DNA of 64,000 nucleotides, taken from assembly GCA_034189955.1 (NCBI GenBank), contig JAXHTU010000002.1, positions 2,087-66,086 of the forward strand, in the 5' to 3' direction. The translations under genes were made by a program, and so were the position numbers. The notes below the pieces were generated by a model that saw only the letters and a list, made by a program, of their open reading frames with translations, ran no database searches and was not told the origin of the DNA. Position 1 is the stretch's first letter, and every line of letters begins with the position of its first letter. Positions 1 through 64,000 of the stretch are shown one piece after another. Origin of the DNA: Pseudomonadota bacterium (GTDB lineage Bacteria; Pseudomonadota; Alphaproteobacteria; Caulobacterales; Caulobacteraceae).

Positions 1-2
1 CG

Positions 3-1067
3 GCCATCCGCGACCACGCCGATCTGGACCTGTCGGTGATCGTCACCGGCATGCATCTGTCGCCCCTGTATGGCGAGACGGTCCATGAGATCGAGGCCGC
101 CGGCCTGACCATCGCGACGCGGGTTCCCGTGCCGCTGACCCCCGCCACGGGCGCGACCATGGCCCGGAACATCGGGGCCATGACCACCGCCTTCACCGAC
201 GCGCTGGAGGCGGAGCGGCCCGACCTCGTCCTGCTGCTGGGCGACCGCGGCGAGATGCTCGCCGGCGCCGTGGCCGGCCTGCACCTGAACATCCCGGTCG
301 CGCACATCCATGGCGGCGAGCGCTCGGGCACCGTCGACGAGCCGGTGCGGCACGCCATATCCCGGCTCAGCCACCTGCATTTCACCGCCACCGAGGCGTC
401 GCGCGAGCGACTCATCCGCATGGGCGAGGCCGCCGGAAACGTCCATGTCACCGGCGCGCCCGGGCTGGATGGGCTGCTGGAACGGCCCTCGCCGGAGCGC
501 ACCGCCGTCGCCAGGGCCCATGGCCTCGATCCCGCGCGGCCCTTCGCCCTGATGGTTTATCACCCGGTGCTGCAGGAGGCCGGCACGGCGGCGACGGACG
601 CCCTGACCCTGCTGGACGCCCTCGCGCAGGCGGGGGTGCAGGTGCTGGCCCTCATGCCGAACGCCGACGCGGGCAGCGACGGGGTGCGCGAGGTGCTGAC
701 CAGGGCCGACGGCCGGCCCGGCGTCGCCGTCCGGACCCATCTGGCGCGGCCCGACTTCCTCGACGCCATGGCCACGGCCGATCTGATGGTCGGCAACTCC
801 AGCGCCGGGATCATCGAGGCCGCCAGCTTCGGCACGCCCGTTCTCAATATCGGCCCGCGCCAGAACCTGCGCGAACGCAACGCCAATGTCCTCGATGTCG
901 AGGCCCGGCCGGACGCGGTGCTGGCCGCGGTCCGAGACCGGCTGGCGCACGGTCGCTTCGCGGCGGAGAATCTGTATGGCGACGGCCGGGCCGCGTCCCG
1001 TATCGTCCGCTTGCTGGCGACCGTTCCGCTGGACCCGTCCCTGCTGCTGAAGGTCAATGGATACTGA
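3..1067 (+). CDS. neuC: UDP-N-acetylglucosamine 2-epimerase (hydrolysing), NeuC/LegG family; 5' end truncated by the window edge
   Basis: Motifs VTGMHL, LLGDRGEMLAGA, HIHGGERSGTVDE, VGNSSAGIIEA, NIGPRQNLRE, YGDGRA; frame is open from the window start. Confidence 0.9.
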   Translation, partial: AIRDHADLDLSVIVTGMHLSPLYGETVHEIEAAGLTIATRVPVPLTPATGATMARNIGAMTTAFTDALEAERPDLVLLLGDRGEMLAGAVAGLHLNIPVAHIHGGERSGTVDEPVRHAISRLSHLHFTATEASRERLIRMGEAAGNVHVTGAPGLDGLLERPSPERTAVARAHGLDPARPFALMVYHPVLQEAGTAATDALTLLDALAQAGVQVLALMPNADAGSDGVREVLTRADGRPGVAVRTHLARPDFLDAMATADLMVGNSSAGIIEAASFGTPVLNIGPRQNLRERNANVLDVEARPDAVLAAVRDRLAHGRFAAENLYGDGRAASRIVRLLATVPLDPSLLLKVNGY

Positions 1068-1069
1068 CG

Positions 1070-1686
1070 ATGATCCACCTGATCGGAACCGGAGGACATG
1101 GCAAGGTGGTGCTGGACGCCCTGCTCCTTGCCGGCATCCCGCTCGCCGGGGTGACCGCCCGTGATGGCCGCGCCGACCTGTCCGGCCGCCCCTGGATGGG
1201 ATTGCCGATCCAGACGCCCGAGATTTCGGAGCCGATGCGAGGGCACGACTTCCATGTCGCCATCGGCGACTGCGCCGCGCGCGAACGCCTGACGCAACAG
1301 GCTTCGACCGCCGGCGCCCGGGCCCTGACGGTGGTCCACCCCGACGCATCGGTATCGCCCTTCGCGACCCTGGCCGGGGGCGTGTTCGTCGCCGCCCGGG
1401 CGGTGGTCGGACCGGACGCCGGACTTGAGCAGGGCGTCATCGTCAATCACGGCGCGGTGGTCGACCACGACTGCCGCATCGGCGCCTTCACGCACGTGGC
1501 TCCGAACAGCAGCCTCGGCGGCGGCGTTCGCGTCGGCGCGCGCTGTCTCATCGGCGCCGGGGCCGTCGTCCTGCCGGGCGTGACGATCGGCGACGACGTC
1601 GTCATCGGCGCCGGCGCCGTGGTCACGCGCGACGTCGCCTCGCATCAGACCTGGGTCGGCGTGCCGGCCGCTCCGAAGGGTGTTTC

Positions 1687-1690
<4 letters not shown>
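1070..1690 (+). CDS. Sugar O/N-acetyltransferase, NeuD/PglD family (hexapeptide repeats)
   Basis: N-terminal IGTGGHGKVV, IVNHGAVVDHDC, left-handed beta-helix repeats, C-terminal WVGVPA. Confidence 0.88.
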
Positions 1691-3162
<1,472 letters not shown>

Positions 3163-3165
3163 GCC

Positions 3166-3726
3166 ATGAAGCGCCTGTTCGATGTGGTGATGGCGACGGG
3201 GGCGCTCCTGGTCCTGGCCTTGCCGATGGCGGCGGTGGCGGTGGCGGTGAAGGCCACCTCCAGCGGACCGGCCATCTATTGGTCTGACCGGGTCGGCCGG
3301 GACAACAAGCTGTTCCGCATGCCGAAATTTCGTTCGATGCGCACCGGCACCCCCGCGGTGGCGACGCATCTGCTGTCCGACACCACGGCCTGGCTGACCC
3401 CCATCGGCGCCTTCCTGCGCAAGAGCAGTCTCGACGAGCTGCCGCAGTTGTGGAGCATATTGGTCGGCGACATGTCGATCGTCGGGCCGCGCCCCGCCCT
3501 GTTCAACCAGGACGATCTGATCGAGCTGCGCACCCGCCACGGCGTGCATCGCCTTCGGCCCGGCCTTACGGGCTGGGCCCAGGTCAACGGTCGCGACGAA
3601 CTGCCGATTCCCGAGAAGGTCGCCCTGGACGCCGAATATCTTCGCCGGCAAAGCCTGCTGCTGGATCTGCGGACCATCTGGATGACGGTCGGCAAGGTCA
3701 TCCGCGCCCGGGACATATCGCACTGA
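3166..3726 (+). CDS. Monotopic phosphoglycosyl transferase (bacterial sugar transferase, PglC/CapM-like)
   Basis: KFRSM, FLRKSSLDELPQL, GDMSIVGPRP, RPGLTGWAQVNGR. Confidence 0.9.
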   Translation: MKRLFDVVMATGALLVLALPMAAVAVAVKATSSGPAIYWSDRVGRDNKLFRMPKFRSMRTGTPAVATHLLSDTTAWLTPIGAFLRKSSLDELPQLWSILVGDMSIVGPRPALFNQDDLIELRTRHGVHRLRPGLTGWAQVNGRDELPIPEKVALDAEYLRRQSLLLDLRTIWMTVGKVIRARDISH

Positions 3727-3731
3727 AGCCT

Positions 3732-3750
3732 GCCCCGCCAATGGCGGGGC
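3732..3750. terminator. GC hairpin between convergent genes
   Basis: GCCCCGCC-AAT-GGCGGGGC; no U-tract. Confidence 0.4.
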
Positions 3751-3754
3751 GTCG

Positions 3755-5701
3755 TCAGGCCCGCTTGATCGGCACCACGTCGGCCGTGCCGCGCGCCATG
3801 TCCGCCGAGACGGTGCGCACCGTGGCCAGGGTTTCGAAGATCAGGCCGCGCATCGCTTCGTCGTCGCCCGACCGCGCGGCGCGTTCCAGTTTCTCGACCG
3901 TCTTTCGCGTCATGCGCACGCCCTGGATGCGGTCGGTGACCCGCATCAGGCTGGGTCCGGTCATCTCGGCGACCTCGCTGGAATCGACCAGTTCCTCGAA
4001 CAGCTTCTCGCCGGGCCGCAGACCGGTGACCTCGATCTCGATGTCCTTGCCGACGGTCTTTCCGTAGAGACCGATCAACTGGCGGGCCAGGTCGATGATC
4101 TTCACCGGCTTGCCCATGTCCAGAACGAAGACCCCCAGCGGACCGTCCGGCTGCTGCGCCGAATGGGCCGTCGCGTGCAGCACCAGCTGCACCGCCTCGG
4201 GAATGGTCATGAAGTAACGCTCGATGTCCGGATGGGTCAGGGTGACCGGCCCGCCCCGCTCGATCTGGGCGCGGAAGGTCGGCACGACCGATCCGGCCGA
4301 GCCCAGCACATTGCCGAAACGCACGACGCTGAACCGGGTGTCGCCGGCGCTCCCCTGCTGGCTGCGGACGACCGCCTCGGCCAGGCGTTTGGTCGCCCCC
4401 ATGACGTTCGGCGGATCCACGGCCTTGTCGGTCGAGATGAACACCATGTGCTTGACCTGCGCGGCGTTGGCCGCCTCGGCCACGTTCCAGGTGCCGACGA
4501 CATTGGTCAGCACGCTTTCGCAGGGATGACGTTCCATCAACGGCACGTGCTTCAGCGCCGCGGCGTGGAAGACCACGTCCGGACGCTCGCGGGTCAGGCA
4601 GTCGTTCAGCAGGGCGGCGTTGCGGACATCGTGCAGATACTCGCGCCGCGACAGGGTCGGCCAGCGCACGCCGATCTCCTGGTCGATCCGGAAGAGGCTG
4701 AACTCGGAATTGTCCAGCAGGGCCAGATGGCCGCAGCCCAGGTTGGCGACCTGACGGCAGACTTCCGAGCCGATCGACCCGCCGGCCCCGGTGACCAGAA
4801 CCCGCTTGCCCGCCACCAGGGCCCTCAAGGGGGCGTCGTCCAGCCGGACCGGCGGACGCGCCAGCAATTCCTCCAGGGCGAACTCGCGCATGACCGGCTC
4901 GTCGGCGGCGGCGGAGCCGACCTCGACGAGACTGGGAACGCGCAACAGGCTCACGCCCCTGGCGCGCAACTGGCCCAGACGCTCGACGCCGAAGTCGGGC
5001 GGGGTGATGGAATCGTCGAGGAAGACGATGGCCGGGCTCATCCCGTGGTGCAGCAACTCGTCCAGCAGGGCGAGGGCGGCGTCGACCGAGGCCAGCACAC
5101 GCACCCCGCGCAGTTCGCGCGCCACCGCCCCGGGCGTGTCGCTGATGATGCCGACGGGGCGATAGTCGTCATCGCCGCGCGCCAGCTCGCGCAGGAAGGT
5201 GTCCGCCCGGTCCATCCGCCCGACCAGCACCAGCGGCGTGCGCTTGTCATAGACGTTCAGGAAGGGCGCGATGGCCGCCAACGCTTCCTTGTCATGGATC
5301 ATGCGCCGCAACAGCACCAGGGCCAGGGTCATGCCGATATCGAGCACGGGCAGGAACAGCAGGGTGGTGCGCGGCAGGGCCGTGCCCCGCTCGACGAAGA
5401 AGGTCAGGGCCAGAAACACCAGGGTGGAGATCAGCGAGGTCCGCACGATTCCGCCGACGTCGACGATCGAGACGTAGCGCCACAGCGCCTTGTCTGTCCG
5501 CGATACGACATCGAGGCCGAAGCCCAGCATGGCGAAGCCGAGCGCGTATATCCACGACGTCTCCACCGCATTGATAATGGAAAGCGGGGTCACGCCGTCG
5601 CCCGAGGCGAGCATGTAGGCGCCGACGACGGCCGTCACCCGAATGCCGGCGCGCGCGCCCAGTTTCAGGACCCGGACCAGGAAATGGGATAAATTGGTCA
5701 C
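3755..5701 (-). CDS. Membrane-anchored UDP-GlcNAc 4,6-dehydratase, CapD/PglF/WbpM family (start likely GTG 5701; ORF is open to 5803)
   Basis: N-terminal TM segments; VTGAGGSIGSE, FHAAALKHVP, ISTDKAVDPPNVMGATKR, VRFGNVLGSAGSV, GLRPGEKLFEEL. Confidence 0.9.
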   Translation of the reverse strand: MTNLSHFLVRVLKLGARAGIRVTAVVGAYMLASGDGVTPLSIINAVETSWIYALGFAMLGFGLDVVSRTDKALWRYVSIVDVGGIVRTSLISTLVFLALTFFVERGTALPRTTLLFLPVLDIGMTLALVLLRRMIHDKEALAAIAPFLNVYDKRTPLVLVGRMDRADTFLRELARGDDDYRPVGIISDTPGAVARELRGVRVLASVDAALALLDELLHHGMSPAIVFLDDSITPPDFGVERLGQLRARGVSLLRVPSLVEVGSAAADEPVMREFALEELLARPPVRLDDAPLRALVAGKRVLVTGAGGSIGSEVCRQVANLGCGHLALLDNSEFSLFRIDQEIGVRWPTLSRREYLHDVRNAALLNDCLTRERPDVVFHAAALKHVPLMERHPCESVLTNVVGTWNVAEAANAAQVKHMVFISTDKAVDPPNVMGATKRLAEAVVRSQQGSAGDTRFSVVRFGNVLGSAGSVVPTFRAQIERGGPVTLTHPDIERYFMTIPEAVQLVLHATAHSAQQPDGPLGVFVLDMGKPVKIIDLARQLIGLYGKTVGKDIEIEVTGLRPGEKLFEELVDSSEVAEMTGPSLMRVTDRIQGVRMTRKTVEKLERAARSGDDEAMRGLIFETLATVRTVSADMARGTADVVPIKRA

Positions 5702-6016
5702 GCCGGTCGTCTCCGCCGATTCACGAGCCCCGCCCGGTCCACTCAAATTTAAGACCGCGCGGCGCCTTTTGATGACGCCACGGGGGCTGTTTCGCCTTTC
5801 CACAATCCGTGCCGCGACGGGCGAACAGTGCCTTGCGCGCGTCTTCCGGAAAGGTGATAGGCCAACGGCGGTGCGTAATAGACGTTCCGGACAAGGGTGT
5901 CACCGGGGCGTAGCGCCGGGCAGTCGCCCCGGGAAACCGGGGTCTTGGTGAGAGGCGGGGATCGGTTTGTTCGCCACTGTTGCTGTAATGGCGCGTATAG
6001 CGACGCTGGAGGCGGA

Positions 6017-8218
6017 ATGGCGATCTATCCGGTGATCATGTGCGGCGGGGCCGGCTCGCGCCTTTGGCCGGCGTCGCGACCGGGCCGACCGAAGCAGTTT
6101 CTCTGTCTCGCCGGAAAGCAGTCCCTGTTCCAGCAAACCGCCCTCAGGGTCGCCCCCCTGGTCGAGGACGACGGCCAGTTGATCGTCGTCGCCGGCGAAC
6201 GACACGCCGGGGCGGTGGTCGAGCAGCTGGCTGCGATCGGCCTGCGAGCGACGCTCCTGCTTGAGCCCGAGGCGCGCGACTCGGGACCCGCCATGGCCGC
6301 CGCCGCCGCATGGATCGCCCGCCGCGATCCCGAGGGCGTGGCCGCCATCATCGCGTCCGATCACCATATTCCCGACGCGGCCGCTTTCCGTTCGGCCATT
6401 GTCACCGCCGCCGGGGAAGCCCGCAAAGGTCGCATCGTCACCCTCGGCGTCACGCCGACGGCGCCGTCGTCCGCCTATGGCTATATTCGTCCCGGCGGCG
6501 CCGGACTGTCGCCCGTCGACAGCTTCGTCGAAAAACCCGACGCGGCGACGGCGGCGGCCTATGTGGCCGACGGATATCTGTGGAACAGCGGCAACTTCAT
6601 CGTCCTTGCGCAGGCGCTGATGGACGAGATCGCCGTCCATGCCCCGGCGATGGGCGAGGCCGTGCTCGCGGCCCTTGAGGGCGGCGATGATCGGCGGACC
6701 GTGCGGCTGAACGAGGCTTTCCGACGCGCGCCCAAAATCTCCATCGACTATGCGGTGATGGAGAAGAGCGACCGGACGTCGGTGCTGCCGGTCGATTTCG
6801 CCTGGTCGGATCTCGGCGCCTGGGACGCGGTCCAGGCCACCGGCCTCGGCGCCTCGGGCCGGCATCTGGCGATAGACAGTCCGGACTGCCTGGTGCGGGC
6901 CCCGGCCGGGACGCTCGTGGCCACCCTCGGCGTCGCCGGGCTGGCGATTATCGTCGAACCGGACGCGGTTCTCGTCTGCGCCCTCGATCGCGCCCAGGAG
7001 GTCAAGGGCCTGGTCGACCGGGTCAAGATCGAGGCGACGGACCATGCCGACATTCCGCAGGCGACCCTCACGGCGCCCTTCGCCCGCTTCGGCGACTGGA
7101 TGCGAACCTCGGCCCTGCCCCTCTGGGCCACGCTGGGCTTCGACGAGAACGGGAGCGCGGTCGAGGTCCTGTCGACAGACGGCCGCCCCGGAGACAGCCC
7201 CCGTCGCGCCCGGGTGCAGAGCCGGCAGATCGTGGTCTTCTGCCATGCCGGCGCGCTCGGCTGGCGCGGTCCGTGGCGGTCCCGGGTGGAAGCCGGGCTC
7301 GAGCATCTGCTCGGACGCTATCTTCGCGCGGACGGCTTCGTCCGCAACGCCCTGGCGGCGGACGGGTCGATCCATGACGACACCGCCCCGCTCTACGAGC
7401 AGGCCTTCGCCCTGCTGGCGCTGTCGCAGGCCCACGCCATGGGCGTCTCGACCGACCGGTGCGAACACCACGCCGCGCGGATGCTCGACTGGCTGATGGC
7501 GACCCGGCTGCCGGCCGGCGGCTGGGAGGAAATCGGCGAGCATCGCTTCCAGGCCAACGCCAACATGCACCTGTTCGAGGCGGCCCAGGCTTGGGCGGCC
7601 CGCGGCGTCGACCCGCGATGGGACGTCGTGGCCGAAGAGATCGCCGGTCTGGCGATGGATCGCTTCATCGACCCGGCGCACGGGCTGTTGCGCGAATTCT
7701 TCGACGCCGACTGGCGGCCCGTCGCCGGTCCGGATGGGCGCCGGGTCGAACCGGGGCATCAGTTCGAATGGTGCTGGCTTCTGTCCCGTTATGGCAAGAC
7801 GCGCGGCGACACGCGGGCGCTCGCCGTCGCGCGGCGGCTGTACGCCGTCGGTCTGGAAGGCGTCGATCCGGCCCGCAAGGTGGCCGTCGACGAGTTGGAC
7901 GACACCCTCGCGGTGCGCTCCGCCCGTGCTCGGCTGTGGCCCCAGACCGAATGGCTGCGCGCCGCCCTTGTGATGGCGGCCGAAACCCAAGGCGACGCCC
8001 GCGCCCGTCATCTTGCCGAGGCGCACCAGGCGATGCAGACGCTGGACGGCTATCTTCTCGCCAACGGATCCTGGCGCGACAAACGGCGGGCCGACGGCGG
8101 CTATGTCGACGAGGCGGCGCCCGCGAGCTCGCTCTATCACATCATGGGCGCCTTCGATCAGGTGTGCCTGGCCACCGCCGAAGGCTTGCTCGCCGAGGGC
8201 TCTCAAGGGTTGCAATAG
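6017..8218 (+). CDS. manC: Mannose-1-phosphate guanylyltransferase fused to an AGE-family epimerase/isomerase
   Basis: PVIMCGGAGSRLWPASR, FVEKPD, WNSGNF, SIDYAVME, WSDLGAW; C-terminal half has RARVQSRQ, NANMHLFEA, EPGHQFEW, RLWPQTEW; ATG follows GGAGG. Confidence 0.85.
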   Translation: MAIYPVIMCGGAGSRLWPASRPGRPKQFLCLAGKQSLFQQTALRVAPLVEDDGQLIVVAGERHAGAVVEQLAAIGLRATLLLEPEARDSGPAMAAAAAWIARRDPEGVAAIIASDHHIPDAAAFRSAIVTAAGEARKGRIVTLGVTPTAPSSAYGYIRPGGAGLSPVDSFVEKPDAATAAAYVADGYLWNSGNFIVLAQALMDEIAVHAPAMGEAVLAALEGGDDRRTVRLNEAFRRAPKISIDYAVMEKSDRTSVLPVDFAWSDLGAWDAVQATGLGASGRHLAIDSPDCLVRAPAGTLVATLGVAGLAIIVEPDAVLVCALDRAQEVKGLVDRVKIEATDHADIPQATLTAPFARFGDWMRTSALPLWATLGFDENGSAVEVLSTDGRPGDSPRRARVQSRQIVVFCHAGALGWRGPWRSRVEAGLEHLLGRYLRADGFVRNALAADGSIHDDTAPLYEQAFALLALSQAHAMGVSTDRCEHHAARMLDWLMATRLPAGGWEEIGEHRFQANANMHLFEAAQAWAARGVDPRWDVVAEEIAGLAMDRFIDPAHGLLREFFDADWRPVAGPDGRRVEPGHQFEWCWLLSRYGKTRGDTRALAVARRLYAVGLEGVDPARKVAVDELDDTLAVRSARARLWPQTEWLRAALVMAAETQGDARARHLAEAHQAMQTLDGYLLANGSWRDKRRADGGYVDEAAPASSLYHIMGAFDQVCLATAEGLLAEGSQGLQ

Positions 8219-8318
8219 GGCCGCGTTTCTCGGCGCTTGACCCGCTGGCGGGTGACCGCCTCTATTCAACCGCCATTCGCGGCTCTATTAGGCCCCTTCA
8301 TAACGTCAGAGACCCCAA

Positions 8319-9113
8319 GTGATCGATCTGCACTGCCATATCCTGCCAGGGATCGACGATGGCGCGCCGGATCTCGAGACGGCGCTGGCCATGGCGCGCA
8401 TCGCCGTCGCCGACGGCATAACCGTCACCGCCTGCACGCCTCACATGATGCCGGGCTATTACGAGAACACCGCCGACGGCGTGCGCGCCGCGGTCGTCGC
8501 CCTGCAGGACGAACTCGACAAGGCTGACATTCCGCTTCGCCTCGTCACCGGGGCCGACGTCCATCTGGTTCCGGGGCTGGCCTCGGGTCTCCGGGACGGC
8601 TCCAAGCTGACCCTGGCCGACACCCGCTATTTCCTGTTCGAACCGCCCCACACCACCGCCCCGCCGCGAATGGCGGACGCCGTGTTCGACTGCATGGCGG
8701 CGGGCTTTCACCCCCTGATCACCCATCCCGAGCGGCTGCGGTGGATCGAGGATCACTATGAGCTGATGGTGCAGATGGCGGGCGCGGGCGCCTGGATGCA
8801 GATCACCGCCGGGTCGGTGACCGGCCGCTTCGGCAAGCGGACCCAATACTGGGCCGAACGCATGCTCGACGAGGGGATCGTCCACATTCTCGCCACCGAC
8901 GCCCACAACCTCAGAAGCCGGTCCCCGGTCCTGTCGGAAGCGGTCGAGGCGGTCACCCTCAGACTTGGCGAGCAGGCGGCGCTCGACATGGTGTTGACCC
9001 GCCCCCTCGCCGTGCTCGAAAATGCCATGCCCGCCTCGGTTCCCGCCGCGGTTGGCGCTCCTCGCCAGGCTTCGCGGCCCAGCTTCTTCAAACGGCTGTT
9101 CAAGGCCGCCTGA
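8319..9113 (+). CDS. CpsB/CapC-type PHP-fold protein-tyrosine phosphatase
   Basis: MIDLHCHILPGIDDG, ACTPH, ITHPER, ATDAHN. Confidence 0.9.
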   Translation: MIDLHCHILPGIDDGAPDLETALAMARIAVADGITVTACTPHMMPGYYENTADGVRAAVVALQDELDKADIPLRLVTGADVHLVPGLASGLRDGSKLTLADTRYFLFEPPHTTAPPRMADAVFDCMAAGFHPLITHPERLRWIEDHYELMVQMAGAGAWMQITAGSVTGRFGKRTQYWAERMLDEGIVHILATDAHNLRSRSPVLSEAVEAVTLRLGEQAALDMVLTRPLAVLENAMPASVPAAVGAPRQASRPSFFKRLFKAA

Positions 9114-9124
9114 AACTCAAGGTA

Positions 9125-9829
9125 ATGTCGCCCATGACGCGCGCGCTTTCGCTGGCCCTGACCGCCTCGACCCTCGTTCTCGCCGCCTGTGGCGGACCGA
9201 AAATGAACGTGGCCGAGATGACCGCCGCACAACCCTTCGATCTGCAGTCGATGTCGCCCTCGACGACGACCCTGGCCGAATACCGCATCGGCGTCGGCGA
9301 CAAGCTGAACGTCAGGGTGTTCCAGGTGGCTGACCTGTCGTTCGACGAACTGACCGTCGACAGCTCCGGCGATCTGCAGATGCCACTGATCGGCGCGGTG
9401 CGCGCCAGCGGACAGACGGCCGGAGAGTTGTCGGCGGACATCGCCCGTCGGCTCAGCGCCGACTATCTGCGCAATCCGCAGGTCACGGTCACCGTCATGG
9501 AGGCCGCGAGCCAGAAGATCACCATTGACGGCGCGGTCACCAAGCCGGGCGTCTATGAGATGCGCGGCGCCACCTCCCTGCTGCAGGCGGTGGCCATGGC
9601 CGAGGGCCCCAGCCGCGTGGCCGACCTCGAAAAGGTCGCCGTCTTCCGCACCATCGACGGCCAGCGCTCGGTCGCCCTGTTCGATCTCGCCGCCATTCGT
9701 CAGGGCCGGGCCGTGGACCCGCGCGTTCTGGGCGACGATGTGATCGTGGTCGACACGTCGCGGATGGGTGTCGCCATGCGCGAGATCGTCGGCGTCCTGC
9801 CGGCCCTCGCGATCTTCCGTCCGTACTGA
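9125..9829 (+). CDS. wza: Polysaccharide export outer-membrane lipoprotein (Wza/GumB/HfsD family)
   Basis: Lipobox LAAC; YRIGVGDKL, MPLIGAV, YLRNPQV, GAVTKPGVY, GDDVIVV. Confidence 0.85.
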   Translation: MSPMTRALSLALTASTLVLAACGGPKMNVAEMTAAQPFDLQSMSPSTTTLAEYRIGVGDKLNVRVFQVADLSFDELTVDSSGDLQMPLIGAVRASGQTAGELSADIARRLSADYLRNPQVTVTVMEAASQKITIDGAVTKPGVYEMRGATSLLQAVAMAEGPSRVADLEKVAVFRTIDGQRSVALFDLAAIRQGRAVDPRVLGDDVIVVDTSRMGVAMREIVGVLPALAIFRPY

Positions 9830-9834
9830 TCGTC

Positions 9835-10857
9835 GTGAAGGGGCGCGGAGGCCTGCTGGTCGCGGCGTCGCTGGCCCTGGCGCTGGCCACGGCCGGCTGC
9901 GGCCACCCCGGGCCGGACGCCCCCACGCCACCTCTGAGCGACAGCCCGGCCGCCCGGCTGGAGGGCCTGACGCAGCTGGACGTCCGGGTCGCCAATGTCG
10001 CCTGGCGGCTGGCGCTGGCGAACGCCGACCTGTGCCCCGTCAACCATCCGCGGGCGGGTTGGACCCTGCAATCGGCCAATCAGTACGGCGCGGAGCTGCG
10101 TCCGCTGGCCATCCGTCGATACGGCCTCGAGGGCGATCTCCCGGGCGTTCTGGCGGCGCCGCCGGACAGTCCGGCCGCGCGCGCCGGACTGGCCCCGGGC
10201 GACCTCATCCTCGCCGTCGACGGACGGACGCTGGCGCCGGGCGCGGCGGGAGCCGAGTCCTACGACGGGCTTGAAGCCAATCTGGCCGTGCTGGACGCCG
10301 CGCTTTCAAGGGGGCCGGCGCGTCTCTCGGTCCGTCGCGACGGCGTCGTGCGCGAGGTCCGGCTCGATCCGGTTCTCGCCTGCGCCAATCCGGCCGAGGT
10401 CAGGGTCGGCGGCGGGTCCGCGGCCATATCGCGGACCGGCCGAATTCTGGTGCCCGCCGACATGGCGACCCTGGCGGAGACGGACGATCAACTCGCCTTC
10501 CTGATCGCCCACGAGCTCGCCCATGCGGTTCTGGAGCATTCGCCGCCGCCGGCGCAGCCTGGAGTGCGCGGCGCGGCGAACGCCCGCCTGACCCTGCGCC
10601 GCGGACGGACGGGCGGGGCCGAGGCGGACGCCGATCGCCTCGGCCTCTATCTGCTCGCGCGGGCGGGTTTCGACGCCCGTCTCGCGACCGAATTTCTCGT
10701 GCGCTTCGCCGAACAGCAGAGCCTGCCGGATTCACCCCAGATCAGCCTGGTGAGCGGCAGTCTCTACCGCTCGCCCAACGGCCGGCGCCGGGCCTTGCAG
10801 CCGGTGATTGAGGACATCGCCGCCCGCGCGGCCGCCGGACGCGACCTCATCCCGTGA
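9835..10857 (+). CDS. Lipoprotein with a PDZ-like domain and M48-family zinc metallopeptidase domain
   Basis: Lipobox TAGC; PDZ-like SPAARAGLAPGDLILAVDG; AFLIAHELAHA (HExxH); EADADRLGLYLLARAGF. Confidence 0.8.
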   Translation: MKGRGGLLVAASLALALATAGCGHPGPDAPTPPLSDSPAARLEGLTQLDVRVANVAWRLALANADLCPVNHPRAGWTLQSANQYGAELRPLAIRRYGLEGDLPGVLAAPPDSPAARAGLAPGDLILAVDGRTLAPGAAGAESYDGLEANLAVLDAALSRGPARLSVRRDGVVREVRLDPVLACANPAEVRVGGGSAAISRTGRILVPADMATLAETDDQLAFLIAHELAHAVLEHSPPPAQPGVRGAANARLTLRRGRTGGAEADADRLGLYLLARAGFDARLATEFLVRFAEQQSLPDSPQISLVSGSLYRSPNGRRRALQPVIEDIAARAAAGRDLIP

Positions 10858-10965
10858 TCGATGCGCCTCCTCAAGCGGAATTCGTGTGCGCCGGAGGAGC
10901 CTTTGCGATATCAGCCTCCAACCTGACGGCCGGCGGTCACCGACCGCCAAACGTGTGAGCGATTT

Positions 10966-13242
10966 ATGATGCTGGGCGATCCCCCCCATTCCGCAGACGA
11001 GCGAAACCTCCGCGCCCACCGGGCCTCCGGCGCTTTCGGAGAGGCGGCATTCGAGGATGGCTCGTCGGCCACCTGGGCCGAAGAGTTCCAGGAGGCGCCC
11101 GGTTTCGACCTCGCGGTCTACTGGCGTCTGGCGCTCAAGCACCGGATCCTGATCATCGGCTGCTTCCTCGGCGCCCTGGCCATCGGCGCGGCCGTGACCC
11201 TGCTGATGACGCCGATCTACACCGCCACGGCCACCGTGCAGATCGACCGCGAAGCCGCCCGCGTCGTCACGTCCGAGGACGTCACGCCGCGCGAAAGCAT
11301 GAGCCAGGGCGAGGAATTCTTCCAGACCCAGTACGGCCTGCTGCGCAGTCGCTCTCTGGCTGAACGCGTCGTCGAAAGCCTCGGCCTCGGCAGCTCGGAC
11401 CAGGCGTTGGCGACGCTCGGCGTCGAACCGCCGGAGCGCTTCGGTTCCGCGGCCGCCCAGGCGGAACGCCGCCGCAACATGGCCCTCGAGGTCGTCCAGG
11501 ACGGGCTCGGCGTCACGCCCGTGCGCGGTTCGCGCCTGGTCGCGGTCAGCTTCGACAATCCGGATCCGGTGGTCGCCGCCCGCGTCGCCAACGCCTTCGC
11601 CGAGAATTTCATCCAGTCGAATCTGGATCGCAAATACGAAAGCTCATCCTACGCCCGGGAATTCCTCGAAGAGCGCATCGCCCAGACCAAGGGCCGTCTC
11701 GAGGACGCCGAGCGCCAGCTGGTCACCTATGCGGCCAACCAGGAAATCATCAACGTCGGCGGCAGCGCCGATGAAAGCGACACCAACAGCGGTCCGACCC
11801 AGTCCCTCGCCTCGAACAACCTCGTGGCCCTGAACAGCGCCCTCGCCCGCGCTCGCGCGGACCGGGTGGCGGCCGAGGAAAAATGGCGTTCGGCGCGCAC
11901 CAACTCGCTGATGACCCTGCCGGAGGTGCTGGAGAACCAGTCGATCCAGCGGCTTAGCGAACAACGCGCCGAACTCGACGCCGAGTATCAGCAGAAGCTG
12001 AGCATCTACCAGGACGACTACCCCGAGATGGTCCGCCTGCGCGCGCAGATCAATGAGATCGAAGGGCAGGTCCAGACCCTGGCCGCCAACATCCGCCGTT
12101 CGATCCAGAACGAGTACACCGTGGCCGCCAGCGAGGAACGCTCGCTGCAGGCCCAGGTCAACGGCCTGAAGGGCGATGTCCTCGACCTGCGCGACCGGTC
12201 GATCCAGTACAACATCCTTCAGCGCGAACTCGACACCACGCGGACGCTCTACGAGAGCCTGCTGCAGCGCTACAAGGAAATCGCCGTCACCGGCGACGTC
12301 ACCGCCAACAACATCTCCATCGTCGACAGCGCCCGGCCCCCGGCCGCGCCGTCCAAGCCGAACCTGCTGATCAATCTTGTGCTCGCGGCCCTGTTCGGCC
12401 TCGGCCTCGGGGTGGTCGCCGCCCTCGTGCTGGAAGCTCTGGACGAGACCCTGGCCAGCCCCGACGACGTCGAGAAGAAGCTCGGGGTTCCGGTGCTTGG
12501 CGTCGTGCCGCTGCTGGACAAGGGGCAGACCACCGCCGCCGCCCTGGCCGATATCCGGTCCGGCTTCTCCGAGGCCTACTATTCGCTGCGAACCGCCTTG
12601 CAGTTCTCCACGCCCGACGGCGCGCCCTCCAGCCTGCTGGTGTCCAGCGCCCGGCCGGCCGAGGGCAAGTCGACCACCGCCTACGCCGTGGCGCTCAATC
12701 TGGCGCGCGTCGGCAAGCGGGTGCTGCTGATCGACGGCGACCTGCGCAACCCCTCCATGCACCGCGTGGTCGGCGTCGACAACGAACGCGGCATGAGCAA
12801 TCTGCTGTCGGGCTCGTCGGACCTGCAGAGCGTCGTCCAACGCACCCGCCAGGACAATCTCTTCTTCATCCCCTGCGGCCCCCTGCCGCCCAACCCCGCG
12901 GAACTGTGGGGCAGCGACCGCCTGCGCCAGTTCCTCGCCGAGGCGCGCGAAAGCTTCGACCATGTCGTGGTCGACGGCCCGCCGGTGCTCGGCTTCGCGG
13001 ACTCCCCGCTGCTGGCGGCGACCGTCGGCGGCGTCCTGTTCGTGCTGGAGTCGCGCGGCACCCGCCGCGGCCAGGCCAAGGGCGCCCTGCGCCGGCTCCA
13101 GGTCGGCCGCGCCCGTCTGCTGGGCGCCGTCCTGACCAAGTTCAACGCCAAGGCGACGTCCTACGGCGGGTATGACTACGCGTACGACTACAATTACGGG
13201 GCGGAAGGCGAGCCGCAGGCGCGGAAGGACAAGAAGGCTTGA
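10966..13242 (+). CDS. wzc: Polysaccharide co-polymerase / BY-kinase (Wzc/GumC)
   Basis: Two TM segments flanking a coiled-coil periplasmic domain; Walker A SARPAEGKST, LLIDGDLR, VVVDGPPVLG; Tyr-rich tail YGGYDYAYDYNY. Confidence 0.92.
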   Translation: MMLGDPPHSADERNLRAHRASGAFGEAAFEDGSSATWAEEFQEAPGFDLAVYWRLALKHRILIIGCFLGALAIGAAVTLLMTPIYTATATVQIDREAARVVTSEDVTPRESMSQGEEFFQTQYGLLRSRSLAERVVESLGLGSSDQALATLGVEPPERFGSAAAQAERRRNMALEVVQDGLGVTPVRGSRLVAVSFDNPDPVVAARVANAFAENFIQSNLDRKYESSSYAREFLEERIAQTKGRLEDAERQLVTYAANQEIINVGGSADESDTNSGPTQSLASNNLVALNSALARARADRVAAEEKWRSARTNSLMTLPEVLENQSIQRLSEQRAELDAEYQQKLSIYQDDYPEMVRLRAQINEIEGQVQTLAANIRRSIQNEYTVAASEERSLQAQVNGLKGDVLDLRDRSIQYNILQRELDTTRTLYESLLQRYKEIAVTGDVTANNISIVDSARPPAAPSKPNLLINLVLAALFGLGLGVVAALVLEALDETLASPDDVEKKLGVPVLGVVPLLDKGQTTAAALADIRSGFSEAYYSLRTALQFSTPDGAPSSLLVSSARPAEGKSTTAYAVALNLARVGKRVLLIDGDLRNPSMHRVVGVDNERGMSNLLSGSSDLQSVVQRTRQDNLFFIPCGPLPPNPAELWGSDRLRQFLAEARESFDHVVVDGPPVLGFADSPLLAATVGGVLFVLESRGTRRGQAKGALRRLQVGRARLLGAVLTKFNAKATSYGGYDYAYDYNYGAEGEPQARKDKKA

Positions 13243-14510
13243 GGGACCGCGCGGACGCCGCCGCCCCGGCCGCCCGACCGAAAGGCCGGATGGGGGAATA
13301 CGCCCCCTATGTCCTGACGGTCGGGGCGATATGGCTGGGCTGGCAGATCCTGCTTCAGCCGGTCATCCAGCGCGCGCCGCCCGAGATCTCGGTTCGCGTC
13401 GCTCCGGGCTCGCCGATGGTGCTGAGACGCGCCGCCGAGGCGGAACTGGTCGCCGGACATGCGAACGAAGACGCGCGCCGGTTCGAGAACGCCGCCGTCC
13501 TCGCCCGCGAATCCCTGGCCCGCGCGCCCTTCAGCGTCCGCGCCCTGCGCGTCATCGGCCTGGCGGAGGCCCGCGCCGGCCGCGAGGCCGCCGCCAACGA
13601 CATCCTGACCCTCGCCGGCAACTGGAGCCTTCGCGACGATCCCGCCCACGCCTGGCTGGTCGACCATCGGCTGAAGCGGGGCGACTACGCCTCGGCCTTC
13701 GCCCACGCCGACACCCTCGTCCGCCGGCGCGAGGATATCCGGCCGCAGGTGTTCCGCCTGTTCACCGTCGCCGCCACCCATGACACCGCCCGCGCCCTGC
13801 CCGAGGTGGCGCGCCTGCTGGCCCTGGGCCCGCCATGGCGGCAGACCTATCTCGACAGCCTGTACGAGAACGTCGAGGGGTTGCAGGTCGCGGTCAACCT
13901 CGCCGTCCTGCTGCAGCACACCAAGGCGCCGCTGAGTAATGCGGAACTGACCCAGTTCTACATGCACCTGCTCGACAAGGGTCAGATCCAGGCGGTCAGG
14001 ACCGTGCGTGAACGCCTCAACCGGCCGCCCGCGGCGCCGATCTCCAACGGCGGCTTCGGCGATCCGGCCGCCCCCCAGCCGTTCCAGTGGCGGCTGGCCC
14101 AGGAGGTCGGGGCCGTGGTCGAGATCGTGCCCGACGAGATTCGTCCGTCCGACCCGGCGTTGCGGATTGCCTACGACGGCTATTCGACCGTGCAATTCGC
14201 GGAACAGTTGTTGCTGCTGTCTCCGGGGCGCTATCGGCTGACGGCCCAGGTGCGGGCCGAAGCCGGCGAGCCGTCCGAGCATCTGATCTGGTCCGTGACC
14301 TGCGCGCCCGGCGACCTGCGCATCCTCTCGGCCCCCGCCATCGGTCCGTCGGCGACGGCTTGGGGCCCGCTGTCGCTGGATTTCACCGTGTCCGAGGCCT
14401 GCGTCGGTCAGTGGCTGCGACTCGAAAGCCGCGGCGGCGACCGGCGCAAGTCGAACGTGGCCTGGATCGACCGGGTCGCCATCACCCCGCTTTCGGCCGT
14501 CCGGAACTGA
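13239..14510 (+). CDS. Membrane-anchored TPR-like protein with a C-terminal carbohydrate-binding-like beta domain
   Basis: N-terminal TM, helical repeats, ISNGGF..FQWRL beta-sandwich-like C-terminus; GTGA overlap with the wzc stop. Confidence 0.6.
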   Translation: MRDRADAAAPAARPKGRMGEYAPYVLTVGAIWLGWQILLQPVIQRAPPEISVRVAPGSPMVLRRAAEAELVAGHANEDARRFENAAVLARESLARAPFSVRALRVIGLAEARAGREAAANDILTLAGNWSLRDDPAHAWLVDHRLKRGDYASAFAHADTLVRRREDIRPQVFRLFTVAATHDTARALPEVARLLALGPPWRQTYLDSLYENVEGLQVAVNLAVLLQHTKAPLSNAELTQFYMHLLDKGQIQAVRTVRERLNRPPAAPISNGGFGDPAAPQPFQWRLAQEVGAVVEIVPDEIRPSDPALRIAYDGYSTVQFAEQLLLLSPGRYRLTAQVRAEAGEPSEHLIWSVTCAPGDLRILSAPAIGPSATAWGPLSLDFTVSEACVGQWLRLESRGGDRRKSNVAWIDRVAITPLSAVRN

Positions 14511-14642
14511 TGTCGATTACCGCTCCGGAGACGGCCGTTGGCGGGAAATCGTATTGATTTCGAAACAATCGCCGCTTATACCGCTAGGCGATACATCGCG
14601 GGCCCGCCCGTATAAAAGTCCTGTTTAGAAGGGGATCTACAT

Positions 14643-14867
14643 ATGCGTAAGACCATCGCCGCTGTCACGGCGGGCCTGCTGCTCGTCGCCGGCCAAGCCG
14701 CCGCCGCCAACAACTCCGCCGTCACCCGCGTCGGCGACCGCGTGGGCGCCAACGCCGACGCCTCGTCGGAATTCGCCGGCGTTCCGCTCCCGGTTCTGCT
14801 GATCGGCGCCGCCGTGATCGTGGCCACCGCCGTGGTCATCAGCGAAGACGACTCGGAAAGCGACTAA
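14643..14867 (+). CDS. 74-aa protein: signal peptide, short polar linker, C-terminal TM helix, acidic tail
   Basis: MRKTIAAVTAGLLLVAGQAAA signal; VPLPVLLIGAAVIVATAVVIS TM; EDDSESD tail; AAGGGG RBS; host-like codon usage. Confidence 0.75.
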   Translation: MRKTIAAVTAGLLLVAGQAAAANNSAVTRVGDRVGANADASSEFAGVPLPVLLIGAAVIVATAVVISEDDSESD

Positions 14868-14912
14868 ACCGACCTGGTTCGCGTTTCGCCAGCTTCTGAG
14901 CCGACTTAGCGC

Positions 14913-16268
14913 GTGCCAATCAAGGTTCTGAAGGGCCAGTGGGATCTCGTCGCGATAGCGGCGATCGTCCTGCTGGCCTTTTCTGTTGTTCTGGGCGGAG
15001 CCAGCAGCGATCACGTGCTGCGCCTGGCGATCGTCCAGTTGGCGGCCCTGCCGCTGCTGGTTCTGGGCGCGGGGCGTCTGATACGGTCGGGCCAATGGCG
15101 CGAGCATCGCTTCGCTCTGGGCCTTGTCGTCGCTCTGACGGCCATACCCCTGATCCAGTTGATTCCCCTTCCGCCCGCCGTCTGGACCGGACTGGCGGGC
15201 CGTGAAGAGATGGTTCTGGCGCTGGAGCTGGCCGGGGTGCGGCCGGGCTGGGCTCCGCTCAGCCTCACGCCCGACCTGACCTGGGGATCCGCCCTCGCCC
15301 TGATCCCGCCCGTCGCGGTCTTTCTGGCGGTCCTGACGACGCCGCATACCCTGACAACCCGCCTCGTCCACGTCTATCTGATCGCCGCCGTCGCCGGCGT
15401 GCTTCTGGGCGCGGCCCAGCTGGCGAGCGGCGGCGAGCGCCTCTATCCGTGGGAAACCACCAGCGCCGGCTCGGTGACCGGCTTCTTCGCCAACCGCAAC
15501 CATCTCGCCACCCTGCTGCTGGCCTGTCTGCCGTTCGCCGCCGTCTTCGGCGCCGCCACGATGCGTCGGCGAGCCGACGACCGGCGCCTGGCGCTCTGGT
15601 TTGGCGCCCTGTTCATGGGCCTGGTGATCATCGGACTGGCCGCCATCCGCTCGCGCGCCGGCGTCATCCTGATCGGCCCGGCCGCGGTCGCCAGCCTGCT
15701 CGCCGCCTGGATCGCGGCGGGCCGCGGCCGCCCCGCGCCCGGACTGATCGCCCTGGCGGGGGCGGTGGCCGCGGCGGTCGCCGTCGTGGCGGTGATCGCC
15801 CTGCCGCCGATCCTCGCCCGCTTCGACGCCCAGAGCGCGCCCGAGGGCCGGTTCGAGGCCTGGCCGATCGTGGCCGGCGCCGCCGACGCCTATCTGCCGC
15901 TGGGTTCGGGAATCGGCAGTTTCGACGCTGTCTTCCGGTCGGTCGAGCCGCTGGAACAGCTGGATCCCACCTTCTTCAACCACGCCCACAACGACTATCT
16001 GGAAACCTGGCTCGAGGCCGGCTGGCCGGGGGCGATCCTGATCATCGCCTTCCTCGTCTGGTACGGCCGCCGGCTCTGGAGCGCCTGGCGGGCCGGCACG
16101 TCGCGCGAGCGCGACCTGCAGCGGGCGGCGAGCATCGCCCTGCTGGTCATGCTGGTCCATTCCGCGGCCGACTATCCATTGCGCACGGCGACCCTGGCGG
16201 TTCTGTTCGCCCTGTGCGTCGCGATCCTCGAGAAGGCGGGTCAGCCGACCGCGCGCGAGCTGGCCTGA
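14913..16268 (+). CDS. O-antigen ligase / Wzy_C family membrane protein
   Basis: Multiple TMs; GFFANRNHLA, SRAG, GSGIGSF, NHAHNDYLETWLEAG, DYPLRT. Confidence 0.85.
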   Translation: MPIKVLKGQWDLVAIAAIVLLAFSVVLGGASSDHVLRLAIVQLAALPLLVLGAGRLIRSGQWREHRFALGLVVALTAIPLIQLIPLPPAVWTGLAGREEMVLALELAGVRPGWAPLSLTPDLTWGSALALIPPVAVFLAVLTTPHTLTTRLVHVYLIAAVAGVLLGAAQLASGGERLYPWETTSAGSVTGFFANRNHLATLLLACLPFAAVFGAATMRRRADDRRLALWFGALFMGLVIIGLAAIRSRAGVILIGPAAVASLLAAWIAAGRGRPAPGLIALAGAVAAAVAVVAVIALPPILARFDAQSAPEGRFEAWPIVAGAADAYLPLGSGIGSFDAVFRSVEPLEQLDPTFFNHAHNDYLETWLEAGWPGAILIIAFLVWYGRRLWSAWRAGTSRERDLQRAASIALLVMLVHSAADYPLRTATLAVLFALCVAILEKAGQPTARELA

Positions 16269-16277
16269 CCGCAGACC

Positions 16278-16862
16278 TCAGCCGGGCGACCCGGCCATCG
16301 GCTCGAGTCCGGACAGCGGCGTCGCCGCCACCGGTTCCGGCAACGCCTCGCGCCACGCCGCCGCCGGGTTCAGCGCCGCCGTGGCTTCCAGAAACGTTCC
16401 AGGCTTCATCGACGGCTCCGGGGCCGTGCGCAGGCCGGCGATCCGCGCCAGATCGGCGATGAAGGTGATGCAGTTGCGCCGCCGCAGGTCATAGACCGAG
16501 CCTTCGGGACTGTTCCACCACTCGGCCCGGGCCTTCAACGCGTGCCAGGTGGCGTCGTCGACCGTCAGCGTCAGGAACGGCTTGCCCTCGTCGACATAAC
16601 GGGCGTCCGGCTCGGTCACCACGCCGCCGCCGCGCACGAACAGCAAATGCGGCCCGGGGCTGCTGGCCGTGAAGCCCGCCGCCCAGTCGACCGGCTCCCC
16701 CGTCGCCTCCTCGGTCCCTTCGGCATGCACATAGGCGTGGGGGAACAGCAGATAGCCGCCCCGCACCCGCGCCCCGGGGTGGGCGTAGAAGGTCACCGTC
16801 ACCTCGGCCCAGGCGTGGCCGGCGATGAGGGCCAGAAGAGCCCCCAGGACCCATGCGCGCAT
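16278..16862 (-). CDS. Secreted protein with a permuted papain-like (H...NC) signature
   Basis: Signal peptide MRAWVLGALLALIAGHAWA; FPHAYV and YDLRRRNCITF resemble the His and NC motifs of LRAT/PPPDE-like enzymes. Confidence 0.6.
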   Translation of the reverse strand: MRAWVLGALLALIAGHAWAEVTVTFYAHPGARVRGGYLLFPHAYVHAEGTEEATGEPVDWAAGFTASSPGPHLLFVRGGGVVTEPDARYVDEGKPFLTLTVDDATWHALKARAEWWNSPEGSVYDLRRRNCITFIADLARIAGLRTAPEPSMKPGTFLEATAALNPAAAWREALPEPVAATPLSGLEPMAGSPG

Positions 16863-16972
16863 ACTGTGTCTCCGTGCCGCCCGGACCGATGATGACGGAC
16901 CCTCCGGAACGCGCAAGGGCCGCCGGGGATGCGCTCCCCGACGGCCCTTGTTCCGCATCCGCCGATGGGTGG

Positions 16973-18505
16973 TCAGTGCGAGGCGGGCGCCGCCACCACG
17001 TCGGCGCTCCGGGTCCGCGTCCGCGCGGCGGCCACGGCGAAGACCGTCAGCAGCACATAGCCGATCATCGGCACCACGAAGGCCATGTTCAGATTGCTCA
17101 GGTCCGCCACCCGGCCGCCGATCAACGGCAGGATCGCCCCGCCGATGATGGCCATGCACAGCAGGCCCGAGGTCGCCGACGCGCCGGCCGTCGACCGCTC
17201 CAGCGTCAGGGTGAAGATGGCCGGGAACATGATCGAGTTGAACAGACCCACGGCCAGGGCCGCGAACGCCGCGTTGACGCCTCCGGTCTGGCTGACGATC
17301 AGGCACAGCACGGCGGCGCAGGCGGTGCAGACGGACAGCAGAACGCCCGCCGGCACCCGCGTCAGGAAGGCGCTGCCGGCGAAGCGGCCCATCAGGGCGC
17401 CGGCCCAGTACAGCGCCACCAGCCGGCCCGCGTCGTGGATCGGCAGGCCCAGGGTGCGGTCCGAATGCAGCAGATTGGTCATCAGGCTGCCGATGGTCAC
17501 TTCCGACCCGACGTAGATGAAGATCGCGATGGCGCCGAACACGGCCCAGCGCGAGTTCAGCGCCTTGAGCGGCGACCCCGGAGTTTCCGCCGCCGCGCTG
17601 GCGGCGCTGGCCGAGGTCAGCTTGCCGCGCACCGTCCAGATGAAGGCGCCCAGCAGGGCGAAGAACACCGCCAGGCCGATGAAGATGGTGTCGATGTTGC
17701 GCAGGGTCGCGGCGCGCGCCGTTTCGTCCATCACCACCGGAGCCGCCTCCGCCGCCACGCTCGCCGCCGAGGCGGCGGCCGAGGCCGCATAGCCGCCCAT
17801 GCCGCCGACGTAGTTGTGCAGGAAGATCACCCAGCCGACGACCAGACCGGCCGCCGCGCCGACGACCAGCCAGCCCTTGACGTCCTTGCGCAGGGCGCCG
17901 ACCAGAAGCCCGGCGACAAGGCCGAAGCCGACGCCGAGCAAGATCAGCAACAGGGCCGTGGGGGACGCCAGGGCGCTGACGCCGCCGACGGCGAAGATGC
18001 CGCCCGAAAGCATGACCGTGGCGCCCAGCAGCGGCCCGACCACCGTGCCGAGGGAGTTGAAGGCCTGGGAGAACACCAGCCGGAAATGAGATCCCTTCGG
18101 CGTGCCCAGCGACGCCGCCAGCGGATTGGCCGCGACCTGCAACAGGGTCACGCCCGCGGCGATGACGAACAGGGCGACCAGCACCCCGGGGTAGAAGTCC
18201 ATGAGCGTGGACAGCGGCACGATCAGCGCGCCGAGGACCATCACCGCCAGCGCCCCGACGATCGACCTCGCATAGCCCAGCCGCGCCAGAAGCGCCGCCG
18301 CCGGCAGGGAGACCACGCCATAGGCGGTGAACCATGCGAACTGGGTCAGCAGGGCCTCGGTGAAATTCAGGTCGAACACGCCCTTCACCGCCGCGATCAG
18401 CGGGTCGATCAGCGCCGTGGCGAAGCCCCAGGCGAAGAACAGGGTGGTCACATAGGCGAAGGCGAGGGTCGTCCCTGCGCGCGCCGGCGTCTGTTGGTCG
18501 GTCAT
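16973..18505 (-). CDS. Glucose/galactose MFS transporter (GluP/FucP family)
   Basis: TTLFFAWGF, LLQVAANP, SQAFNSLGT, IFIYVGSEV, SIMFPAIF, MAIIGGA. Confidence 0.9.
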   Translation of the reverse strand: MTDQQTPARAGTTLAFAYVTTLFFAWGFATALIDPLIAAVKGVFDLNFTEALLTQFAWFTAYGVVSLPAAALLARLGYARSIVGALAVMVLGALIVPLSTLMDFYPGVLVALFVIAAGVTLLQVAANPLAASLGTPKGSHFRLVFSQAFNSLGTVVGPLLGATVMLSGGIFAVGGVSALASPTALLLILLGVGFGLVAGLLVGALRKDVKGWLVVGAAAGLVVGWVIFLHNYVGGMGGYAASAAASAASVAAEAAPVVMDETARAATLRNIDTIFIGLAVFFALLGAFIWTVRGKLTSASAASAAAETPGSPLKALNSRWAVFGAIAIFIYVGSEVTIGSLMTNLLHSDRTLGLPIHDAGRLVALYWAGALMGRFAGSAFLTRVPAGVLLSVCTACAAVLCLIVSQTGGVNAAFAALAVGLFNSIMFPAIFTLTLERSTAGASATSGLLCMAIIGGAILPLIGGRVADLSNLNMAFVVPMIGYVLLTVFAVAAARTRTRSADVVAAPASH

Positions 18506-18550
18506 CTCACTCCCCGGGGTGGTCGCGCTTCCGATGCGCGCGACGCTTGG

Positions 18551-18562
18551 GTAAACGGTTTC
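18551..18562. promoter_or_regulatory. Candidate LacI-family operator between divergent gluP-like and GH13 genes
   Basis: GTAAACGGTTTC fits GnAAnCGnTTnC; a weaker similar site lies at ~18582-18593. Confidence 0.45.
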
Positions 18563-18671
18563 ATCGTCATCGGGCCGCGTCCAGACGTTTTACCGGAACC
18601 GTAACCAAAAGTGGCCGCTATCCACAGCCGGGGCGGCCCGCGCTACGGTGGCGGCAAATCCGGGGACGAGC

Positions 18672-20297
18672 GTGACCTTACAGCATCGAGACATCCCGCC
18701 GGCCGGGATCGACGCCGCCGAATGGTGGCGCGGCGCGGTCGTCTATCAGGTCTATCCGCGCAGCTTCGCCGACAGCAACGACGACGGCGTCGGCGATCTG
18801 AGGGGTGTCACGGACCATCTCGACCACATCGCCTCGCTGGGCGTCGGCGCCGTCTGGCTGTCGCCCTTCTTCACCTCGCCGATGAAGGATTTCGGCTACG
18901 ACGTGTCCGACTACCGCGACGTCGATCCGGTCTTCGGCCAGCTCGCCGACTTCGACGCCCTGATCGCCCGGGCGCACGACCTGGGCCTGAAGATCATCAT
19001 CGATCTGGTGTTCGCCCACACCTCGGACCAGCACGCCTGGTTCCACGAGAGCCGCCAGTCGCGCGCCAATCCAAAGGCCGACTGGTACGTCTGGGCCGAC
19101 GCGAAGGAAGACGGTACGCCGCCGTCGAACTGGCAGTCGGTGTTCGGCGGCCCGGCCTGGACCTGGGACGCCCGGCGCGGCCAGTACTACATGCACAACT
19201 TCCTGCCGGAGCAGCCGCAGCTGAACCTTCACCTGCCGGCGGTGCAGGACGCCCTGCTGGACGTGGCCCGCTTCTGGCTCGACCGCGGCGTCGACGGCTT
19301 CCGCTTCGACGCGATCAATTTCGCCATGCACGACCCCCTCCTGCGGGACAATCCGCCCCTCCCGCCCGGCGGCAAGCGGACCCGGCCGTTCGACTTCCAG
19401 GACAAGGTCCACAACCAGTCGCAGCCTGAGATCCCCGACTTCCTCAAACGCATCCGCGCCCTGACCGACCGCTATGGCGGCCGCTTCAGCGTCGCCGAGG
19501 TCGCCGGCGACCACCCCGAGGCCGAGATGCAGGCCTTCACCGCCGGCGAAGCGCATCTCAACAGCGCCTACGGCTTCCTCTACCTCTACGCCCCGACCTT
19601 CTCCGATCAGCTGGCGCGGCAGGGGGCCGAGACCTGGCACGGCCGCGACGGCCAGGGCTGGCCGTCCTGGGCCTTCTCCAACCACGACGCGCCGCGCGCC
19701 GTCTCGCGCTGGGCCGGCGGGCGCGACCCGCGCGCCTTCGCCGGCATGGCCATGCTGTTGCTGATGTGCCTGCGCGGCAACGTCTTCGTCTACCAGGGCG
19801 AGGAGCTGGCCCTGCCCCAGGCCGAGGTGCCGTTCGACCGGCTGGTCGATCCCGAGGCCATCGCCAACTGGCCCCAGACCCTCGGACGCGACGGCGCCCG
19901 CACGCCGATGCCATGGGCGGCCGACCAGCCCCACGCCGGCTTCTCCAGCGCCGAACCGTGGCTGCCGGTCGACCCGCGTCACCTCGCCCTCGCCGTCGAC
20001 CGGCAGGAGGCCGATCCGTCGTCCATGCTCCACCTGACCCGGCGTCTGGTCGCCCTGCGCAAGGCCCATCCGGCCCTGACCCGCGGCGAGATGCGCCTGC
20101 TGGACGCCCCTCCGGGCCTGCTGTGCTTCGAACGCGCGCTGGCCGGCGAGCGGCTGCTGTGCGTCTTCAACACCGTCGAACAGGCCCTCGACTGGACCGC
20201 CCCCCACGGCTGGCGAGTGATCGAGGCCGTCAATCTGCCCGCCGAGCCCGGCGGCCGCCTGCCGCCCACGGCCGGGCTGGTGCTCGCCCTCGACTGA
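18672..20297 (+). CDS. GH13 alpha-glucosidase / oligo-1,6-glucosidase (start may be GTG 18648)
   Basis: WWRGAVVYQVYPRSF, DFGYDVSDY, DLVFAHTS, GFRFDA, SNHD, YQGEEL, GRDGARTPMPW. Confidence 0.92.
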   Translation: MTLQHRDIPPAGIDAAEWWRGAVVYQVYPRSFADSNDDGVGDLRGVTDHLDHIASLGVGAVWLSPFFTSPMKDFGYDVSDYRDVDPVFGQLADFDALIARAHDLGLKIIIDLVFAHTSDQHAWFHESRQSRANPKADWYVWADAKEDGTPPSNWQSVFGGPAWTWDARRGQYYMHNFLPEQPQLNLHLPAVQDALLDVARFWLDRGVDGFRFDAINFAMHDPLLRDNPPLPPGGKRTRPFDFQDKVHNQSQPEIPDFLKRIRALTDRYGGRFSVAEVAGDHPEAEMQAFTAGEAHLNSAYGFLYLYAPTFSDQLARQGAETWHGRDGQGWPSWAFSNHDAPRAVSRWAGGRDPRAFAGMAMLLLMCLRGNVFVYQGEELALPQAEVPFDRLVDPEAIANWPQTLGRDGARTPMPWAADQPHAGFSSAEPWLPVDPRHLALAVDRQEADPSSMLHLTRRLVALRKAHPALTRGEMRLLDAPPGLLCFERALAGERLLCVFNTVEQALDWTAPHGWRVIEAVNLPAEPGGRLPPTAGLVLALD

Positions 20298-20408
20298 GCC
20301 CGTCGCCGCTCACGTTTGGTTTCCCGCCATGGTCCGGCCGCCGGATTTGCGGCAAACCTCTCGCCGTCGCGCGGGGCCGCGCGGCCCTGTTTGCGTGGAG
20401 TGAGCCCG

Positions 20409-22484
20409 ATGCTGAACCGCCGGTCGTTGATGTCGGGAACCGCCGCCCTGTCGGCCCTGCCCGCCGCCGCGGCCGCCCAGGACGCCGTCCCAACCGGACC
20501 CCAGCCTGGCGCGGCGAGCGCCGCCTCGCCCGACGGCGTCCTCTCCGTCGAGCTGACCGCCGACAAGGACGGCTTCGTCGCATACGCCGTCAGCCGCCTC
20601 GGCCGCCCGGTGATCGCCCCCTCGCGCCTCGGCTTCCTGCTCACCGACGCCCGCAAGCTGGAGCGCGCCTTCGGCATCCTGTCACAGACCGTCACCAGCC
20701 ATGACGACACATGGGAGCAGCCTTGGGGCGAGCGGCGTTTCGTCCGCAACCGCTACACCCAGCTGCGCGTCGAACTGCAGGAGCGCTGGGGCCTGATGCG
20801 GCGGATGAACGTCGTGTTCCGCCTCTATGACGACGGCCTCGGCTTCCGCTGCGAGTTCCCGCAACAGCCCAATCTGGCCACCGTCAGCATCGGCGCCGAG
20901 CTGACCGAGTTCACCGTCGCCGATCCGGGCACGGCCTGGTGGCTGCCCGCCTTCGAGTACAACCGCGCCGAATATCTCTACAACCGCACCGACATCGACG
21001 CGGTCGGCGTCAGCCAGACGCCGCTGACGATGCGGCTGCAGGACGGCACCCACCTGTCGATCCACGAGGCCGCCCTGGTCGACTACGCCGGCATGAACCT
21101 GCGCCGGGTCGAGGGCGGCAAATTCCGCGCCATGCTGACCCCCGGCCTGACCAGCGCCGCCGTCGTGCGCGAGACGCCGTTCCACACCCCGTGGCGCACC
21201 CTGCAGATCGCCGACCAGGCCGGCGGCCTCGTCGAATCCAGCCTGATCCTGAACCTCAACGAGCCGAACAAACTGGGCGACGTCAGCTGGTTCCGGCCGA
21301 TGAAATACATCGGCATCTGGTGGGACATGCACCTCGACACCCGCAGCTGGAATTCGGGACCGAAGCACGGCGCCACCACCGACTACACCCTGCGCCACAT
21401 CGATTTCGCGGCCGAGCACGGCTTCGGCGGCGTGCTGGTCGAGGGCTGGAACGTCGGCTGGGACGGCGAATGGTTCGGCGCGGGCTGGGACTACAGCTTC
21501 ACCGAGGCCTATCCCGATTTCGACATCGAACGCGTCGCCGCACACGCCCGGGCCAAAGGCGTCGAGATCGTCGGCCACCACGAGACCGGCGGCAACGCCT
21601 TCCACTACGAACAGCAACTCGACGCCGCCTTCGGCCTGATGCAGCGGCACGGCTGGCATACGGTCAAGACCGGCTATGTCGCCGACGCCGGCGGGGCCCA
21701 TGTCACCGGCCCGGACGGCAAGGCGCATCTGGCCTGGCACGAGAGCCAGCCGATGGTCCGCCACCACCAGACGGTGGTCGAGACCGCCGCCCGCTATCAG
21801 GTCGCCGTCAACGCCCACGAGCCGGTCAAGGACACCGGCCTGCGCCGGACCTGGCCCAACACCATCACCCGCGAGGGCGCGCGCGGCATGGAGTACGCCG
21901 CCTGGGGCCAGCCGGGCAATCCGCCGGAGCACGAGGTCAATCTGGTCTTCACCCGCCTGCTGGCCGGACCCATGGACTACACGCCGGGCGTCTTCGGCAT
22001 GGAGACCCGGGTCCCCGGCGGGGTGCAGACCACCTGGGCCAAACAGCTGGCCCTCTATGTGACGATCTACAGCCCGATCCAGATGGCCGCCGACCTGCTG
22101 GAGAACTACGAGGCTAATCCCGGCCCGTTCCAGTTCATCAAGGATGTCGCCGTCGACTGGTCCGACACCCGGGTGCTGAACGGCGCGGTCGGGGATTACG
22201 TCACCATCGCCCGCAAGGACCGCAACTCGGACGAATGGTTCCTCGGCGCCATCACCGACGAGCAGCCGCGCGTCCTCACCGCCCCGCTGGCCTTCCTCGA
22301 CCCCGGCCGTCGCTACCGCGCCGAGATCTACGCCGACGCGCCCGGCGCGGACTATCGGACCAACCGCGAGGCGATCGACATCACCACCCGCGAGGTCGCC
22401 TCGGCCGACATCCTGACCCTGCGCCTCGCCCCCGGCGGCGGCCAGGCCATCCGCTTCGTTCCGCTGGGTCGGGCGCGCCGCTGA
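20409..22484 (+). CDS. GH97 glycoside hydrolase (SusB-like alpha-glucosidase) with a Tat signal
   Basis: MLNRRSLMSG twin-arginine signal; KYIGIWW, VLVEGWN, GHHETGG, TREGARGMEY, GPMDYTPG. Confidence 0.92.
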   Translation: MLNRRSLMSGTAALSALPAAAAAQDAVPTGPQPGAASAASPDGVLSVELTADKDGFVAYAVSRLGRPVIAPSRLGFLLTDARKLERAFGILSQTVTSHDDTWEQPWGERRFVRNRYTQLRVELQERWGLMRRMNVVFRLYDDGLGFRCEFPQQPNLATVSIGAELTEFTVADPGTAWWLPAFEYNRAEYLYNRTDIDAVGVSQTPLTMRLQDGTHLSIHEAALVDYAGMNLRRVEGGKFRAMLTPGLTSAAVVRETPFHTPWRTLQIADQAGGLVESSLILNLNEPNKLGDVSWFRPMKYIGIWWDMHLDTRSWNSGPKHGATTDYTLRHIDFAAEHGFGGVLVEGWNVGWDGEWFGAGWDYSFTEAYPDFDIERVAAHARAKGVEIVGHHETGGNAFHYEQQLDAAFGLMQRHGWHTVKTGYVADAGGAHVTGPDGKAHLAWHESQPMVRHHQTVVETAARYQVAVNAHEPVKDTGLRRTWPNTITREGARGMEYAAWGQPGNPPEHEVNLVFTRLLAGPMDYTPGVFGMETRVPGGVQTTWAKQLALYVTIYSPIQMAADLLENYEANPGPFQFIKDVAVDWSDTRVLNGAVGDYVTIARKDRNSDEWFLGAITDEQPRVLTAPLAFLDPGRRYRAEIYADAPGADYRTNREAIDITTREVASADILTLRLAPGGGQAIRFVPLGRARR

Positions 22485-22539
22485 CCGCCGTCGGGAGAAG
22501 GAAGATGACGGGGCCGGCGCCGGGCGCTAACCAGAGCCC

Positions 22540-23559
22540 ATGACCCACGGCCCCGTCCTCGTCACCGGCTCGGCCGGCTTCATCGGCTTCCACACGGCGC
22601 GGCGGCTGCTCGCGCGCGGCGAGACGGTGATCGGCGTCGACAATCTGAACAGCTACTACGACCCGGCGCTGAAACACGCCCGGCTGGAGCGGCTGCAGGC
22701 CGATCCCAACTACGTCCACCACACCCTCGACCTGGCCGACCGGCCCGGCATGACGGCCCTGTTCGCCGACCATTCGCCCCGCCGCATCGTCCATCTCGGG
22801 GCCCAGGCCGGGGTCCGTTACAGCCTCGAACACCCCGAAAGCTACGTCGATTCCAATGTCGTCGGCTTCCTGACCGTGCTCGAAGGCGCCCGCGCCGTCC
22901 GGGCCGAACACCTGGTCTTCGCCTCGACCAGCTCGGCCTTCGGCGCCAACGGCGCCCTGCCCTTCTCGGTGCGCCAGGGCGTCGCCCACCCCCTGACCGT
23001 CTACGCCGCCACCAAGATCGCCAACGAGGCGATGGCGCACAGCTATTCCCACCTGTTCGGCTTCCCCTCCACCGGCCTGCGCTTCTTCACCGTCTACGGC
23101 CCATGGGGCCGACCCGACATGGCGCTGTTCAAATTCACGAAAGCCATCCTCGAGGGCCGCCCGATCGACGTCTACGGCCACGGCGCGATGGAGCGCGACT
23201 TCACCTATGTCGACGACATCGTCGACGGCGTGGTCGGCGCCCTCGACCGCCCCGCCGCCGTCGATCCCGACTGGGACGCGAGGCGCCCCAACCCCTCGAC
23301 CAGCGGCGTCGCCCCTTGGCGCATCCTCAACCTCGGCGCCGGCCGCCGCGAACAGCTGATGCGCTATATCGCCGTGCTGGAAGAGGTGCTGGGCCGCAAG
23401 GCCGAGCTGAACCTGATGCCGGTGCAGGACGGCGACGTGGTCCGCACCGAGGCCGATGTCACCGAGACCCGCGCCGCCCTCGGCTACGCCCCCTCGACCC
23501 CGATCGAAACCGGGGTGAAACATTTCGTCGACTGGTACCGCGAGTTCTACGCTGTCTGA
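22540..23559 (+). CDS. UDP-glucuronate 4-epimerase-like NAD-dependent epimerase
   Basis: VTGSAGFIGFH, HLGAQAGVRYS, YAATK, LRFFTVYGPWGRPDMA, RDFTYVDD. Confidence 0.9.
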   Translation: MTHGPVLVTGSAGFIGFHTARRLLARGETVIGVDNLNSYYDPALKHARLERLQADPNYVHHTLDLADRPGMTALFADHSPRRIVHLGAQAGVRYSLEHPESYVDSNVVGFLTVLEGARAVRAEHLVFASTSSAFGANGALPFSVRQGVAHPLTVYAATKIANEAMAHSYSHLFGFPSTGLRFFTVYGPWGRPDMALFKFTKAILEGRPIDVYGHGAMERDFTYVDDIVDGVVGALDRPAAVDPDWDARRPNPSTSGVAPWRILNLGAGRREQLMRYIAVLEEVLGRKAELNLMPVQDGDVVRTEADVTETRAALGYAPSTPIETGVKHFVDWYREFYAV

Positions 23560-23755
23560 CGCACGCGCGAAGGTCCGGGGCAAGGCCGTGCCGTAACCGC
23601 CGCCCCCGCCAGGAATGGCGCAGCGTCACCGGTCCTTATTGCACCGCACACGAAATGAATTGCCTGCCGCACCGCAATAGTCTCCTATCCCGATCCGCGG
23701 CGTCGAACGCGGATTCGCGCCGGGACCTTCAGTTTTCCAGAGCTTGGGCGCGCGC

Positions 23756-25078
23756 ATGACTCGACCTTTCTCCCTGCTTCTCACCCTCGCCGCCTGTCTC
23801 GCCGCGACGCCGGTTCTGGCCGCCACGCCGGAAGCAACGACCCTGCTGGCCCACCAGGCCCCGCTGGAGCTGAACGAGGCCTCCTCGGCCTGGATCCTGA
23901 CCTCGACGGCCCTGGTCCTGCTGATGACCCTGCCGGGTCTGGCCCTGTTCTACGGCGGCATGGTCCGGCGCAAGAACGTCATCGCCACCATCGCCCATTC
24001 GACCGCCGCCTTCGCCATCGTCACCGTGCTGTGGTTCGCGGTCGGCTACAGCCTGTCGTTCGGCTCCAGCGGACCGGCCACCAACGACTTCATCGGCGGG
24101 CTGCAGGCGGCCTTCCTCGACGGCGTGACCCCGTCGACGGCGCACAGCCTCGCCCCCGGCCTGCCCGAGTTCCTGTGGGTCGCCTATCAGCTGACCTTCG
24201 CCATCATCACCCCGGCCCTGATCGCCGGCGCCTTCGCCGAGCGGATCAAATTCTCGGCCTCCATCCTGTTCTTCTTCCTCTGGCACCTGCTGGTCTATGT
24301 GCCGATCTGCCACCAGGTCTGGGGCGGCGGCTGGATGGGCTCGCTGGGCGTGCTCGACTTCGCCGGCGGCGCCGTGGTCCACGTCAACGCCGGGGTCGCC
24401 GGCCTCGTCGCGGCCCTGGTGCTGGGCCCGCGCCACGGCTTCGGTCGCGACAACATGGCCCCGCACAACCTGACCCTGACCGCAATCGGCGCCGGCCTGC
24501 TGCTGGTCGGCTGGCTCGGCTTCAACGCCGGCTCGGCCTGGGCCGCCGACGGCATCGCCGCCGTGGCCGCCTTCAACACCATCCTCGCCGCCGCCGCCGC
24601 CGCCATCGGCTGGACCGCCGTCGAATGGTTCGATCACAAGCGCCCGACCCTTCTGGGCCTGCTGTCAGGCGTCGTCGCCGGCCTGGTCGGCATCACGCCG
24701 GCCGCCGGCCTCGTCGATCCCAAGGGCGCCTTCCTGATCGGGATCATCGCCGGCCCGGCCTGCTATGCGGGCGCGGTCTGGCTGAAACGGGCGCTCAAAT
24801 ACGACGACAGCCTCGACGCCTTCGGCGTGCATGGCGTCGGCGGCATCGTCGGCGCCCTGCTGACCGGCGTCTTCGCCACCGCCGCCATCAACCCGGCCGG
24901 CGAGAACGCCAACCTGCTGAATCAGGCCATCGGCCTGCTGGCCGTCATCGTCTGGAGCGGCGTCGGCACCTGGCTGATCCTGATGGTGTGCAAATTCACC
25001 ACCGGCCTGCGGGTCGAGAAGGAGGCCGAGATCGAGGGCCTCGACTACACCCAGCACGGCGAGACCATCCACCCATAG
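23756..25078 (+). CDS. amtB: Ammonium transporter (Amt family) with an N-terminal signal peptide
   Basis: PGLALFYGGMVR, YQLTFAIITPALI, LDFAGGAVVH, GWLGFNAGS, DDSLDAFGVHG. Confidence 0.93.
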   Translation: MTRPFSLLLTLAACLAATPVLAATPEATTLLAHQAPLELNEASSAWILTSTALVLLMTLPGLALFYGGMVRRKNVIATIAHSTAAFAIVTVLWFAVGYSLSFGSSGPATNDFIGGLQAAFLDGVTPSTAHSLAPGLPEFLWVAYQLTFAIITPALIAGAFAERIKFSASILFFFLWHLLVYVPICHQVWGGGWMGSLGVLDFAGGAVVHVNAGVAGLVAALVLGPRHGFGRDNMAPHNLTLTAIGAGLLLVGWLGFNAGSAWAADGIAAVAAFNTILAAAAAAIGWTAVEWFDHKRPTLLGLLSGVVAGLVGITPAAGLVDPKGAFLIGIIAGPACYAGAVWLKRALKYDDSLDAFGVHGVGGIVGALLTGVFATAAINPAGENANLLNQAIGLLAVIVWSGVGTWLILMVCKFTTGLRVEKEAEIEGLDYTQHGETIHP

Positions 25079-25111
25079 AAAAACGGGCGTCCGCGGCGAC
25101 GGACGCCCGTT
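25079..25111 (-). terminator. Intrinsic terminator between convergent amtB and cytochrome c
   Basis: AACGGGCGTCC-N8-GGACGCCCGTT preceded by an A-run. Confidence 0.7.
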
Positions 25112-25135
25112 CTGTCTATCGTCGGCCCGAAGGGC

Positions 25136-25882
25136 TCAGCGCGCGTTGGTCGTTTCGTCGGAGTCCGCGGCCGGCTGGGCCGGCATCGTCTGCTGGATGG
25201 TCGATTGACCGGCGACGCCTTCGACCGGAACCTGGGGTCCCAAGCCGCTGGTCGGCGTGCCGGCCTCGACGGCGGCCCCTTCCGGCGTCTCACCCGCGCC
25301 CTCGGCCGGGGCGGCGCCCGGCTGACGGGTGGGATCCGGAGCGGGAATGGCGAAGCCGGTCGAGCCCTGCGAGCGCAGCCACGCGATCAGATTGACGCGG
25401 GTCTGGGTGTCGCGAATGCCGGCGAAGGACATCTTGGTGCCCGGGATATGACGACCCGGCGCGGTCAGGAACTGGTCCAGCTGGTCATAGGTCCAGGTCG
25501 GAGCCTCGGCCTTGTGCGCGGTGAAGGCGTCGGAATAGGCGAAGCCCGCCGCATGCATGACCGGGCCGCCGACCACGCCGTACAGATTGGGTCCGGTGCC
25601 GTTGGCCCCGCCGGCATTGATCGTGTGGCAGGCCTGGCAGCGGGCGAAGGCGGCCTCGCCCGCGCCCAGGTCGGCGGTCGGCAGGACGGTGCCCCAGTCG
25701 GGCGCCAGTTCGGCCTCGGCGGCGCCGCCGGCGGCCTCTTCCGGCGCGTCAACGAAGTAGCCCATCTTTTCAGGGGCTTCGGTGTGGTAGATGGCCGCCG
25801 TGATTTGCTGCACCCCGACTATGACGAAGCCGGTCGCCAGCACGGCGCCCATGATCTTGTTCCACTTCAGGTCGCCGCTCAT
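25136..25882 (-). CDS. cycM: Membrane-anchored cytochrome c (CycM/c2-like)
   Basis: N-terminal TM; CQACH heme motif; GPNLYGVVG; PGTKMSFAG; divergent from kdsB as usual in alphaproteobacteria. Confidence 0.88.
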   Translation of the reverse strand: MSGDLKWNKIMGAVLATGFVIVGVQQITAAIYHTEAPEKMGYFVDAPEEAAGGAAEAELAPDWGTVLPTADLGAGEAAFARCQACHTINAGGANGTGPNLYGVVGGPVMHAAGFAYSDAFTAHKAEAPTWTYDQLDQFLTAPGRHIPGTKMSFAGIRDTQTRVNLIAWLRSQGSTGFAIPAPDPTRQPGAAPAEGAGETPEGAAVEAGTPTSGLGPQVPVEGVAGQSTIQQTMPAQPAADSDETTNAR

Positions 25883-26030
25883 GCGCGTGGTCGCATCCCG
25901 TTCTTGAGGCCCGGCCGCGAGGGCGGTGGGCGGATTCTTGCGTGGGCGTCTCTTACACGCTAGCGCGACCTTCGCAACTGGCCCGCGGCGTCCGCAAGGG
26001 CGTCGGGGCGTCGCAGGCAGGAAGGCCCCG

Positions 26031-26771
26031 ATGAACCCGCTCGTCCTGATCCCCACGCGGATGGCCGCCACCCGCCTGCCCGGCAAGCCGCTGGCCGACA
26101 TCGGCGGCCAGCCGATGATCGTCCGCGCCTGGCGTCAGGCCATGGAATCCGGACTGCCCGTCGCCGTCGCCGCCGGCGATCCGGAGATCGTCGCCGCCAT
26201 CGAGGCCGCCGGCGGCGTCGCCGTCCTGACCGACTCCGACCTGCCCTCCGGCTCGGACCGCATCCGCGCCGCCCTCGACGCCCTCGACCCCGAGGGCCGG
26301 CACGACGCCGTCATCAACCTGCAGGGCGACATGCCCTTCGCCGACCCCGGCCTGGCCCTCGCCTGCGCCGCCCTGCTGCACGGCGAGCCGGCCTGCGACA
26401 TCGCCACCCTCGTCGCGCCCGAGGCCGACCCCGCCGACCGGACCAATCCCGACGTGGTCAAGGCCGTCCTCGCCCTGGCTGAAGGCGAGCGCCACGGCCG
26501 CGCCCTCTATTTCACCCGCTCGACCCTGTACGGCGACGGCCCGGTCTGGCGCCACGTGGGCCTCTACGGCTACCGCCGCGCCGCCCTCGAACGCTTCTGC
26601 GCCGCCCCGCCCTCGCCGCTGGAACGCCGCGAGAAGCTGGAGCAACTCCGCGCCCTCGAACTGGGCCTGCAAATCTGGGCGGCGGTCATCGACGCGGCGC
26701 CCCTGTCGGTGGACAGCCCGGCGGATCTGGCTGAAGCGAGGCAACAGGCAGCAGGCAGCGGGCAGCAGTAG
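26031..26771 (+). CDS. kdsB: 3-deoxy-manno-octulosonate cytidylyltransferase
   Basis: IPTRMAATRLPGKPLADI, SGSDRI, NLQGD, HVGLYGY, EKLEQLRALE. Confidence 0.92.
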   Translation: MNPLVLIPTRMAATRLPGKPLADIGGQPMIVRAWRQAMESGLPVAVAAGDPEIVAAIEAAGGVAVLTDSDLPSGSDRIRAALDALDPEGRHDAVINLQGDMPFADPGLALACAALLHGEPACDIATLVAPEADPADRTNPDVVKAVLALAEGERHGRALYFTRSTLYGDGPVWRHVGLYGYRRAALERFCAAPPSPLERREKLEQLRALELGLQIWAAVIDAAPLSVDSPADLAEARQQAAGSGQQ

Positions 26772-26845
26772 GCGCCCGCCCGAGGCGGCTCCGCCTGCGC
26801 TATCCTTCCTGCTGCCTGCTGCCTGCTGCCTGCTGCCTGCTGCCT
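26739..26845. repeat. Inverted arrays of the heptamer AGGCAGC/GCTGCCT
   Basis: AGGCAAC-AGGCAGC-AGGCAGC-GGGCAGC (26739-26766) and five exact GCTGCCT (26811-26845). Confidence 0.9.
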
Positions 26846-27773
26846 AAACCTCGAACCCCTCCACCCACGCCTGCAGCAGCGTCCGCGCGATGGCGATCGG
26901 CGGCGGTGCCTTGATCGACGGATGCCTCCCCGCCAGCACCTCGGCCGCCTCGTCCCGCGTCAGCCACGCCACCGCCTCCAGCTCGGTCTGATCCGGCCGG
27001 GCGTCTTCCGAATCCACCTCGCAGACCAGGCCGATCATCAGCTGCGACGGGAACGGCCACGGCTGGCTCGAGTGATAGCGCACCTTCGTCACCGTCAGCC
27101 CGGCCTCCTCCTCGACCTCCCGCGCGCAGGCCTCCTCGATCGTCTCGCCCGGCTCGAGAAACCCCGCCAGCGCCGACATCCGGCCCTCGGGCCAGCTCGC
27201 CTGCCGCCCCAGCAGGCAGCGCGGCTCGTCGCCCCCGCGATACACGGGCAGCATGATGGTGACGGGATCGACGCGCGGAAAATGCTCGGTCGAACAGGCC
27301 GGACAGACCCGCTTCCACCCCCCGCAGGCGTTTTCGCTCTCTATCCCGCAGGCGGCGCAGAAGCCGTGCCGCCGTCGCCAGTCGAACAGCGACTTGGCCG
27401 CCCCCGCCATGGCCGCGTCCGGCCCCGGCAGCAGCCCCGCCGCCGCCCGCATCTCGTGAAACTCCCCCACGCCGCGCAGCGGCCCGGCCGTCGGATCGAT
27501 CGAGCCCTCGACCTCCACCGCGAACACCGGCGCCCCCTTCCACAGGCCGAGGAACAGCTCGCGATCGGGGACCACCGCCCGCGCGTGCGCCATCGGCAGC
27601 CAGGCCAGCCGCGGCTCGCCCGCCGCCTCCAGCAGCGGCCGCCCCTCCCACAACACCAGCGCCAGCGCCTCGGGGTTCGCCCCCTGCTCCGCCAGCCAGT
27701 CCGGATCGTTGCGCCGGTCCCCCGCCCGATCGAGCGGATTGCCGGCGAAGGTGTTCAGGGCGGGAAGGGACAT
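26844..27773 (-). CDS. nudC: NAD(+) diphosphatase (NADH pyrophosphatase)
   Basis: Zn ribbon FCAACG..CPAC, FPRVDP, Nudix box GFLEPGETIEEACAREVEEEAG, SQPWPFP. Confidence 0.93.
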   Translation of the reverse strand: MSLPALNTFAGNPLDRAGDRRNDPDWLAEQGANPEALALVLWEGRPLLEAAGEPRLAWLPMAHARAVVPDRELFLGLWKGAPVFAVEVEGSIDPTAGPLRGVGEFHEMRAAAGLLPGPDAAMAGAAKSLFDWRRRHGFCAACGIESENACGGWKRVCPACSTEHFPRVDPVTIMLPVYRGGDEPRCLLGRQASWPEGRMSALAGFLEPGETIEEACAREVEEEAGLTVTKVRYHSSQPWPFPSQLMIGLVCEVDSEDARPDQTELEAVAWLTRDEAAEVLAGRHPSIKAPPPIAIARTLLQAWVEGFEV

Positions 27774-27829
27774 GGGCTCCCTCTACCCCCAAGGCTTGAT
27801 TCACGCGACCCGAGCCGTCATATCTCCGC

Positions 27830-27918
27830 GTGGAGATCGCGGGCGAAGGCTTCGCCAACCTGGTCAGGGCCGGAAGGCAGCAGCCACAACGAATTCCCCT
27901 TCGGGTCGCGGTCTCCAC
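27830..27918 (+). ncRNA. ffs: Signal recognition particle RNA (4.5S)
   Basis: Core CCAACCTGGTCAGGGCCGGAAGGCAGCAGCC; terminal stem GTGGAGAT..GTCTCCAC; directly upstream of dnaX. Confidence 0.92.
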
Positions 27919-27929
27919 CTTCCCGTTTA

Positions 27930-28100
27930 GTGCGCTATCGCTCGCCGCGCGGCGGCTCGCTGCTTGAGCGCGGTTTCGTCACCCTCAGGCTTGACCGGAG
28001 GGTCGCGACGCGGTCGCTCGCTGCTTGAGCGCATCCCTCCCCCGCAGGGGAGGGGGACCCTCCGAAGCCGCGCAGCGGCGAAGGAGGGTGGCGGGGGCCA
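27930..28100. repeat. Mosaic of palindromic intergenic repeats (CIR/REP-like)
   Basis: CTCGCTGCTTGAGCGC twice (27956-27971, 28017-28032); half element CGTCACCCTCAGGCTTGACCGGAGGGTC (27977-28004); hairpins CCCTCCCC-CGCA-GGGGAGGG and ACCCTCC..GGAGGGT. Confidence 0.7.
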
Positions 28101-28166
28101 ACCACCACCCACAACTCCTTCCCGCAACCCCTTCGCCCTTGCGCCCCCTCGCGCTAAGACGGTCCC

Positions 28167-30068
28167 ATGAGCGACGTCGATCCGAGTCCCGAAGGCCCTC
28201 CGTGGGAGGAAGACGCGCCCGACGCCGACGTCGTCGAGCGCGATCCCGACACCGACGACATGTTCGGCGCGCCCGAACCCGCCGGCATGCGCGAGGCCGA
28301 GGCCGCCTCGGCGCCCGAACCCGCCGCTCCCGCGGCGAAGCCTGAACCGAAGCCCGCCGCGAAAGCCGCCCCGCCCGCCGACGACGGCCCCGCCGCCCAC
28401 GCCGACGACGGCGCCGCCTACACCGTGCTGGCCCGCAAATACCGCCCGCGCACCTTCGAGGACCTGATCGGCCAGGAGGCCATGGTCCGCACCCTGACCA
28501 ACGCCTTCTCGACCGGCCGCATCGCCCACGCCTTCATGCTCACCGGCGTCCGCGGCGTCGGCAAGACCACCACCGCCCGCCTGCTGGCCCGCGCCCTCAA
28601 CAACCAGACCGACGTCATCGACCGCCCCTCGCTGGAGCTGACCGCCCACGGCCGGCACGACGCCGCCATCATGGCCGGCCAGCACATGGACGTGGTCGAG
28701 ATGGACGCCGCCTCCCACACCGGCATCGACGGCATCCGCGACATCATCGAGAGCGTCCGCTACGCACCCGTAGAGGCGCGCTACAAGGTCTACGTCCTCG
28801 ACGAAGTCCACATGCTGTCGAACCAGGCCTTCAACGCCCTGCTGAAGACGCTGGAAGAGCCGCCGCCGCACGCCAAATTCATCTTCGCCACCACCGAGAT
28901 CCGCAAGGTCCCGGTGACCATCCTGTCGCGCTGCCAGCGGTTCGACCTCCGCCGCGTCGAGCCCGACATCCTCGTCGAACACCTCGCCCGCATCGCCGAC
29001 CGCGAGGGGATGAAGATCGAACAGGACGCCCTCGCCCTGATCGCCCGCGCCGCCGAGGGCTCGGTGCGCGACGGCCTGTCCCTGCTGGATCAGGCCCTCG
29101 TCCAGGGCGACAAGAGCGAGACCGTAAAGACTGAGGTCGTGCGCGACATGCTCGGCCTCGCCGACCGCAGCCAGACCATCGCCCTGTTCGAATCCGTCAT
29201 GGCCGGCCGCACCCCGGAGGCGCTGGAGCTGTTCCGCACCCTCTACGGCTACGGCGCCGATCCGGTGCAGGTGACCAACGACCTGCTGGAGCACTGCCAC
29301 GCCGCCTCGGTGGCCAAGATGCTCGGCCCGCAGGCGACCCGCCTGCCCAACGACCAGGCCCAGAAGCTGGCCGCCCTCGGCGCGGTCATCTCGGCCGGCA
29401 CCCTGGCCCGCGTCTGGCAGATGCTGCTCAAGGCCCTCGACGAGGTTCGCCGCGCCCCCAATCCGGCCGACGCGGTCGAGATGGCCATCGTCCGCCTCGC
29501 CTACGCCGCCGACCTGCCCGGACCGGAAGAGGCGCTCAAGGCGCTGCGCGACGGCGAGCCCCTGCCCGGCGGCGCAGCCCCGCGCGGCCCTTCCGGCGGC
29601 GGAGGCGGCGGCGCGTCCGCCCAGCTGGCCGCCCGCCCGGTCGCCGCGCCGGCCCTGCCCGACCCCCAGTCGTTCGAGGCGGTCGTCGCCCTGATCGGCG
29701 ACAAGCGCGAGGTCGGCCTGCAGATGGACGTCCAGCGCTACGTCCGCCCGGTCGCCTTCAAGCCGGGCGCCATCACCTATGAAAGCATCGAGGGCGCGCC
29801 GATCGACCTCGCCCGCAAGCTGGCGGCGCGGCTCAAGGAATGGACCGGCCGCACCTGGCTGATCGCCGCCAACGGCCAGGGCGGCGGCGAGACCATGATC
29901 GAGGTCGACCGCCGCAAACGCGCCGAGGTCCGCGCCGACATCGAGGCCGACCCCTTCATCGTCGCCGTCATGCAGGCCTTCCCCGGCGCCAGGATCGGCG
30001 AGATCAAGACGCTGGCGGCCCCGGTCGAACTGCCGGTCATCCCCGACGAGGCGGCGGACGAGGACTGA
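28167..30068 (+). CDS. dnaX: DNA polymerase III subunit gamma/tau
   Basis: YTVLARKYRP, GVRGVGKTT, LDEVHMLS, LLKTLEEPP, TILSRCQRFDL, EGSVRDGLSLLDQ. Confidence 0.96.
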   Translation: MSDVDPSPEGPPWEEDAPDADVVERDPDTDDMFGAPEPAGMREAEAASAPEPAAPAAKPEPKPAAKAAPPADDGPAAHADDGAAYTVLARKYRPRTFEDLIGQEAMVRTLTNAFSTGRIAHAFMLTGVRGVGKTTTARLLARALNNQTDVIDRPSLELTAHGRHDAAIMAGQHMDVVEMDAASHTGIDGIRDIIESVRYAPVEARYKVYVLDEVHMLSNQAFNALLKTLEEPPPHAKFIFATTEIRKVPVTILSRCQRFDLRRVEPDILVEHLARIADREGMKIEQDALALIARAAEGSVRDGLSLLDQALVQGDKSETVKTEVVRDMLGLADRSQTIALFESVMAGRTPEALELFRTLYGYGADPVQVTNDLLEHCHAASVAKMLGPQATRLPNDQAQKLAALGAVISAGTLARVWQMLLKALDEVRRAPNPADAVEMAIVRLAYAADLPGPEEALKALRDGEPLPGGAAPRGPSGGGGGGASAQLAARPVAAPALPDPQSFEAVVALIGDKREVGLQMDVQRYVRPVAFKPGAITYESIEGAPIDLARKLAARLKEWTGRTWLIAANGQGGGETMIEVDRRKRAEVRADIEADPFIVAVMQAFPGARIGEIKTLAAPVELPVIPDEAADED

Positions 30069-30076
30069 CGAGGCGC

Positions 30077-31096
30077 TCAGCCGAGATCGGCGCTGGCCGC
30101 GACCTGATCGACGTCACGGTCCCCTTGCGGCGCTTCATCGAGCAGGGCCAGCGCCATGGCGCAGCGGATCCCCTCGCGGGCGTAGGTGATTTCGGCCCGG
30201 CCGCCGGCCTCTCCGGCGAAGGTCTGGTTGATCAGACGGGTGCCGAATCCGGTGCGGGTGGGCGGCTCGACCGGCGGGCCGCCGGTCTCTTCCCAGAGCA
30301 ACGACATGAAGCGTTCGCCCTGGCCGTTGTGGGCGAGGTTCCACGCCACCTTCACCCGCCCGCCCGGCGAACTCAGGGCGCCGTATTTGGCGGCGTTGGT
30401 CGCCAGTTCGTGGCAGGCGAGCGACACGGCCACCGCCTGGGAGGGATGCAGGCGGATGGGCGGGCCCGACAGTTCAAACGGCGACGGTTGGCGCTCATAG
30501 GGCGCCAGAACCTCGCCGATCAGGGCGTTCAGATTGGCGCCGGCCCAGTTCTCCTCGACGAGGACATTGTGGGCCCGCGAAAGCGCGATCAGTCTTTCGG
30601 CCAGGTCGGCGCGAACGGCCTTGCTTACCTCGGCCAGGCGCAGGGTGTGGTCCGCCACGGACTGGACCGTCGCGAGGGTGTTCTTGACCCGGTGGTTCAG
30701 CTCATTGAGCAACAGGACGCGGTGTTCGTCGGCCTGTTTGGCGGCCGTTTCGTCGCGAAAGATCTTCACCAGGGCGTTGTGCTCCCTCAGGTGCACGGTC
30801 GCGCCATTCGCCCAGAACAGAGTGCCGTCGCGCCGGGGATGCCAGCGGCTGTCCTCCGCCTTCCCCTGTTCGATCGCGGTGGCGATCTCGAGCTCCGGCA
30901 TCTGCGCCGCCCGGTCGGCCTCCGTGAAGAGCTCCCGCACATGGCGACCGAGGATCTCGTCGCGCTGAAATCCGGTGATGGCCTCCGCGCCGGCGGACCA
31001 TCCGGTCACGCACCCGTCGTCCCCCAGGCTGATGATCGCGTGGCTTCTCACATTGTCGATGAGGAGTCTTGCAAGGGTCTGGTCGTCGAGCGGCAC
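30077..31096 (-). CDS. Cytoplasmic PAS-domain HWE histidine kinase
   Basis: PAS (GWSAGAEAITGF..RRDGTLFW); ELNHRVKNTL; HELATNAAKYGALS; WEETGGP, GFGTRLI. Confidence 0.9.
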   Translation of the reverse strand: MPLDDQTLARLLIDNVRSHAIISLGDDGCVTGWSAGAEAITGFQRDEILGRHVRELFTEADRAAQMPELEIATAIEQGKAEDSRWHPRRDGTLFWANGATVHLREHNALVKIFRDETAAKQADEHRVLLLNELNHRVKNTLATVQSVADHTLRLAEVSKAVRADLAERLIALSRAHNVLVEENWAGANLNALIGEVLAPYERQPSPFELSGPPIRLHPSQAVAVSLACHELATNAAKYGALSSPGGRVKVAWNLAHNGQGERFMSLLWEETGGPPVEPPTRTGFGTRLINQTFAGEAGGRAEITYAREGIRCAMALALLDEAPQGDRDVDQVAASADLG

Positions 31097-31220
31097 GCGG
31101 TCTCTCTGCCGTGGTGGTATGGCCTCGGCAGTAGAAATCCTCAGGGCGCCGGTGGTTGCCTTGCGCCGCCATCCGGATGGGTCCGGGCCCCGTATGCCGG
31201 GCTCCGGACCCTCCGGCCGC

Positions 31221-31835
31221 CTACAGAACCTGCGCCGCTTCCTCGAACGTGAACCGCGGCGAGCGCGGGAACAGGTTCTCGTCGGTGCCGTAGCCCAGGC
31301 TGACGATGAAGTTCGGCTCCACGGTCGTGCCGGCGAAGAATTCCGCCTTCACGCCCTCGGGGTCGAAGCCCGACATCGGCCCGACGTCCAGCCCCAGGGC
31401 CCGCGCGGCGATCATGAAATAGCCGCCCTGCAGCGAGGCGTTGCGGAAGGCCGACTCGCGCCGCGCCGCCTCGTCGGCGAACCAGTCCTTCGCGCCCGGC
31501 GCATGCGGGAACAGCTTGGGCAGGTGTTCGTGGAAGTCGATGTCCTGGCCGATGATCACCGTGACCGGGGCCTGCGCCGTCTTGGCCCGGTTGCCCTCAC
31601 TCATCAGCGGGACCAGCCGCGCCTTCGCCTCGGGCGAGGTCACGAAGACGAAGCGCGCCGGGGTGTTGTTGACCGCCGTGGGCCCGAATTTGGTCAGGTC
31701 GTACAGCTTGCGCATCAGCTCCTCCGGCACCGGCCGGTCCGACCAGGCGTTGCGCGTGCGCGCCTCGGTGAACAACTGGGCCAGGGCGCTGTCGGACAGC
31801 GGGCGATCGCGGACGATGGTGGAGTCAAAGGCCAT
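31221..31835 (-). CDS. Nitroreductase-family protein, RutE/malonic semialdehyde reductase-like
   Basis: [51 protein letters not shown]. Confidence 0.85.
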
Positions 31836-31857
31836 GGGAAAAACCCTCCTGAACGAC

Positions 31858-31882
31858 ATTAGCAACAGCAGTGATTGCTAAT
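31858..31882. promoter_or_regulatory. Candidate operator upstream of the nitroreductase
   Basis: Perfect inverted repeat ATTAGCAA-N9-TTGCTAAT, AT-rich in a 70% GC context. Confidence 0.55.
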
Positions 31883-31993
31883 TAGGGTTCGGCCCGGCCG
31901 ACGCAAGGGGATCAGGCACAAAAACTGTTACCGATATGGTCACGCTTGCGCCCGCCCTTGCCGCCCCGGGGGGCCGGGGCCTATCTAGGACCC

Positions 31994-32323
31994 ATGAAAG
32001 ACCTCAACGCCCTCATGCAGCAGGCCCAGGCGATGCAGCAGAAGCTGCAGGACGCCCAGGCCAGAATGGCCGAAACCCTCGCCTCCGGCAGCTCCGGCGG
32101 CGGCCTCGTCGCCATCGAGCTGAAAGGCCCCGGCGAAGTCACCCGCGTCACCATCGATGACAGCCTCATGGTCCCGGGCGAGACCGAGATCCTCGCCGAC
32201 CTGATCGTCGCCGCGCACGCCGACGCCAAGCGCAAGCTGGACGAGGCCAACGGCGCCCTGATGCGCGAGGCCGCCGGCCCCATGGCCGGGATGAACATCC
32301 CCGGCATGCCCAAGCTGTTCTGA
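31994..32323 (+). CDS. ybaB: Nucleoid-associated protein YbaB/EbfC
   Basis: MKDLNALMQQAQAMQQK, SGGGLVAIEL, EILADLIVAA; upstream of recR. Confidence 0.93.
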   Translation: MKDLNALMQQAQAMQQKLQDAQARMAETLASGSSGGGLVAIELKGPGEVTRVTIDDSLMVPGETEILADLIVAAHADAKRKLDEANGALMREAAGPMAGMNIPGMPKLF

Positions 32324-32350
32324 GTCCGGCTCTTTCGGCCGCCGCTGGAA

Positions 32351-32524
32351 GGTTCATCACAACGGGCACGACGAGTTCACAACGGACACGACGAGGTCCG
32401 TAGGTCCGCGGCGCCCTTCAGGGCGACGCAATCGAATGATTGCGGGCAAGGGCCCGCGAAGGCGACGGACGGCTCGGTCCCGTCGTGTTCGTCGTGCCTT
32501 GCGTTGTGGTCGTTGTGATGAACC
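32351..32524. repeat. 174-bp MITE-like element with a 14-bp perfect terminal inverted repeat
   Basis: GGTTCATCACAACG (32351-32364) and CGTTGTGATGAACC (32511-32524); arms built from CACAACG/CACGACG modules. Confidence 0.75.
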
Positions 32525-32583
32525 CCCTTGGTCCGGCGGCCGACCGGATAGGCAACCGCTCGACCCCCGTGGTATGCGGCCTC

Positions 32584-33186
32584 ATGGCCGCCTCCGCAGG
32601 ACCCGAAATCGAGCGGCTGATCTCGCTCCTCGCCAAGCTGCCCGGCCTCGGCCCGCGCTCGGCCCGCCGCGCCGCCCTCGCCCTGCTGAAGAAGCGCGAG
32701 CAGCTGCTGGTCCCCCTCGCCGACTCCCTGCGGGAGACCGCCGACAAGGTGGTCTCGTGCAGCGTCTGCGGCGCCCCCGACACCCGCGACCCCTGCTCGA
32801 TCTGCGCCGACCGCGCCCGCGACAACGGCCTGATCTGCGTCGTCGAGGAGGCCGGGGCCCTGTGGGCCATGGAGCGCTCAGGCGCCTTCCGCGGCAAATA
32901 CCATGTGCTCGGCGGCCTGCTCTCGGCCCTCGACGGCGTCGGCCCCGACGCCCTGCGCGTCGCCGAACTGGTCGGCCGGGTGCGCGGCGGCGAGGCCAAG
33001 GAGGTCGTGCTCGCCCTGCCCGCCACCGTCGACGGCCAGACCACCGCCCACTACATCGCCGAACGCCTCGCCGGCACGGGGGTCGAGATCACCTCCCTCG
33101 CCCGCGGCGTGCCCGTCGGCGGCGAGCTCGACTGGCTCGACGACGGGACGATTATCCAGGCCTTGCGACAAAGGCGGCCGGCGTAG
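32584..33186 (+). CDS. recR: Recombination mediator RecR
   Basis: [12 protein letters not shown]4 Zn finger [29 protein letters not shown]. Confidence 0.95.
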
Positions 33187-33205
33187 GCCAGGCCTCCCTC
33201 CCCCG

Positions 33206-33342
33206 CCGTCACCCTCGGGCTTGACCCGAGGGCCAGACCGTCCGGTGCGGCGTCGAAGGTCGCATAGGCCCGGTCCCGGGGCCGCCCCTGACGCACAGAC
33301 CGGCCCGACCTCTGATCCTCCGGTCGAGCCGGAGGATGACGG
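33206..33342. repeat. Palindromic intergenic element with ~29-bp self-complementary terminal inverted repeats
   Basis: CCGTCACCCTCGGGCTTGACCCGAGGGCC ... GATCCTCCGGTCGAGCCGGAGGATGACGG; mismatches between ends are largely compensatory within each hairpin. Confidence 0.75.
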
Positions 33343-33445
33343 CGTGAGTGCGGAACACCTACGTCCGATTCTGACGCAGGCCGGGTGTAGACTGCGGGAC
33401 GGAAGGCCGTCGGCCGGTTCGAGGGGTGAATACGATGGGTGCTGT

Positions 33446-33524
33446 GGACGGTCTGGATGGTTCGGACGGTTCGGACGGTCTGTACGGTCTGTACGGTTCG
33501 GACGGTCTGGACGGTCTGGACGGT
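33446..33524. repeat. 9-bp tandem repeat, ~8.8 copies
   Basis: Units GGACGGTCT / GGACGGTTC / GTACGGTCT / GGATGGTTC in tandem. Confidence 0.92.
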
Positions 33525-33604
33525 GTTTTCCGCGTTTTACCCGGATATTATCCCAGCTCCGCCCGCCATGGCGGGCTCCGGCGACTCCCGCTAAGGAACG
33601 GAGC

Positions 33605-34873
33605 ATGAACGCCTCCCTCGTCGCCTTTTTCGCCGCCGCCGTCGTCGCCGTCATCGCCCTCGCCTGGGCCCTGATGGAGCGTCGCCGCGCCGCCGCCGCC
33701 GAGACCCGGAACTGGGAGCTGCGCGAGCGCCACGCCGAGACGGAGGCCCGCATGCGGCTGATCGAGGACCAGGCCGCGACCTCCACCGAACTGCTGCGCG
33801 CCCAGGCCGCCCAGTCGGCCAACACCGTCGCCGAGGAACTGCTCAGGCGCACCGACGAGACCTTCCGCACCCGCGAGCTGATGTCGCAACAGCGGATGGA
33901 GGCCCAGCTCAAGCCCGTCGCCGAGACCCTGAAACAGTTCCAGGAACACGTCGCCGCCCTCGAAAAGGTCCGCGCGGAAGAGACCGGCGGCCTCAAGGAG
34001 CAGCTGGCCCTGCTGATGACCGCCTCGACCGCCACCCGCGACGAGGCCCGCCGCCTGACCGAGGCGCTCAAGGGCAACACCGGCCGGCGCGGCCGCTGGG
34101 GCGAACAGACCTGCCGCAATGTGCTCGAGGCCGCCGGCATGGCCGGCCGCTTCGACTTCGAGGAACAGTCCTCCTCGGCCAATGACGAGGGCCGCCAGTC
34201 CCGCCCCGACTTCGTCGTCCGCCTGCCCGGCGGCGGCATGTTCGTCATCGACGCCAAGGTGTCGCTGGCCTTCGGCGACGCCGCCGACGGCGACGAGGAG
34301 GCCCAGGCCCGCGCCGCCTCCCTGCGCACCGCGACCAGCATGAAGACCCACGTCCGCCAGCTGTCGTCCAAGGCCTATCAGGACCAGTTCAAGCCCAGCC
34401 CCGACTTCGTCGCCATGTTCGTGCCCGGCGACGCCTTCCTCGCCGCCGCGCTGGATCACGAGCCTGACCTGATGACCACGGCCATGGCCTCGCGCGTCGT
34501 CATCGTCACCCCGACCACCCTGTTCGCCCTGTGCAAGGCCGTGGCCTATGGCTGGCGCGCGGAGGAGCAGACCCGCAACGCCGAGGAGGTCGCGAAGCTG
34601 GGCAAGGAGCTCTACAAACGCCTGTCGGTCATGGGCGGCCACGCCGCCGCCGTCGGCCGGGCGCTCGACACGGCCGTGGGCAAGTACAACCAGTTCGTCG
34701 GCTCTCTGGAGAGCCAGGTCATGGTCTCGGCCAGACGGTTCGAGGATCTCCACGTCGACCACGAGGGCAAGGACCTGCCGGGCCTGCCGCCGGTGGAGCA
34801 ATCGCCCCGCGCCCTCAGCCGGCCCGAGCTGGTCGTGACCGACAGTCGCGCCGGGGCCCTTCCCGAGGCGTAG
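33605..34873 (+). CDS. rmuC: DNA recombination protein RmuC
   Basis: N-terminal TM and coiled coil; RGRWGEQ, RPDFVVRLPGG..VIDAK, PDFVAMFVPG, VTPTTL. Confidence 0.9.
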   Translation: MNASLVAFFAAAVVAVIALAWALMERRRAAAAETRNWELRERHAETEARMRLIEDQAATSTELLRAQAAQSANTVAEELLRRTDETFRTRELMSQQRMEAQLKPVAETLKQFQEHVAALEKVRAEETGGLKEQLALLMTASTATRDEARRLTEALKGNTGRRGRWGEQTCRNVLEAAGMAGRFDFEEQSSSANDEGRQSRPDFVVRLPGGGMFVIDAKVSLAFGDAADGDEEAQARAASLRTATSMKTHVRQLSSKAYQDQFKPSPDFVAMFVPGDAFLAAALDHEPDLMTTAMASRVVIVTPTTLFALCKAVAYGWRAEEQTRNAEEVAKLGKELYKRLSVMGGHAAAVGRALDTAVGKYNQFVGSLESQVMVSARRFEDLHVDHEGKDLPGLPPVEQSPRALSRPELVVTDSRAGALPEA

Positions 34874-34878
34874 GCCGG

Positions 34879-34928
34879 AGACAAGCTCGCTTGACATGGC
34901 AAGGGGGCGTTGTAAAACACCCTTGTCA
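34879..34928 (+). promoter_or_regulatory. Sigma70-type promoter overlapped by two palindromic operator-like sites
   Basis: TTGACA (34891) N16 TAAAAC (34913); AGACAAG-N4-CTTGACA (34879-34896) and TGTAAAA-N4-CTTGTCA (34911-34928). Confidence 0.55.
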
Positions 34929-34948
34929 CCACGACAGGGGCGCTTTCC

Positions 34949-35410
34949 ATGAGCAAGAAGTTGACCGGCGTGCTGCTCCGAACCCTGGTCGGGGCGGGGA
35001 TTTTCATGGTCGTGGTTTTCGTCGGCGGCATCGCCGCCGGCTGGCTCGCGGCTCACGGCACAGTGGACGCAGGCCGGGCCGTCGTCTGGCTGTCCGGCGT
35101 GATCGCGGTCGTCTCGATGGTCGGTGCCATGGTCATCAGCGTCGCCTGGATGCGCGCCATCGACGAGGCGGCGCGCGAAGCCCACAAGGCGGCCTGGTTC
35201 TGGGGCGGCTGCGGCGGCATGTCCGTCGGCTGCGCCGTCCTGATCATGACCACCCTTCCCCAGTCGACCGAATGGCGGTTCGCCGCCATCGGCGGCCGCA
35301 CCGACCCCGCCGCCTACGCCGCCACCGGCGCTTTCGCCATGCTGGCGCTGATGGTGATCGGCTACACCGTGGTCTGGGCCTGGTGGTGGCTGACCCGGCT
35401 GCGGGACTGA
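34949..35410 (+). CDS. Four-TM membrane protein of unknown function
   Basis: Hydrophobic helices; DEAAREAHKAAWFWGG; co-transcribed with an XRE regulator. Confidence 0.75.
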   Translation: MSKKLTGVLLRTLVGAGIFMVVVFVGGIAAGWLAAHGTVDAGRAVVWLSGVIAVVSMVGAMVISVAWMRAIDEAAREAHKAAWFWGGCGGMSVGCAVLIMTTLPQSTEWRFAAIGGRTDPAAYAATGAFAMLALMVIGYTVVWAWWWLTRLRD

Positions 35411-35412
35411 GC

Positions 35413-35607
35413 ATGAACAACCACCTCAAGGGCCTGCGCGCCGAGCGCGGCTGGAGCCAGGCCGATCTGGCCGAGCAGCTCGGCGTCTCGCGCCAGACCG
35501 TCAACGCCCTCGAGACCGGCCGCTACGACCCCTCCCTGCCCCTCGCCTTCCGCATCGCCCGCGTCTTCGCCCAGCCGATCGAAGCCATCTTCATCGACGC
35601 CGAATAA
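35413..35607 (+). CDS. Small XRE/Cro-CI helix-turn-helix regulator
   Basis: LRAERGWSQADLAEQLGVSRQTVNALETGRYDPSLPLA. Confidence 0.9.
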   Translation: MNNHLKGLRAERGWSQADLAEQLGVSRQTVNALETGRYDPSLPLAFRIARVFAQPIEAIFIDAE

Positions 35608-35637
35608 TCGCCGTTTATCCGCTCCCGAGGATCTGAC

Positions 35638-36621
35638 ATGACCTTCAAGAAACGCCTCAAATCCACCGCCTCCACGCTCGGTCGCATGACCCTCGGCGTC
35701 GCCCTCGGGCTCGGCCTCGCCGTCGCCGTGATCTCGCCGGTCCACGCCCAGGTCGCGACGCCGCCGGTCGCCGCCGAAAGCCCCGCCGCCCTTCGCGCCG
35801 TCCCGCCCGCCGAAGGCCGCGGCCCTGCCCTCTGGGTCGTCAAGGACGCCGACTCCACCCTCTATCTGTTCGGCACCGTCCACCTGCTACGCCCGACCAC
35901 CGGCTGGGGCACGGAGCGCGTCGACGCCGCCTTCGATAGCGCCGACCAGCTGATCCTCGAAATCGCGGACCCCACCGACCAGGCCGCCATGATCCCGCTG
36001 ATCCAGCAGTACGGCCTGTCGCCCGCCACCCCGCTCACCAGCCTGCTGACGGCCGACGAGGTGGCCGCCCTCGACGCCGCGGCGCAGACGATCGGCCTGA
36101 CCGCCGCCCAGATGGACCCCTTCCGTCCGTGGTTCGCCGCCCTGACCATCGCCATCGCGCCGCTCGCCAAGGCCGGCTACGCGATGGACTCGGGCGTCGA
36201 TCCGATCCTCAAGGCTCGCGCCGAGGCGGCCGGCAAGCCGATCAACGCCTTCGAGACCCCCGACGAGCAGATCCGCATCCTCGCCGGCTTCTCCGAGGCG
36301 GAGCAGCTCGACTTCCTGCGCAGCACGCTCGAGGATTTCGAGGCCGCCACGGTCGAGCTCGACCGGCTGGTCGCGTCCTGGGCCGCCGGCGACGTCGAGG
36401 GCATTGAGACCATCGCTGTCCAGCCGATGCGCGAGAGCAGCGAGGCGCTTTACCAGGCCCTGCTGGTCCGCCGGAACACCAACTGGGCCGACCAGATCCA
36501 GACCCTGCTGGAGGGCTCGGGCACGGCCTTCATCGCCGTCGGCGCCGCCCACCTGGCCGGCGACGACAGCGTGCAGGAAATCCTCGAGGCCCGCGGCGTC
36601 GACGTCGACGTCGCGCCCTGA
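35638..36621 (+). CDS. TraB/GumN family protein
   Basis: Signal peptide; PALWVVKDADSTLYLFGTVH, GVD, FET..EQ, RRNTNW, FIAVGAAHL. Confidence 0.88.
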   Translation: MTFKKRLKSTASTLGRMTLGVALGLGLAVAVISPVHAQVATPPVAAESPAALRAVPPAEGRGPALWVVKDADSTLYLFGTVHLLRPTTGWGTERVDAAFDSADQLILEIADPTDQAAMIPLIQQYGLSPATPLTSLLTADEVAALDAAAQTIGLTAAQMDPFRPWFAALTIAIAPLAKAGYAMDSGVDPILKARAEAAGKPINAFETPDEQIRILAGFSEAEQLDFLRSTLEDFEAATVELDRLVASWAAGDVEGIETIAVQPMRESSEALYQALLVRRNTNWADQIQTLLEGSGTAFIAVGAAHLAGDDSVQEILEARGVDVDVAP

Positions 36622-36640
36622 GCCTGACCCGCGAAGGAGG

Positions 36641-36671
36641 GGCCCGGCCGCCGCGCCGGGCCTTTTCTTTT
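36641..36671 (+). terminator. Intrinsic terminator
   Basis: GGCCCGGC-N6-GCCGGGCC followed by TTTTCTTTT. Confidence 0.75.
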
Positions 36672-36714
36672 GCCGGCGCGCGGCTATGGTCCGCTCCGGT
36701 CCGGCGACCCGGAC

Positions 36715-36789
36715 GCGGCCGTAGTTCAGAGGTAGAACGTCAGCTTCCCAAGCTGAATGTCGCGGGTTCGATTCCCGCCGGCCGCTCCA
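36715..36789 (+). tRNA. tRNA-Gly(CCC)
   Basis: Full cloverleaf: acceptor GCGGCCG/CGGCCGC, anticodon arm TCAGC-TTCCCAA-GCTGA, GGTTCGATTCC, encoded CCA. Confidence 0.96.
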
Positions 36790-36796
36790 GTCCCGC

Positions 36797-38752
<1,956 letters not shown>

Positions 38753-38772
38753 ATCGTATCGGGCCTTCGGGA

Positions 38773-40128
38773 CTAGAAACCGTACTTAGCAAAAATCTGC
38801 AGTCGGGTCATTTCGCCCGAGACGCCGGACTCCAGTTCCCGCTCGCCGACCATCAGCTCGGCGCCGAGATCCAGCGCCGGCAGCGGCGTCCAGATCAGGT
38901 TGCCGCGCAGGCTCTGCGCCGACTTGTTGGTCGCAGCGCCGATCAGCGTCAGGTCGTTGTCGACGTTCTGGGCCGACCAGGTCAGATTCGAGCGCCACTG
39001 CGGCGTCCAGACATGGCGGTAGCTGACCAGGCCGGCGACCACGCCGATCGCCTCCAGCTCGCCCGTGGCGTCCAGCACCGCGTCATTGGCGAAGTTGAGG
39101 CCGATGTAGCGGCCGATGCCCTCGCCGCCCGACAGCATCAGGCGCAGGTCGTCGCGTTCGCCGACCTTGATCTTGGCCGCCGCCGACAGGCCCCAGCCGA
39201 GGGTGGAGGAGTCGATCGCGCCGGCGCCGGTGGTCTCATAGGACAGCTGGCGCATGATGCCGGCCAGCGAGGCCTCGCCCCACGTCCCGGTCACGGTGTA
39301 GCGGGCGGTCAGATCGGGCAGGCTGCTGTCGTCGGCGATGATCCGGGTGGTCCCGAGGTAGGGCGTCACCGTGGTCTCCGGATTCTCGATCGAGATGGAG
39401 AACGGGCCGTTCGTATACCGGACCTGGACCTGGCGGGCGAAGACCGTGCCCTCGCTGGAGCCGATATAGTCGGCCGTATCCGGCAGCACGGACAGGTTCT
39501 GGAAATTGGTCCACTCCTGACCGAACAGCCAGTTGTCCACGGTGACGAAGGCGCGGCGCAGCGACAGGTTCGACGGACTGGTCGTGCGCTGGTCCCCGGC
39601 GCCGGGCAGGACCTGGAAGTCCATCTCCAGCCGGGTCCCGACCTTGCGTCCGCCCAGCAGCCCCTCGGTCGTCAGCCAGAAGCGGGTCTGGCGGGCGTTG
39701 AAGTCGGTCGCCGTGTTCTCGTCCGCCCCACCGACCGGAATCGACCCCGGCAGATAGAAGTCACGCAGCAGATCGCCGTTGGCCGGGTCGCCGCCGTCAT
39801 AGCTGGAAGCCATGAAGTCGGCCTTCACATAGCCGCCGAACTTCACGAGGTTGTTGCCCATGCGAAAGCCGTCGGCCGGGGCGGCGGGCGGCGCCGGCGG
39901 GGCTGCCGCCGCCCGCTGCTCGATACGGATGATATCCTGGGCCACCGCCTGTTGCTGGGCCGTCTGCTGGTCGCGCGAGGCGACGACCTCGCTCTTCAGC
40001 GCCGCCAGCTGGGCCTCCAGCAGGGCGATACGCGCCTCGAGCGCGGCCGTGTCCTGGGCCGCGGCCATGCCGGGCGCGGCCAGCAGGGCGACGGCGGCGG
40101 CGCCGCTCATCAGGGTCATTCTGATCAT
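38773..40128 (-). CDS. dcaP: DcaP-family outer-membrane porin with an N-terminal coiled coil
   Basis: Signal peptide, [16 protein letters not shown] coil, [22 protein letters not shown], terminal KYGF; 20 bp from the acs start. Confidence 0.8.
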
Positions 40129-40214
40129 GGTGTCCTCCCGGGTCGTCTGATGCGATCCTCCGAAGCCACTCTCCCGGACCTTGGCCCTTTGGGACCATTA
40201 GCCAATGGTCTACT

Positions 40215-40229
40215 TTCGACCAAAGTCGA
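40215..40229. promoter_or_regulatory. Candidate CrbR-type response-regulator site upstream of dcaP-acs
   Basis: TTCGACCAAAGTCGA (TCGAC-N4-GTCGA); its first 14 bp recur exactly, inverted, at 46206-46219. Confidence 0.65.
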
Positions 40230-40296
40230 GGGGTGGCACAATGGCGCGTCGCCCGGCTCGCGCCGGATCGACGGACGTCAGGGAGGGAAGCGCCGA

Positions 40297-40914
40297 ATGG
40301 ATCGCATCATCGTCGCTGATGATCATCCGCTGTTCCGGGCGGCCCTGGGCTCCGCCCTGGCCCGGGCGGCGCCCGGCGCCGTGATCGAGGAGACGCCCAG
40401 CCTCGCCGGTGCGCGCGAGGCCCTCGCCCGCGGACCCGTCGATCTGCTGCTGCTGGACCTGCGACTGTCCGACAGCGAGGGCTTCGCCGGGCTCGCCGGG
40501 GTCCGCAGCGACTATCCGACCGTCCCCGTGGTGGTGGTGTCGGCCAGCGAGGACGCGGCGACCGTCGCCCGCGCCATGGCCTTCGGCGCCGCCGGCTTCA
40601 TCCCCAAATCCGCCACCCTGGCCGAGATGATCGAGGCGCTGGAAGCGATCCAGGCCGGCGACAGCTGGGCCCCGGTCGCCGCCGACGCCGCGCAGGCCGA
40701 ACTGATGGACGCGCGCATCGCCAGCCTGACGCCGTCGCAGCTGCGCATTCTGATCGGCCTGCAGGAGGGGCGGCTGAACAAGCAGATCGCCTTCGACCTC
40801 GGGGTCACCGAGGCGACGATCAAGGCGCACCTGACCGGCGTCTTCCGCAAGCTGGGGGTCCAGAACCGCACCCAGGCGGTGATCGCCGCCCGCGCCCTGT
40901 CGGTCGGGGCCTGA
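40297..40914 (+). CDS. LuxR/NarL-family response regulator, CrbR/ErdR-like
   Basis: IIVADDHPLFR, LLLLDLRL, GFIPKS, LTPSQLRIL..NKQIAFDLGVTEATIKAHL. Confidence 0.9.
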   Translation: MDRIIVADDHPLFRAALGSALARAAPGAVIEETPSLAGAREALARGPVDLLLLDLRLSDSEGFAGLAGVRSDYPTVPVVVVSASEDAATVARAMAFGAAGFIPKSATLAEMIEALEAIQAGDSWAPVAADAAQAELMDARIASLTPSQLRILIGLQEGRLNKQIAFDLGVTEATIKAHLTGVFRKLGVQNRTQAVIAARALSVGA

Positions 40915-40929
40915 CCGGGCGGGCCGGGC

Positions 40930-43900
40930 TCAGCCGACCCCGGCGCGACGACGGGCGGACAGGAAAGCCTTCAGCGCCGCCGGTTTGACCGGCTTCGACA
41001 TCAAGGCGGCCCCGGCCGCCTCGGCCCGGCCGGGCACGGTCTCGTCGGCGTCGGCGGTGATCAGGGCGATGTGCCTGAGCCCCCGGGCGCGCAGGTCGGC
41101 GATGAGCGACAGGCCGTCGCATCCGTCGCCCAGATGCAGGTCGATGAGGGCCGCGTCGAACGGCCCCGCCAGGGCCAGCGCGGTCGCCGCGTCCGGCGCC
41201 GTGACCGGCGTCATCCCCCAGCGGCCCAGCAGGGCGGTCAGCGCCTCGAGGATGGCCGGTTCATTGTCGACGCACAGCACCCGCAGTCCGGCCAGGCCGG
41301 TTCCGGGCGGAGCCGCGGTCGCGCCGGCGTCCGCCGATGGCCGCGTCGCCTCGGCCCGGGGCGCCGAGACCGCGAAGCGGGTGCCGCGCCCGGGCGTCGA
41401 CCGCAGTTCCAGCGGATGCACCAGCAGTTCGGCGACCCGCCGGACGATGGCCAGGCCCAGTCCCGCCCCCGGCTCGTCGCCGCCCCGCGCCGGCAGACGG
41501 GTGAATTCGGTGAAGATCAGGTCCTGCTGTTCCGGCGCCACGCCCCGGCCGGTGTCGTGGATCTCGAACCGCACCATGGCGCCCGCCCGCCGCGCGCCGA
41601 CCAGCACCCCGCCGCGATCCGTATAGCGGATGGCGTTGCCGATCAGATTCTGCAGCAGCGAGCGCAGCAGGTCCCGGTCCGACGCCGCCCAGAAGCGCGA
41701 CGGGACGATGGTCAGGGTCAGGCCCTTGGCCTCGGCCATCGGCGTGAACTCGCGGCGCAGGTCGCTGAACAGGGCCTCGACCGACAGCGGCGCGACCGTC
41801 GGCCGAATCCCGCCGGCCTCCAGCCGCGACAGGTTCAACAGCGCCTTCAGCAGGCCATGGGCGCTCTCGATCGACCGGTCGGCGTTCTCCGCCAGCAGCC
41901 GCGCGCCCGGCGACCTCGACCCGTCCGGCTCGTCCTTCAGCGCGGCGATGAACAACCGCGCGGCGTGCAGCGGCTGCAGCAGGTCGTGGCTGGCCGCGGC
42001 GAGAAAGCGGGTCTTGGAGGCGACCGCGGCTTCGGCCGTCTGGCGGGCCTCGTTCAGCCGCTCGGTGCGATCGGCGACCCGCGCCTCCAGCAGCTCATTG
42101 GCCTCTTCCAGCGCCTGGGCCGCGCGGCGCAGTTCGGTGATGTCGGTATAGGAGGTGACGTATCCGCCGCCCGACATCGGCGCCCCGGTCGACTTGAGGA
42201 TGCGGCCATTGGGCTGGGCCCGCTCGTGGTCGTGGGGCTCGCGGCGACGCAACGCCTCCAGCCGGCGTTCGACCCAGGCTTCCATGTCCCCGATCTCGAC
42301 CTCTCCGCGCTCGGCGTTGAGGCGGTAGACGGCGGCGACCGGCTGGCCGACATGGACGAACCCCGCCGGCAGGTCGAACAGATCGACGTAGCGTGCATTC
42401 CAGGCGATCAGCCGCAGGTCCCCGTCGACCACGCTGACCCCCTGGTCGATGTTGTCGAGCGTGGCCTGCAGCAGTTCGCGATTGAACTGCACCGCCTGCG
42501 AGGCCTCGTCGAGCATGCGCACGACATCCTCGGGCGCGCGCCCGCCGCCGGCGAGGGCGGCCGAGATGACGCGCCGCGCCGAGGACGCCCCGACCGCCCC
42601 TGCCAGCATGCGTTCGGCCGCCCGCGCCAGGCCGGCGTCGGCCGGATCGCTGTCGCGAAAGACCTGGTTGGTCTCCCGGGCGAAGGCGTCGAACGCCCGG
42701 TTAGCCCCCGCGTCGCCCACGAACCGCGCCACCAAGGTGCGCAGATCGCCGATCGAGGCTCCCGAGGGGGCCGTGCTCTGCTCGCGCCAGTCGGGGCTGA
42801 TGCGATCGACGAAGGCGCGGGCCTGGACCCGGTCGATCAGCCGCGGGCGGACAGCGCGTGAGATCAGCACGAAGGTCAGGGTATTGGCGGCGAGGCTGAG
42901 CAGGACGCCGAGCGGCAGCGGATCGGCCAGGCCGAATGGCGTGATCAGCCCGACGCCGAGCGCGGCTCCCATCTGCGGCAGGGCGAGGAAGACCAGCCAG
43001 ATGACCGAGCCGACCACCAGGCCGGCGAAGGCGCCGGTGGCGTGTCCCCCCCGCCAGAGCACCGCCCCGAACAGCGCCGGCGCCAGCTGCGCCAGGGCGG
43101 CGAACGACGTCAGGCCGATCGAGGCGAGGCCGGACGACCGGTCGATGGCCTGGAAATACAGCCAGGCCAGAAACAGGATGACGCAGATGACGATGCGGCG
43201 GACCTGCAGGATGGCGTCCGCCATGTCCGAGGCGTCTTCGCGCGCCCGCCACCGGTCGCGCGCCAGCAGCGGCAGGATCAGGCTGTTGGAGGCCATGGCC
43301 GACAGCGCCACCGTCTCGACGATGACCATGGCCGTCGCCGCCGAGAACCCGCCGACGAAGACGACCGCCGTCAGGACCCGAGCGCCCTGCTGGAACGGAA
43401 GGCCCAGCACGAACAGATCCGGATCGCCGACATCGACGAACAGCCGTCCCGCCGCGACGATCGGCAGGACGGCGAGGCTGGTCAGCAGCAGATAGGTCGG
43501 AAAGGCCCAGCGGGCCTTGCGGATGTCGGCCGGTCCGACCGCTTCGACGAACCCCACATGGAACTGTCGCGGCAGGCAGAAGATGGCCAGGGTCGACAGC
43601 AGGGTGATGGCGATGAACCGGGCGTCGACCACCGGCGGGGCGGCGAGGTCTCCCAGCGCCGTCGCCACCGCCGCCCGGTCCGGCAGGCCCAGCAGCAGGG
43701 CCCCGGCGAAGACCGCGACGGCGATCAGGGCCGCCAGCTTGATCACCGACTCCAGCGCCACGGCCCGGATCAGACCGCGATTGTGCTCCGTCAGGTCCGG
43801 CCGGCGCGCCCCGAACAGGATGGTGAAGCCGGCCAGCACCACGGCCATCACCGCCACCGTCAGCCCCTCCGATCCGGCCACCGGGGTGCCGGCCGTCACC

Positions 43901-44340
43901 AGCTGCCAGGCCATCGACAGGGAAGTCAGCTGCAGGGCGATGTAGGGCAGGGAGCCGACGATGGCGACGCAGGCGACCAGGGCCCCCAACGACGGGCTCT
44001 TGCCGTAGCGCGAGGAGATGAAGTCGGCGATCGAGCCGATGTTCTCGCGCTTGGCGGCGGCGGCGATCCGTCGCCACAGCGGGAACAGGACGACCAGGCC
44101 GACGACCGGCCCCAGATAGATCGGCAGATAGTCCCAGCCGTCGCGCGCCGCCGTTCCGACCGCGCCGTAATAGGTCCAGGAGGTGCAGTAGATGGCCAGG
44201 CTCAGGGCATAGGCCCAGGGCCCCAGCCGGCGACCGTGCGGTCGATGGCCCACGCGCTCGCTGCGCCAGGCGACGGCGAACAGCAACGCCATATAGGCGG
44301 CGACCAGCGTCAGGATCAGCGGCGCGAACATATCCCTCAT
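40930..44340 (-). CDS. Hybrid sensor kinase with SLC5 (Na+/solute symporter)-like, STAC, PAS, HK and REC domains; CrbS/MxtR-like
   Basis: YALSLAIYCTSWTYYGAVG, SIADFISSRYGKS, FCLPRQFHV; LDNIDQGVSV; FLAAASHDLLQPL; NLIGNAIRYT, GAGLGLAI; C-terminal REC. Confidence 0.9.
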   Translation of the reverse strand: MRDMFAPLILTLVAAYMALLFAVAWRSERVGHRPHGRRLGPWAYALSLAIYCTSWTYYGAVGTAARDGWDYLPIYLGPVVGLVVLFPLWRRIAAAAKRENIGSIADFISSRYGKSPSLGALVACVAIVGSLPYIALQLTSLSMAWQLVTAGTPVAGSEGLTVAVMAVVLAGFTILFGARRPDLTEHNRGLIRAVALESVIKLAALIAVAVFAGALLLGLPDRAAVATALGDLAAPPVVDARFIAITLLSTLAIFCLPRQFHVGFVEAVGPADIRKARWAFPTYLLLTSLAVLPIVAAGRLFVDVGDPDLFVLGLPFQQGARVLTAVVFVGGFSAATAMVIVETVALSAMASNSLILPLLARDRWRAREDASDMADAILQVRRIVICVILFLAWLYFQAIDRSSGLASIGLTSFAALAQLAPALFGAVLWRGGHATGAFAGLVVGSVIWLVFLALPQMGAALGVGLITPFGLADPLPLGVLLSLAANTLTFVLISRAVRPRLIDRVQARAFVDRISPDWREQSTAPSGASIGDLRTLVARFVGDAGANRAFDAFARETNQVFRDSDPADAGLARAAERMLAGAVGASSARRVISAALAGGGRAPEDVVRMLDEASQAVQFNRELLQATLDNIDQGVSVVDGDLRLIAWNARYVDLFDLPAGFVHVGQPVAAVYRLNAERGEVEIGDMEAWVERRLEALRRREPHDHERAQPNGRILKSTGAPMSGGGYVTSYTDITELRRAAQALEEANELLEARVADRTERLNEARQTAEAAVASKTRFLAAASHDLLQPLHAARLFIAALKDEPDGSRSPGARLLAENADRSIESAHGLLKALLNLSRLEAGGIRPTVAPLSVEALFSDLRREFTPMAEAKGLTLTIVPSRFWAASDRDLLRSLLQNLIGNAIRYTDRGGVLVGARRAGAMVRFEIHDTGRGVAPEQQDLIFTEFTRLPARGGDEPGAGLGLAIVRRVAELLVHPLELRSTPGRGTRFAVSAPRAEATRPSADAGATAAPPGTGLAGLRVLCVDNEPAILEALTALLGRWGMTPVTAPDAATALALAGPFDAALIDLHLGDGCDGLSLIADLRARGLRHIALITADADETVPGRAEAAGAALMSKPVKPAALKAFLSARRRAGVG

Positions 44341-44368
44341 CTAGATCGCTCCGGCGCGACTCCCGCAA

Positions 44369-44404
44369 GAAAAAGGCGGGCCGACCGTTTCCGGTCGCCC
44401 CGCC
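44369..44404 (-). terminator. Intrinsic terminator of the MFS gene
   Basis: A-run followed by a GGCGGG..CGACC-N5-GGTCG..CCCGCC stem. Confidence 0.55.
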
Positions 44405-44431
44405 CCTCCCTCTCTCGACCCGAAAGCAGGA

Positions 44432-46105
44432 TCAGGCGTTGAGGTCGACGTCCTTGCCTTCCTTGACCAGCAGGAAGCCCAGCACCACGGTCGCGAGCGC
44501 CACCACGATGGGATACCAGAGGCCGTAGAAGATGTTGCCGGTGGCCGCGACCATGGCGAAGGCCGTGGTCGGCAGGAAGCCGCCGAACCAGCCGTTGCCG
44601 ATATGATAGGGCAGCGACATCGAGGTGTAGCGGATATTGGTCGGGAACATCTCGACCAGGGCGGCGGCGATCGGGCCGTAGACCATGGTCACATAGAAGC
44701 CGAGGATGAACAGGATCAGCACCACGACCGGCTTGTTGACCTGGTCGCTGTCCGCCGACGTGGGATAGCCCGCGGTCGCCAGGGCCGTTCCCAGTCCGGC
44801 TTCCCAGGTCTTGCGTTCCGCCGCGAACTCGGCGGCTGGCATGGCCTCGCCGCGGAAGCTGGGGATCACCACGCTGTCGCCGATGCGGACCTCGGCCACC
44901 GTCCCGGCCGGAGCCGCGACATTGGTGTAGTTGATGCCCGCCTTGGCGACATAGGATTTGGCCAGGTCGCACGACTGGTTGAACACCGTCTTGCCCACCG
45001 GGTCGAACTGCAGGTTACAGTCGGCCGGATCGGCGTAGATGGTCACCGGCTGCGATGCCGTGGCCTCGGCCAGCGCCGGGTTGGCCGCGTGGGTCAGGGC
45101 CTGGAACAGCGGGAAATAGGTCAGGGCCGCGATCAGGCAGCCGGCGAGAATGATCGGCTTGCGGCCCACCTTGTCCGACAGCCAGCCCCAGAAGACGAAG
45201 AAGGGCGACGCCAGCAGCAGGGCGATGGCCAGCAGGATGTAGACCAGCGTCGCATCGACCTTCATCACCCGCTCGAGGAAGAACAGGGCGTAGAACTGGC
45301 CGGTGTACCAGATCACCGCCTGACCGGCGGTCAGACCCACGAGGGCGATGATCACCAGCTTCAGGTTCGGCCATTTCAGGAACGAGTCCTTGAGCGGCGT
45401 CGGCGATCCCTTGCCCTCGGCCTTCATCTGTTTGAACGACGGGCTCTCGGCCAGCTTCAGGCGGATCCACAGCGACACGCCCAGCAGCAGGATCGAAACC
45501 AGGAACGGAATTCTCCAGCCCCATTCGACGAAGTTTTCCTCGCCGACGGCGAGGCGGACGCCGAGAATCACCAGCAGGCTGAGCACCAGACCGGCCGTGG
45601 CCGTGATCTGGATGAAGGAGGTGTAGAAGCCGCGCTTCCCCTTCGGCGCATGCTCGGCGACGTAGGTGGCCGCGCCGCCATATTCACCCCCCAGGGCCAG
45701 GCCCTGGATCAGGCGCATGGCGACGAGGATGATCGGCGCCGCCAGCCCGATGGCCGCATAGGAAGGCAGCAGACCGACCACGAAGGTCGAAATGCCCATC
45801 AGCATCATCGTGACCAGGAAGGTGTTCTTGCGCCCCCACAGGTCGCCCAGCCGGCCGAAGAAGACCGCGCCGAACGGGCGCACCGCGAAGCCGGCGGCGA
45901 AGGCCATCAGGGCGAAAATATAGCCCGTCGTCTCGTTCACGCCGGAGAAGAACTGGGCCGTGATGATCGCCGCGAGGGAACCGTACAGGTAGAAATCGTA
46001 CCACTCGATCACCGTTCCGACGGAGGATGCGAGGATGACGAGCCTGTCGTTCTTGTCGATCGTGTGGTCCGGTTCGACCGGGGCGCCGATGGCGCTGTCT
46101 GTCAT
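44432..46105 (-). CDS. MHS-family MFS transporter (metabolite:H+ symporter), probably for a monocarboxylate
   Basis: SSVGTVIEWYDFYLYG, FGRLGDLWGRK, QGLALGGEYGGAATYVAE, WGWRIPF, LSDKVGRK. Confidence 0.9.
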   Translation of the reverse strand: MTDSAIGAPVEPDHTIDKNDRLVILASSVGTVIEWYDFYLYGSLAAIITAQFFSGVNETTGYIFALMAFAAGFAVRPFGAVFFGRLGDLWGRKNTFLVTMMLMGISTFVVGLLPSYAAIGLAAPIILVAMRLIQGLALGGEYGGAATYVAEHAPKGKRGFYTSFIQITATAGLVLSLLVILGVRLAVGEENFVEWGWRIPFLVSILLLGVSLWIRLKLAESPSFKQMKAEGKGSPTPLKDSFLKWPNLKLVIIALVGLTAGQAVIWYTGQFYALFFLERVMKVDATLVYILLAIALLLASPFFVFWGWLSDKVGRKPIILAGCLIAALTYFPLFQALTHAANPALAEATASQPVTIYADPADCNLQFDPVGKTVFNQSCDLAKSYVAKAGINYTNVAAPAGTVAEVRIGDSVVIPSFRGEAMPAAEFAAERKTWEAGLGTALATAGYPTSADSDQVNKPVVVLILFILGFYVTMVYGPIAAALVEMFPTNIRYTSMSLPYHIGNGWFGGFLPTTAFAMVAATGNIFYGLWYPIVVALATVVLGFLLVKEGKDVDLNA

Positions 46106-46205
46106 TGTAAGCCTCCCAAGCTCGCCGTTTTCGGCTGTTTTGCGCATGCGTCGCCCGTGCGACGATCGCCGCGACTGTGTCAGCACGCCGCAGGCTTGGA
46201 GAGAG

Positions 46206-46219
46206 CGACTTTGGTCGAA
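46206..46219. promoter_or_regulatory. Second copy of the candidate CrbR-type site, upstream of the MFS gene
   Basis: CGACTTTGGTCGAA is the reverse complement of TTCGACCAAAGTCG. Confidence 0.65.
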
Positions 46220-46372
46220 GGAGCCCCGCGCCGTCTGGGCCCGCGAATGATCGGCGAGTCGCGCCGACATCCCGTCGCCGCAAGCCTGTCGGCGAATTAA
46301 TCCACCTGTCCAGCTTGTAACTGGAGGCCTTGACCGGTCATCGGCACGGTCCGGCGAACGGGAGAGGAACCT

Positions 46373-48460
46373 ATGACGAAGACCATCTGGCTGGCGACCG
46401 CCGCCGTCTCGCTGCTGGCCGTTCCGGTCATGGCGCAGACCTCTCCGAACCCCGACGGCGTCGCGCAGGTCCCGGTCCCGACCGGGCCCGCCCGGTCGGC
46501 GCCGGCCGTCGATGCGGCCCAGCAGGGCGTGCTCGTGTTCGAGCCGGCCTTCTTCGCCGACTCCCGCCCCGACACCGCGCTGGACATGATCTCCCGCCTG
46601 CCCGGCTTCGGCCTCGACACCGGCGACACCGGCTCGCGGGGCTTCGCCGGCGCGGCCGGCAATGTGCTGATCGACGGCGACCGGCCCTCGTCCAAGAGCG
46701 ACGGCCTCGACCAGGTGCTGCGCCGCATCTCCGCCGCCAGCGTCGAGCGCATCGAGTTGATCCGCGGCGGCGCCCCGGGCATCGACATGCAGGGCCGCTC
46801 GGTCATCGCCAACGTCGTCCTGCGCCGCACCGTCACCGTCGAGCGGGTGCTGGAATTCAACAGCTACCTCTATCCCGACGGCTACGTCGGTCCGATCCTC
46901 GCCGGCCAGTACTCACGGCGCGAGGGCGACACTTCCATCGAGGGTTCGATCAGCGCCACGACCGATCGCACCGACGGCACCGGCGACGGCTACCGCCGCC
47001 GTTACGACCCGTCCGGGGCGCTGATCCAGGACGCCGACCTGATCCTGTGGGACCGGTTCCGCAACGTCCGCGCCACCGGCGCCGTCCAGCGCCCCTTCGC
47101 CGGCGGCCGCCTGCGCGCCAACGGGTTGCTCAGCTGGTTCGGCCGCGAGAACACCCAGGACCTGCTGATCCGCTCGGGCCCCGGGATCGACAGCTTCAAC
47201 GACGAGGAATCGGACTCCCTCGAGGGCGAACTGGGTCTGAACTGGACCCGCGACCTGTCGGCCCGCACCGGCATCGAACTGGTCGGCCTGCAGCGCTGGT
47301 CCTCCGAGGACTATACCGGCGTGTCCGAAAGCGGCGGCGACAGCTCGACCTTCACCTCGGACGCCACGGCCGGCGAAACCATCGGCCGCGCCGTGCTGCG
47401 CTTCCGTCCCAACGACCGGTGGGCCTTCGAAACCGGCGCCGAGGTCGCTTACAATGTTCTCGACAGCGCCACCGCCTATGAGGAGAACGGCGTCGCCATC
47501 CCCCTGCCCTCGGCCTCGGTCAAGGTCGAGGAACTGCGCGGCGAGGCCTTCGGCCAGGCCACCTGGCGGCCCGACGCCAAACTGACCCTCGAGGCCGGCC
47601 TGCGCGTCGAGGTCTCGGAAATCAGCCAGTCCGGCGACAGCGACCAGAGCAAATCCTTCGTCTATCCCAAACCCCGTCTGCAACTGACCTGGACGCCCTG
47701 GTCCGGCCACCAGTTCCGTTTCCGTGCGGAGCGGGAGGTGGGGCAGCTGGACTTCGGCGATTTCGTCGCCTCGGCCGATATCGACATCGGCCAGGTCGAG
47801 GGCGGCAATCCCGAGCTCGAACCCGAGAAAACCACCCTGCTGGAAGCCGTCTACGAGCGGCGCTTCTGGGGCGAGGGCGTGCTGGAGCTGTCGGCCCAGC
47901 ACGGCGAGGTCGAGGACGTCGTCGACCTGATCCCCCTGACCGGCGGCTTCGACGGCGTCGGCAATATCGGCGACGGTTCGTTCGACCAGTACCAGGTCCG
48001 CCTGACCCTGCCGATGGACCGGCTGGGCCTCCCCAACGCCCGGCTGCAGACCCGCGCCAGCTGGGTCAGCACCGAGGTGACCGACCCCCTGACCGGCGAG
48101 ACCCGCCGCTTCCAGGGCAACCAGGCCTTCGGCTGCGGCGTCAATTTCAACCACGACCTGCAGGGCGGGAAATATTCGTACGGCTTCGACCACGGCTGCA
48201 ATGTCGACAAGGGCCGGGCCTTCCGCGTCCGGGAGGTCCGCGCCTTCTACAATGAGGCCTTCGTCACCCTGTACGGCCAGTGGAAGCCCACGTCCGACAC
48301 CACCCTCCGGGTCGACCTCGGCAACGCCACCGATCGGGAGCAGGGCTACGACCGCGCCATCTACGCCGGCCCGCGCGACGTCTCCCCGCTGGCCTACCGC
48401 GAGGTGCGCCGCACGAAGATGAGCCCGTGGCTGTTCGTGCAGCTGCGCAAGAATTTCTGA
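46373..48460 (+). CDS. TonB-dependent outer-membrane receptor
   Basis: Signal peptide; plug TALDMISRLPGF..NVLIDG..VERIELIRGG; GNPELEPE; terminal LRKNF. Confidence 0.88.
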   Translation: MTKTIWLATAAVSLLAVPVMAQTSPNPDGVAQVPVPTGPARSAPAVDAAQQGVLVFEPAFFADSRPDTALDMISRLPGFGLDTGDTGSRGFAGAAGNVLIDGDRPSSKSDGLDQVLRRISAASVERIELIRGGAPGIDMQGRSVIANVVLRRTVTVERVLEFNSYLYPDGYVGPILAGQYSRREGDTSIEGSISATTDRTDGTGDGYRRRYDPSGALIQDADLILWDRFRNVRATGAVQRPFAGGRLRANGLLSWFGRENTQDLLIRSGPGIDSFNDEESDSLEGELGLNWTRDLSARTGIELVGLQRWSSEDYTGVSESGGDSSTFTSDATAGETIGRAVLRFRPNDRWAFETGAEVAYNVLDSATAYEENGVAIPLPSASVKVEELRGEAFGQATWRPDAKLTLEAGLRVEVSEISQSGDSDQSKSFVYPKPRLQLTWTPWSGHQFRFRAEREVGQLDFGDFVASADIDIGQVEGGNPELEPEKTTLLEAVYERRFWGEGVLELSAQHGEVEDVVDLIPLTGGFDGVGNIGDGSFDQYQVRLTLPMDRLGLPNARLQTRASWVSTEVTDPLTGETRRFQGNQAFGCGVNFNHDLQGGKYSYGFDHGCNVDKGRAFRVREVRAFYNEAFVTLYGQWKPTSDTTLRVDLGNATDREQGYDRAIYAGPRDVSPLAYREVRRTKMSPWLFVQLRKNF

Positions 48461-48565
48461 GCGGCCGCAGGGAATTCGAAGACGCCGGAAGAGGGAATTC
48501 GAGGACACGGAAGAGCGACGCGGGAGACATGCGCTACTCGCGCGCCTGACAGTCGGGGATCGAGC

Positions 48566-48599
48566 AAAAAAAAGGGCGGAGCCGCGAGGCTCCGCCCTT
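48566..48599 (-). terminator. Intrinsic terminator of the POT transporter
   Basis: A8 followed by the GGGCGGAGCC-GCGA-GGCTCCGCCC hairpin. Confidence 0.8.
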
Positions 48600-48619
48600 C
48601 TGATTGACAGCCGAGGGTT

Positions 48620-50464
48620 TCAGTGAATCCCGGCCATGCCCTTCTTGAGCACGGGCGACAGAACCAGCAGCAACACACCGACGCCGACGCCGGTCCAGCC
48701 GATGGTCCCGAAGATGGAGCCATAGGTTTCCAGCGCGAGGGCGGGGTTGGTGACCACGCCGGCCACGGTTCCGGTCGCCGTCGCCTTGGCGATCAGACCC
48801 GCCGCGATGTGCGCCACGGAACTGGACAGGAACCAGACGCCCATCATCATCCCGACCACCCGGTCCACCGAAAGCTTGGTGATCATGGACAGGCCGACCG
48901 GCGACAGACACAGCTCCCCGAGGGTGTGCAGGAAGTAGGTGAAGAACAGGAACAGCAGCGGCACGCGGAAATCGACGTTGGCCGCATTGGCCGCCGCCCA
49001 AGCCAGCAGCAGGAAGCCCGCGCCCACGAACACCAGGCCGAAGGAGAACTTCACCGGCGTCGACGGTTCGCGGTTGCGCTTCCCGAGCCAGACCCACAGG
49101 GCGGCGATGACCGGACCGCCCAGCACGATGATGCCCGGGTTGAACATCTGGGTCATGGCCGCATTGAACCAGCCCGGCATTTCGGTCGACTGGTCCGCGA
49201 ACAGGGTCAGGGACGAACCGGCCTGCTCGAACAGGGCCCAGAACAGCACCGAGAAGAAGATCAGCACGAGGGCGACCAGCATGCGGGTCCGCTCGGCGCC
49301 CCTGAGCTGGATCAGGGTGTAGCCGACCACGGAGACGAAGATCACGCCGGCGAGCCACGGCAGGGCCGTCTCGATCAGTTCGTGCCGCTGCATCAGCAGC
49401 CATACCGGAAGCACGGCGATCAGGCCGCCGATCCAGAAGATGATCTCGAACGGCAGACCCAGCACGCTGCGGCGCTTGAGCACCTCGGGCCGCGGCGGGG
49501 CCCCACGTCCCTCCAGCCAGGACTGGCCGAGGATGAAGGTGACCAGACCCAGCGCCATGCCGATCCCGGCCAGACCGAAGCCATAGGCCCAGCCGTACCG
49601 GATGCCGAGATAGGAGCAGGCGGCGGTCGCGAGGAAGGAGCCGAGATTGATGCCGACATAGAAGATGGTGAAGCCGCCGTCGCGCCGCGGGTCGTTCTCG
49701 TCATAGAGGTGACCGACCACGGTCGAGATATTGGCTTTCAGGAAGCCGACGCCGACGATGATCAGCGACAGCGCGAGGAACAGAATCGGCTCGCCGCCCA
49801 TGTCCCGCTCGGTCCGCAGCGAATATTCGCCGGGACCGACCGAGGCCGGGAAGCCCGCGACCGTCGCGGCGGCGGGAGCGGCGGCGGTCGCCGGGTCCAG
49901 GGCGCCGGTCGGGGTCGCGCCCGTGGTCGCCTCCGCCACGGCGATGGCGCCCGCGTCGGCCGCGTTGGCCGCCGAGGGTTCCGCGCCGACGGTCGAGACG
50001 CCCTCGGGCGTGATGGCGACCTGAACCCGCTGGTCGCCGTTCACCGCGAAGATCTGGCGATTCTGGTCGCGGCCCTCGACCTCGAGCCGGTACTCGGTAC
50101 CGCCGACCGTGAGATACTCACGCGCGCCGGTGCCCTCGAAGGCCATGGTGAAGTGGCCCGCCACCAGCAGGACGGCGCCGATGATCACGGCCTTGCGCGA
50201 TCCCAGATATTTGTCGGCCAGCAGTCCGCCGATCACCGGCATCAGATAGACCAGCGCGGCGTAGGCGGCGTAGATGCCTTGGGCCTCGGCCGGTCCGAAC
50301 AGGAAATGCTGGGTGAGGTAGAGCACCAGAAGCGCTCGCATGCCGTAGTAGGAGAAACGCTCCCACATCTCGGTGAAGAACAGGATCACCAGACCCCGGG
50401 GATGTCCCAAAAACGTCTTTCGGGGCCCCGATGTAAGCGCCCCTCCTGCGTCCGTCGTACTCAA
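48620..50464 (-). CDS. Proton-dependent oligopeptide transporter (POT/PTR2); likely TTG start
   Basis: FLGHPRGL, FFTEMWERFSYYGMR, GGLLADKYLG, GFLKANIS, FYVGINLGS, GELCLSPVGLS. Confidence 0.92.
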   Translation of the reverse strand: MSTTDAGGALTSGPRKTFLGHPRGLVILFFTEMWERFSYYGMRALLVLYLTQHFLFGPAEAQGIYAAYAALVYLMPVIGGLLADKYLGSRKAVIIGAVLLVAGHFTMAFEGTGAREYLTVGGTEYRLEVEGRDQNRQIFAVNGDQRVQVAITPEGVSTVGAEPSAANAADAGAIAVAEATTGATPTGALDPATAAAPAAATVAGFPASVGPGEYSLRTERDMGGEPILFLALSLIIVGVGFLKANISTVVGHLYDENDPRRDGGFTIFYVGINLGSFLATAACSYLGIRYGWAYGFGLAGIGMALGLVTFILGQSWLEGRGAPPRPEVLKRRSVLGLPFEIIFWIGGLIAVLPVWLLMQRHELIETALPWLAGVIFVSVVGYTLIQLRGAERTRMLVALVLIFFSVLFWALFEQAGSSLTLFADQSTEMPGWFNAAMTQMFNPGIIVLGGPVIAALWVWLGKRNREPSTPVKFSFGLVFVGAGFLLLAWAAANAANVDFRVPLLFLFFTYFLHTLGELCLSPVGLSMITKLSVDRVVGMMMGVWFLSSSVAHIAAGLIAKATATGTVAGVVTNPALALETYGSIFGTIGWTGVGVGVLLLVLSPVLKKGMAGIH

Positions 50465-50618
50465 CGGCTCACTCCCAAATTGCTGCGCCCCACCTGACGC
50501 GCGACGGCATAAGCAGCACGACGGGCAAACCCGGACAAGTCTTAAGGGTAAATTGGCTGTTAGGTGGCGAAGCGTGGCCGGGCGCGGCAGGATGCTCCAA
50601 ACAGGCGGGGACTGATTC

Positions 50619-51578
50619 ATGACGGGGACGAAGCGGCGAACCGTGCTGCTGGGACTGGGCTCGGCCCTCGCCGCCGCTCTCGGCCCCCAAGGATGCACGC
50701 GCGCGCCCTCGACCGGCCTGCGCGGCGATGTCGTCGCCGCCGGCCAGCCCGCCGCCCTGCTGATCTGGGCCGTCGCCCCGGAGCGTCTGGCCGGCTGGCC
50801 GCGCCGGCTCGACGACGCCGCCCTCGCCGCCCTGCCCGCCGCCGCCGCCCTCCTCCCCGAGATCGGCAGCCTCGCGGGCGGCGGGCGGGCCGCCTCGCCC
50901 GAGGCGATCGCCGCGCTGAAGCCGCGGCTGGTGATCGATTACGGCGACACCGATCCCGAGTATCAGGCTCTGGCGACTCGCATGAAGACCCGGCTGGGCG
51001 TCGACTGGCGGCTGATCGACGGAAGCCTGACCCAAATCCCCGAGGCCCTGCGCGAGGCCGGCCGCCTGCTCGACGCGCGGCCCCGGGCCGAGGCCCTGGC
51101 CGAGGTCGCGACACGGACGATCGAGCGCTGGCGCGCCGCGCCGCCCGGCCCCGCCTTCTACTACGCCCGCGGCGCCGACGGGCTGGAGACCGGCTTTCGC
51201 GGCGCCCTCGCCACCGAGGTGCTGGAGGGCGCCGGCTGGACCAATGTCGCCGCAGGCTCGCGCGACATCGGCCGCGTCACCCGCGAACAGGTCGTCGCCT
51301 GGGACCCCGAGGTCGTCGTCACCCTCGATGCGGACTTCGCCCGGGCCGCGGCGCGGGATCGGGTGTGGCGCCGACGGCCCGGCGGCGACCGGCGCGGCAT
51401 CCTGTTGCTGCCGTCGACGCCGTTCGGCTGGATCGATCGCCCGCCGTCGGTCAACCGCCTGCTCGGCTGCGCCTGGCTGGCCGACCCCCACGCCAATTCG
51501 CTGGAGCTGACCCTGCTCGGCCGCCGCCTGTACGGCCTCGGCCCGGCCGAGACGCCCAGCCCCAGGTGGGTTCGCTGA
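50619..51578 (+). CDS. Class III (BtuF/FecB-like) ABC substrate-binding protein
   Basis: KRRTVLLG signal with a possible lipobox; EAIAALKPRLVI, EQVVAWDPEVVV, PFGWIDRPPSVNR. Confidence 0.78.
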   Translation: MTGTKRRTVLLGLGSALAAALGPQGCTRAPSTGLRGDVVAAGQPAALLIWAVAPERLAGWPRRLDDAALAALPAAAALLPEIGSLAGGGRAASPEAIAALKPRLVIDYGDTDPEYQALATRMKTRLGVDWRLIDGSLTQIPEALREAGRLLDARPRAEALAEVATRTIERWRAAPPGPAFYYARGADGLETGFRGALATEVLEGAGWTNVAAGSRDIGRVTREQVVAWDPEVVVTLDADFARAAARDRVWRRRPGGDRRGILLLPSTPFGWIDRPPSVNRLLGCAWLADPHANSLELTLLGRRLYGLGPAETPSPRWVR

Positions 51579-52564
51579 ACACCCTGCGAACATGGGCGCC
51601 GCCGCTGGCCCTCGCCGGTCTGGCCCTGCTCGGAGCGGTCGCGGTGCTGGCCACGGGCCCGCTCGCCGCCTCGCCGGCCGCCCTGCTCGCCGCCGCGCTT
51701 GGCCACGGCCCGCAGGACGCCGAGCTGGCTCTCGCCCTGCGCGGCCCGCGTCTGCTCGCGGCCATGAGCTGCGGCGCCGCCCTCGCCGGAGCCGGCGCCG
51801 GCTTCCAGATCCTGTTCCGCAACCCCCTCGCCTCGCCCGACCTGCTGGGCGTCACCTCCGGGGCCGGCTTCGGCGCCGCCCTCGCCCTGCTGTTCGGCGC
51901 CGGCGCCTTTCTGGTGCAGAGCGCGGCCTTCGCCGGCGGCCTCGCCACCGGCGCCCTCGCCATCGTCTGCGCCGCCCTGACCCGCAGCGGCGACGCCCGC
52001 CTCGCCCTGATCCTGTGCGGCATCGTCGCCGGCGCCCTGGCCACGGCCGGGCTCGGCCTGGTGGTGATCGTCGCCGAGCCCTATTCCCAGCTGCCGTCGA
52101 TCACCTACTGGCTGCTCGGTTCCTTCACCCGCGCGACCGCCGAAGAGGCCGCCCTCGCCCTCGCCCCCATCGGACTCGGCGCGCTGATCCTGCTGGGCCT
52201 CGGCTTCCGCCTCGACGTCCTGTCCCTCGGCGACGAACAGGCCCGCTCCCTCGGTCTCCGCGCCGCGCCCCTGCGCCTGCTGGCCCTCGCCGCCGCCGCC
52301 CAGATGACCTCGGCCGCGGTCGGCGTGGCCGGGGTGGTCGGCTGGGTCGGCCTGTTGGCCCCCCACGCCGCGCGGCGCATCGTCGGCGAGCGCGCCGGGG
52401 CCCTGATCCCGGCCGCCATGGCCGTCGGCGCCCTGTTCGCCCTGCTGATCGACCGGCTGTCGACCGCCTTCGGCCCGGCCGAGCTGCCCGTCGGCCTGCT
52501 GTCCGCCGCCGTCGGGGCCCCCGCCTTCCTGATCCTGTTCATCGCCACATCGAGGCGAACGTGA
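51566..52564 (+). CDS. FecCD/BtuC-family ABC permease
   Basis: LRGPRLLAA, FQILFRNPLASPDLLGVTSGA, LSLGDEQARSLG, GVVGWVGLLAPH. Confidence 0.88.
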   Translation: MGSLNTLRTWAPPLALAGLALLGAVAVLATGPLAASPAALLAAALGHGPQDAELALALRGPRLLAAMSCGAALAGAGAGFQILFRNPLASPDLLGVTSGAGFGAALALLFGAGAFLVQSAAFAGGLATGALAIVCAALTRSGDARLALILCGIVAGALATAGLGLVVIVAEPYSQLPSITYWLLGSFTRATAEEAALALAPIGLGALILLGLGFRLDVLSLGDEQARSLGLRAAPLRLLALAAAAQMTSAAVGVAGVVGWVGLLAPHAARRIVGERAGALIPAAMAVGALFALLIDRLSTAFGPAELPVGLLSAAVGAPAFLILFIATSRRT

Positions 52565-53268
52565 GCGCCCTCGTCCTCGAGGCCCTCATCGCAGGCCGCG
52601 CCGGCTTCCGCCTGCCGGCCCTCGACTTCGCCGCCCGCCCCGGCGAGGTCGTCGCCCTGATCGGCGCCAACGGCGCCGGCAAGACCACCCTGATGAAGAC
52701 CCTCGCCGGCCTGATCCCGCCCGTCGCCGGCCGCATCGACCGCCCCGGCGCCGTGGCCTATCTGCCCCCGCCCGGCGCCGTCTCCGCCAGCTTCTCCGCC
52801 CTGCACCTGACCGCCCTCGGCCGCGCCGCCCGGCGTCGCTGGTCCCCCGGCCTCGCCGCCGAAGACATCGAGACCGCCCGCGCCGCCCTGACCCGGCTCG
52901 ACATCGCCGGCCTCGCCGACCGCCCGTTCGACCGCCTGTCCAGCGGCCAGCAGCAGCTGGTCCTGATCGCCCGCCTGTTCGTTCAGGAGGCCCCCGTCTG
53001 CCTGCTCGACGAGCCCTTGGCCCTGCTCGACCCGGCCCATGCCCGAGCGGTCGAGACGGCCGTCCGGGCCCTCGCCGCCGAGGGCCGCATCGTCCTGGCC
53101 TCCAGCCACCACCTGCCCTTCGCCGCCCGCTCCGACCGCGTCCTGGCCATCGGCCCCGGCGGGATCGAGTCGGCGCCGCCGTCGCAGGCCATCACGCCGG
53201 ACCGCATCCGCGCCTTGTTCGGCGTCGAGGTCTCCGGGTGCCCGTGCTGCGGTCAGGCCCTGAGTTGA
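52561..53268 (+). CDS. ABC transporter ATP-binding protein
   Basis: GANGAGKTT, LSSGQQQ, LLDEP, SSHH. Confidence 0.88.
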   Translation: MSALVLEALIAGRAGFRLPALDFAARPGEVVALIGANGAGKTTLMKTLAGLIPPVAGRIDRPGAVAYLPPPGAVSASFSALHLTALGRAARRRWSPGLAAEDIETARAALTRLDIAGLADRPFDRLSSGQQQLVLIARLFVQEAPVCLLDEPLALLDPAHARAVETAVRALAAEGRIVLASSHHLPFAARSDRVLAIGPGGIESAPPSQAITPDRIRALFGVEVSGCPCCGQALS

Positions 53269-53278
53269 GGGAGACGGC

Positions 53279-53479
53279 TCAGACCTCGACCAGATCCAGC
53301 CGGCGTTCGATCCGGTCCAGTCGCTGGCCAAAATGGTCCATCTGACGGGTCATCGACACGAAATTCTCTTCCATCGAGGTCATGCGCGTCTTCAAATGGC
53401 GCATGTCCTCCTTGAGGTTCGAGATATCCTCCTGGATGCGTTGAAGCATCGGAACGACAATGTCGGTCACCTCTGACAT
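53279..53479 (-). CDS. 66-aa coiled-coil protein
   Basis: Heptad pattern LQRIQEDISNLKEDMRHLKTRM..LDRIERRLDL; ~55% GC by hand count. Confidence 0.65.
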   Translation of the reverse strand: MSEVTDIVVPMLQRIQEDISNLKEDMRHLKTRMTSMEENFVSMTRQMDHFGQRLDRIERRLDLVEV

Positions 53480-53513
53480 GATGCGAACATAGCGTGAAAA
53501 CGGAGACTCGCCA

Positions 53514-54572
53514 ATGACCCGCTGCTTCGCGGCCCTTGCCCTTCTGGCTCTCACCGCCGCGCCGGCCGCCGCCCAGGAGCCCGCCCGCTGGTCCTTCGCC
53601 ATCCACGGCGGCGCGGGCGTCATCGAGCGCGACAGCCTGACGCCCGAACAGGACGCCGCCTACCGCGCCGCCCTGCACCGCGCCCTGGCCGCCGGTTCGG
53701 CCATCCTCGCCGACGGCGGCTCGGCCCTCGACGCCATCCAGGCCGCCATCGAGATCATGGAGGACGATCCCCTGTTCAACGCGGGGCGGGGCGCGGTCTT
53801 CACCGCCGCCGGCCGCAACGAACTGGACTCCGCGATCATGAACGGCGCCGACCGGACCGCCGGCGCCGTCGCCGGCCTGACCACCACCCGCCACCCGATC
53901 GCCGCCGCCCGCGCGGTGATGGAGCAGTCGCCGCACGTCATGCTGATCGGCGAGGGCGCGGACACATTCGCCGCCTCGGTCGGGCTGGAGCAGGTCGACC
54001 CGGCCTTCTTCTTCACCGAGCGCCGCTGGCAGGGGCTCGAGCGCGACCTGCGCCGGCAGAACCTGCCGATCCCGGCGCGTCCCGAGGGCGCGCCCGGCCC
54101 GCAGGCCGCCAACGACCTGCCGCAGCCGCCCCTGAACGAGCGCAAATTCGGCACCGTCGGGGCGGTGGCGCTCGACAGCCAGGGCCGCCTCGCGGCGGGC
54201 ACCTCGACTGGCGGCATGACCGCCAAACGCTGGGGCCGGGTCGGCGACGTGCCGGTGATCGGCGCCGGCACCTACGCCTCCAACGCCGACGGCTGCGCCG
54301 TCTCGGCCACCGGCTCGGGCGAGTATTTCATCCGCGCCACCGTCGCCCGCGACATCTGCCACCGCACCGCCGCCGGCGCGACCGCCCAGGCCGCCGCCGA
54401 GGCCGAGATCGCCGACGTCGGCTCGATCGGCGGCGACGGCGGCGTCATCGTCATGGGTCTGGACGGAACCCCGGCCTTCGCCATCAACACCTCCGGCATG
54501 TATCGCGGCGCCGTCTCGGCCGATGCGCCCGCCGCCGTGGCCATCTATGGCGACGAGGCCCTGCGCCCGTGA
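53514..54572 (+). CDS. Isoaspartyl peptidase / L-asparaginase (Ntn hydrolase), exported
   Basis: Signal peptide; AIHGGAG, FNAGRGA, FGTVGAVALD (autocleavage Thr), TSTGG, GRVGD, ATGSGE. Confidence 0.92.
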   Translation: MTRCFAALALLALTAAPAAAQEPARWSFAIHGGAGVIERDSLTPEQDAAYRAALHRALAAGSAILADGGSALDAIQAAIEIMEDDPLFNAGRGAVFTAAGRNELDSAIMNGADRTAGAVAGLTTTRHPIAAARAVMEQSPHVMLIGEGADTFAASVGLEQVDPAFFFTERRWQGLERDLRRQNLPIPARPEGAPGPQAANDLPQPPLNERKFGTVGAVALDSQGRLAAGTSTGGMTAKRWGRVGDVPVIGAGTYASNADGCAVSATGSGEYFIRATVARDICHRTAAGATAQAAAEAEIADVGSIGGDGGVIVMGLDGTPAFAINTSGMYRGAVSADAPAAVAIYGDEALRP

Positions 54573-55075
54573 CCGCCTCGCGCGACATCCCCGGCGTGAT
54601 CGCCCCGCCGCCGCTGATCTATCTCGGCTTCCTGCTGCTCGGCTGGCTGATCTATCGCTATGGCGCGCCGGCCATGGGCCCGGAGGCCGCCGCCTGGCTG
54701 ACCCTCGGCTTCGGGCTGGAGACTTCCTTCCGCCGCGGCCTCGCCCTCGTCCTGATCGTCGGAGGTCTGGTGCTGGACGGCGCCGCCGCCGGGGCCTTCC
54801 GCCGCCTCGGCACCCCACCCGAGCCGTGGAAGCCGACCACCGCCCTGGCCACCGGCGGCCTCTACCGCTTCAGCCGCAACCCCATCTATCTGGGCTTCGC
54901 CATCACCTACGCCGGCTTCGCCATCGCCATGGACAGCCTCCTCGTCCTGCTGCTGCTGATCCCCTGCCTGTGGGTCGTCCAGCGCTTCGTCATCGCCCGC
55001 GAGGAGCGCTATCTGTCGGCCCGCTTCGGCGCCGACTACGACGCGTATCGCGCCCGGGTGCGCCCATGGCTGTAG
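54569..55075 (+). CDS. Isoprenylcysteine carboxyl methyltransferase / PEMT family membrane protein
   Basis: LATGGLYRFSRNPIYLG, REERYLSARFGADY..Y..RVRPWL. Confidence 0.85.
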   Translation: MTASRDIPGVIAPPPLIYLGFLLLGWLIYRYGAPAMGPEAAAWLTLGFGLETSFRRGLALVLIVGGLVLDGAAAGAFRRLGTPPEPWKPTTALATGGLYRFSRNPIYLGFAITYAGFAIAMDSLLVLLLLIPCLWVVQRFVIAREERYLSARFGADYDAYRARVRPWL

Positions 55076-55338
55076 CCCCCGACCCGCGCGACGAGCTGTC
55101 GCTGATGGCCATGGAGGAACTCGACGCCGCCTGCGCCCTCGCCTGGCCCGAGATCAAGTCCATCACCCCGTGGGGCGACAGCTTCACCGGCTTCGCCCCT
55201 TCAGGGCGCGAGGTCGAGATCGAGCGCCGCTACCTCTGGGCCCACGAGCCGGAAGGCTCCGTCTCGGTCGAGGTCGAGGTGCGCGACGTCGGCGCCCGCA
55301 CCGGCGCCGAGGCCAAGGCCCTGATCACCCCCAGCTGA
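55066..55338 (+). CDS. Hypothetical protein (90 aa)
   Basis: Host-like codon usage; overlaps the upstream stop; no known motif. Confidence 0.6.
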   Translation: MAVAPDPRDELSLMAMEELDAACALAWPEIKSITPWGDSFTGFAPSGREVEIERRYLWAHEPEGSVSVEVEVRDVGARTGAEAKALITPS

Positions 55339-55428
55339 CCCGCGCGCGTTAACCTTTACCGTTGCCAAGCGGCGCGGCGGCGGCAAGATGGCGCTCCACG
55401 AACGACGGTCGTTCGACGGGGAGGCTGC

Positions 55429-56145
55429 ATGTCCTATGCCGACGACTTCGCCGGCGCCGATCCGGCCGGCGCCCCCCTCGACCCGACCGTCATGATCGGC
55501 GCCGACTCCGTCTTCTGGGGGGCCGTCGGGCTCGCCCTGGTCGTGGCCGGCCTGATCGGCTGGCTGATCGGCGCCCGTTCCCGCGGCCGGGAAGCCGACG
55601 CCGCCGCCGCCATCTGGGACGCGATCGACCACGCCGGCAAGGCGGCCATGCAGGCCGACACCGACGCCCTGCCGGCCCATGCCGCCGAACTGCGGCGGGT
55701 CCTGCGCGCCCGGCTCGGCAAGACCCTCGCCTTCGGCGGCGAGGTCGACAAACGCGCCAGGCTCCTCGACACGGCCCTTGAGGGCGAGGCCGCCGACCCG
55801 CCGCCTCATCCCGCCGCCCCGGGCCCCGCCCCCGACGGGGCGCACGGTCCCGGGGAGCCGACCCACGGCGCCGCGCCCCCGGTCGCCGCCAGCGTGACCA
55901 TCGTCTCGGTCCACGCCCCCCCGGCCCCGGCCCCGGCCCATCCGCACCCGCACCCGCCCGCGCGCGACGAACGGCCGATGTCGACGAAGGCGCGCAACGA
56001 CGCCCTGCGCCTCGCCGTCGCCGCCTTCAACGACCACTGGCGCCACCGGTCCGCCCGCGAGGGCGAGATGCGCGCCGTCCTCGCCGAACTTTGCGACCCC
56101 GGCCCGCGCCGTCCGCACCCCGGTCCCGGCGGCAAGACCCACTGA
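55429..56145 (+). CDS. Single-TM hypothetical protein with a Pro/His-rich linker
   Basis: GGGAGG RBS; TM FWGAVGLALVVAGLIGWLIG; PAPAPAHPHPHP tract. Confidence 0.65.
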   Translation: MSYADDFAGADPAGAPLDPTVMIGADSVFWGAVGLALVVAGLIGWLIGARSRGREADAAAAIWDAIDHAGKAAMQADTDALPAHAAELRRVLRARLGKTLAFGGEVDKRARLLDTALEGEAADPPPHPAAPGPAPDGAHGPGEPTHGAAPPVAASVTIVSVHAPPAPAPAHPHPHPPARDERPMSTKARNDALRLAVAAFNDHWRHRSAREGEMRAVLAELCDPGPRRPHPGPGGKTH

Positions 56146-56191
56146 CGACACCCTGTTCCCCCCGCCGCAGAAACCCCCTAAGCCTTGAGCC

Positions 56192-57208
56192 ATGAAACTC
56201 GCCTCGCTCAAGCACGGCCGCGACGGCCGCCTCGTCATCGTCTCGAACGACCTCGCCTGGTTCACCGACGCCTTCCTGATCGCCCCGACCCTGCAGGCGG
56301 CGCTCGACGACTGGGACCGGGTCGAGCCGGACCTGCGCGCCCTGTCCGAAAGTCTCGAACACGGCGGCGTGCCGCGCGGCCGCTTCCACGAGCGCGAGGC
56401 CGCCTCGCCCCTGCCGCGCGCCTATCAGTGGGCGGACGGCTCGGCCTATGTGAACCACGTCGCCCTCGTGCGTCAGGCCCGCGGCGCCGAAATGCCCGAC
56501 AGCTTCTGGACCGACCCGCTGATGTACCAGGGCGGCTCCGACGGCTTCCTCGCCCCGCGCGATCCGATCCCCCTGGCCGACGAGAGCTGGGGCTGCGACC
56601 TCGAGGCCGAGGTCGTGGTGGTCACCGGCGACGTGCCCCAGGGCGTGTCGCGTGAAGAGGCCCTCGCCTGCATCCGCCTCGTCGGCCTCGTCAACGACGT
56701 CAGCCTGCGCAACCTGATCCCGGCCGAACTGGCCAAGGGCTTCGGCTTCGTCCAGTCCAAGCCGGCCTCGGCCCTGTCGCCGGTGTTCGTCACCCCGCGC
56801 GCCCTCGGCGACCGCTGGCAGGACGGCAAGCTCAAGGGCGAGCTCAACGTTCAGCTCAACGGCGCGGACTTCGGCAAGGCCGACGCCGCGACCGACATGA
56901 CCTTCGACTTCGGAACCCTGATCGCCCATCTGGCGAAGACCCGCGCCCTGTGCGCCGGCACCATCATCGGCTCGGGCACCGTCTCCAACCGCGACGCCGA
57001 CGGCGGTCCGGGCAAGCCGGTCAGCGAGGGCGGCCTCGGCTATTCCTGCATCGCCGAGGTCCGCACCGTCGAGACCCTGCTCCACGGCAAGCCGACGACG
57101 CCCTTCCTCAAGCACGGCGACACCGTCCGCATCGAGATGCTGGACGACGACCACCACTCCCTGTTCGGCGCCATCGAACAGATGGTGTCAGCGACGCCGC
57201 TCGGCTAA
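56192..57208 (+). CDS. Fumarylacetoacetate hydrolase family protein
   Basis: MKLASLKHGRDG, YQWADGSAY, DLEAE, NDVSLR, QSKPAS, IIGSGTVSN. Confidence 0.88.
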   Translation: MKLASLKHGRDGRLVIVSNDLAWFTDAFLIAPTLQAALDDWDRVEPDLRALSESLEHGGVPRGRFHEREAASPLPRAYQWADGSAYVNHVALVRQARGAEMPDSFWTDPLMYQGGSDGFLAPRDPIPLADESWGCDLEAEVVVVTGDVPQGVSREEALACIRLVGLVNDVSLRNLIPAELAKGFGFVQSKPASALSPVFVTPRALGDRWQDGKLKGELNVQLNGADFGKADAATDMTFDFGTLIAHLAKTRALCAGTIIGSGTVSNRDADGGPGKPVSEGGLGYSCIAEVRTVETLLHGKPTTPFLKHGDTVRIEMLDDDHHSLFGAIEQMVSATPLG

Positions 57209-57244
57209 CGTCCCAATCTCCGGTTGAGGATGGAGCGCCGTTCA

Positions 57245-57988
57245 ATGCTTGTGATCGCCCTTGCCTCGCTGCTGACGCAGACGCCTCCCGCGCCGCCGCC
57301 GCCCAACTGGATCGCGGCCGGGGACGAGGAGACCGTGGCGGCGGTGCTGGTTTATGATCACGGGCTCTCCGTGGTCGTCCTGTGCCGCGACGACCGGCTC
57401 GAAACCCGCATCGGCGGCCTCCCCGCCAGCGCCGCCGATATCCGGACGCTGGAGATCAATCTGCCTGACGTCGCCCTGCGCGCGTCCACATGGATTGTCG
57501 GCGCGGACCGGACGACCGCGCTGAGCACCGCGCCCGCTGTCTATGCGCGCCGGCTGCGCGACGTCGGACGGCTCACGGTCCGGATTCCACCCGAGGGGGA
57601 AGGTCGCGCGGTCCGCTACGAACTTCCGACGCCCGAGGCGCACGAGCCCCTCGACGCCGTCCTGACGGCGTGCGGTACGCCGTTGGACGACGCGGACGAT
57701 GCGGCCTACACGCCGGAAACGCCACTCCTCACCTGGGCGAATCCCCCGTCGCCGCAGTACCCGACAGGGGCGAACGCCGCGTCGGGCGCCGTGCAACTGA
57801 GCTGTCTTGCCGAGGTGGGGGGACGGCTCAGGGATTGCGAGGTCGCAGCGGAAAGTCCGTCGTTGCAAGGATTTGGCCGTGCCGCGTTGAAGGGCGCCGA
57901 GAGAGCCCGGCTCTCCCGGGTCGACGGGCAGGAGATCACGGCGCCGCAAACCGTTTCGTTCACCGTTCGCTTCCGCATACGCCGTTAG
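57245..57988 (+). CDS. Exported protein with a C-terminal TonB_C-like domain
   Basis: C-terminal PSPQYP..GAVQLSCLAEVGGRLRDCEVAAESP..FGRAAL..V.F. Confidence 0.6.
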   Translation: MLVIALASLLTQTPPAPPPPNWIAAGDEETVAAVLVYDHGLSVVVLCRDDRLETRIGGLPASAADIRTLEINLPDVALRASTWIVGADRTTALSTAPAVYARRLRDVGRLTVRIPPEGEGRAVRYELPTPEAHEPLDAVLTACGTPLDDADDAAYTPETPLLTWANPPSPQYPTGANAASGAVQLSCLAEVGGRLRDCEVAAESPSLQGFGRAALKGAERARLSRVDGQEITAPQTVSFTVRFRIRR

Positions 57989-58067
57989 GTTCGCCCGCGC
58001 CGGATTGCCTCGCCGCCCGGCCCGCGCTACCTGTCCGCCCTGCCTCCGAGACTTCCTGACGGCCTGT

Positions 58068-58152
58068 GCGGGCGTGGTGGAATTGGTAGACGCGCCGGAC
58101 TCAAAATCCGGTTCCGAAAGGAGTGCCGGTTCGACCCCGGCCGCCCGCACCA
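58068..58152 (+). tRNA. tRNA-Leu(CAA)
   Basis: Acceptor GCGGGCG/CGCCCGC, anticodon arm CCGGA-CTCAAAA-TCCGG, long variable arm, encoded CCA. Confidence 0.96.
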
Positions 58153-58357
58153 CGCCTCTTCTCCTGCAAGTTCGGCCTTGCGCCAAAGGCGGACACCGGG
58201 GGACGCGCGGCAGCCGGACATTCACCGAGCAGGCCGGCGAGACCTGGCCCATCCGCTCCTGATCGAGATGGAACGTCTCGACCCCGAGATTGCTGATAGA
58301 TGCAGCCGGCGCCTGGACGCGGGTTGCTCCAGGCACCCCGCAGGCGAGGAGATCGAA

Positions 58358-59188
58358 ATGCGATCCGTGACGCTTCCCGACCATACCGAAGTCTCCGCCC
58401 TCGGACAGGGAACCTGGCGGATGGGCGAAGACGCAAGCCGCCGCAAACAGGAGATCGCCGCACTTCGCACCGGCATCGACCTCGGCATGACCCTGATCGA
58501 CACGGCCGAGATGTATGGCGACGGAGCGACCGAGACCCTGCTCGGCGAAGCCTTGGCCGAGGTTCGCGATCAGGTCTTCCTGGTCAGCAAGGTCTATCCG
58601 CATAACGCCGGGAGAGGCCGCCTCGAGAGGGCGTGCGAAGCCAGCCTGGAGCGGCTGAAGACCGATCGCCTCGACCTCTACCTGTTGCATTGGCGCGGCT
58701 CCGTGCCGCTCGACGAAACCATCGAAGGCATGGACGCCTTGATCAACGCCGGCAAGATCCGGCGATGGGGGGTCAGCAATTTCGATCGTGCGGATATGGA
58801 ACAACTGCTGCGCTCCGGCGGACAGGCCTGCATGACCAACCAGATCCTTTACAATGTGACGGAGCGTGGGGCGGAGTTCGATCTCCTGCCGCTACTTGCC
58901 GAGCATCACACGCCGGTCATGGCCTACAGTCCGATTGGCCAAGGCGAGCTGCCGACGTCCCCTAACCTTTCCGCCGTCGCCAGGCGCCACGACGCCACAC
59001 CGTTTCAGATCGCCCTGGCCTGGGTTCTTCGCGATCCCCAAATCATAGCCATCCCGAAGGCTGGCGCCGCCGCACATGTCGCCGACAATCGCCGCGCCCT
59101 GGACCTGTCGCTGACGTCGGAGGATCTCGCTGCGATTGACGCTGATTTCCCGGCCCCAACCCACAAGACGCGCCTCGCCATGCTCTGA
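58358..59188 (+). CDS. Aldo/keto reductase (YeaE-like)
   Basis: LGQGTWRMGE, IDTAEMYGDG, VSKVYP, DLYLLHW, WGVSNF, AYSP, IPKA. Confidence 0.92.
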   Translation: MRSVTLPDHTEVSALGQGTWRMGEDASRRKQEIAALRTGIDLGMTLIDTAEMYGDGATETLLGEALAEVRDQVFLVSKVYPHNAGRGRLERACEASLERLKTDRLDLYLLHWRGSVPLDETIEGMDALINAGKIRRWGVSNFDRADMEQLLRSGGQACMTNQILYNVTERGAEFDLLPLLAEHHTPVMAYSPIGQGELPTSPNLSAVARRHDATPFQIALAWVLRDPQIIAIPKAGAAAHVADNRRALDLSLTSEDLAAIDADFPAPTHKTRLAML

Positions 59189-59363
59189 CGAGCGCCGGCG
59201 GTTGCAAGGCGTACTCAAGCTCAGTCGTGCGCCGGAAGCGGGCGTTGGCCAGCTACCGGAGTGCAGACCCTGATCAGCCGGTCTCCGCTTGCCATGCTGC
59301 GTTATGACGTCTGCGGCCGGGAGAGGCGCCAAAGCCTGCATCGGGGCTTCACCATCCCCGCAA

Positions 59364-59852
59364 TCACCGCACGCCAGAGGCCAACCACAGGGCGCGGATC
59401 CGGTCCGCGCGGTCCCCGTCGCCGCATTCTTCCCCTCGCCCGGCCTTGAGGTCGGCAAGGCAACGATCGATCGCTGAAAGCTGCGCGGGACCAACCCCTC
59501 CGACAGGGACATGGATCAAGTTGATGCGCGAGGGCTGGCCGTCGAACGCAGCCGTATACTGGGTGACGGGTGTACTTCCCCGAGAGGCCATCGCCTCTCG
59601 TCGATAGTGACGCGCGGCCCCGACATTCGCTTCGACGCCATGCAGCCCGTGCTCAAGGATGATCGCATAGGTCAATTGCGCGCCCGGATCCCCGTCCGAC
59701 GCCCGCTGGGCCGAATCTTCGGGCTCCGGAGTCAAGGCGGCTTCCAGGGGGGCGAGAAAATCATCCCGCACGTCGGCCCCAAGCGTGGCGCAACCGGCAG
59801 CGAGTGCGCAGGACGCCAGCAGGCTAGTTAAGGACAGGGCCTTCGGCTTCAT
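59364..59852 (-). CDS. Lipoprotein with one Sel1-like repeat
   Basis: Lipobox LAAGC; GDPGAQLTYAIILEHGLHGVEANVGAARHYRREA resembles a Sel1 repeat. Confidence 0.6.
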   Translation of the reverse strand: MKPKALSLTSLLASCALAAGCATLGADVRDDFLAPLEAALTPEPEDSAQRASDGDPGAQLTYAIILEHGLHGVEANVGAARHYRREAMASRGSTPVTQYTAAFDGQPSRINLIHVPVGGVGPAQLSAIDRCLADLKAGRGEECGDGDRADRIRALWLASGVR

Positions 59853-59949
59853 AGCTGCGCACCTCGCGTCCGCCCCCGGGCGTCGCCGTGTGGAACTTGA
59901 AAGGTTTGCCTTCGAACACGCTCCCGGAGAGATCCCGATGTACGACAGC

Positions 59950-60110
59950 TTCAAGCAACCTTGGCGGCGTGTCGCCCCAAGGTCGACGGCCGCCCGGACG
60001 GCGTCCTCCTCCGGGTGGACGCAGCGCATGAACATCGCGACCGTCTTATGGGCCGTGAGGGTCCTTCCGATCCTGGTGGGTACGCCCGGGTTCTCGCCTG
60101 TATGGCGCCG
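59950..60110 (-). pseudogene. C-terminal remnant of a tyrosine recombinase
   Basis: RH..GVPTRIGRTLTAHKTVAMFMRCVHPEEDAVRAA; the expected catalytic Tyr position is Cys (TGC at 60021-60023); N-terminal part is missing. Confidence 0.8.
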
Positions 60111-60286
60111 ATCAGATCGGCGCGACTTTGAGGTACTCGACAGGTGCAGCCAGAGACCCCGGCCGCCCGCACCATCGTCGTTTCCACGCCACGGATCGGC
60201 CGCGACGGCCGTCACTTCGGGTTTCGCCGCCGCTATTTCACGGCTCCGCGGTTGCGCCGGACCCCGCGCGTCCGCATCTGGCCTCG

Positions 60287-61543
60287 ATGACCTCCCCCGC
60301 CGCCGTTCCCGCGCCCGCCGTCAAGGGCCCGGCCTTCCCCGAGTTCGTGGCCCTGATCGCCATGATGATGGCGCTCAACGCCCTCGCCATCGACGCCATG
60401 CTGCCGGCCCTGCCGGCCATCGGCGACGCCCTCGGCGTGGTCGAGGAGAACAGCCGCCAGTGGATCATCACCGCCTATCTGCTCGGCTTCGGCGTGGCCC
60501 AGCTGATCTACGGCCCGCTGGCCGATCGCTACGGCCGCAAGCCGGTGCTGATGGCGGGCCTGTCGCTCTATGTCCTGTTCAGCGTCCTGGCCGCCTTCGC
60601 CCCGACCTTCGAGCTGCTGATCGCCGCCCGCGTCGGCACCGGCCTCGGCGCCGCCGCCCTGCGCGTGCTGGCGGTCTCCATCGTGCGCGACCGCTACAGC
60701 GGCCGGACCATGGCCCGGGTCATGTCGCTCAGCTTCCTCGTCTTCCTCGGCATTCCGATCATCGCCCCGACCCTGGGCCAGCTGGTCCTGACCGTCGCCC
60801 CATGGCCGTGGATCTTCGGCGTCCTCGCCCTCGCCGGCGGGGCCTTCATGATCTGGGCCGCCCTGCGCCTGCCCGAGACCCTGCATCCGGAAAACCGCAT
60901 GCCGATCCAGGTCGGCCGCATCGCCTCGGCCTTCCGCGAGGCCGTCACCCACCGCCAGGCCATCGGCTACACCCTGGCCATGACCTGCATCACCGGCGCC
61001 CTGTTCGGCTTCATCAACTCCAGCCAGCAGATCTTCTTCGACGTGTTCGAGGCGCCGCAGCTGTTCACCACCGTCTTCGCCCTCGTCGCCGGCGGCATCG
61101 CCGTGGCCTCCCTGCTCAACGCCCGCCTCGTCGAGCGGCTCGGCTCGCGGCTGATCTCGCACACCGCCCTGCTGGGGTTCATCACCATGGCCGCGATCCA
61201 TTCGGCGGTCGCCCTGTCCGGCCACGAGACGATCTGGACCTTCGCCGTGCTGCAGGGCCTGACCATGTTCTGCTTCGGCCTGATCGCCGGCAATTTCGGC
61301 TCCATGGCGATGGAGCCGATGGGCCATATCGCCGGCACCGCCTCCTCGGCCCAGGGCTTCATCTCGACCACCATCGGCTCGACCCTCGGCTTCCTGATCG
61401 GCCAGCAGTTCAACGGCTCGGTCGCCCCCATGGCCCTCGGCATGGCGGTGATGGGCGTCTCGGCCCTCGGCTTCGTCCTGGTCGCCGAGCGCGGCCGGCT
61501 GTTCAAGGCGCGCCATCTCGAGCCGGCGCCGGTCGAGGTCTGA
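60287..61543 (+). CDS. Bcr/CflA-family multidrug efflux MFS transporter
   Basis: LAIDAMLPALPAI, YGPLADRYGRKPV, SIVRDRY, PTLG, LPETL. Confidence 0.9.
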   Translation: MTSPAAVPAPAVKGPAFPEFVALIAMMMALNALAIDAMLPALPAIGDALGVVEENSRQWIITAYLLGFGVAQLIYGPLADRYGRKPVLMAGLSLYVLFSVLAAFAPTFELLIAARVGTGLGAAALRVLAVSIVRDRYSGRTMARVMSLSFLVFLGIPIIAPTLGQLVLTVAPWPWIFGVLALAGGAFMIWAALRLPETLHPENRMPIQVGRIASAFREAVTHRQAIGYTLAMTCITGALFGFINSSQQIFFDVFEAPQLFTTVFALVAGGIAVASLLNARLVERLGSRLISHTALLGFITMAAIHSAVALSGHETIWTFAVLQGLTMFCFGLIAGNFGSMAMEPMGHIAGTASSAQGFISTTIGSTLGFLIGQQFNGSVAPMALGMAVMGVSALGFVLVAERGRLFKARHLEPAPVEV

Positions 61544-61619
61544 CCGCGGCCGACCGCGGGGGTTGATCTTTCAGGCCGGCCCGGGCGTTGTCCTGCGCAC
61601 ACCCGCAAAGGACGCCCCG

Positions 61620-63566
61620 ATGATCCGCCAGCTCGGCCTCGTATCCGCCCTCGCCCTCGTGACCGCCCTCGGAGGCTGCGCCGCCATGACCGCTACCGGC
61701 TCCGATGCGCCCGTCGCCCTCCCCGCGATCGCCACCGCCCCGGTCGACCATGTCCGCGACATTCATTCGTACGCCCGCCCCGAGGTCGCCCGCGTCGTCC
61801 ACGTCGCCCTCGACCTGACCGCCGACTTCGAGGCGAAGACCCTGTCCGGCTCGGCCGCCCTCGACATCACCGCCGAGCCGGGCGCCGACCACATCATCCT
61901 CGACGTCCGCAATCTCGACATCCGGTCCGTCAGCGACGCCGCCGGAAACCCGCTGCGGTTCGAGACCGGCGCCGCCGATCCGATCATGGGTCAGTCCCTC
62001 ACCGTCCACTTCCCCGCCTTCGCCGCCGGCGAGCGCCGCCGCATCCTCGTCCGCTATTCCACCCGGCCCGACGCCGCCGCCCTGCAGTGGCTGACCCCGG
62101 CCCAGACCGCCGGCGGCGAGCAGCCCTATCTGTTCAGCCAGGGCCAGGCGATCCTGACCCGCACCTGGATCCCCACCCAGGACAGCCCGGGGATCCGCCA
62201 GACCTGGGACGCCCGCATCGTCGCCCCGTCCGACCTCAAGGTGGTGATGAGCGCCGAGGCCGTCGGCGCCCCGGAACCGGCCGGCCCCGGCCTGACCGCC
62301 ACCCGCTTCCGCATGACCAATCCGGTGCCGCCCTATCTGATCGCCATCGGCGTCGGCGACGTCGCCTTCCAGGCCATCGACGAGCGCACCGGCGTCTGGA
62401 CCGAGCCGTCGATGCTGCACGCCGCCCATGACGAACTGGTCCCCACCGCCGAAATGGTCGACGTGGCCGAAGAACTCTACGGCCCCTACCGCTGGGGCCG
62501 CTACGACATCTTGGTCCTGCCGCCGTCCTTCCCGTTCGGCGGCATGGAGAACCCGCGCCTGACCTTCGCCACCCCGACCATCATCGCCGGCGACCGGTCG
62601 CTGGTGTCGCTGGTGGCGCACGAGCTGGCGCACAGCTGGTCCGGCAATCTGGTGACCAACGCCACCTGGGCCGACTTCTGGCTCAACGAGGGTTTCACCG
62701 TCTATTTCGAGAACCGCATCATGGAGGCGGTCGAGGGCCGCGAGCGGGCGCTGATGCTGCAGTCGCTCGGCTGGGGCGGCCTGCAGGACACCCTCGCCAG
62801 CCTGCCGCCGGCCGACACCCGGCTGAAGCTCGACCTCGCTGGCCGCGATCCGGACGAGGGCATGACCGACATCGCCTATGAGAAGGGCGCCGCCTTCCTG
62901 ACCACCATCGAGCGCATCGTCGGCCGCGAGCGGTTCGACGCCTGGCTCAAGGGCTATTTCGAGCGCAACGCCTTCCGGCCGATGACCACCGAACGCTTCC
63001 TCGAGGACATCCGCACCCATCTGGTGACCACAAAGGCGCTCGAGGACCGGCTGATGATGGACGCCTGGATCTACCAGCCCGGCATGCCGTCCAACTGGGT
63101 CCCGCCGGTGTCGGACGCCTTCGTCCCGGTCGACGCCGCCGCCCGCGCCTTCTTCGCCGACAAGGGCCCGGCCTCGGCCATTCCGTGGTCCGGCTGGTCG
63201 ACCCAGGAGCGCCAGCGCTTCCTCGCCTGGCGTCCGGCCGATCTCGCCGAGGGCGCCGACTGGCTGACCCCCGCCCAGCTCGCCGATCTCGAAGCGACCC
63301 TGAAGCTGCGCGAGGAGGGCAACGCCGAACTGGTCCACGCCTGGCTGCAGATCGCGGTCCAGCACCGCTATCAGCCGGCCGTGCCGACGCTGGAGAAATT
63401 CCTCACCACCCAGGGCCGGCGCAAATTCGTCCTGCCCCTGTTCACCAGCCTGTGGGCCGAGGGCGACTGGGGCCGCCCCATCGCCACCCGCCTCTACGCC
63501 CGCGCCCGCCCGGGCTACCACCCGGTCACCACCGGCTCCGTCGACGCCGTGGTGGGACGGCCGTAG
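61620..63566 (+). CDS. M1-family aminopeptidase (leukotriene A4 hydrolase-like), probable lipoprotein
   Basis: Lipobox LGGC; FSQGQAI, FPFGGMENP, VAHELAHSWSGN(x)WLNEG, YEKG. Confidence 0.93.
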   Translation: MIRQLGLVSALALVTALGGCAAMTATGSDAPVALPAIATAPVDHVRDIHSYARPEVARVVHVALDLTADFEAKTLSGSAALDITAEPGADHIILDVRNLDIRSVSDAAGNPLRFETGAADPIMGQSLTVHFPAFAAGERRRILVRYSTRPDAAALQWLTPAQTAGGEQPYLFSQGQAILTRTWIPTQDSPGIRQTWDARIVAPSDLKVVMSAEAVGAPEPAGPGLTATRFRMTNPVPPYLIAIGVGDVAFQAIDERTGVWTEPSMLHAAHDELVPTAEMVDVAEELYGPYRWGRYDILVLPPSFPFGGMENPRLTFATPTIIAGDRSLVSLVAHELAHSWSGNLVTNATWADFWLNEGFTVYFENRIMEAVEGRERALMLQSLGWGGLQDTLASLPPADTRLKLDLAGRDPDEGMTDIAYEKGAAFLTTIERIVGRERFDAWLKGYFERNAFRPMTTERFLEDIRTHLVTTKALEDRLMMDAWIYQPGMPSNWVPPVSDAFVPVDAAARAFFADKGPASAIPWSGWSTQERQRFLAWRPADLAEGADWLTPAQLADLEATLKLREEGNAELVHAWLQIAVQHRYQPAVPTLEKFLTTQGRRKFVLPLFTSLWAEGDWGRPIATRLYARARPGYHPVTTGSVDAVVGRP

Positions 63567-63592
63567 GGCGGCAGGGGCTGCGCCGTCGCCAC

Positions 63593-63787
63593 GCTTCCTT
63601 CTCCCATTGGGAGAAGGTGGCCGGGCGGAGCCCGGTCGGATGTGGGTCGGCTGGTTCCGTCGGCGTGAGCCGCCGCTCCGCTCGGCGACACGGCTTCGCC
63701 GACCCCGACACCCGACCCACACCCTTTCGCGCAACCGATCGCTTCGCTCCCGGGCGCTCAAGCCCTCTCCCAACGGGAGAGGGAAGC
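63593..63787. repeat. CIR-like palindromic element (~195 bp)
   Basis: Terminal hairpins CCTTCTCCC-ATT-GGGAGAAGG and CCCTCTCCC-AAC-GGGAGAGGG; internal GTGGGTCGG/CCGACCCAC; 13-bp terminal inverted repeat with 1 mismatch. Confidence 0.78.
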
Positions 63788-64000
63788 CGCGTGACGCTGT
63801 GCTTACAATCCGCGAATCTATAGTGGACTTATCAAAATATTCCCCGGCACAATCAGCCACATAGCCTTTTCTCGATCCGTTTTGTCTGTCCTAGGGCGGG
63901 GCTCCCTTACAATGCTACCCATCCCGTCGAACGGGGAGGGCGTCGGATCCACGTTCCTCGATGGCGGCGGGCTGTGGTCGAGCGATGAAGCCCGGGCGAT

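Follow-up and report, generated by a model that had tools for sequence, protein, structure and literature searches.

A Wzy-type capsule export core in Brevundimonas with a candidate accessory pair of a PDZ-M48 peptidase and a small membrane protein

Introduction

The capsule export locus of Caulobacter crescentus (CCNA_00162-00168) encodes a short Wza, a PHP-type phosphatase, Wzc and a Wzy_C protein described as "polymerase/ligase", and a second polymerase and a flippase are encoded outside the conserved locus (Ardissone et al. 2014, PMC4241560). It also contains a protease-like gene, that of the BTLCP HvyA, and CCNA_00162, a 422-aa protein of unassigned role whose gene adjoins wzc, is needed for the capsule (PMC4241560). 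The locus described here lies in a 64,000-nucleotide stretch of DNA (the window) from a Brevundimonas species. The two bacteria belong to the same order, short Wza, PHP phosphatase, Wzc and Wzy_C are found in both loci, and a protein of about 420 aa (X423 here) is encoded beside wzc in both, the two being likened by size and position; among the X423 homologues there were entries of Caulobacter sp. and none of C. vibrioides. Differently, the protease is the BTLCP HvyA in C. crescentus and a PDZ-M48 enzyme (M48PDZ) here, and a 74-aa protein (small74) is not described there.

The group 1 (Wza-Wzb-Wzc) and group 4 (gfcABCDE-etp-etk) capsule loci of Escherichia coli share with this locus an OPX protein, a PCP-2a tyrosine kinase, a phosphatase and Wzy-dependent assembly. 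In contrast to them, Wza here is without the long C-terminal outer-membrane helix domain and the phosphatase is a PHP-type enzyme, whereas the E. coli operons have neither a TPR-CBM protein nor an M48-PDZ protein. Among the group 4 genes is one for a small signal-peptide protein of the GfcA/YjbE type, to which no function has been assigned; membership of small74 in this family was rejected because small74 matched no Pfam family at all.

In NCBIfam, Wza and Wzc came closest to names of the EpsE/EpsF/EpsG type, from exopolysaccharide (EPS) loci of the XrtA/PEP-CTERM exosortase type; the TPR protein PrsT of such loci gave a weak match here (E 0.028), and the idea in common is that EPS is coupled to the processing of proteins ending in a TM helix. 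However, the initial annotation saw no exosortase in the window, and none was found in the entire genome either (95%-complete assembly). Moreover, a PEP motif is missing from small74, the tail of which is acidic instead of basic, and the C-terminal region of small74 was not found as a tag on other proteins, neither in the genome nor among 1.8 billion representatives.

Among characterised proteases, BepA has a zinc site like that of M48PDZ (HExxH...E..AD), LoiP/YggG is likewise a lipoprotein, and a PDZ domain is also present in DegS, RseP and Prc/CtpA, the C-terminus-sensing proteases that cleave small membrane regulators, but none of the M48/PDZ enzymes is known to join PDZ and M48 in one lipoprotein of ~340 aa inside a capsule locus. 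The Wzy_C protein resembles WaaL and PglL/PilO in its Wzy_C domain, which has a large periplasmic loop, and in being conserved whatever the glycan type; NCBIfam and PDB sequence searches gave no match to WaaL or PglL/PilO, and a separate WaaL-like Wzy_C protein was present in every genome of the genus.

Results

The coding frames of the locus were checked by GC3. Every gene that the initial annotation had listed was upheld, namely those of CpsB, Wza, the PDZ-M48 peptidase, Wzc, the 423-aa, 74-aa and Wzy_C proteins and a convergent secreted protein. The genes for CpsB, short Wza, Wzc, X423 and Wzy_C form a single co-directional string, and what the interval encodes is the conserved core for assembly and export in a Wzx/Wzy-dependent capsule/exopolysaccharide locus. 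Positions 1..8218 contain the genes of this locus for sugar precursors and initiation, on mixed strands; they encode a NeuC-like epimerase, a PglD-like acetyltransferase, a CBS-aminotransferase, a PglC-like phosphoglycosyl transferase, a ManC-AGE protein and, on the minus strand, a PglF-like dehydratase (Pfam). The contig map placed the contig end ~2 kb upstream of the window.

CpsB (8319..9113, plus strand; PF19567, E 2.5e-54) is a CpsB/CapC-type PHP tyrosine phosphatase and the counterpart of the Wzc kinase, and its gene adjoins wza, an arrangement conserved in loci of the window type. Wza/OPX (9125..9829, plus strand) is a short outer-membrane polysaccharide export lipoprotein of 234 aa with Poly_export and SLBB domains and the lipobox LAAC, whose C-terminus is conserved as hydrophobic or aromatic; the same type of C-terminus was found on Wza across Caulobacterales that are without M48PDZ. 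Wzc (10966..13242, plus strand) combines a PCP-2a co-polymerase and a tyrosine autokinase, with Wzz, GNVR and AAA_31 domains, a TIGR01007 match above the cut-off, a GKS/T Walker A motif and a C-terminal Tyr cluster (tail YDYAYDYNY).

X423 (13239..14510, plus strand), the TTG start of which overlaps the wzc stop, is a 423-aa protein predicted to be anchored in the inner membrane and to reside in the periplasm. Pfam and NCBIfam searches with X423 were without match. In its AF2 model (mean pLDDT 87), a TM helix and TPR-like repeats precede a CBM-like beta sandwich at the C-terminus, and Foldseek matched the model to CBM4-2, CBM16 and CBM22 at E ~2e-6 as well as to TPR proteins. The earlier description of a TPR-like protein after wzc thus held for the modelled repeats and was incomplete, since a CBM4/16/22-like, sugar-binding module is also present. 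Two Cys and several Trp were invariant. The X423 gene adjoins wzc in Caulobacterales loci, and wzyC follows directly in many of them; a gap of ~7 kb separates the two in three Caulobacter loci.

The Wzy_C-family protein (14913..16268, plus strand; PF04932, E 5.6e-18) is a polytopic membrane protein with ~11 hydrophobic segments. A second Wzy_C protein of the genome, at C101, belongs to a type that is universal in the genus. Across loci with differing sugar genes, the identity of the window-type Wzy_C tracked that of Wzc, and in five loci the variable region encoded an extra Wzx-like protein together with one more protein that was polytopic or a weak Wzy_C match. The conserved Wzy_C would therefore be a component of the machinery, a ligase-like enzyme or a polymerase of relaxed specificity, rather than a serotype-specific polymerase; the ligase-like role first proposed for it is plausible because it is conserved like Wzc and spare Wzx-/Wzy-like candidates exist in those five loci.

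M48PDZ (9835..10857, plus strand; Pfam PDZ_6 and Peptidase_M48) is a lipoprotein zinc metallopeptidase in which a lipobox Cys22 is followed by a Pro-rich linker, a PDZ domain and an M48-like catalytic domain with a BepA-like stretch. The lipobox was intact in 16 orthologues, and H226-E227-x-x-H230 (HELAH), E263, D267, C67 and C183 were invariant among them. The gene starts 5 nt past the end of wza and is followed, after 108 nt, by wzc in the same orientation. In 24 of the 39 loci showing M48PDZ, across several clades, it came directly after wza, which was its neighbour more often than small74. Relatives in another family are lipoproteins in housekeeping contexts.

The 74-aa membrane protein small74 (14643..14867, plus strand) has two hydrophobic segments: a highly conserved N-terminal signal-like/TM1 segment is followed by a periplasmic RVGDRVGA motif, a TM segment and an acidic DDSESD tail. 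Its gene is preceded by a strong Shine-Dalgarno-like sequence and an AT-richer upstream region of its own, and synonymous codon changes exceeded nonsynonymous ones among orthologues. All of the 1172 database homologues were named hypothetical, none carried a Pfam domain, and clustering at 50% identity yielded 128 groups, almost all with proteins of 44-138 aa. The family is stand-alone, multi-copy and unannotated, and its paralogues sit in housekeeping contexts outside polysaccharide loci. No Ser, Thr or Asn was invariant in the periplasmic stretch, and distant members retained only D32-R33 there. A role as a sorting tag was rejected because the family is stand-alone and without a conserved acceptor, and its tail is absent from larger proteins.

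The wza-wzc-X423-wzyC set recurred in Caulobacter and four other families of Caulobacterales without small74 or M48PDZ, so that the earlier expectation of co-occurrence was borne out for X423 and Wzy_C across the order. Most Caulobacterales, as well as loci of the B. vesicularis type, had the Wzy_C/X423 pair without small74. The order wzc-X423-(small74)-wzyC was retained in 13 loci of the same genus and in 70 further species loci; of these 70, 49 had small74 in the slot separating X423 from wzyC. A close form of X423 occurred in 13 of 37 genus genomes, all 13 of which had M48PDZ and small74; over the 37 genomes, 15 had both, one M48PDZ only, one small74 only and 20 neither, counts that are confounded by shared descent. 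The exceptions were G005, with M48PDZ and neither X423 nor small74, and G021, with five small74 copies and no M48PDZ. Thus M48PDZ and small74 kept company throughout the Brevundimonas lineages with a close locus and were absent from the loci examined in other families; by these comparisons they are Brevundimonas additions to the core.

Of the 13 genomes with close X423, 11 had M48PDZ and X423 on one contig and no more than ~16 kb apart; the assemblies of G009 and G033 are fragmented, and there the two genes fell on separate contigs. The small74 gene was found directly upstream of M48PDZ in L054, L056 and L073, and directly downstream in L068, L070, L071, L079, L081 and L084 and in G009, G013, G017, G027 and G032. 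On the Wzc tree this adjacency appeared in at least three separate lineages. Where small74 was apart from M48PDZ, its neighbour was X423 or wzyC, L051 being the one case that was not placed.

At the end of the interval, sec194 (16278..16862, minus strand) encodes a 194-aa candidate secreted, permuted papain-like (TseH-like) Cys hydrolase with a signal peptide. Its profile matched the TseH structure 6v98 (E 1e-5), a type VI secretion effector deposited as a cysteine hydrolase. The papain-like label comes from this short profile match, and a Foldseek search with the sec194 model found no match. H42 and C131 are invariant. The gene was always beside an MFS gene, at 10 bp to ~9 kb from wzyC. Thirteen of the 37 genus genomes had sec194, for the most part those with the capsule locus; it was missing from two genomes with the locus, G015 and G031, was found in G021 although the locus is not there, and abutted M48PDZ in G023 and G026. 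It is therefore a chromosomal flank gene tied to the MFS transporter, outside the capsule module. The only BTLCP of the genome was encoded on another contig.

Discussion

The best reading of the whole, which we judge evenly balanced between right and wrong, is an ordinary Wzy-type core with an M48PDZ/small74 pair that acts on the Wzc/X423/Wzy_C machine, and with sec194 as a flank. For the pair speak its co-occurrence with the locus and the repeated direct adjacency of the two genes where the locus is rearranged. Several observations tell against pairing the two. They are 3.8 kb apart in the window, M48PDZ adjoins wza more often than small74, and its relatives elsewhere have a housekeeping context, as have small74 paralogues; G005 and G021 are exceptions to co-occurrence. 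If sorted to the outer membrane, M48PDZ may be out of reach of small74, whose periplasmic stub on the inner membrane has 25 residues, and the C-terminus of small74 is cytoplasmic, out of sight of the PDZ domain.

A rather unlikely alternative is that M48PDZ serves as a BepA/LoiP-like quality-control or maturation protease of the envelope for Wza or a partner, small74 being an independent subunit or modulator of Wzy_C/Wzc and a neighbour merely through the shared operon set. The frequent position directly after wza, the BepA-like catalytic stretch and the usual slot of small74 between X423 and wzyC agree with it. Periplasmic PDZ proteases bind hydrophobic or aromatic C-termini, the kind found on Wza. 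Yet this C-terminus also occurs where M48PDZ does not, the phyletic pattern links M48PDZ to small74 and not to Wza, and relocation has brought small74 next to M48PDZ in three or more lineages. That both are passengers without a polysaccharide role, general envelope genes in a recombination-prone locus, is distinctly improbable: the multi-copy small74 with stable housekeeping paralogues, the retention of M48PDZ without the locus in G005 and the contexts of its relatives speak for it, but M48PDZ is tightly set between wza and wzc on one strand and near X423 in most genomes, and the slot of small74 is fixed in most species loci.

The initial annotation had suggested a protein-anchored glycan, in which Wzy_C, as a ligase or O-oligosaccharyltransferase, moves the polymer onto small74 and M48PDZ processes or releases the anchor. 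A conserved, glycan-unspecific Wzy_C with other Wzy-like candidates in variable regions, wzyC directly downstream of small74 in most loci, sugar genes of the PglC/D/E/F type, used in protein-glycosylation systems too, and the lack of an exosortase competing for the role are all compatible with this. Nevertheless it is very unlikely: the lack of an invariant Ser, Thr or Asn in the exposed stretch of small74, its paralogues outside polysaccharide loci and Wzy_C/X423 pairs that mostly do without it tell against small74 as a glycan acceptor, Wza and Wzc imply export of free high-molecular-weight polymer, and the anchor would lie in the inner membrane, distant from the cell surface. Highly improbable, too, is an HvyA-style on/off switch, in which sec194, with or without M48PDZ, removes or blocks the capsule under regulation. 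Secretion, the invariant His/Cys pair, the cysteine hydrolase profile, the prevalence among locus carriers and the abutment on M48PDZ in two genomes favour it. The analogy is weak, however, because sec194 is a flank gene beside an MFS transporter and not a part of the module; it is not a BTLCP, its distribution departs from that of the locus in both directions, its model found no structural match, and its nearest solved relative, 6v98, has no known link to capsules.

The M48PDZ/small74 reading can be outlined as follows. X423 would be a periplasmic scaffold that binds the growing glycan between Wzy_C and Wzc. M48PDZ and small74 would form a protease/substrate or protease/adaptor pair, in which M48PDZ may act on the short conserved periplasmic segment of small74 or on a complex containing it. 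Such proteolysis could tune or quality-control the Wzc/X423/Wzy_C machine, like the regulated proteolysis of small membrane regulators. On this reading the locus is a largely ordinary Wzy-type capsule core with an M48PDZ/small74 accessory pair whose role is probably regulatory or in quality control, and the comparisons point to three uncharacterised parts in it: a putative sugar-binding scaffold, X423, spread over Caulobacterales, and, specific to the genus, the predicted zinc protease M48PDZ and the tiny membrane protein small74.

Results

The window (G+C about 70%) lies on contig C112 of a 3.16-Mb, 95% complete assembly. Third-position G+C picked out one co-directional gene string, to which domains were assigned with Pfam and NCBIfam. 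On the forward strand, a NeuC-like epimerase (1-1067), a PglD-like acetyltransferase (1070-1690), a CBS pair fused to a DegT aminotransferase (1687-3162; Pfam) and the initiating enzyme, a 186-aa PglC-like phosphoglycosyl transferase (3166-3726; Bac_transf, E 9.8e-58), precede a PglF-like dehydratase on the reverse strand (3755-5803). Forward genes then encode a GDP-mannose pyrophosphorylase fused to an AGE-family (GlcNAc 2-epimerase-like) domain (ManC-AGE, 5897-8218; Pfam), a fusion that recurs in many related loci, and a PHP-type CpsB/CapC phosphatase (8319-9113; PF19567, E 2.5e-54), the cognate phosphotyrosine phosphatase. The export genes follow on the same strand: Wza (9125-9829), the PDZ-M48 zinc-peptidase lipoprotein M48PDZ (9835-10857), Wzc (10966-13242), the 423-aa protein X423 (13239-14510), the 74-aa membrane protein small74 (14643-14867) and a Wzy_C-domain protein encoded by wzyC (14913-16268). 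Convergent to this string lie the genes of the 194-aa secreted protein sec194 (16278-16862) and an MFS transporter (16973-18505), both on the reverse strand. Because the gene string and domain assignments agreed in place with the initial annotation, every gene it listed was confirmed.

The export system is standard and of the Wza-Wzc type known from Wzx/Wzy-dependent capsules. Wza is a 234-aa OPX lipoprotein with Poly_export (PF02563, E 1.2e-24), SLBB and a lipobox, as in group-1-like systems, in a short form without long C-terminal domains; its nearest NCBIfam names, EpsE and EpsY, were both under their own cut-offs. Short OPX proteins of this kind are thought to depend on a separate barrel protein in the outer membrane; the window showed no such partner. 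The Wza C-terminus is hydrophobic/aromatic and conserved (...ALPALAIFRP[FY]); a role as specific PDZ ligand was rejected, since the same ending is general in Caulobacterales, also in lineages without M48PDZ. Wzc, with Wzz/GNVR and BY-kinase domains, scored 164.7 bits against a cut-off of 108 for TIGR01007, as a PCP-2a protein should, and carries a Walker A motif and a C-terminal Tyr cluster (tail SYGGYDYAYDYNYG). The contig edge lies about 2 kb upstream of the window, and the conserved Wzy_C protein was the only polymerase- or flippase-type candidate visible in this locus. No known RNA elements were found in 8000-17500, and the promoter/terminator scan gave nothing exceeding chance.

Farther downstream, at 18648-22484, genes for an alpha-amylase-family enzyme and a GH97 glycoside hydrolase follow the flank genes. 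They have no relation to the capsule locus, yet they delimit it on the chromosome in several species. The variable region of one related locus (L128, G023:C1:697000-716900) carries pseudaminic/legionaminic-type genes, namely those for NeuB-like and PseB/PseC-like proteins and a HisH/HisF-like amidotransferase pair, alongside genes for a large initiating enzyme (Bac_transf) and for a 540-aa protein without family. The G+C of this region is down at 60%, in keeping with horizontal exchange of the serotype-specific portion of the locus.

X423 has no family assignment in Pfam or NCBIfam, and its TTG start overlaps the wzc stop. Its structure was modelled with confidence (mean pLDDT 87): a single TM helix leads into TPR-like repeats spanning about 200 residues, and the C-terminal domain is a beta sandwich whose best structural matches were CBM4-2, CBM16 and CBM22 (E ~2e-6). 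The initial description of a TPR-like protein after wzc was thus upheld for the repeats, with the CBM-like sandwich, which holds the invariant Trp and Cys residues, as an additional part; Trp284 and Trp351 are among the invariant Trp. X423 was detected in 15 of 37 sampled genus genomes (13 in a form close to the window copy, 2 in a distant form), and the wzc-X423-wzyC block was constant throughout the 13 loci fetched and another 70 species loci. The X423 profile recovered full-length or C-terminal relatives in Caulobacter and four other families of the order. In nearly all fetched loci these relatives adjoin wzc, and both wza and a Wzy_C gene lie close by; only part of the set was visible in three loci at a contig edge or rearranged (L107, L116, L119). 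These neighbourhoods make wza-wzc-X423-wzyC an order-wide four-gene module, of which X423 is an unrecognised conserved member. The loci outside the genus were without small74 and M48PDZ. Hence, of the co-occurrence initially put forward for testing in Caulobacterales/Sphingomonadales, the part concerning X423 and Wzy_C was borne out across Caulobacterales, whereas that of M48PDZ and small74 held within the genus only.

All database relatives of X423 and small74 were named 'hypothetical protein'. A literature search on a link between X423 and CCNA_00162 yielded only the 2014 description of CCNA_00162, and a homologue search seeded with a Caulobacter sp. copy gave nothing but entries named 'hypothetical protein', none of them from C. 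vibrioides.

A genus-universal Wzy_C protein was present in every genus genome, and the genomes carrying this locus encode a second. The universal protein, encoded in the window's own genome at C101:27062-27505 and the single or best Wzy_C match in every sampled genus genome, is probably the LPS O-antigen ligase. The locus Wzy_C was 46-85% identical across species with differing sugar genes, in step with Wzc. Five loci additionally have, in their variable region, genes for a Wzx-like protein and for a further polytopic protein, which in one case is a weak Wzy_C match. As regards an oligosaccharyltransferase of PglL/PilO-type protein O-glycosylation, the locus protein has a Wzy_C domain, but its sequence matched no characterised OTase or ligase in NCBIfam or PDB.

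M48PDZ consists of a lipobox Cys, a Pro-rich linker, a PDZ domain resembling those of CtpA, DegP and DegS, and an M48 domain (PF01435, 30.2 bits against a cut-off of 20.3). The HExxH motif and downstream Glu (E..AD) of family M48 are present; H226, E227, H230, E263 and D267 were invariant across 16 orthologues, as were two further Cys, and the enzyme looks catalytically competent. The gene lay within 10 kb in 39 of 70 species loci, and where it lay farther off, whole-genome searches put it 11-16 kb away in the same locus. Distant M48PDZ-like lipoproteins in another, lower-GC family of Caulobacterales (f5; L120-L123) occur as tandem pairs beside fur, tsaB, rimI, trpS, murJ and glnD, a housekeeping context with no polysaccharide genes nearby and no small74-like neighbour. 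Divergent from M48PDZ, two genus genomes encode a giant RTX/serralysin-like secreted protein of about 1700-1800 aa with Peptidase_M10, 20 RTX repeats and PPC (L127:5841-11261 in G023; L124:6097-11166 in G005); G005 retains this pair though it lacks X423 and small74.

The small74 protein has two hydrophobic segments with RVGDRVGA in between and a DDSESD ending. As orthologue differences were mostly synonymous, small74 is judged to be a real gene under purifying selection. R29-A36, F44 and G46 were invariant, only Asp-Arg being retained in distant members, and the periplasmic stretch held no invariant Ser, Thr or Asn, which speaks against the glycan acceptor initially proposed. Its N-terminal 'signal peptide' was more conserved than the C-terminal TM, even among paralogues, which suggests that the first helix is retained or specifically recognised. 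No Pfam match was better than E 0.3, which places small74 outside the Pfam family of the YjbE/GfcA small proteins of polysaccharide operons. Searched against 1.8 billion representatives, its profile gave 128 clusters, nearly all stand-alone proteins of 44-138 aa matched over most of their length; the sole large match, P0193, was a chance match of a repeated FRVGDRVRV motif. A genome-wide scan found endings of a TM helix plus acidic tail only in the three small74 paralogues. With the ending so limited and the family almost wholly stand-alone, a role as sorting tag was rejected.

Two further paralogues, about 65-75% identical, lie at C25:3249-3476 and C124:17783-18004. The first has an HNH endonuclease, a transglutaminase-like protein and an M1 aminopeptidase encoded alongside it, a neighbourhood that is syntenic in L126 from another species; the second is beside a histidine-kinase-like gene and ilvC. 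The region upstream of small74 (14555-14642) is AT-richer than its surroundings and combines a semi-conserved CGTATTG(A/C)TTT motif with a conserved GCGGG-N4-CCCGC hairpin, some 25 nt 5' of the start, and a strong AAGGGG ribosome-binding site; these features suggest that small74 is expressed separately and strongly.

Among the 37 genus genomes, 15 carried both M48PDZ and small74, one M48PDZ only (G005), one small74 only (G021) and 20 neither; all 13 genomes with the close form of X423 carried both. Gene order was weighted above these counts, because shared descent inflates them. small74 occurred in 60 of 70 species loci, those without it being five distant B. vesicularis-type loci, two on contigs broken off and three others. 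It usually lies between X423 and wzyC; elsewhere, except in L051, where it was unplaced, it was found just 3' of wzyC (3 loci) or directly beside M48PDZ, either upstream (L054, L056, L073, G027) or downstream (L068, L070, L071, L079, L081, L084, G009, G013, G017, G032), some of these cases being second copies. The M48PDZ-adjacent arrangements fell in at least three separate lineages on the Wzc tree, and this recurrent adjacency is the strongest argument for linking the peptidase and the small protein functionally.

In sec194 a signal peptide is present, and His42 and Cys131 form an invariant pair. It had no match in Pfam, its profile matched the cysteine hydrolase 6v98 (E 1e-5) across the N-C motif, and its predicted structure (AF2, pLDDT 75) had no Foldseek match. 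The secretion and His/Cys residues initially described were borne out, and sec194 is a candidate papain-like cysteine hydrolase (NlpC/P60-type, TseH-like) by its sequence profile. The gene always adjoins the MFS gene, at 10 bp to about 9 kb from wzyC, is absent from two locus-bearing genomes and present in one without the locus; it was treated as a chromosomal flank gene. The only BTLCP gene (PF06035, Peptidase_C93) of the genome, of the family of the Caulobacter capsule restrictor HvyA, lies at C90:8038-8391, unlinked to the capsule locus. Exosortase (EpsH/XrtA; PF09721), which the initial annotation did not see in the window, had no match in the whole 95%-complete genome either. PEP-CTERM proteins end in a PEP motif, a TM and a basic cluster, whereas small74 ends in a TM and an acidic tail with no PEP motif. 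An exosortase/PEP-CTERM system was rejected, since exosortase was lacking and the TM plus acidic-tail ending was limited to small74 paralogues.

Discussion

How Wzy-dependent systems export capsule is well understood in E. coli and far less so in Alphaproteobacteria; to our knowledge, several required genes of the conserved Caulobacter locus are still without a mechanism. In Caulobacter, capsule formation requires both the Wzy_C protein encoded in the conserved locus and a second polymerase from elsewhere in the genome (PMC4241560), an arrangement mirrored by the genus loci with extra polytopic proteins. Given this parallel, the extra Wzx-like and polytopic proteins and the identity in step with Wzc, a conserved, glycan-tolerant role is plausible for the locus Wzy_C, either ligase-like or as a polymerase reading only the reducing end. 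As it apparently acts alongside serotype-specific polymerases, it may be a capsule ligase.

In the reading we prefer, an ordinary Wzy-type core would include X423 as its periplasmic glycan-binding scaffold, and M48PDZ and small74 would form a protease/substrate or protease/adaptor pair tuning or policing the capsule machine. Taken as a whole, this has about an even chance of being right; cleavage of small74 by M48PDZ is a more doubtful proposal. The adjacency in separate lineages favours the pair, but M48PDZ directly adjoins wza even more often than small74 (24 of 39 loci), G005 and G021 each have one member only, and the M48PDZ relatives in another family have housekeeping genes as neighbours. 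It is conceivable, though rather unlikely, that M48PDZ works for the outer-membrane exporter and that small74 is a subunit independent of it, and improbable that both are passengers without a role in the polysaccharide.

An exosortase-independent, protein-anchored capsule, with Wzy_C ligating the polymer to small74 or X423 and M48PDZ trimming or releasing the anchor, is very improbable: the exposed stretch of small74 lacks the invariant acceptor residue that PglL/PilO-type glycosylation needs, and its paralogues lie in stable neighbourhoods of housekeeping genes, with synteny across two species in one case. An HvyA-like capsule switch operated by sec194 is the least probable of these readings. 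The Caulobacter BTLCP is embedded in the export locus, whereas here the locus has none and sec194 keeps to the flanking MFS gene, so the analogy drawn initially is weak.

The TPR-CBM component, the conserved extra Wzy_C and the peptidase/small-protein pair were undescribed in the libraries and literature searched, while the export system itself is standard. Three uncharacterised parts were thus defined, a TM-TPR-CBM protein, a conserved Wzy_C protein and a protease with a tiny membrane protein, none of which overturns the known scheme. X423 is a candidate glycan-handling scaffold wedged between Wzc and the conserved Wzy_C protein across Caulobacterales, and the genus-specific M48PDZ/small74 pair might control the assembly of capsule post-translationally in a new way.

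Follow-up and report, generated by a model that had tools for sequence, protein, structure and literature searches.

A CrbS/CrbR-type switch, probably for acetate, and its two predicted operators in a Brevundimonas gene cluster

Introduction

The CrbS/CrbR (MxtR/ErdR) system of Pseudomonas and Vibrio pairs a hybrid kinase of SLC5-STAC-PAS-HisKA-HATPase-REC architecture with a NarL/LuxR-type regulator, and a GAC-N4-GTC imperfect palindrome precedes acs and a gene for a carboxylate transporter (PMC5715377; PMC8402216; bioRxiv 10.64898/2026.09.07.749794). This ACTU/ErdR operator is an imperfect inverted repeat, GACNNNNGTC (or TACNNNNGTC), in the promoters of acs and transporter genes (PMC5715377; bioRxiv 10.64898/2026.09.07.749794). 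In P. fluorescens, CrbR-dependent activation of acs requires the ACTU repeat, which is located at -52 to -36, directly upstream of the core promoter (PMC5715377), and in P. alloputida purified ErdR binds the repeat in EMSA (bioRxiv 10.64898/2026.09.07.749794).

The system also occurs outside Gammaproteobacteria: in the alphaproteobacterium Sinorhizobium fredii NGR234, deletion of the CrbS/R pair abolishes growth on acetate (PMC9100948). That CrbS/R is already characterized in an alphaproteobacterium was missing from an earlier sequence-only reading of the locus described here. S. fredii has a second pair, RpuS/RpuR, in which an SLC5/STAC hybrid kinase and a LuxR-type regulator control a carboxylate transporter; mctP is the target of RpuR, whose site is an imperfect direct repeat, and rpuS and rpuR are co-directional (PMC9100948).

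Porins and permeases for small carboxylates have been characterized in other contexts. DcaP of Acinetobacter baumannii (PDB 6EUS) is a beta-barrel that was studied with dicarboxylates and sulbactam, and dicarboxylates are the preferred substrates of the Acinetobacter porin. Deh4p (TC 2.A.1.6.8) of Burkholderia sp. MBA4 is a haloacetate/acetate permease that is driven by the proton motive force and accepts acetate analogues (PMC2777183; PMC3552994). It has 552 aa and a loop at 337-454, and a long loop at this place is unique among MHS proteins (PMC2777183).

Results

The cluster lies in a window of 64,000 nucleotides, the whole stretch of DNA that was analyzed, from a Brevundimonas genome of 3,157,950 bp with 69% G+C. 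A gene for a DcaP-like outer-membrane porin with an N-terminal signal peptide (38773..40128) and acs, encoding acetate-CoA ligase (36797..38752), form a minus-strand operon with dcaP first, acs second and a gap of 20 bp. The crbR/erdR-like gene for a NarL/LuxR-family response regulator of 205 aa (40297..40914, plus strand) is divergent from dcaP and convergent with the crbS/mxtR-like gene (40930..44340, minus strand), which encodes an SLC5-STAC-PAS-HisKA-HATPase-REC hybrid sensor kinase of 1136 aa. Upstream of crbS, on the same strand and separated by 91 bp, is the gene of an MHS-type MFS transporter of 557 aa (44432..46105), and its divergent neighbor encodes a TonB-dependent receptor (46373-48460, plus strand). 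A minus-strand open reading frame at 40210-40830 was without match in Pfam. The sequence-only reading had named an acs gene, a DcaP porin, a LuxR regulator, an SLC5-fused hybrid kinase and an MHS transporter, and all of these identities were borne out by the profile and structure matches given below.

The N-terminal part of the kinase contains ~13 hydrophobic segments, and residues 10-593 match the cryo-EM construct of the CbrA SLC5-STAC module (10ED, E 5.2e-63), while a search of the kinase with the Pfam SSF profile gave no match. In Pfam, scores of 133 bits for PAS_7, 44 for HisKA, 80 for HATPase_c and 39 for a C-terminal receiver (Response_reg) were obtained, and the C-terminal region scored 332 bits against NF041832 (NahK/ErcS-family hybrid kinase domain, cut-off 400). 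Over its full length the kinase is 44% identical to the P. putida homolog (MxtR). In a kinase tree the Caulobacterales and Sphingomonadales sequences form a separate, well-supported deep clade apart from Pseudomonas MxtR and Acinetobacter AcmS, and the Sinorhizobium CrbS homolog falls with the Bradyrhizobium and Devosia sequences instead of the Caulobacterales ones. A CrbS function of the kinase is supported by its genetic context, i.e. acs, a box with an inverted repeat and the convergent gene of the regulator. The regulator consists of a REC (Response_reg) and a GerE domain; its best NCBIfam match is ErdR (NF041830), with 189.7 bits below the curated cut-off of 390 and twice the score of the next-best family, MadR (94 bits).

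The acs product scores above the cut-offs of NF001208 (1060 bits) and of the equivalog family TIGR02188 (995 bits), was not assigned to PrpE and is the sole copy in the genome (single match). The porin reaches 62.4 bits with the Pfam DcaP family (PF19577, cut-off 27), and its residues 69-451 match the DcaP-like protein 6EUS (E 2.1e-25). For the MFS transporter the best family is TIGR00883, the MHS signature, with 361 bits in two stretches and a cut-off of 443.45; the split of the match coincides with an inserted loop, and Sugar_tr and MFS_1 of Pfam were matched above their cut-offs. The hydrophilic insert of ~120 aa at ~343-465 corresponds to the Deh4p-type architecture, a likeness that was established by comparing architecture (an MHS protein of ~555 aa with an atypically long periplasmic loop). 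The linkage partner of the Deh4p gene is a dehalogenase gene and neither acs nor crbS.

Neither of the usual acetate permeases was detected in the genome, whose assembly is 95% complete: the best match to ActP (TIGR02711) had 77 bits with a cut-off of 1099, and SatP (PF01184) gave no match. A search of 41 Caulobacterales genomes, 40 relatives among them, found no ActP at E 1e-100. The dcaP gene is linked to crbR or acs in Caulobacterales, Xanthomonadales, Steroidobacter, Alcanivorax and Sphingobium, and linkage of the MFS gene to crbS or acs occurs in many lineages. The MFS-crbS pairing is frequent, e.g. in Brevundimonas and Azospirillum, and in a Brevundimonas genome without crbS/R the MFS ortholog is located directly upstream of acs. 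These findings fit the earlier suggestion of a carboxylate uptake route by porin and MFS rather than ActP, in which both proteins have a predicted uptake role.

An exact 14-mer, TTCGACCAAAGTCG, is present at 40215-40228 on the plus strand and, inverted, at 46206-46219 on the minus strand, as the sequence-only reading had reported. Both copies are intergenic and within the cluster, and they are the only ones in the genome, even when one mismatch is allowed. The upstream distances that had been given are right when measured to the ATG codons: 87-100 bp for dcaP (ATG at 40128) and 101-114 bp for the MFS gene (ATG at 46105). Since the regulator gene is on the plus strand and divergent from dcaP, box 1 lies in a 168 bp control region common to dcaP and crbR, 69-82 bp from the crbR ATG. 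The sequence-only reading had noted neither the divergent position of crbR nor its share in this box. Box 2 is likewise in a divergent region, common to the MFS gene and the TonB-dependent receptor gene. Relative to their own operons, dcaP-acs and MFS-crbS, the boxes are oppositely oriented: the sequence reads CGACCAAAGTCG towards both crbR and MFS-crbS and is inverted towards dcaP.

The 14-mer includes GACNNNNGTC (GAC-N4-GTC), i.e. the published CrbR/ErdR (ACTU) inverted repeat, and the closest among the listed P. fluorescens sites is TACGACTAAAGTCTAAA. Both promoters carry GACCAAAGTC with the extended arms TTCGAC/GTCGA. Box 1 (TTCGACCAAAGTCGAG, 40215..40230, plus strand) and box 2 (TTCGACCAAAGTCGCT, 46204..46219, minus strand) were annotated as predicted ACTU-type operators, and in a PWM scan of the genome they ranked first and second with 29.1 and 27.9 bits, whereas all other sites had at most 18.0 bits, most of the weaker ones being intragenic. 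The comparison with the published motif and the genome-wide scan, both of which had been proposed with the sequence-only reading, support that the repeated 14-mer is the CrbR/ErdR operator, to which CrbR would bind also in this organism.

Across Brevundimonas the box forms a sharp phylogenetic footprint between diverging flanks, in front of dcaP at a distance of ~90 bp and in front of the MFS gene at ~100 bp. In an alignment of 14 species box 1 and 20 adjoining nucleotides are invariant, and box 2 is kept while its flanks diverge; box 2 is found 87-112 bp upstream of MFS orthologs regardless of the upstream neighbor. Nearly all crbR-positive Brevundimonas genomes contain the exact 13-mer core, mostly inside the cluster, and among the crbR-negative ones only one does, in an intragenic copy. 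In Rhodanobacter, Luteibacter, Steroidobacter, Stenotrophobium, Sphingobium and other Caulobacterales, the same box is found in front of the acs, dcaP and MFS orthologs that neighbor crbS/crbR. Its recurrence spans Caulobacterales, Sphingobium, Xanthomonadales and Steroidobacter, i.e. distant Alpha- and Gammaproteobacteria. The motif is thus conserved upstream of orthologs across genera, orders and classes, which agrees with a regulatory site as proposed earlier.

Further conserved elements were found next to the boxes. The promoter-proximal neighbor of box 1, AGTAGACCATTGGCTAATGG (40195..40214, minus strand), is nearly invariant in 14 Brevundimonas loci and runs from box 1 towards dcaP, not towards crbR. 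It may represent the core promoter; alternatively, it may be a second, degenerate box (GAC-N4-GGC) at a distance of 17 bp from box 1. Within it, GCTAATGG resembles a Caulobacter -10 element; if this is the -10 of dcaP, box 1 would be centered near -34, nearer to the start than activator sites usually are. The alignment of the MFS upstream regions has only one other conserved block, GCTG(A/T)CA..TC (46173..46184, minus strand), which follows box 2 at a distance of ~22 nt on the downstream side. This block is possibly the -10 region of the MFS promoter, which would place the center of box 2 near -43. A scan for core promoters with the sigma-70 consensus found nothing. In the dcaP leader, RNAalifold predicted a small hairpin, GGATCG-CATCAGA-CGACCC (40140..40158, minus strand), which abuts the Shine-Dalgarno sequence on its upstream side; five of its seven predicted pairs show compensatory double changes in the 14 Brevundimonas loci. 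The MFS leader contains a short hairpin, GCCG-AAAA-CGGC (46124..46135, minus strand), before the Shine-Dalgarno sequence, and as judged by eye from the alignment the sequence of its stem varies across Brevundimonas loci yet complementarity is kept.

Discussion

The cluster probably represents, in a Brevundimonas genome, a self-contained form of the CrbS/CrbR (MxtR/ErdR) switch that is known to sense acetate; binding, sign of regulation, inducer and substrate are deduced from the comparison with the described systems. The SLC5-STAC hybrid kinase would sense acetate or a close short-chain carboxylate and phosphorylate the NarL/LuxR-type regulator, a dimer of which would bind both ACTU-type inverted repeats (core CGAC-CAAA-GTCG) and activate two operons. 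The operon dcaP-acs would combine an outer-membrane porin selective for anions with the sole acetyl-CoA synthetase, and MFS-crbS would pair a Deh4p-type proton symporter, in place of ActP, with the kinase. As the kinase gene itself is part of the presumably activated MFS-crbS operon, positive feedback is proposed, and box 1, which is common to the divergent crbR gene, may in addition autoregulate crbR.

Compared with Pseudomonas and Vibrio, the parts of the system are all clustered in Brevundimonas and the regulon apparently comprises two local promoters only. The kinase belongs to a separate deep branch, the regulator remains below the curated ErdR cut-off, a Deh4p-type MFS transporter is present instead of YjcH-ActP, and a DcaP-like porin gene heads the acs operon. 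S. fredii CrbS/CrbR belongs to a different alphaproteobacterial clade, and in the accessible text of that report operator, porin and MFS target are not described (PMC9100948).

Several observations run against this explanation, i.e. the score of the regulator below the ErdR cut-off, the deep branch of the kinase and its near-equal similarity to RpuS and MxtR, the opposite orientation of the boxes, the center of box 1 near -34 if GCTAATGG is the -10 of dcaP, and dicarboxylates and haloacetates as the substrates of the characterized DcaP and Deh4p proteins. The system might be real and respond to another small carboxylate such as pyruvate, propionate, haloacetate or a dicarboxylate, as an RpuS/R-like or broader short-chain-acid switch. 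Identity to S. fredii RpuS, a kinase of similar length, is 42% and near the 44% to Pseudomonas MxtR, and in one related Brevundimonas the box is located upstream of a gene for a CstA-type (pyruvate/peptide) transporter. Acinetobacter DcaP favors dicarboxylates. Deh4p favors haloacetates (PMC2777183), and P. alloputida ErdR also controls the use of propionate and pyruvate (bioRxiv 10.64898/2026.09.07.749794). We nevertheless regard this as unlikely: the co-regulated enzyme exceeds the equivalog cut-off as an acetate-CoA ligase, is no PrpE and has no second copy in the genome; in the tree the Brevundimonas kinase stays outside the derived subclade of RpuS; crbS and crbR have the convergent arrangement of CrbS/R loci and not the co-directional one of rpuS and rpuR; and the operator is an inverted ACTU repeat and not the direct repeat of RpuR (PMC9100948).

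That the box serves autoregulation of CrbR only (of crbR, and of crbS via the MFS promoter) or another regulator, with dcaP-acs being independent, would explain why it has the same orientation towards crbR and MFS-crbS and is inverted towards dcaP, and why box 1, at 69 bp from crbR and 87 bp from dcaP, is nearer to the former. This is very improbable, since in relatives the box is still upstream of acs or dcaP where these are apart from crbR (loci L029, L030, L033, L055, L081 and L107), the invariant block extends to the dcaP side and not to the crbR side, and the same motif activates acs in Pseudomonas (PMC5715377). A chance repeat or a duplication remnant without regulatory role has a negligible probability: 7 of 100 window shuffles gave at least two matches to the 14-mer when up to two mismatches were allowed, but exact copies are expected only 0.015 times per genome and 0.0003 times per window (first-order Markov model), both copies are intergenic, and the two promoters have no similarity beyond the edges of the box. 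Conservation of the box at orthologous promoters across genera, orders and classes contradicts this explanation.

Within the CrbS/CrbR-type acetate switch, the CrbR box appears to drive genes for a porin and an MFS protein where ActP would be the usual permease, a mildly new point, and a porin-plus-MFS route for acetate uptake is plausible. The porin is homologous to A. baumannii DcaP and, in contrast to it, is encoded in one operon with acs behind a predicted CrbR box. We tentatively suggest, as a possibility somewhat short of an even chance, that DcaP-like porin and Deh4p-type symporter constitute a dedicated, CrbR-controlled two-membrane acetate route which takes the place of YjcH-ActP in Caulobacterales and is found again in Sphingomonadales, Rhodospirillales, Xanthomonadales and Steroidobacter. 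By analogy to the small protein CbrX, which works with CbrA, the pairing of the MFS gene with crbS could reflect that the transporter works with a non-transporting SLC5 sensor domain.

The finding leaves the concept of the CrbS/CrbR system unchanged, and extends the ErdR/CrbR operator, which had been defined by experiment, almost unaltered to Caulobacterales and several other orders. The two-promoter regulon provides a clean setting for testing CrbR action. In lineages without ActP and SatP, a testable role in acetate uptake is offered for two poorly understood groups of proteins, the DcaP-like porins of bacteria other than Acinetobacter and the MFS transporters that share the long periplasmic loop of the Deh4p type.

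Results

The genes of the cluster all lie on the minus strand, and the regulator gene alone is encoded on the plus strand. acs (36797-38752 (-); TIGR02188, 995 bits, above cut-off) is the sole copy in the genome and is accompanied by genes for a DcaP-like porin (38773-40128 (-); Pfam DcaP, 62 bits; PDB 6EUS, E = 2e-25), a hybrid kinase of 1136 aa (CrbS-type; 40930-44340 (-)) with PAS_7, HisKA, HATPase_c and receiver domains, and an MHS-type MFS transporter of 557 aa identified by profile matches (44432-46105 (-)). The regulator (CrbR-type; 40297-40914 (+)) consists of 205 aa with matches to REC and GerE domains; of the NCBIfam families, ErdR scores highest, with 189.7 bits against a curated cut-off of 390, and the second family reaches 94 bits. 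A minus-strand ORF (40210-40830) was considered as the regulator as well. It has no Pfam match and is therefore not the regulator, the real gene being located on the plus strand. The kinase gene is convergent with the regulator gene, and the N-terminal 593 residues of the kinase resemble the cryo-EM construct 'CbrXA SLC5-STAC' (PDB 10ED, E = 5e-63). Pfam SSF did not match the kinase N-terminus even at E = 10.

Within the window, the 14-mer TTCGACCAAAGTCG occurs twice, at 40215-40228 (+; box 1) and at 46206-46219 (-; box 2). The spacer that separates dcaP from the divergent crbR is 168 bp long and contains box 1; box 2 is in a spacer of 267 bp, flanked by the MFS gene and, divergent from it, the gene for a TonB-dependent receptor (46373-48460 (+)). 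Across the entire assembly (3.16 Mb, 210 contigs, 69% G+C) there is no third copy, even at one mismatch, and the expectation from a first-order Markov model fitted to the genome is 0.015 copies per genome. The sequence-only reading had proposed that the two promoters share this 14-bp motif and had given its distances to the gene starts; both copies are exact and all distances proved correct when recomputed. The box core CGAC-CAAA-GTCG includes GACNNNNGTC, the imperfect inverted repeat by which Sepulveda and Lupas defined the ACTU motif, which CrbR requires to activate acs and actP (PMC5715377). Binding of purified ErdR to GACNNNNGTC was described by EMSA and mutagenesis in a 2026 preprint (bioRxiv 10.64898/2026.09.07.749794). 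The sites in Brevundimonas thus correspond to the known operator. ACTU instances given in PMC5715377 include TACGACTAAAGTCTAAA and TACTACCATCGTCGAAT; compared with the Pseudomonas instances listed, the Brevundimonas sites are more symmetric (TTCGAC/GTCGAg). The earlier interpretation of the motif as the binding site of the regulator, that is, a predicted CrbR operator, is supported by this comparison with the published CrbR motif.

A weight matrix was generated from 26 orthologous sites and the genome was scanned. The two cluster boxes ranked far above all other matches (29.1 and 27.9 bits), with the next site at 18.0 bits and nothing else exceeding 18 bits. Weaker matches were mostly intragenic, and the intergenic ones adjoin genes unrelated to acetate. 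Moreover, no GAC-N4-GTC is present upstream of the isocitrate lyase gene (contig C26). Given this score gap, the unrelated secondary matches and the isocitrate lyase gene without a box, the regulon looks local to the cluster, as seen with a matrix trained partly on the window's two boxes and an assembly that is 95% complete. The TonB-dependent receptor gene, divergent from the MFS gene, was also considered as the target of box 2. It is absent from 17 of 17 related loci, and the distance between box and MFS gene is kept. The gene upstream of the MFS gene varies by species and the receptor is not conserved there, which argues that the target of box 2 is the MFS gene and not the receptor.

Among 24 other genomes of the genus, 10 encode a close homolog of the regulator, as do 7 of the 16 genomes examined from the order's remaining families. 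In regulator-positive genomes the acs-dcaP / crbR / crbS-MFS layout is retained, and it is rearranged in more distant families. Type strains of B. vesicularis and B. huaxiensis (loci L039 and L041) share this gene order with the window. Conservation of the motif upstream of orthologs was seen at the dcaP and MFS promoters across Brevundimonas and in other genera. Within Brevundimonas the upstream distance of the box is 87-107 bp for dcaP and 87-112 bp for the MFS gene. In alignments, box 1 and the adjoining 20 nt form an invariant block within otherwise diverged spacers, and the MFS upstream region contains only two conserved elements, one of which is box 2. A kinase profile search yielded 80 loci, with the closest loci in public genomes all from Brevundimonas. 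Beside crbS/crbR, the box also precedes acs, dcaP or the MFS gene in Rhodanobacter, Luteibacter, Pseudofulvimonas, Steroidobacter, Stenotrophobium, Alcanivorax and Sphingobium. The exact 13-mer is present in nearly all crbR-positive Brevundimonas genomes, with copies mostly within the cluster, and in just one crbR-negative genome, where it is intragenic; only exact matches are informative here, since controls gave similar counts when one mismatch was allowed across relatives.

Two further exact boxes were observed in relatives. In a complete related Brevundimonas genome (locus L126, G020:C1:1778200-1783200), a third box (TACGACTTTGGTCGAT, locus position 2479) precedes a gene for a CstA-type transporter by about 75 nt, and a small YbdD/YjiX-like gene comes after that gene; no cstA homolog exists in the genome of the window. 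At another locus (L127, G022:C10:32850-37850), a box at locus position 2492 lies between a divergent sdhCDA-like succinate dehydrogenase operon and a pirin-like gene. Being found in one species only, it may be a chance occurrence.

A sigma-70 promoter scan returned no promoter-like sites, and terminator-like matches were at chance level. The boxes are oriented oppositely relative to their operons, which is no problem because the box is near-palindromic. If the MFS promoter had the conserved GCTG(A/T)CA as its -10 element, box 2 would be centred near -43, where LuxR-type activators are classically positioned. Following box 1, an invariant block of 20 nt (40195-40214 (-); CTAGACCAATGGCTAATGG in most species) looks like a second, degenerate box (GAC-N4-GGC) with its centre 17 bp from box 1. 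This block could represent the core promoter or such a degenerate site. A Rhodanobacter MAG (L086) carries two full boxes upstream of acs with a spacing of 17 bp.

In addition, a small hairpin is present in the dcaP 5' leader directly upstream of the Shine-Dalgarno sequence (40140-40158 (-)). From 14 Brevundimonas loci, RNAalifold predicted 7 pairs, of which 5 show compensatory double changes; the loop reads C(A/G)NCAGA, and mRNA stability and translational control are possibilities for its role. The MFS 5' leader likewise has a short hairpin ahead of the Shine-Dalgarno sequence (46124-46135 (-)), whose stem varies among species with complementarity kept, as judged by eye from the alignment.

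The kinase shares 44% identity over its full length with the P. putida homolog and 42% with RpuS, the kinase of the pyruvate-sensing RpuS/RpuR pair, on pNGR234b. In a maximum-likelihood tree it is placed in a strongly supported Caulobacterales/Sphingomonadales clade, every member of which is linked to acs and dcaP, and Pseudomonas MxtR and Acinetobacter AcmS are found in the opposite half. RpuS belongs to a derived subclade nested in the CrbS-like family, apart from the window kinase, with the MFS-linked Azospirillum kinase as sister. RpuS-type kinase genes are followed by a co-directional regulator gene, as in S. fredii pNGR234b (L129) and Azospirillum thermophilum (L132), whereas CrbS-type kinase genes are convergent with the regulator gene, so that orientation separates the subfamilies. 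The RpuR operator is a direct repeat according to PMC9100948; the window, in contrast, has convergent genes and an inverted ACTU repeat. On the basis of architecture, operator and target, the system was filed as a predicted CrbS/R-type system, for which strict orthology to MxtR is possible.

The porin and the MFS transporter had been proposed as an uptake route in place of ActP. In line with this, the genome has no ActP ortholog (the top match reaches 77 bits, the cut-off being 1099), and ActP was found in 0 of 41 Caulobacterales genomes; a SatP/YaaH homolog is likewise missing from the genome. In the MFS transporter, about 120 residues form a hydrophilic insert (about positions 343-465). Burkholderia MBA4 has a haloacetate permease, Deh4p (TC 2.A.1.6.8; 552 aa), whose periplasmic loop at 337-454 is described as 'unique' (PMC2777183) and whose uptake activity has been connected with acetate (PMC3552994). 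By this published description of Deh4p, the insert is at the matching place. Two cysteines (CNLQ...SCDL) are present in the insert, at the position of the Deh4p periplasmic loop. Full-length homologs with 50-65% identity are widespread across Alpha- and Betaproteobacteria, named nothing beyond the generic 'MFS transporter'. In Azospirillum B510 the MFS gene is directly upstream of the kinase gene, as in the window. In a Brevundimonas genome without crbS, crbR, dcaP or any box (locus L124, G017:C22:285000-304900), the MFS ortholog (79% identity) immediately precedes acs, with both genes on one strand; linkage of the MFS gene to acs thus does not depend on the two-component system. Judging by such gene associations, the transporter is probably a carrier for carboxylate, likely acetate, uptake. 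For the porin, a role in acetate uptake is predicted.

Elsewhere, the source assembly (G000 contig C151:16114-17724 (+)) encodes a second MFS protein of the Deh4p type, a paralog with 53% identity whose gene has no box. Brevundimonas genomes that are crbR-negative contain this type of paralog and no other.

Discussion

We propose that the kinase would detect acetate, leading to phosphorylation of CrbR, and that a CrbR dimer would then occupy both boxes and activate dcaP-acs and MFS(-crbS). Autoregulation of crbR via the box 1 region would be possible as well. For another alphaproteobacterium, S. fredii, PMC9100948 reports that CrbS/R is required for growth on acetate. Nothing was found in the literature on a CrbS/R system in Caulobacterales, or tying DcaP-like porins or Deh4p-type MFS transporters to CrbS/R. 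The CrbS/R system itself is known; the modest novelty is the predicted pair of porin and MFS transporter, which would replace ActP in uptake.
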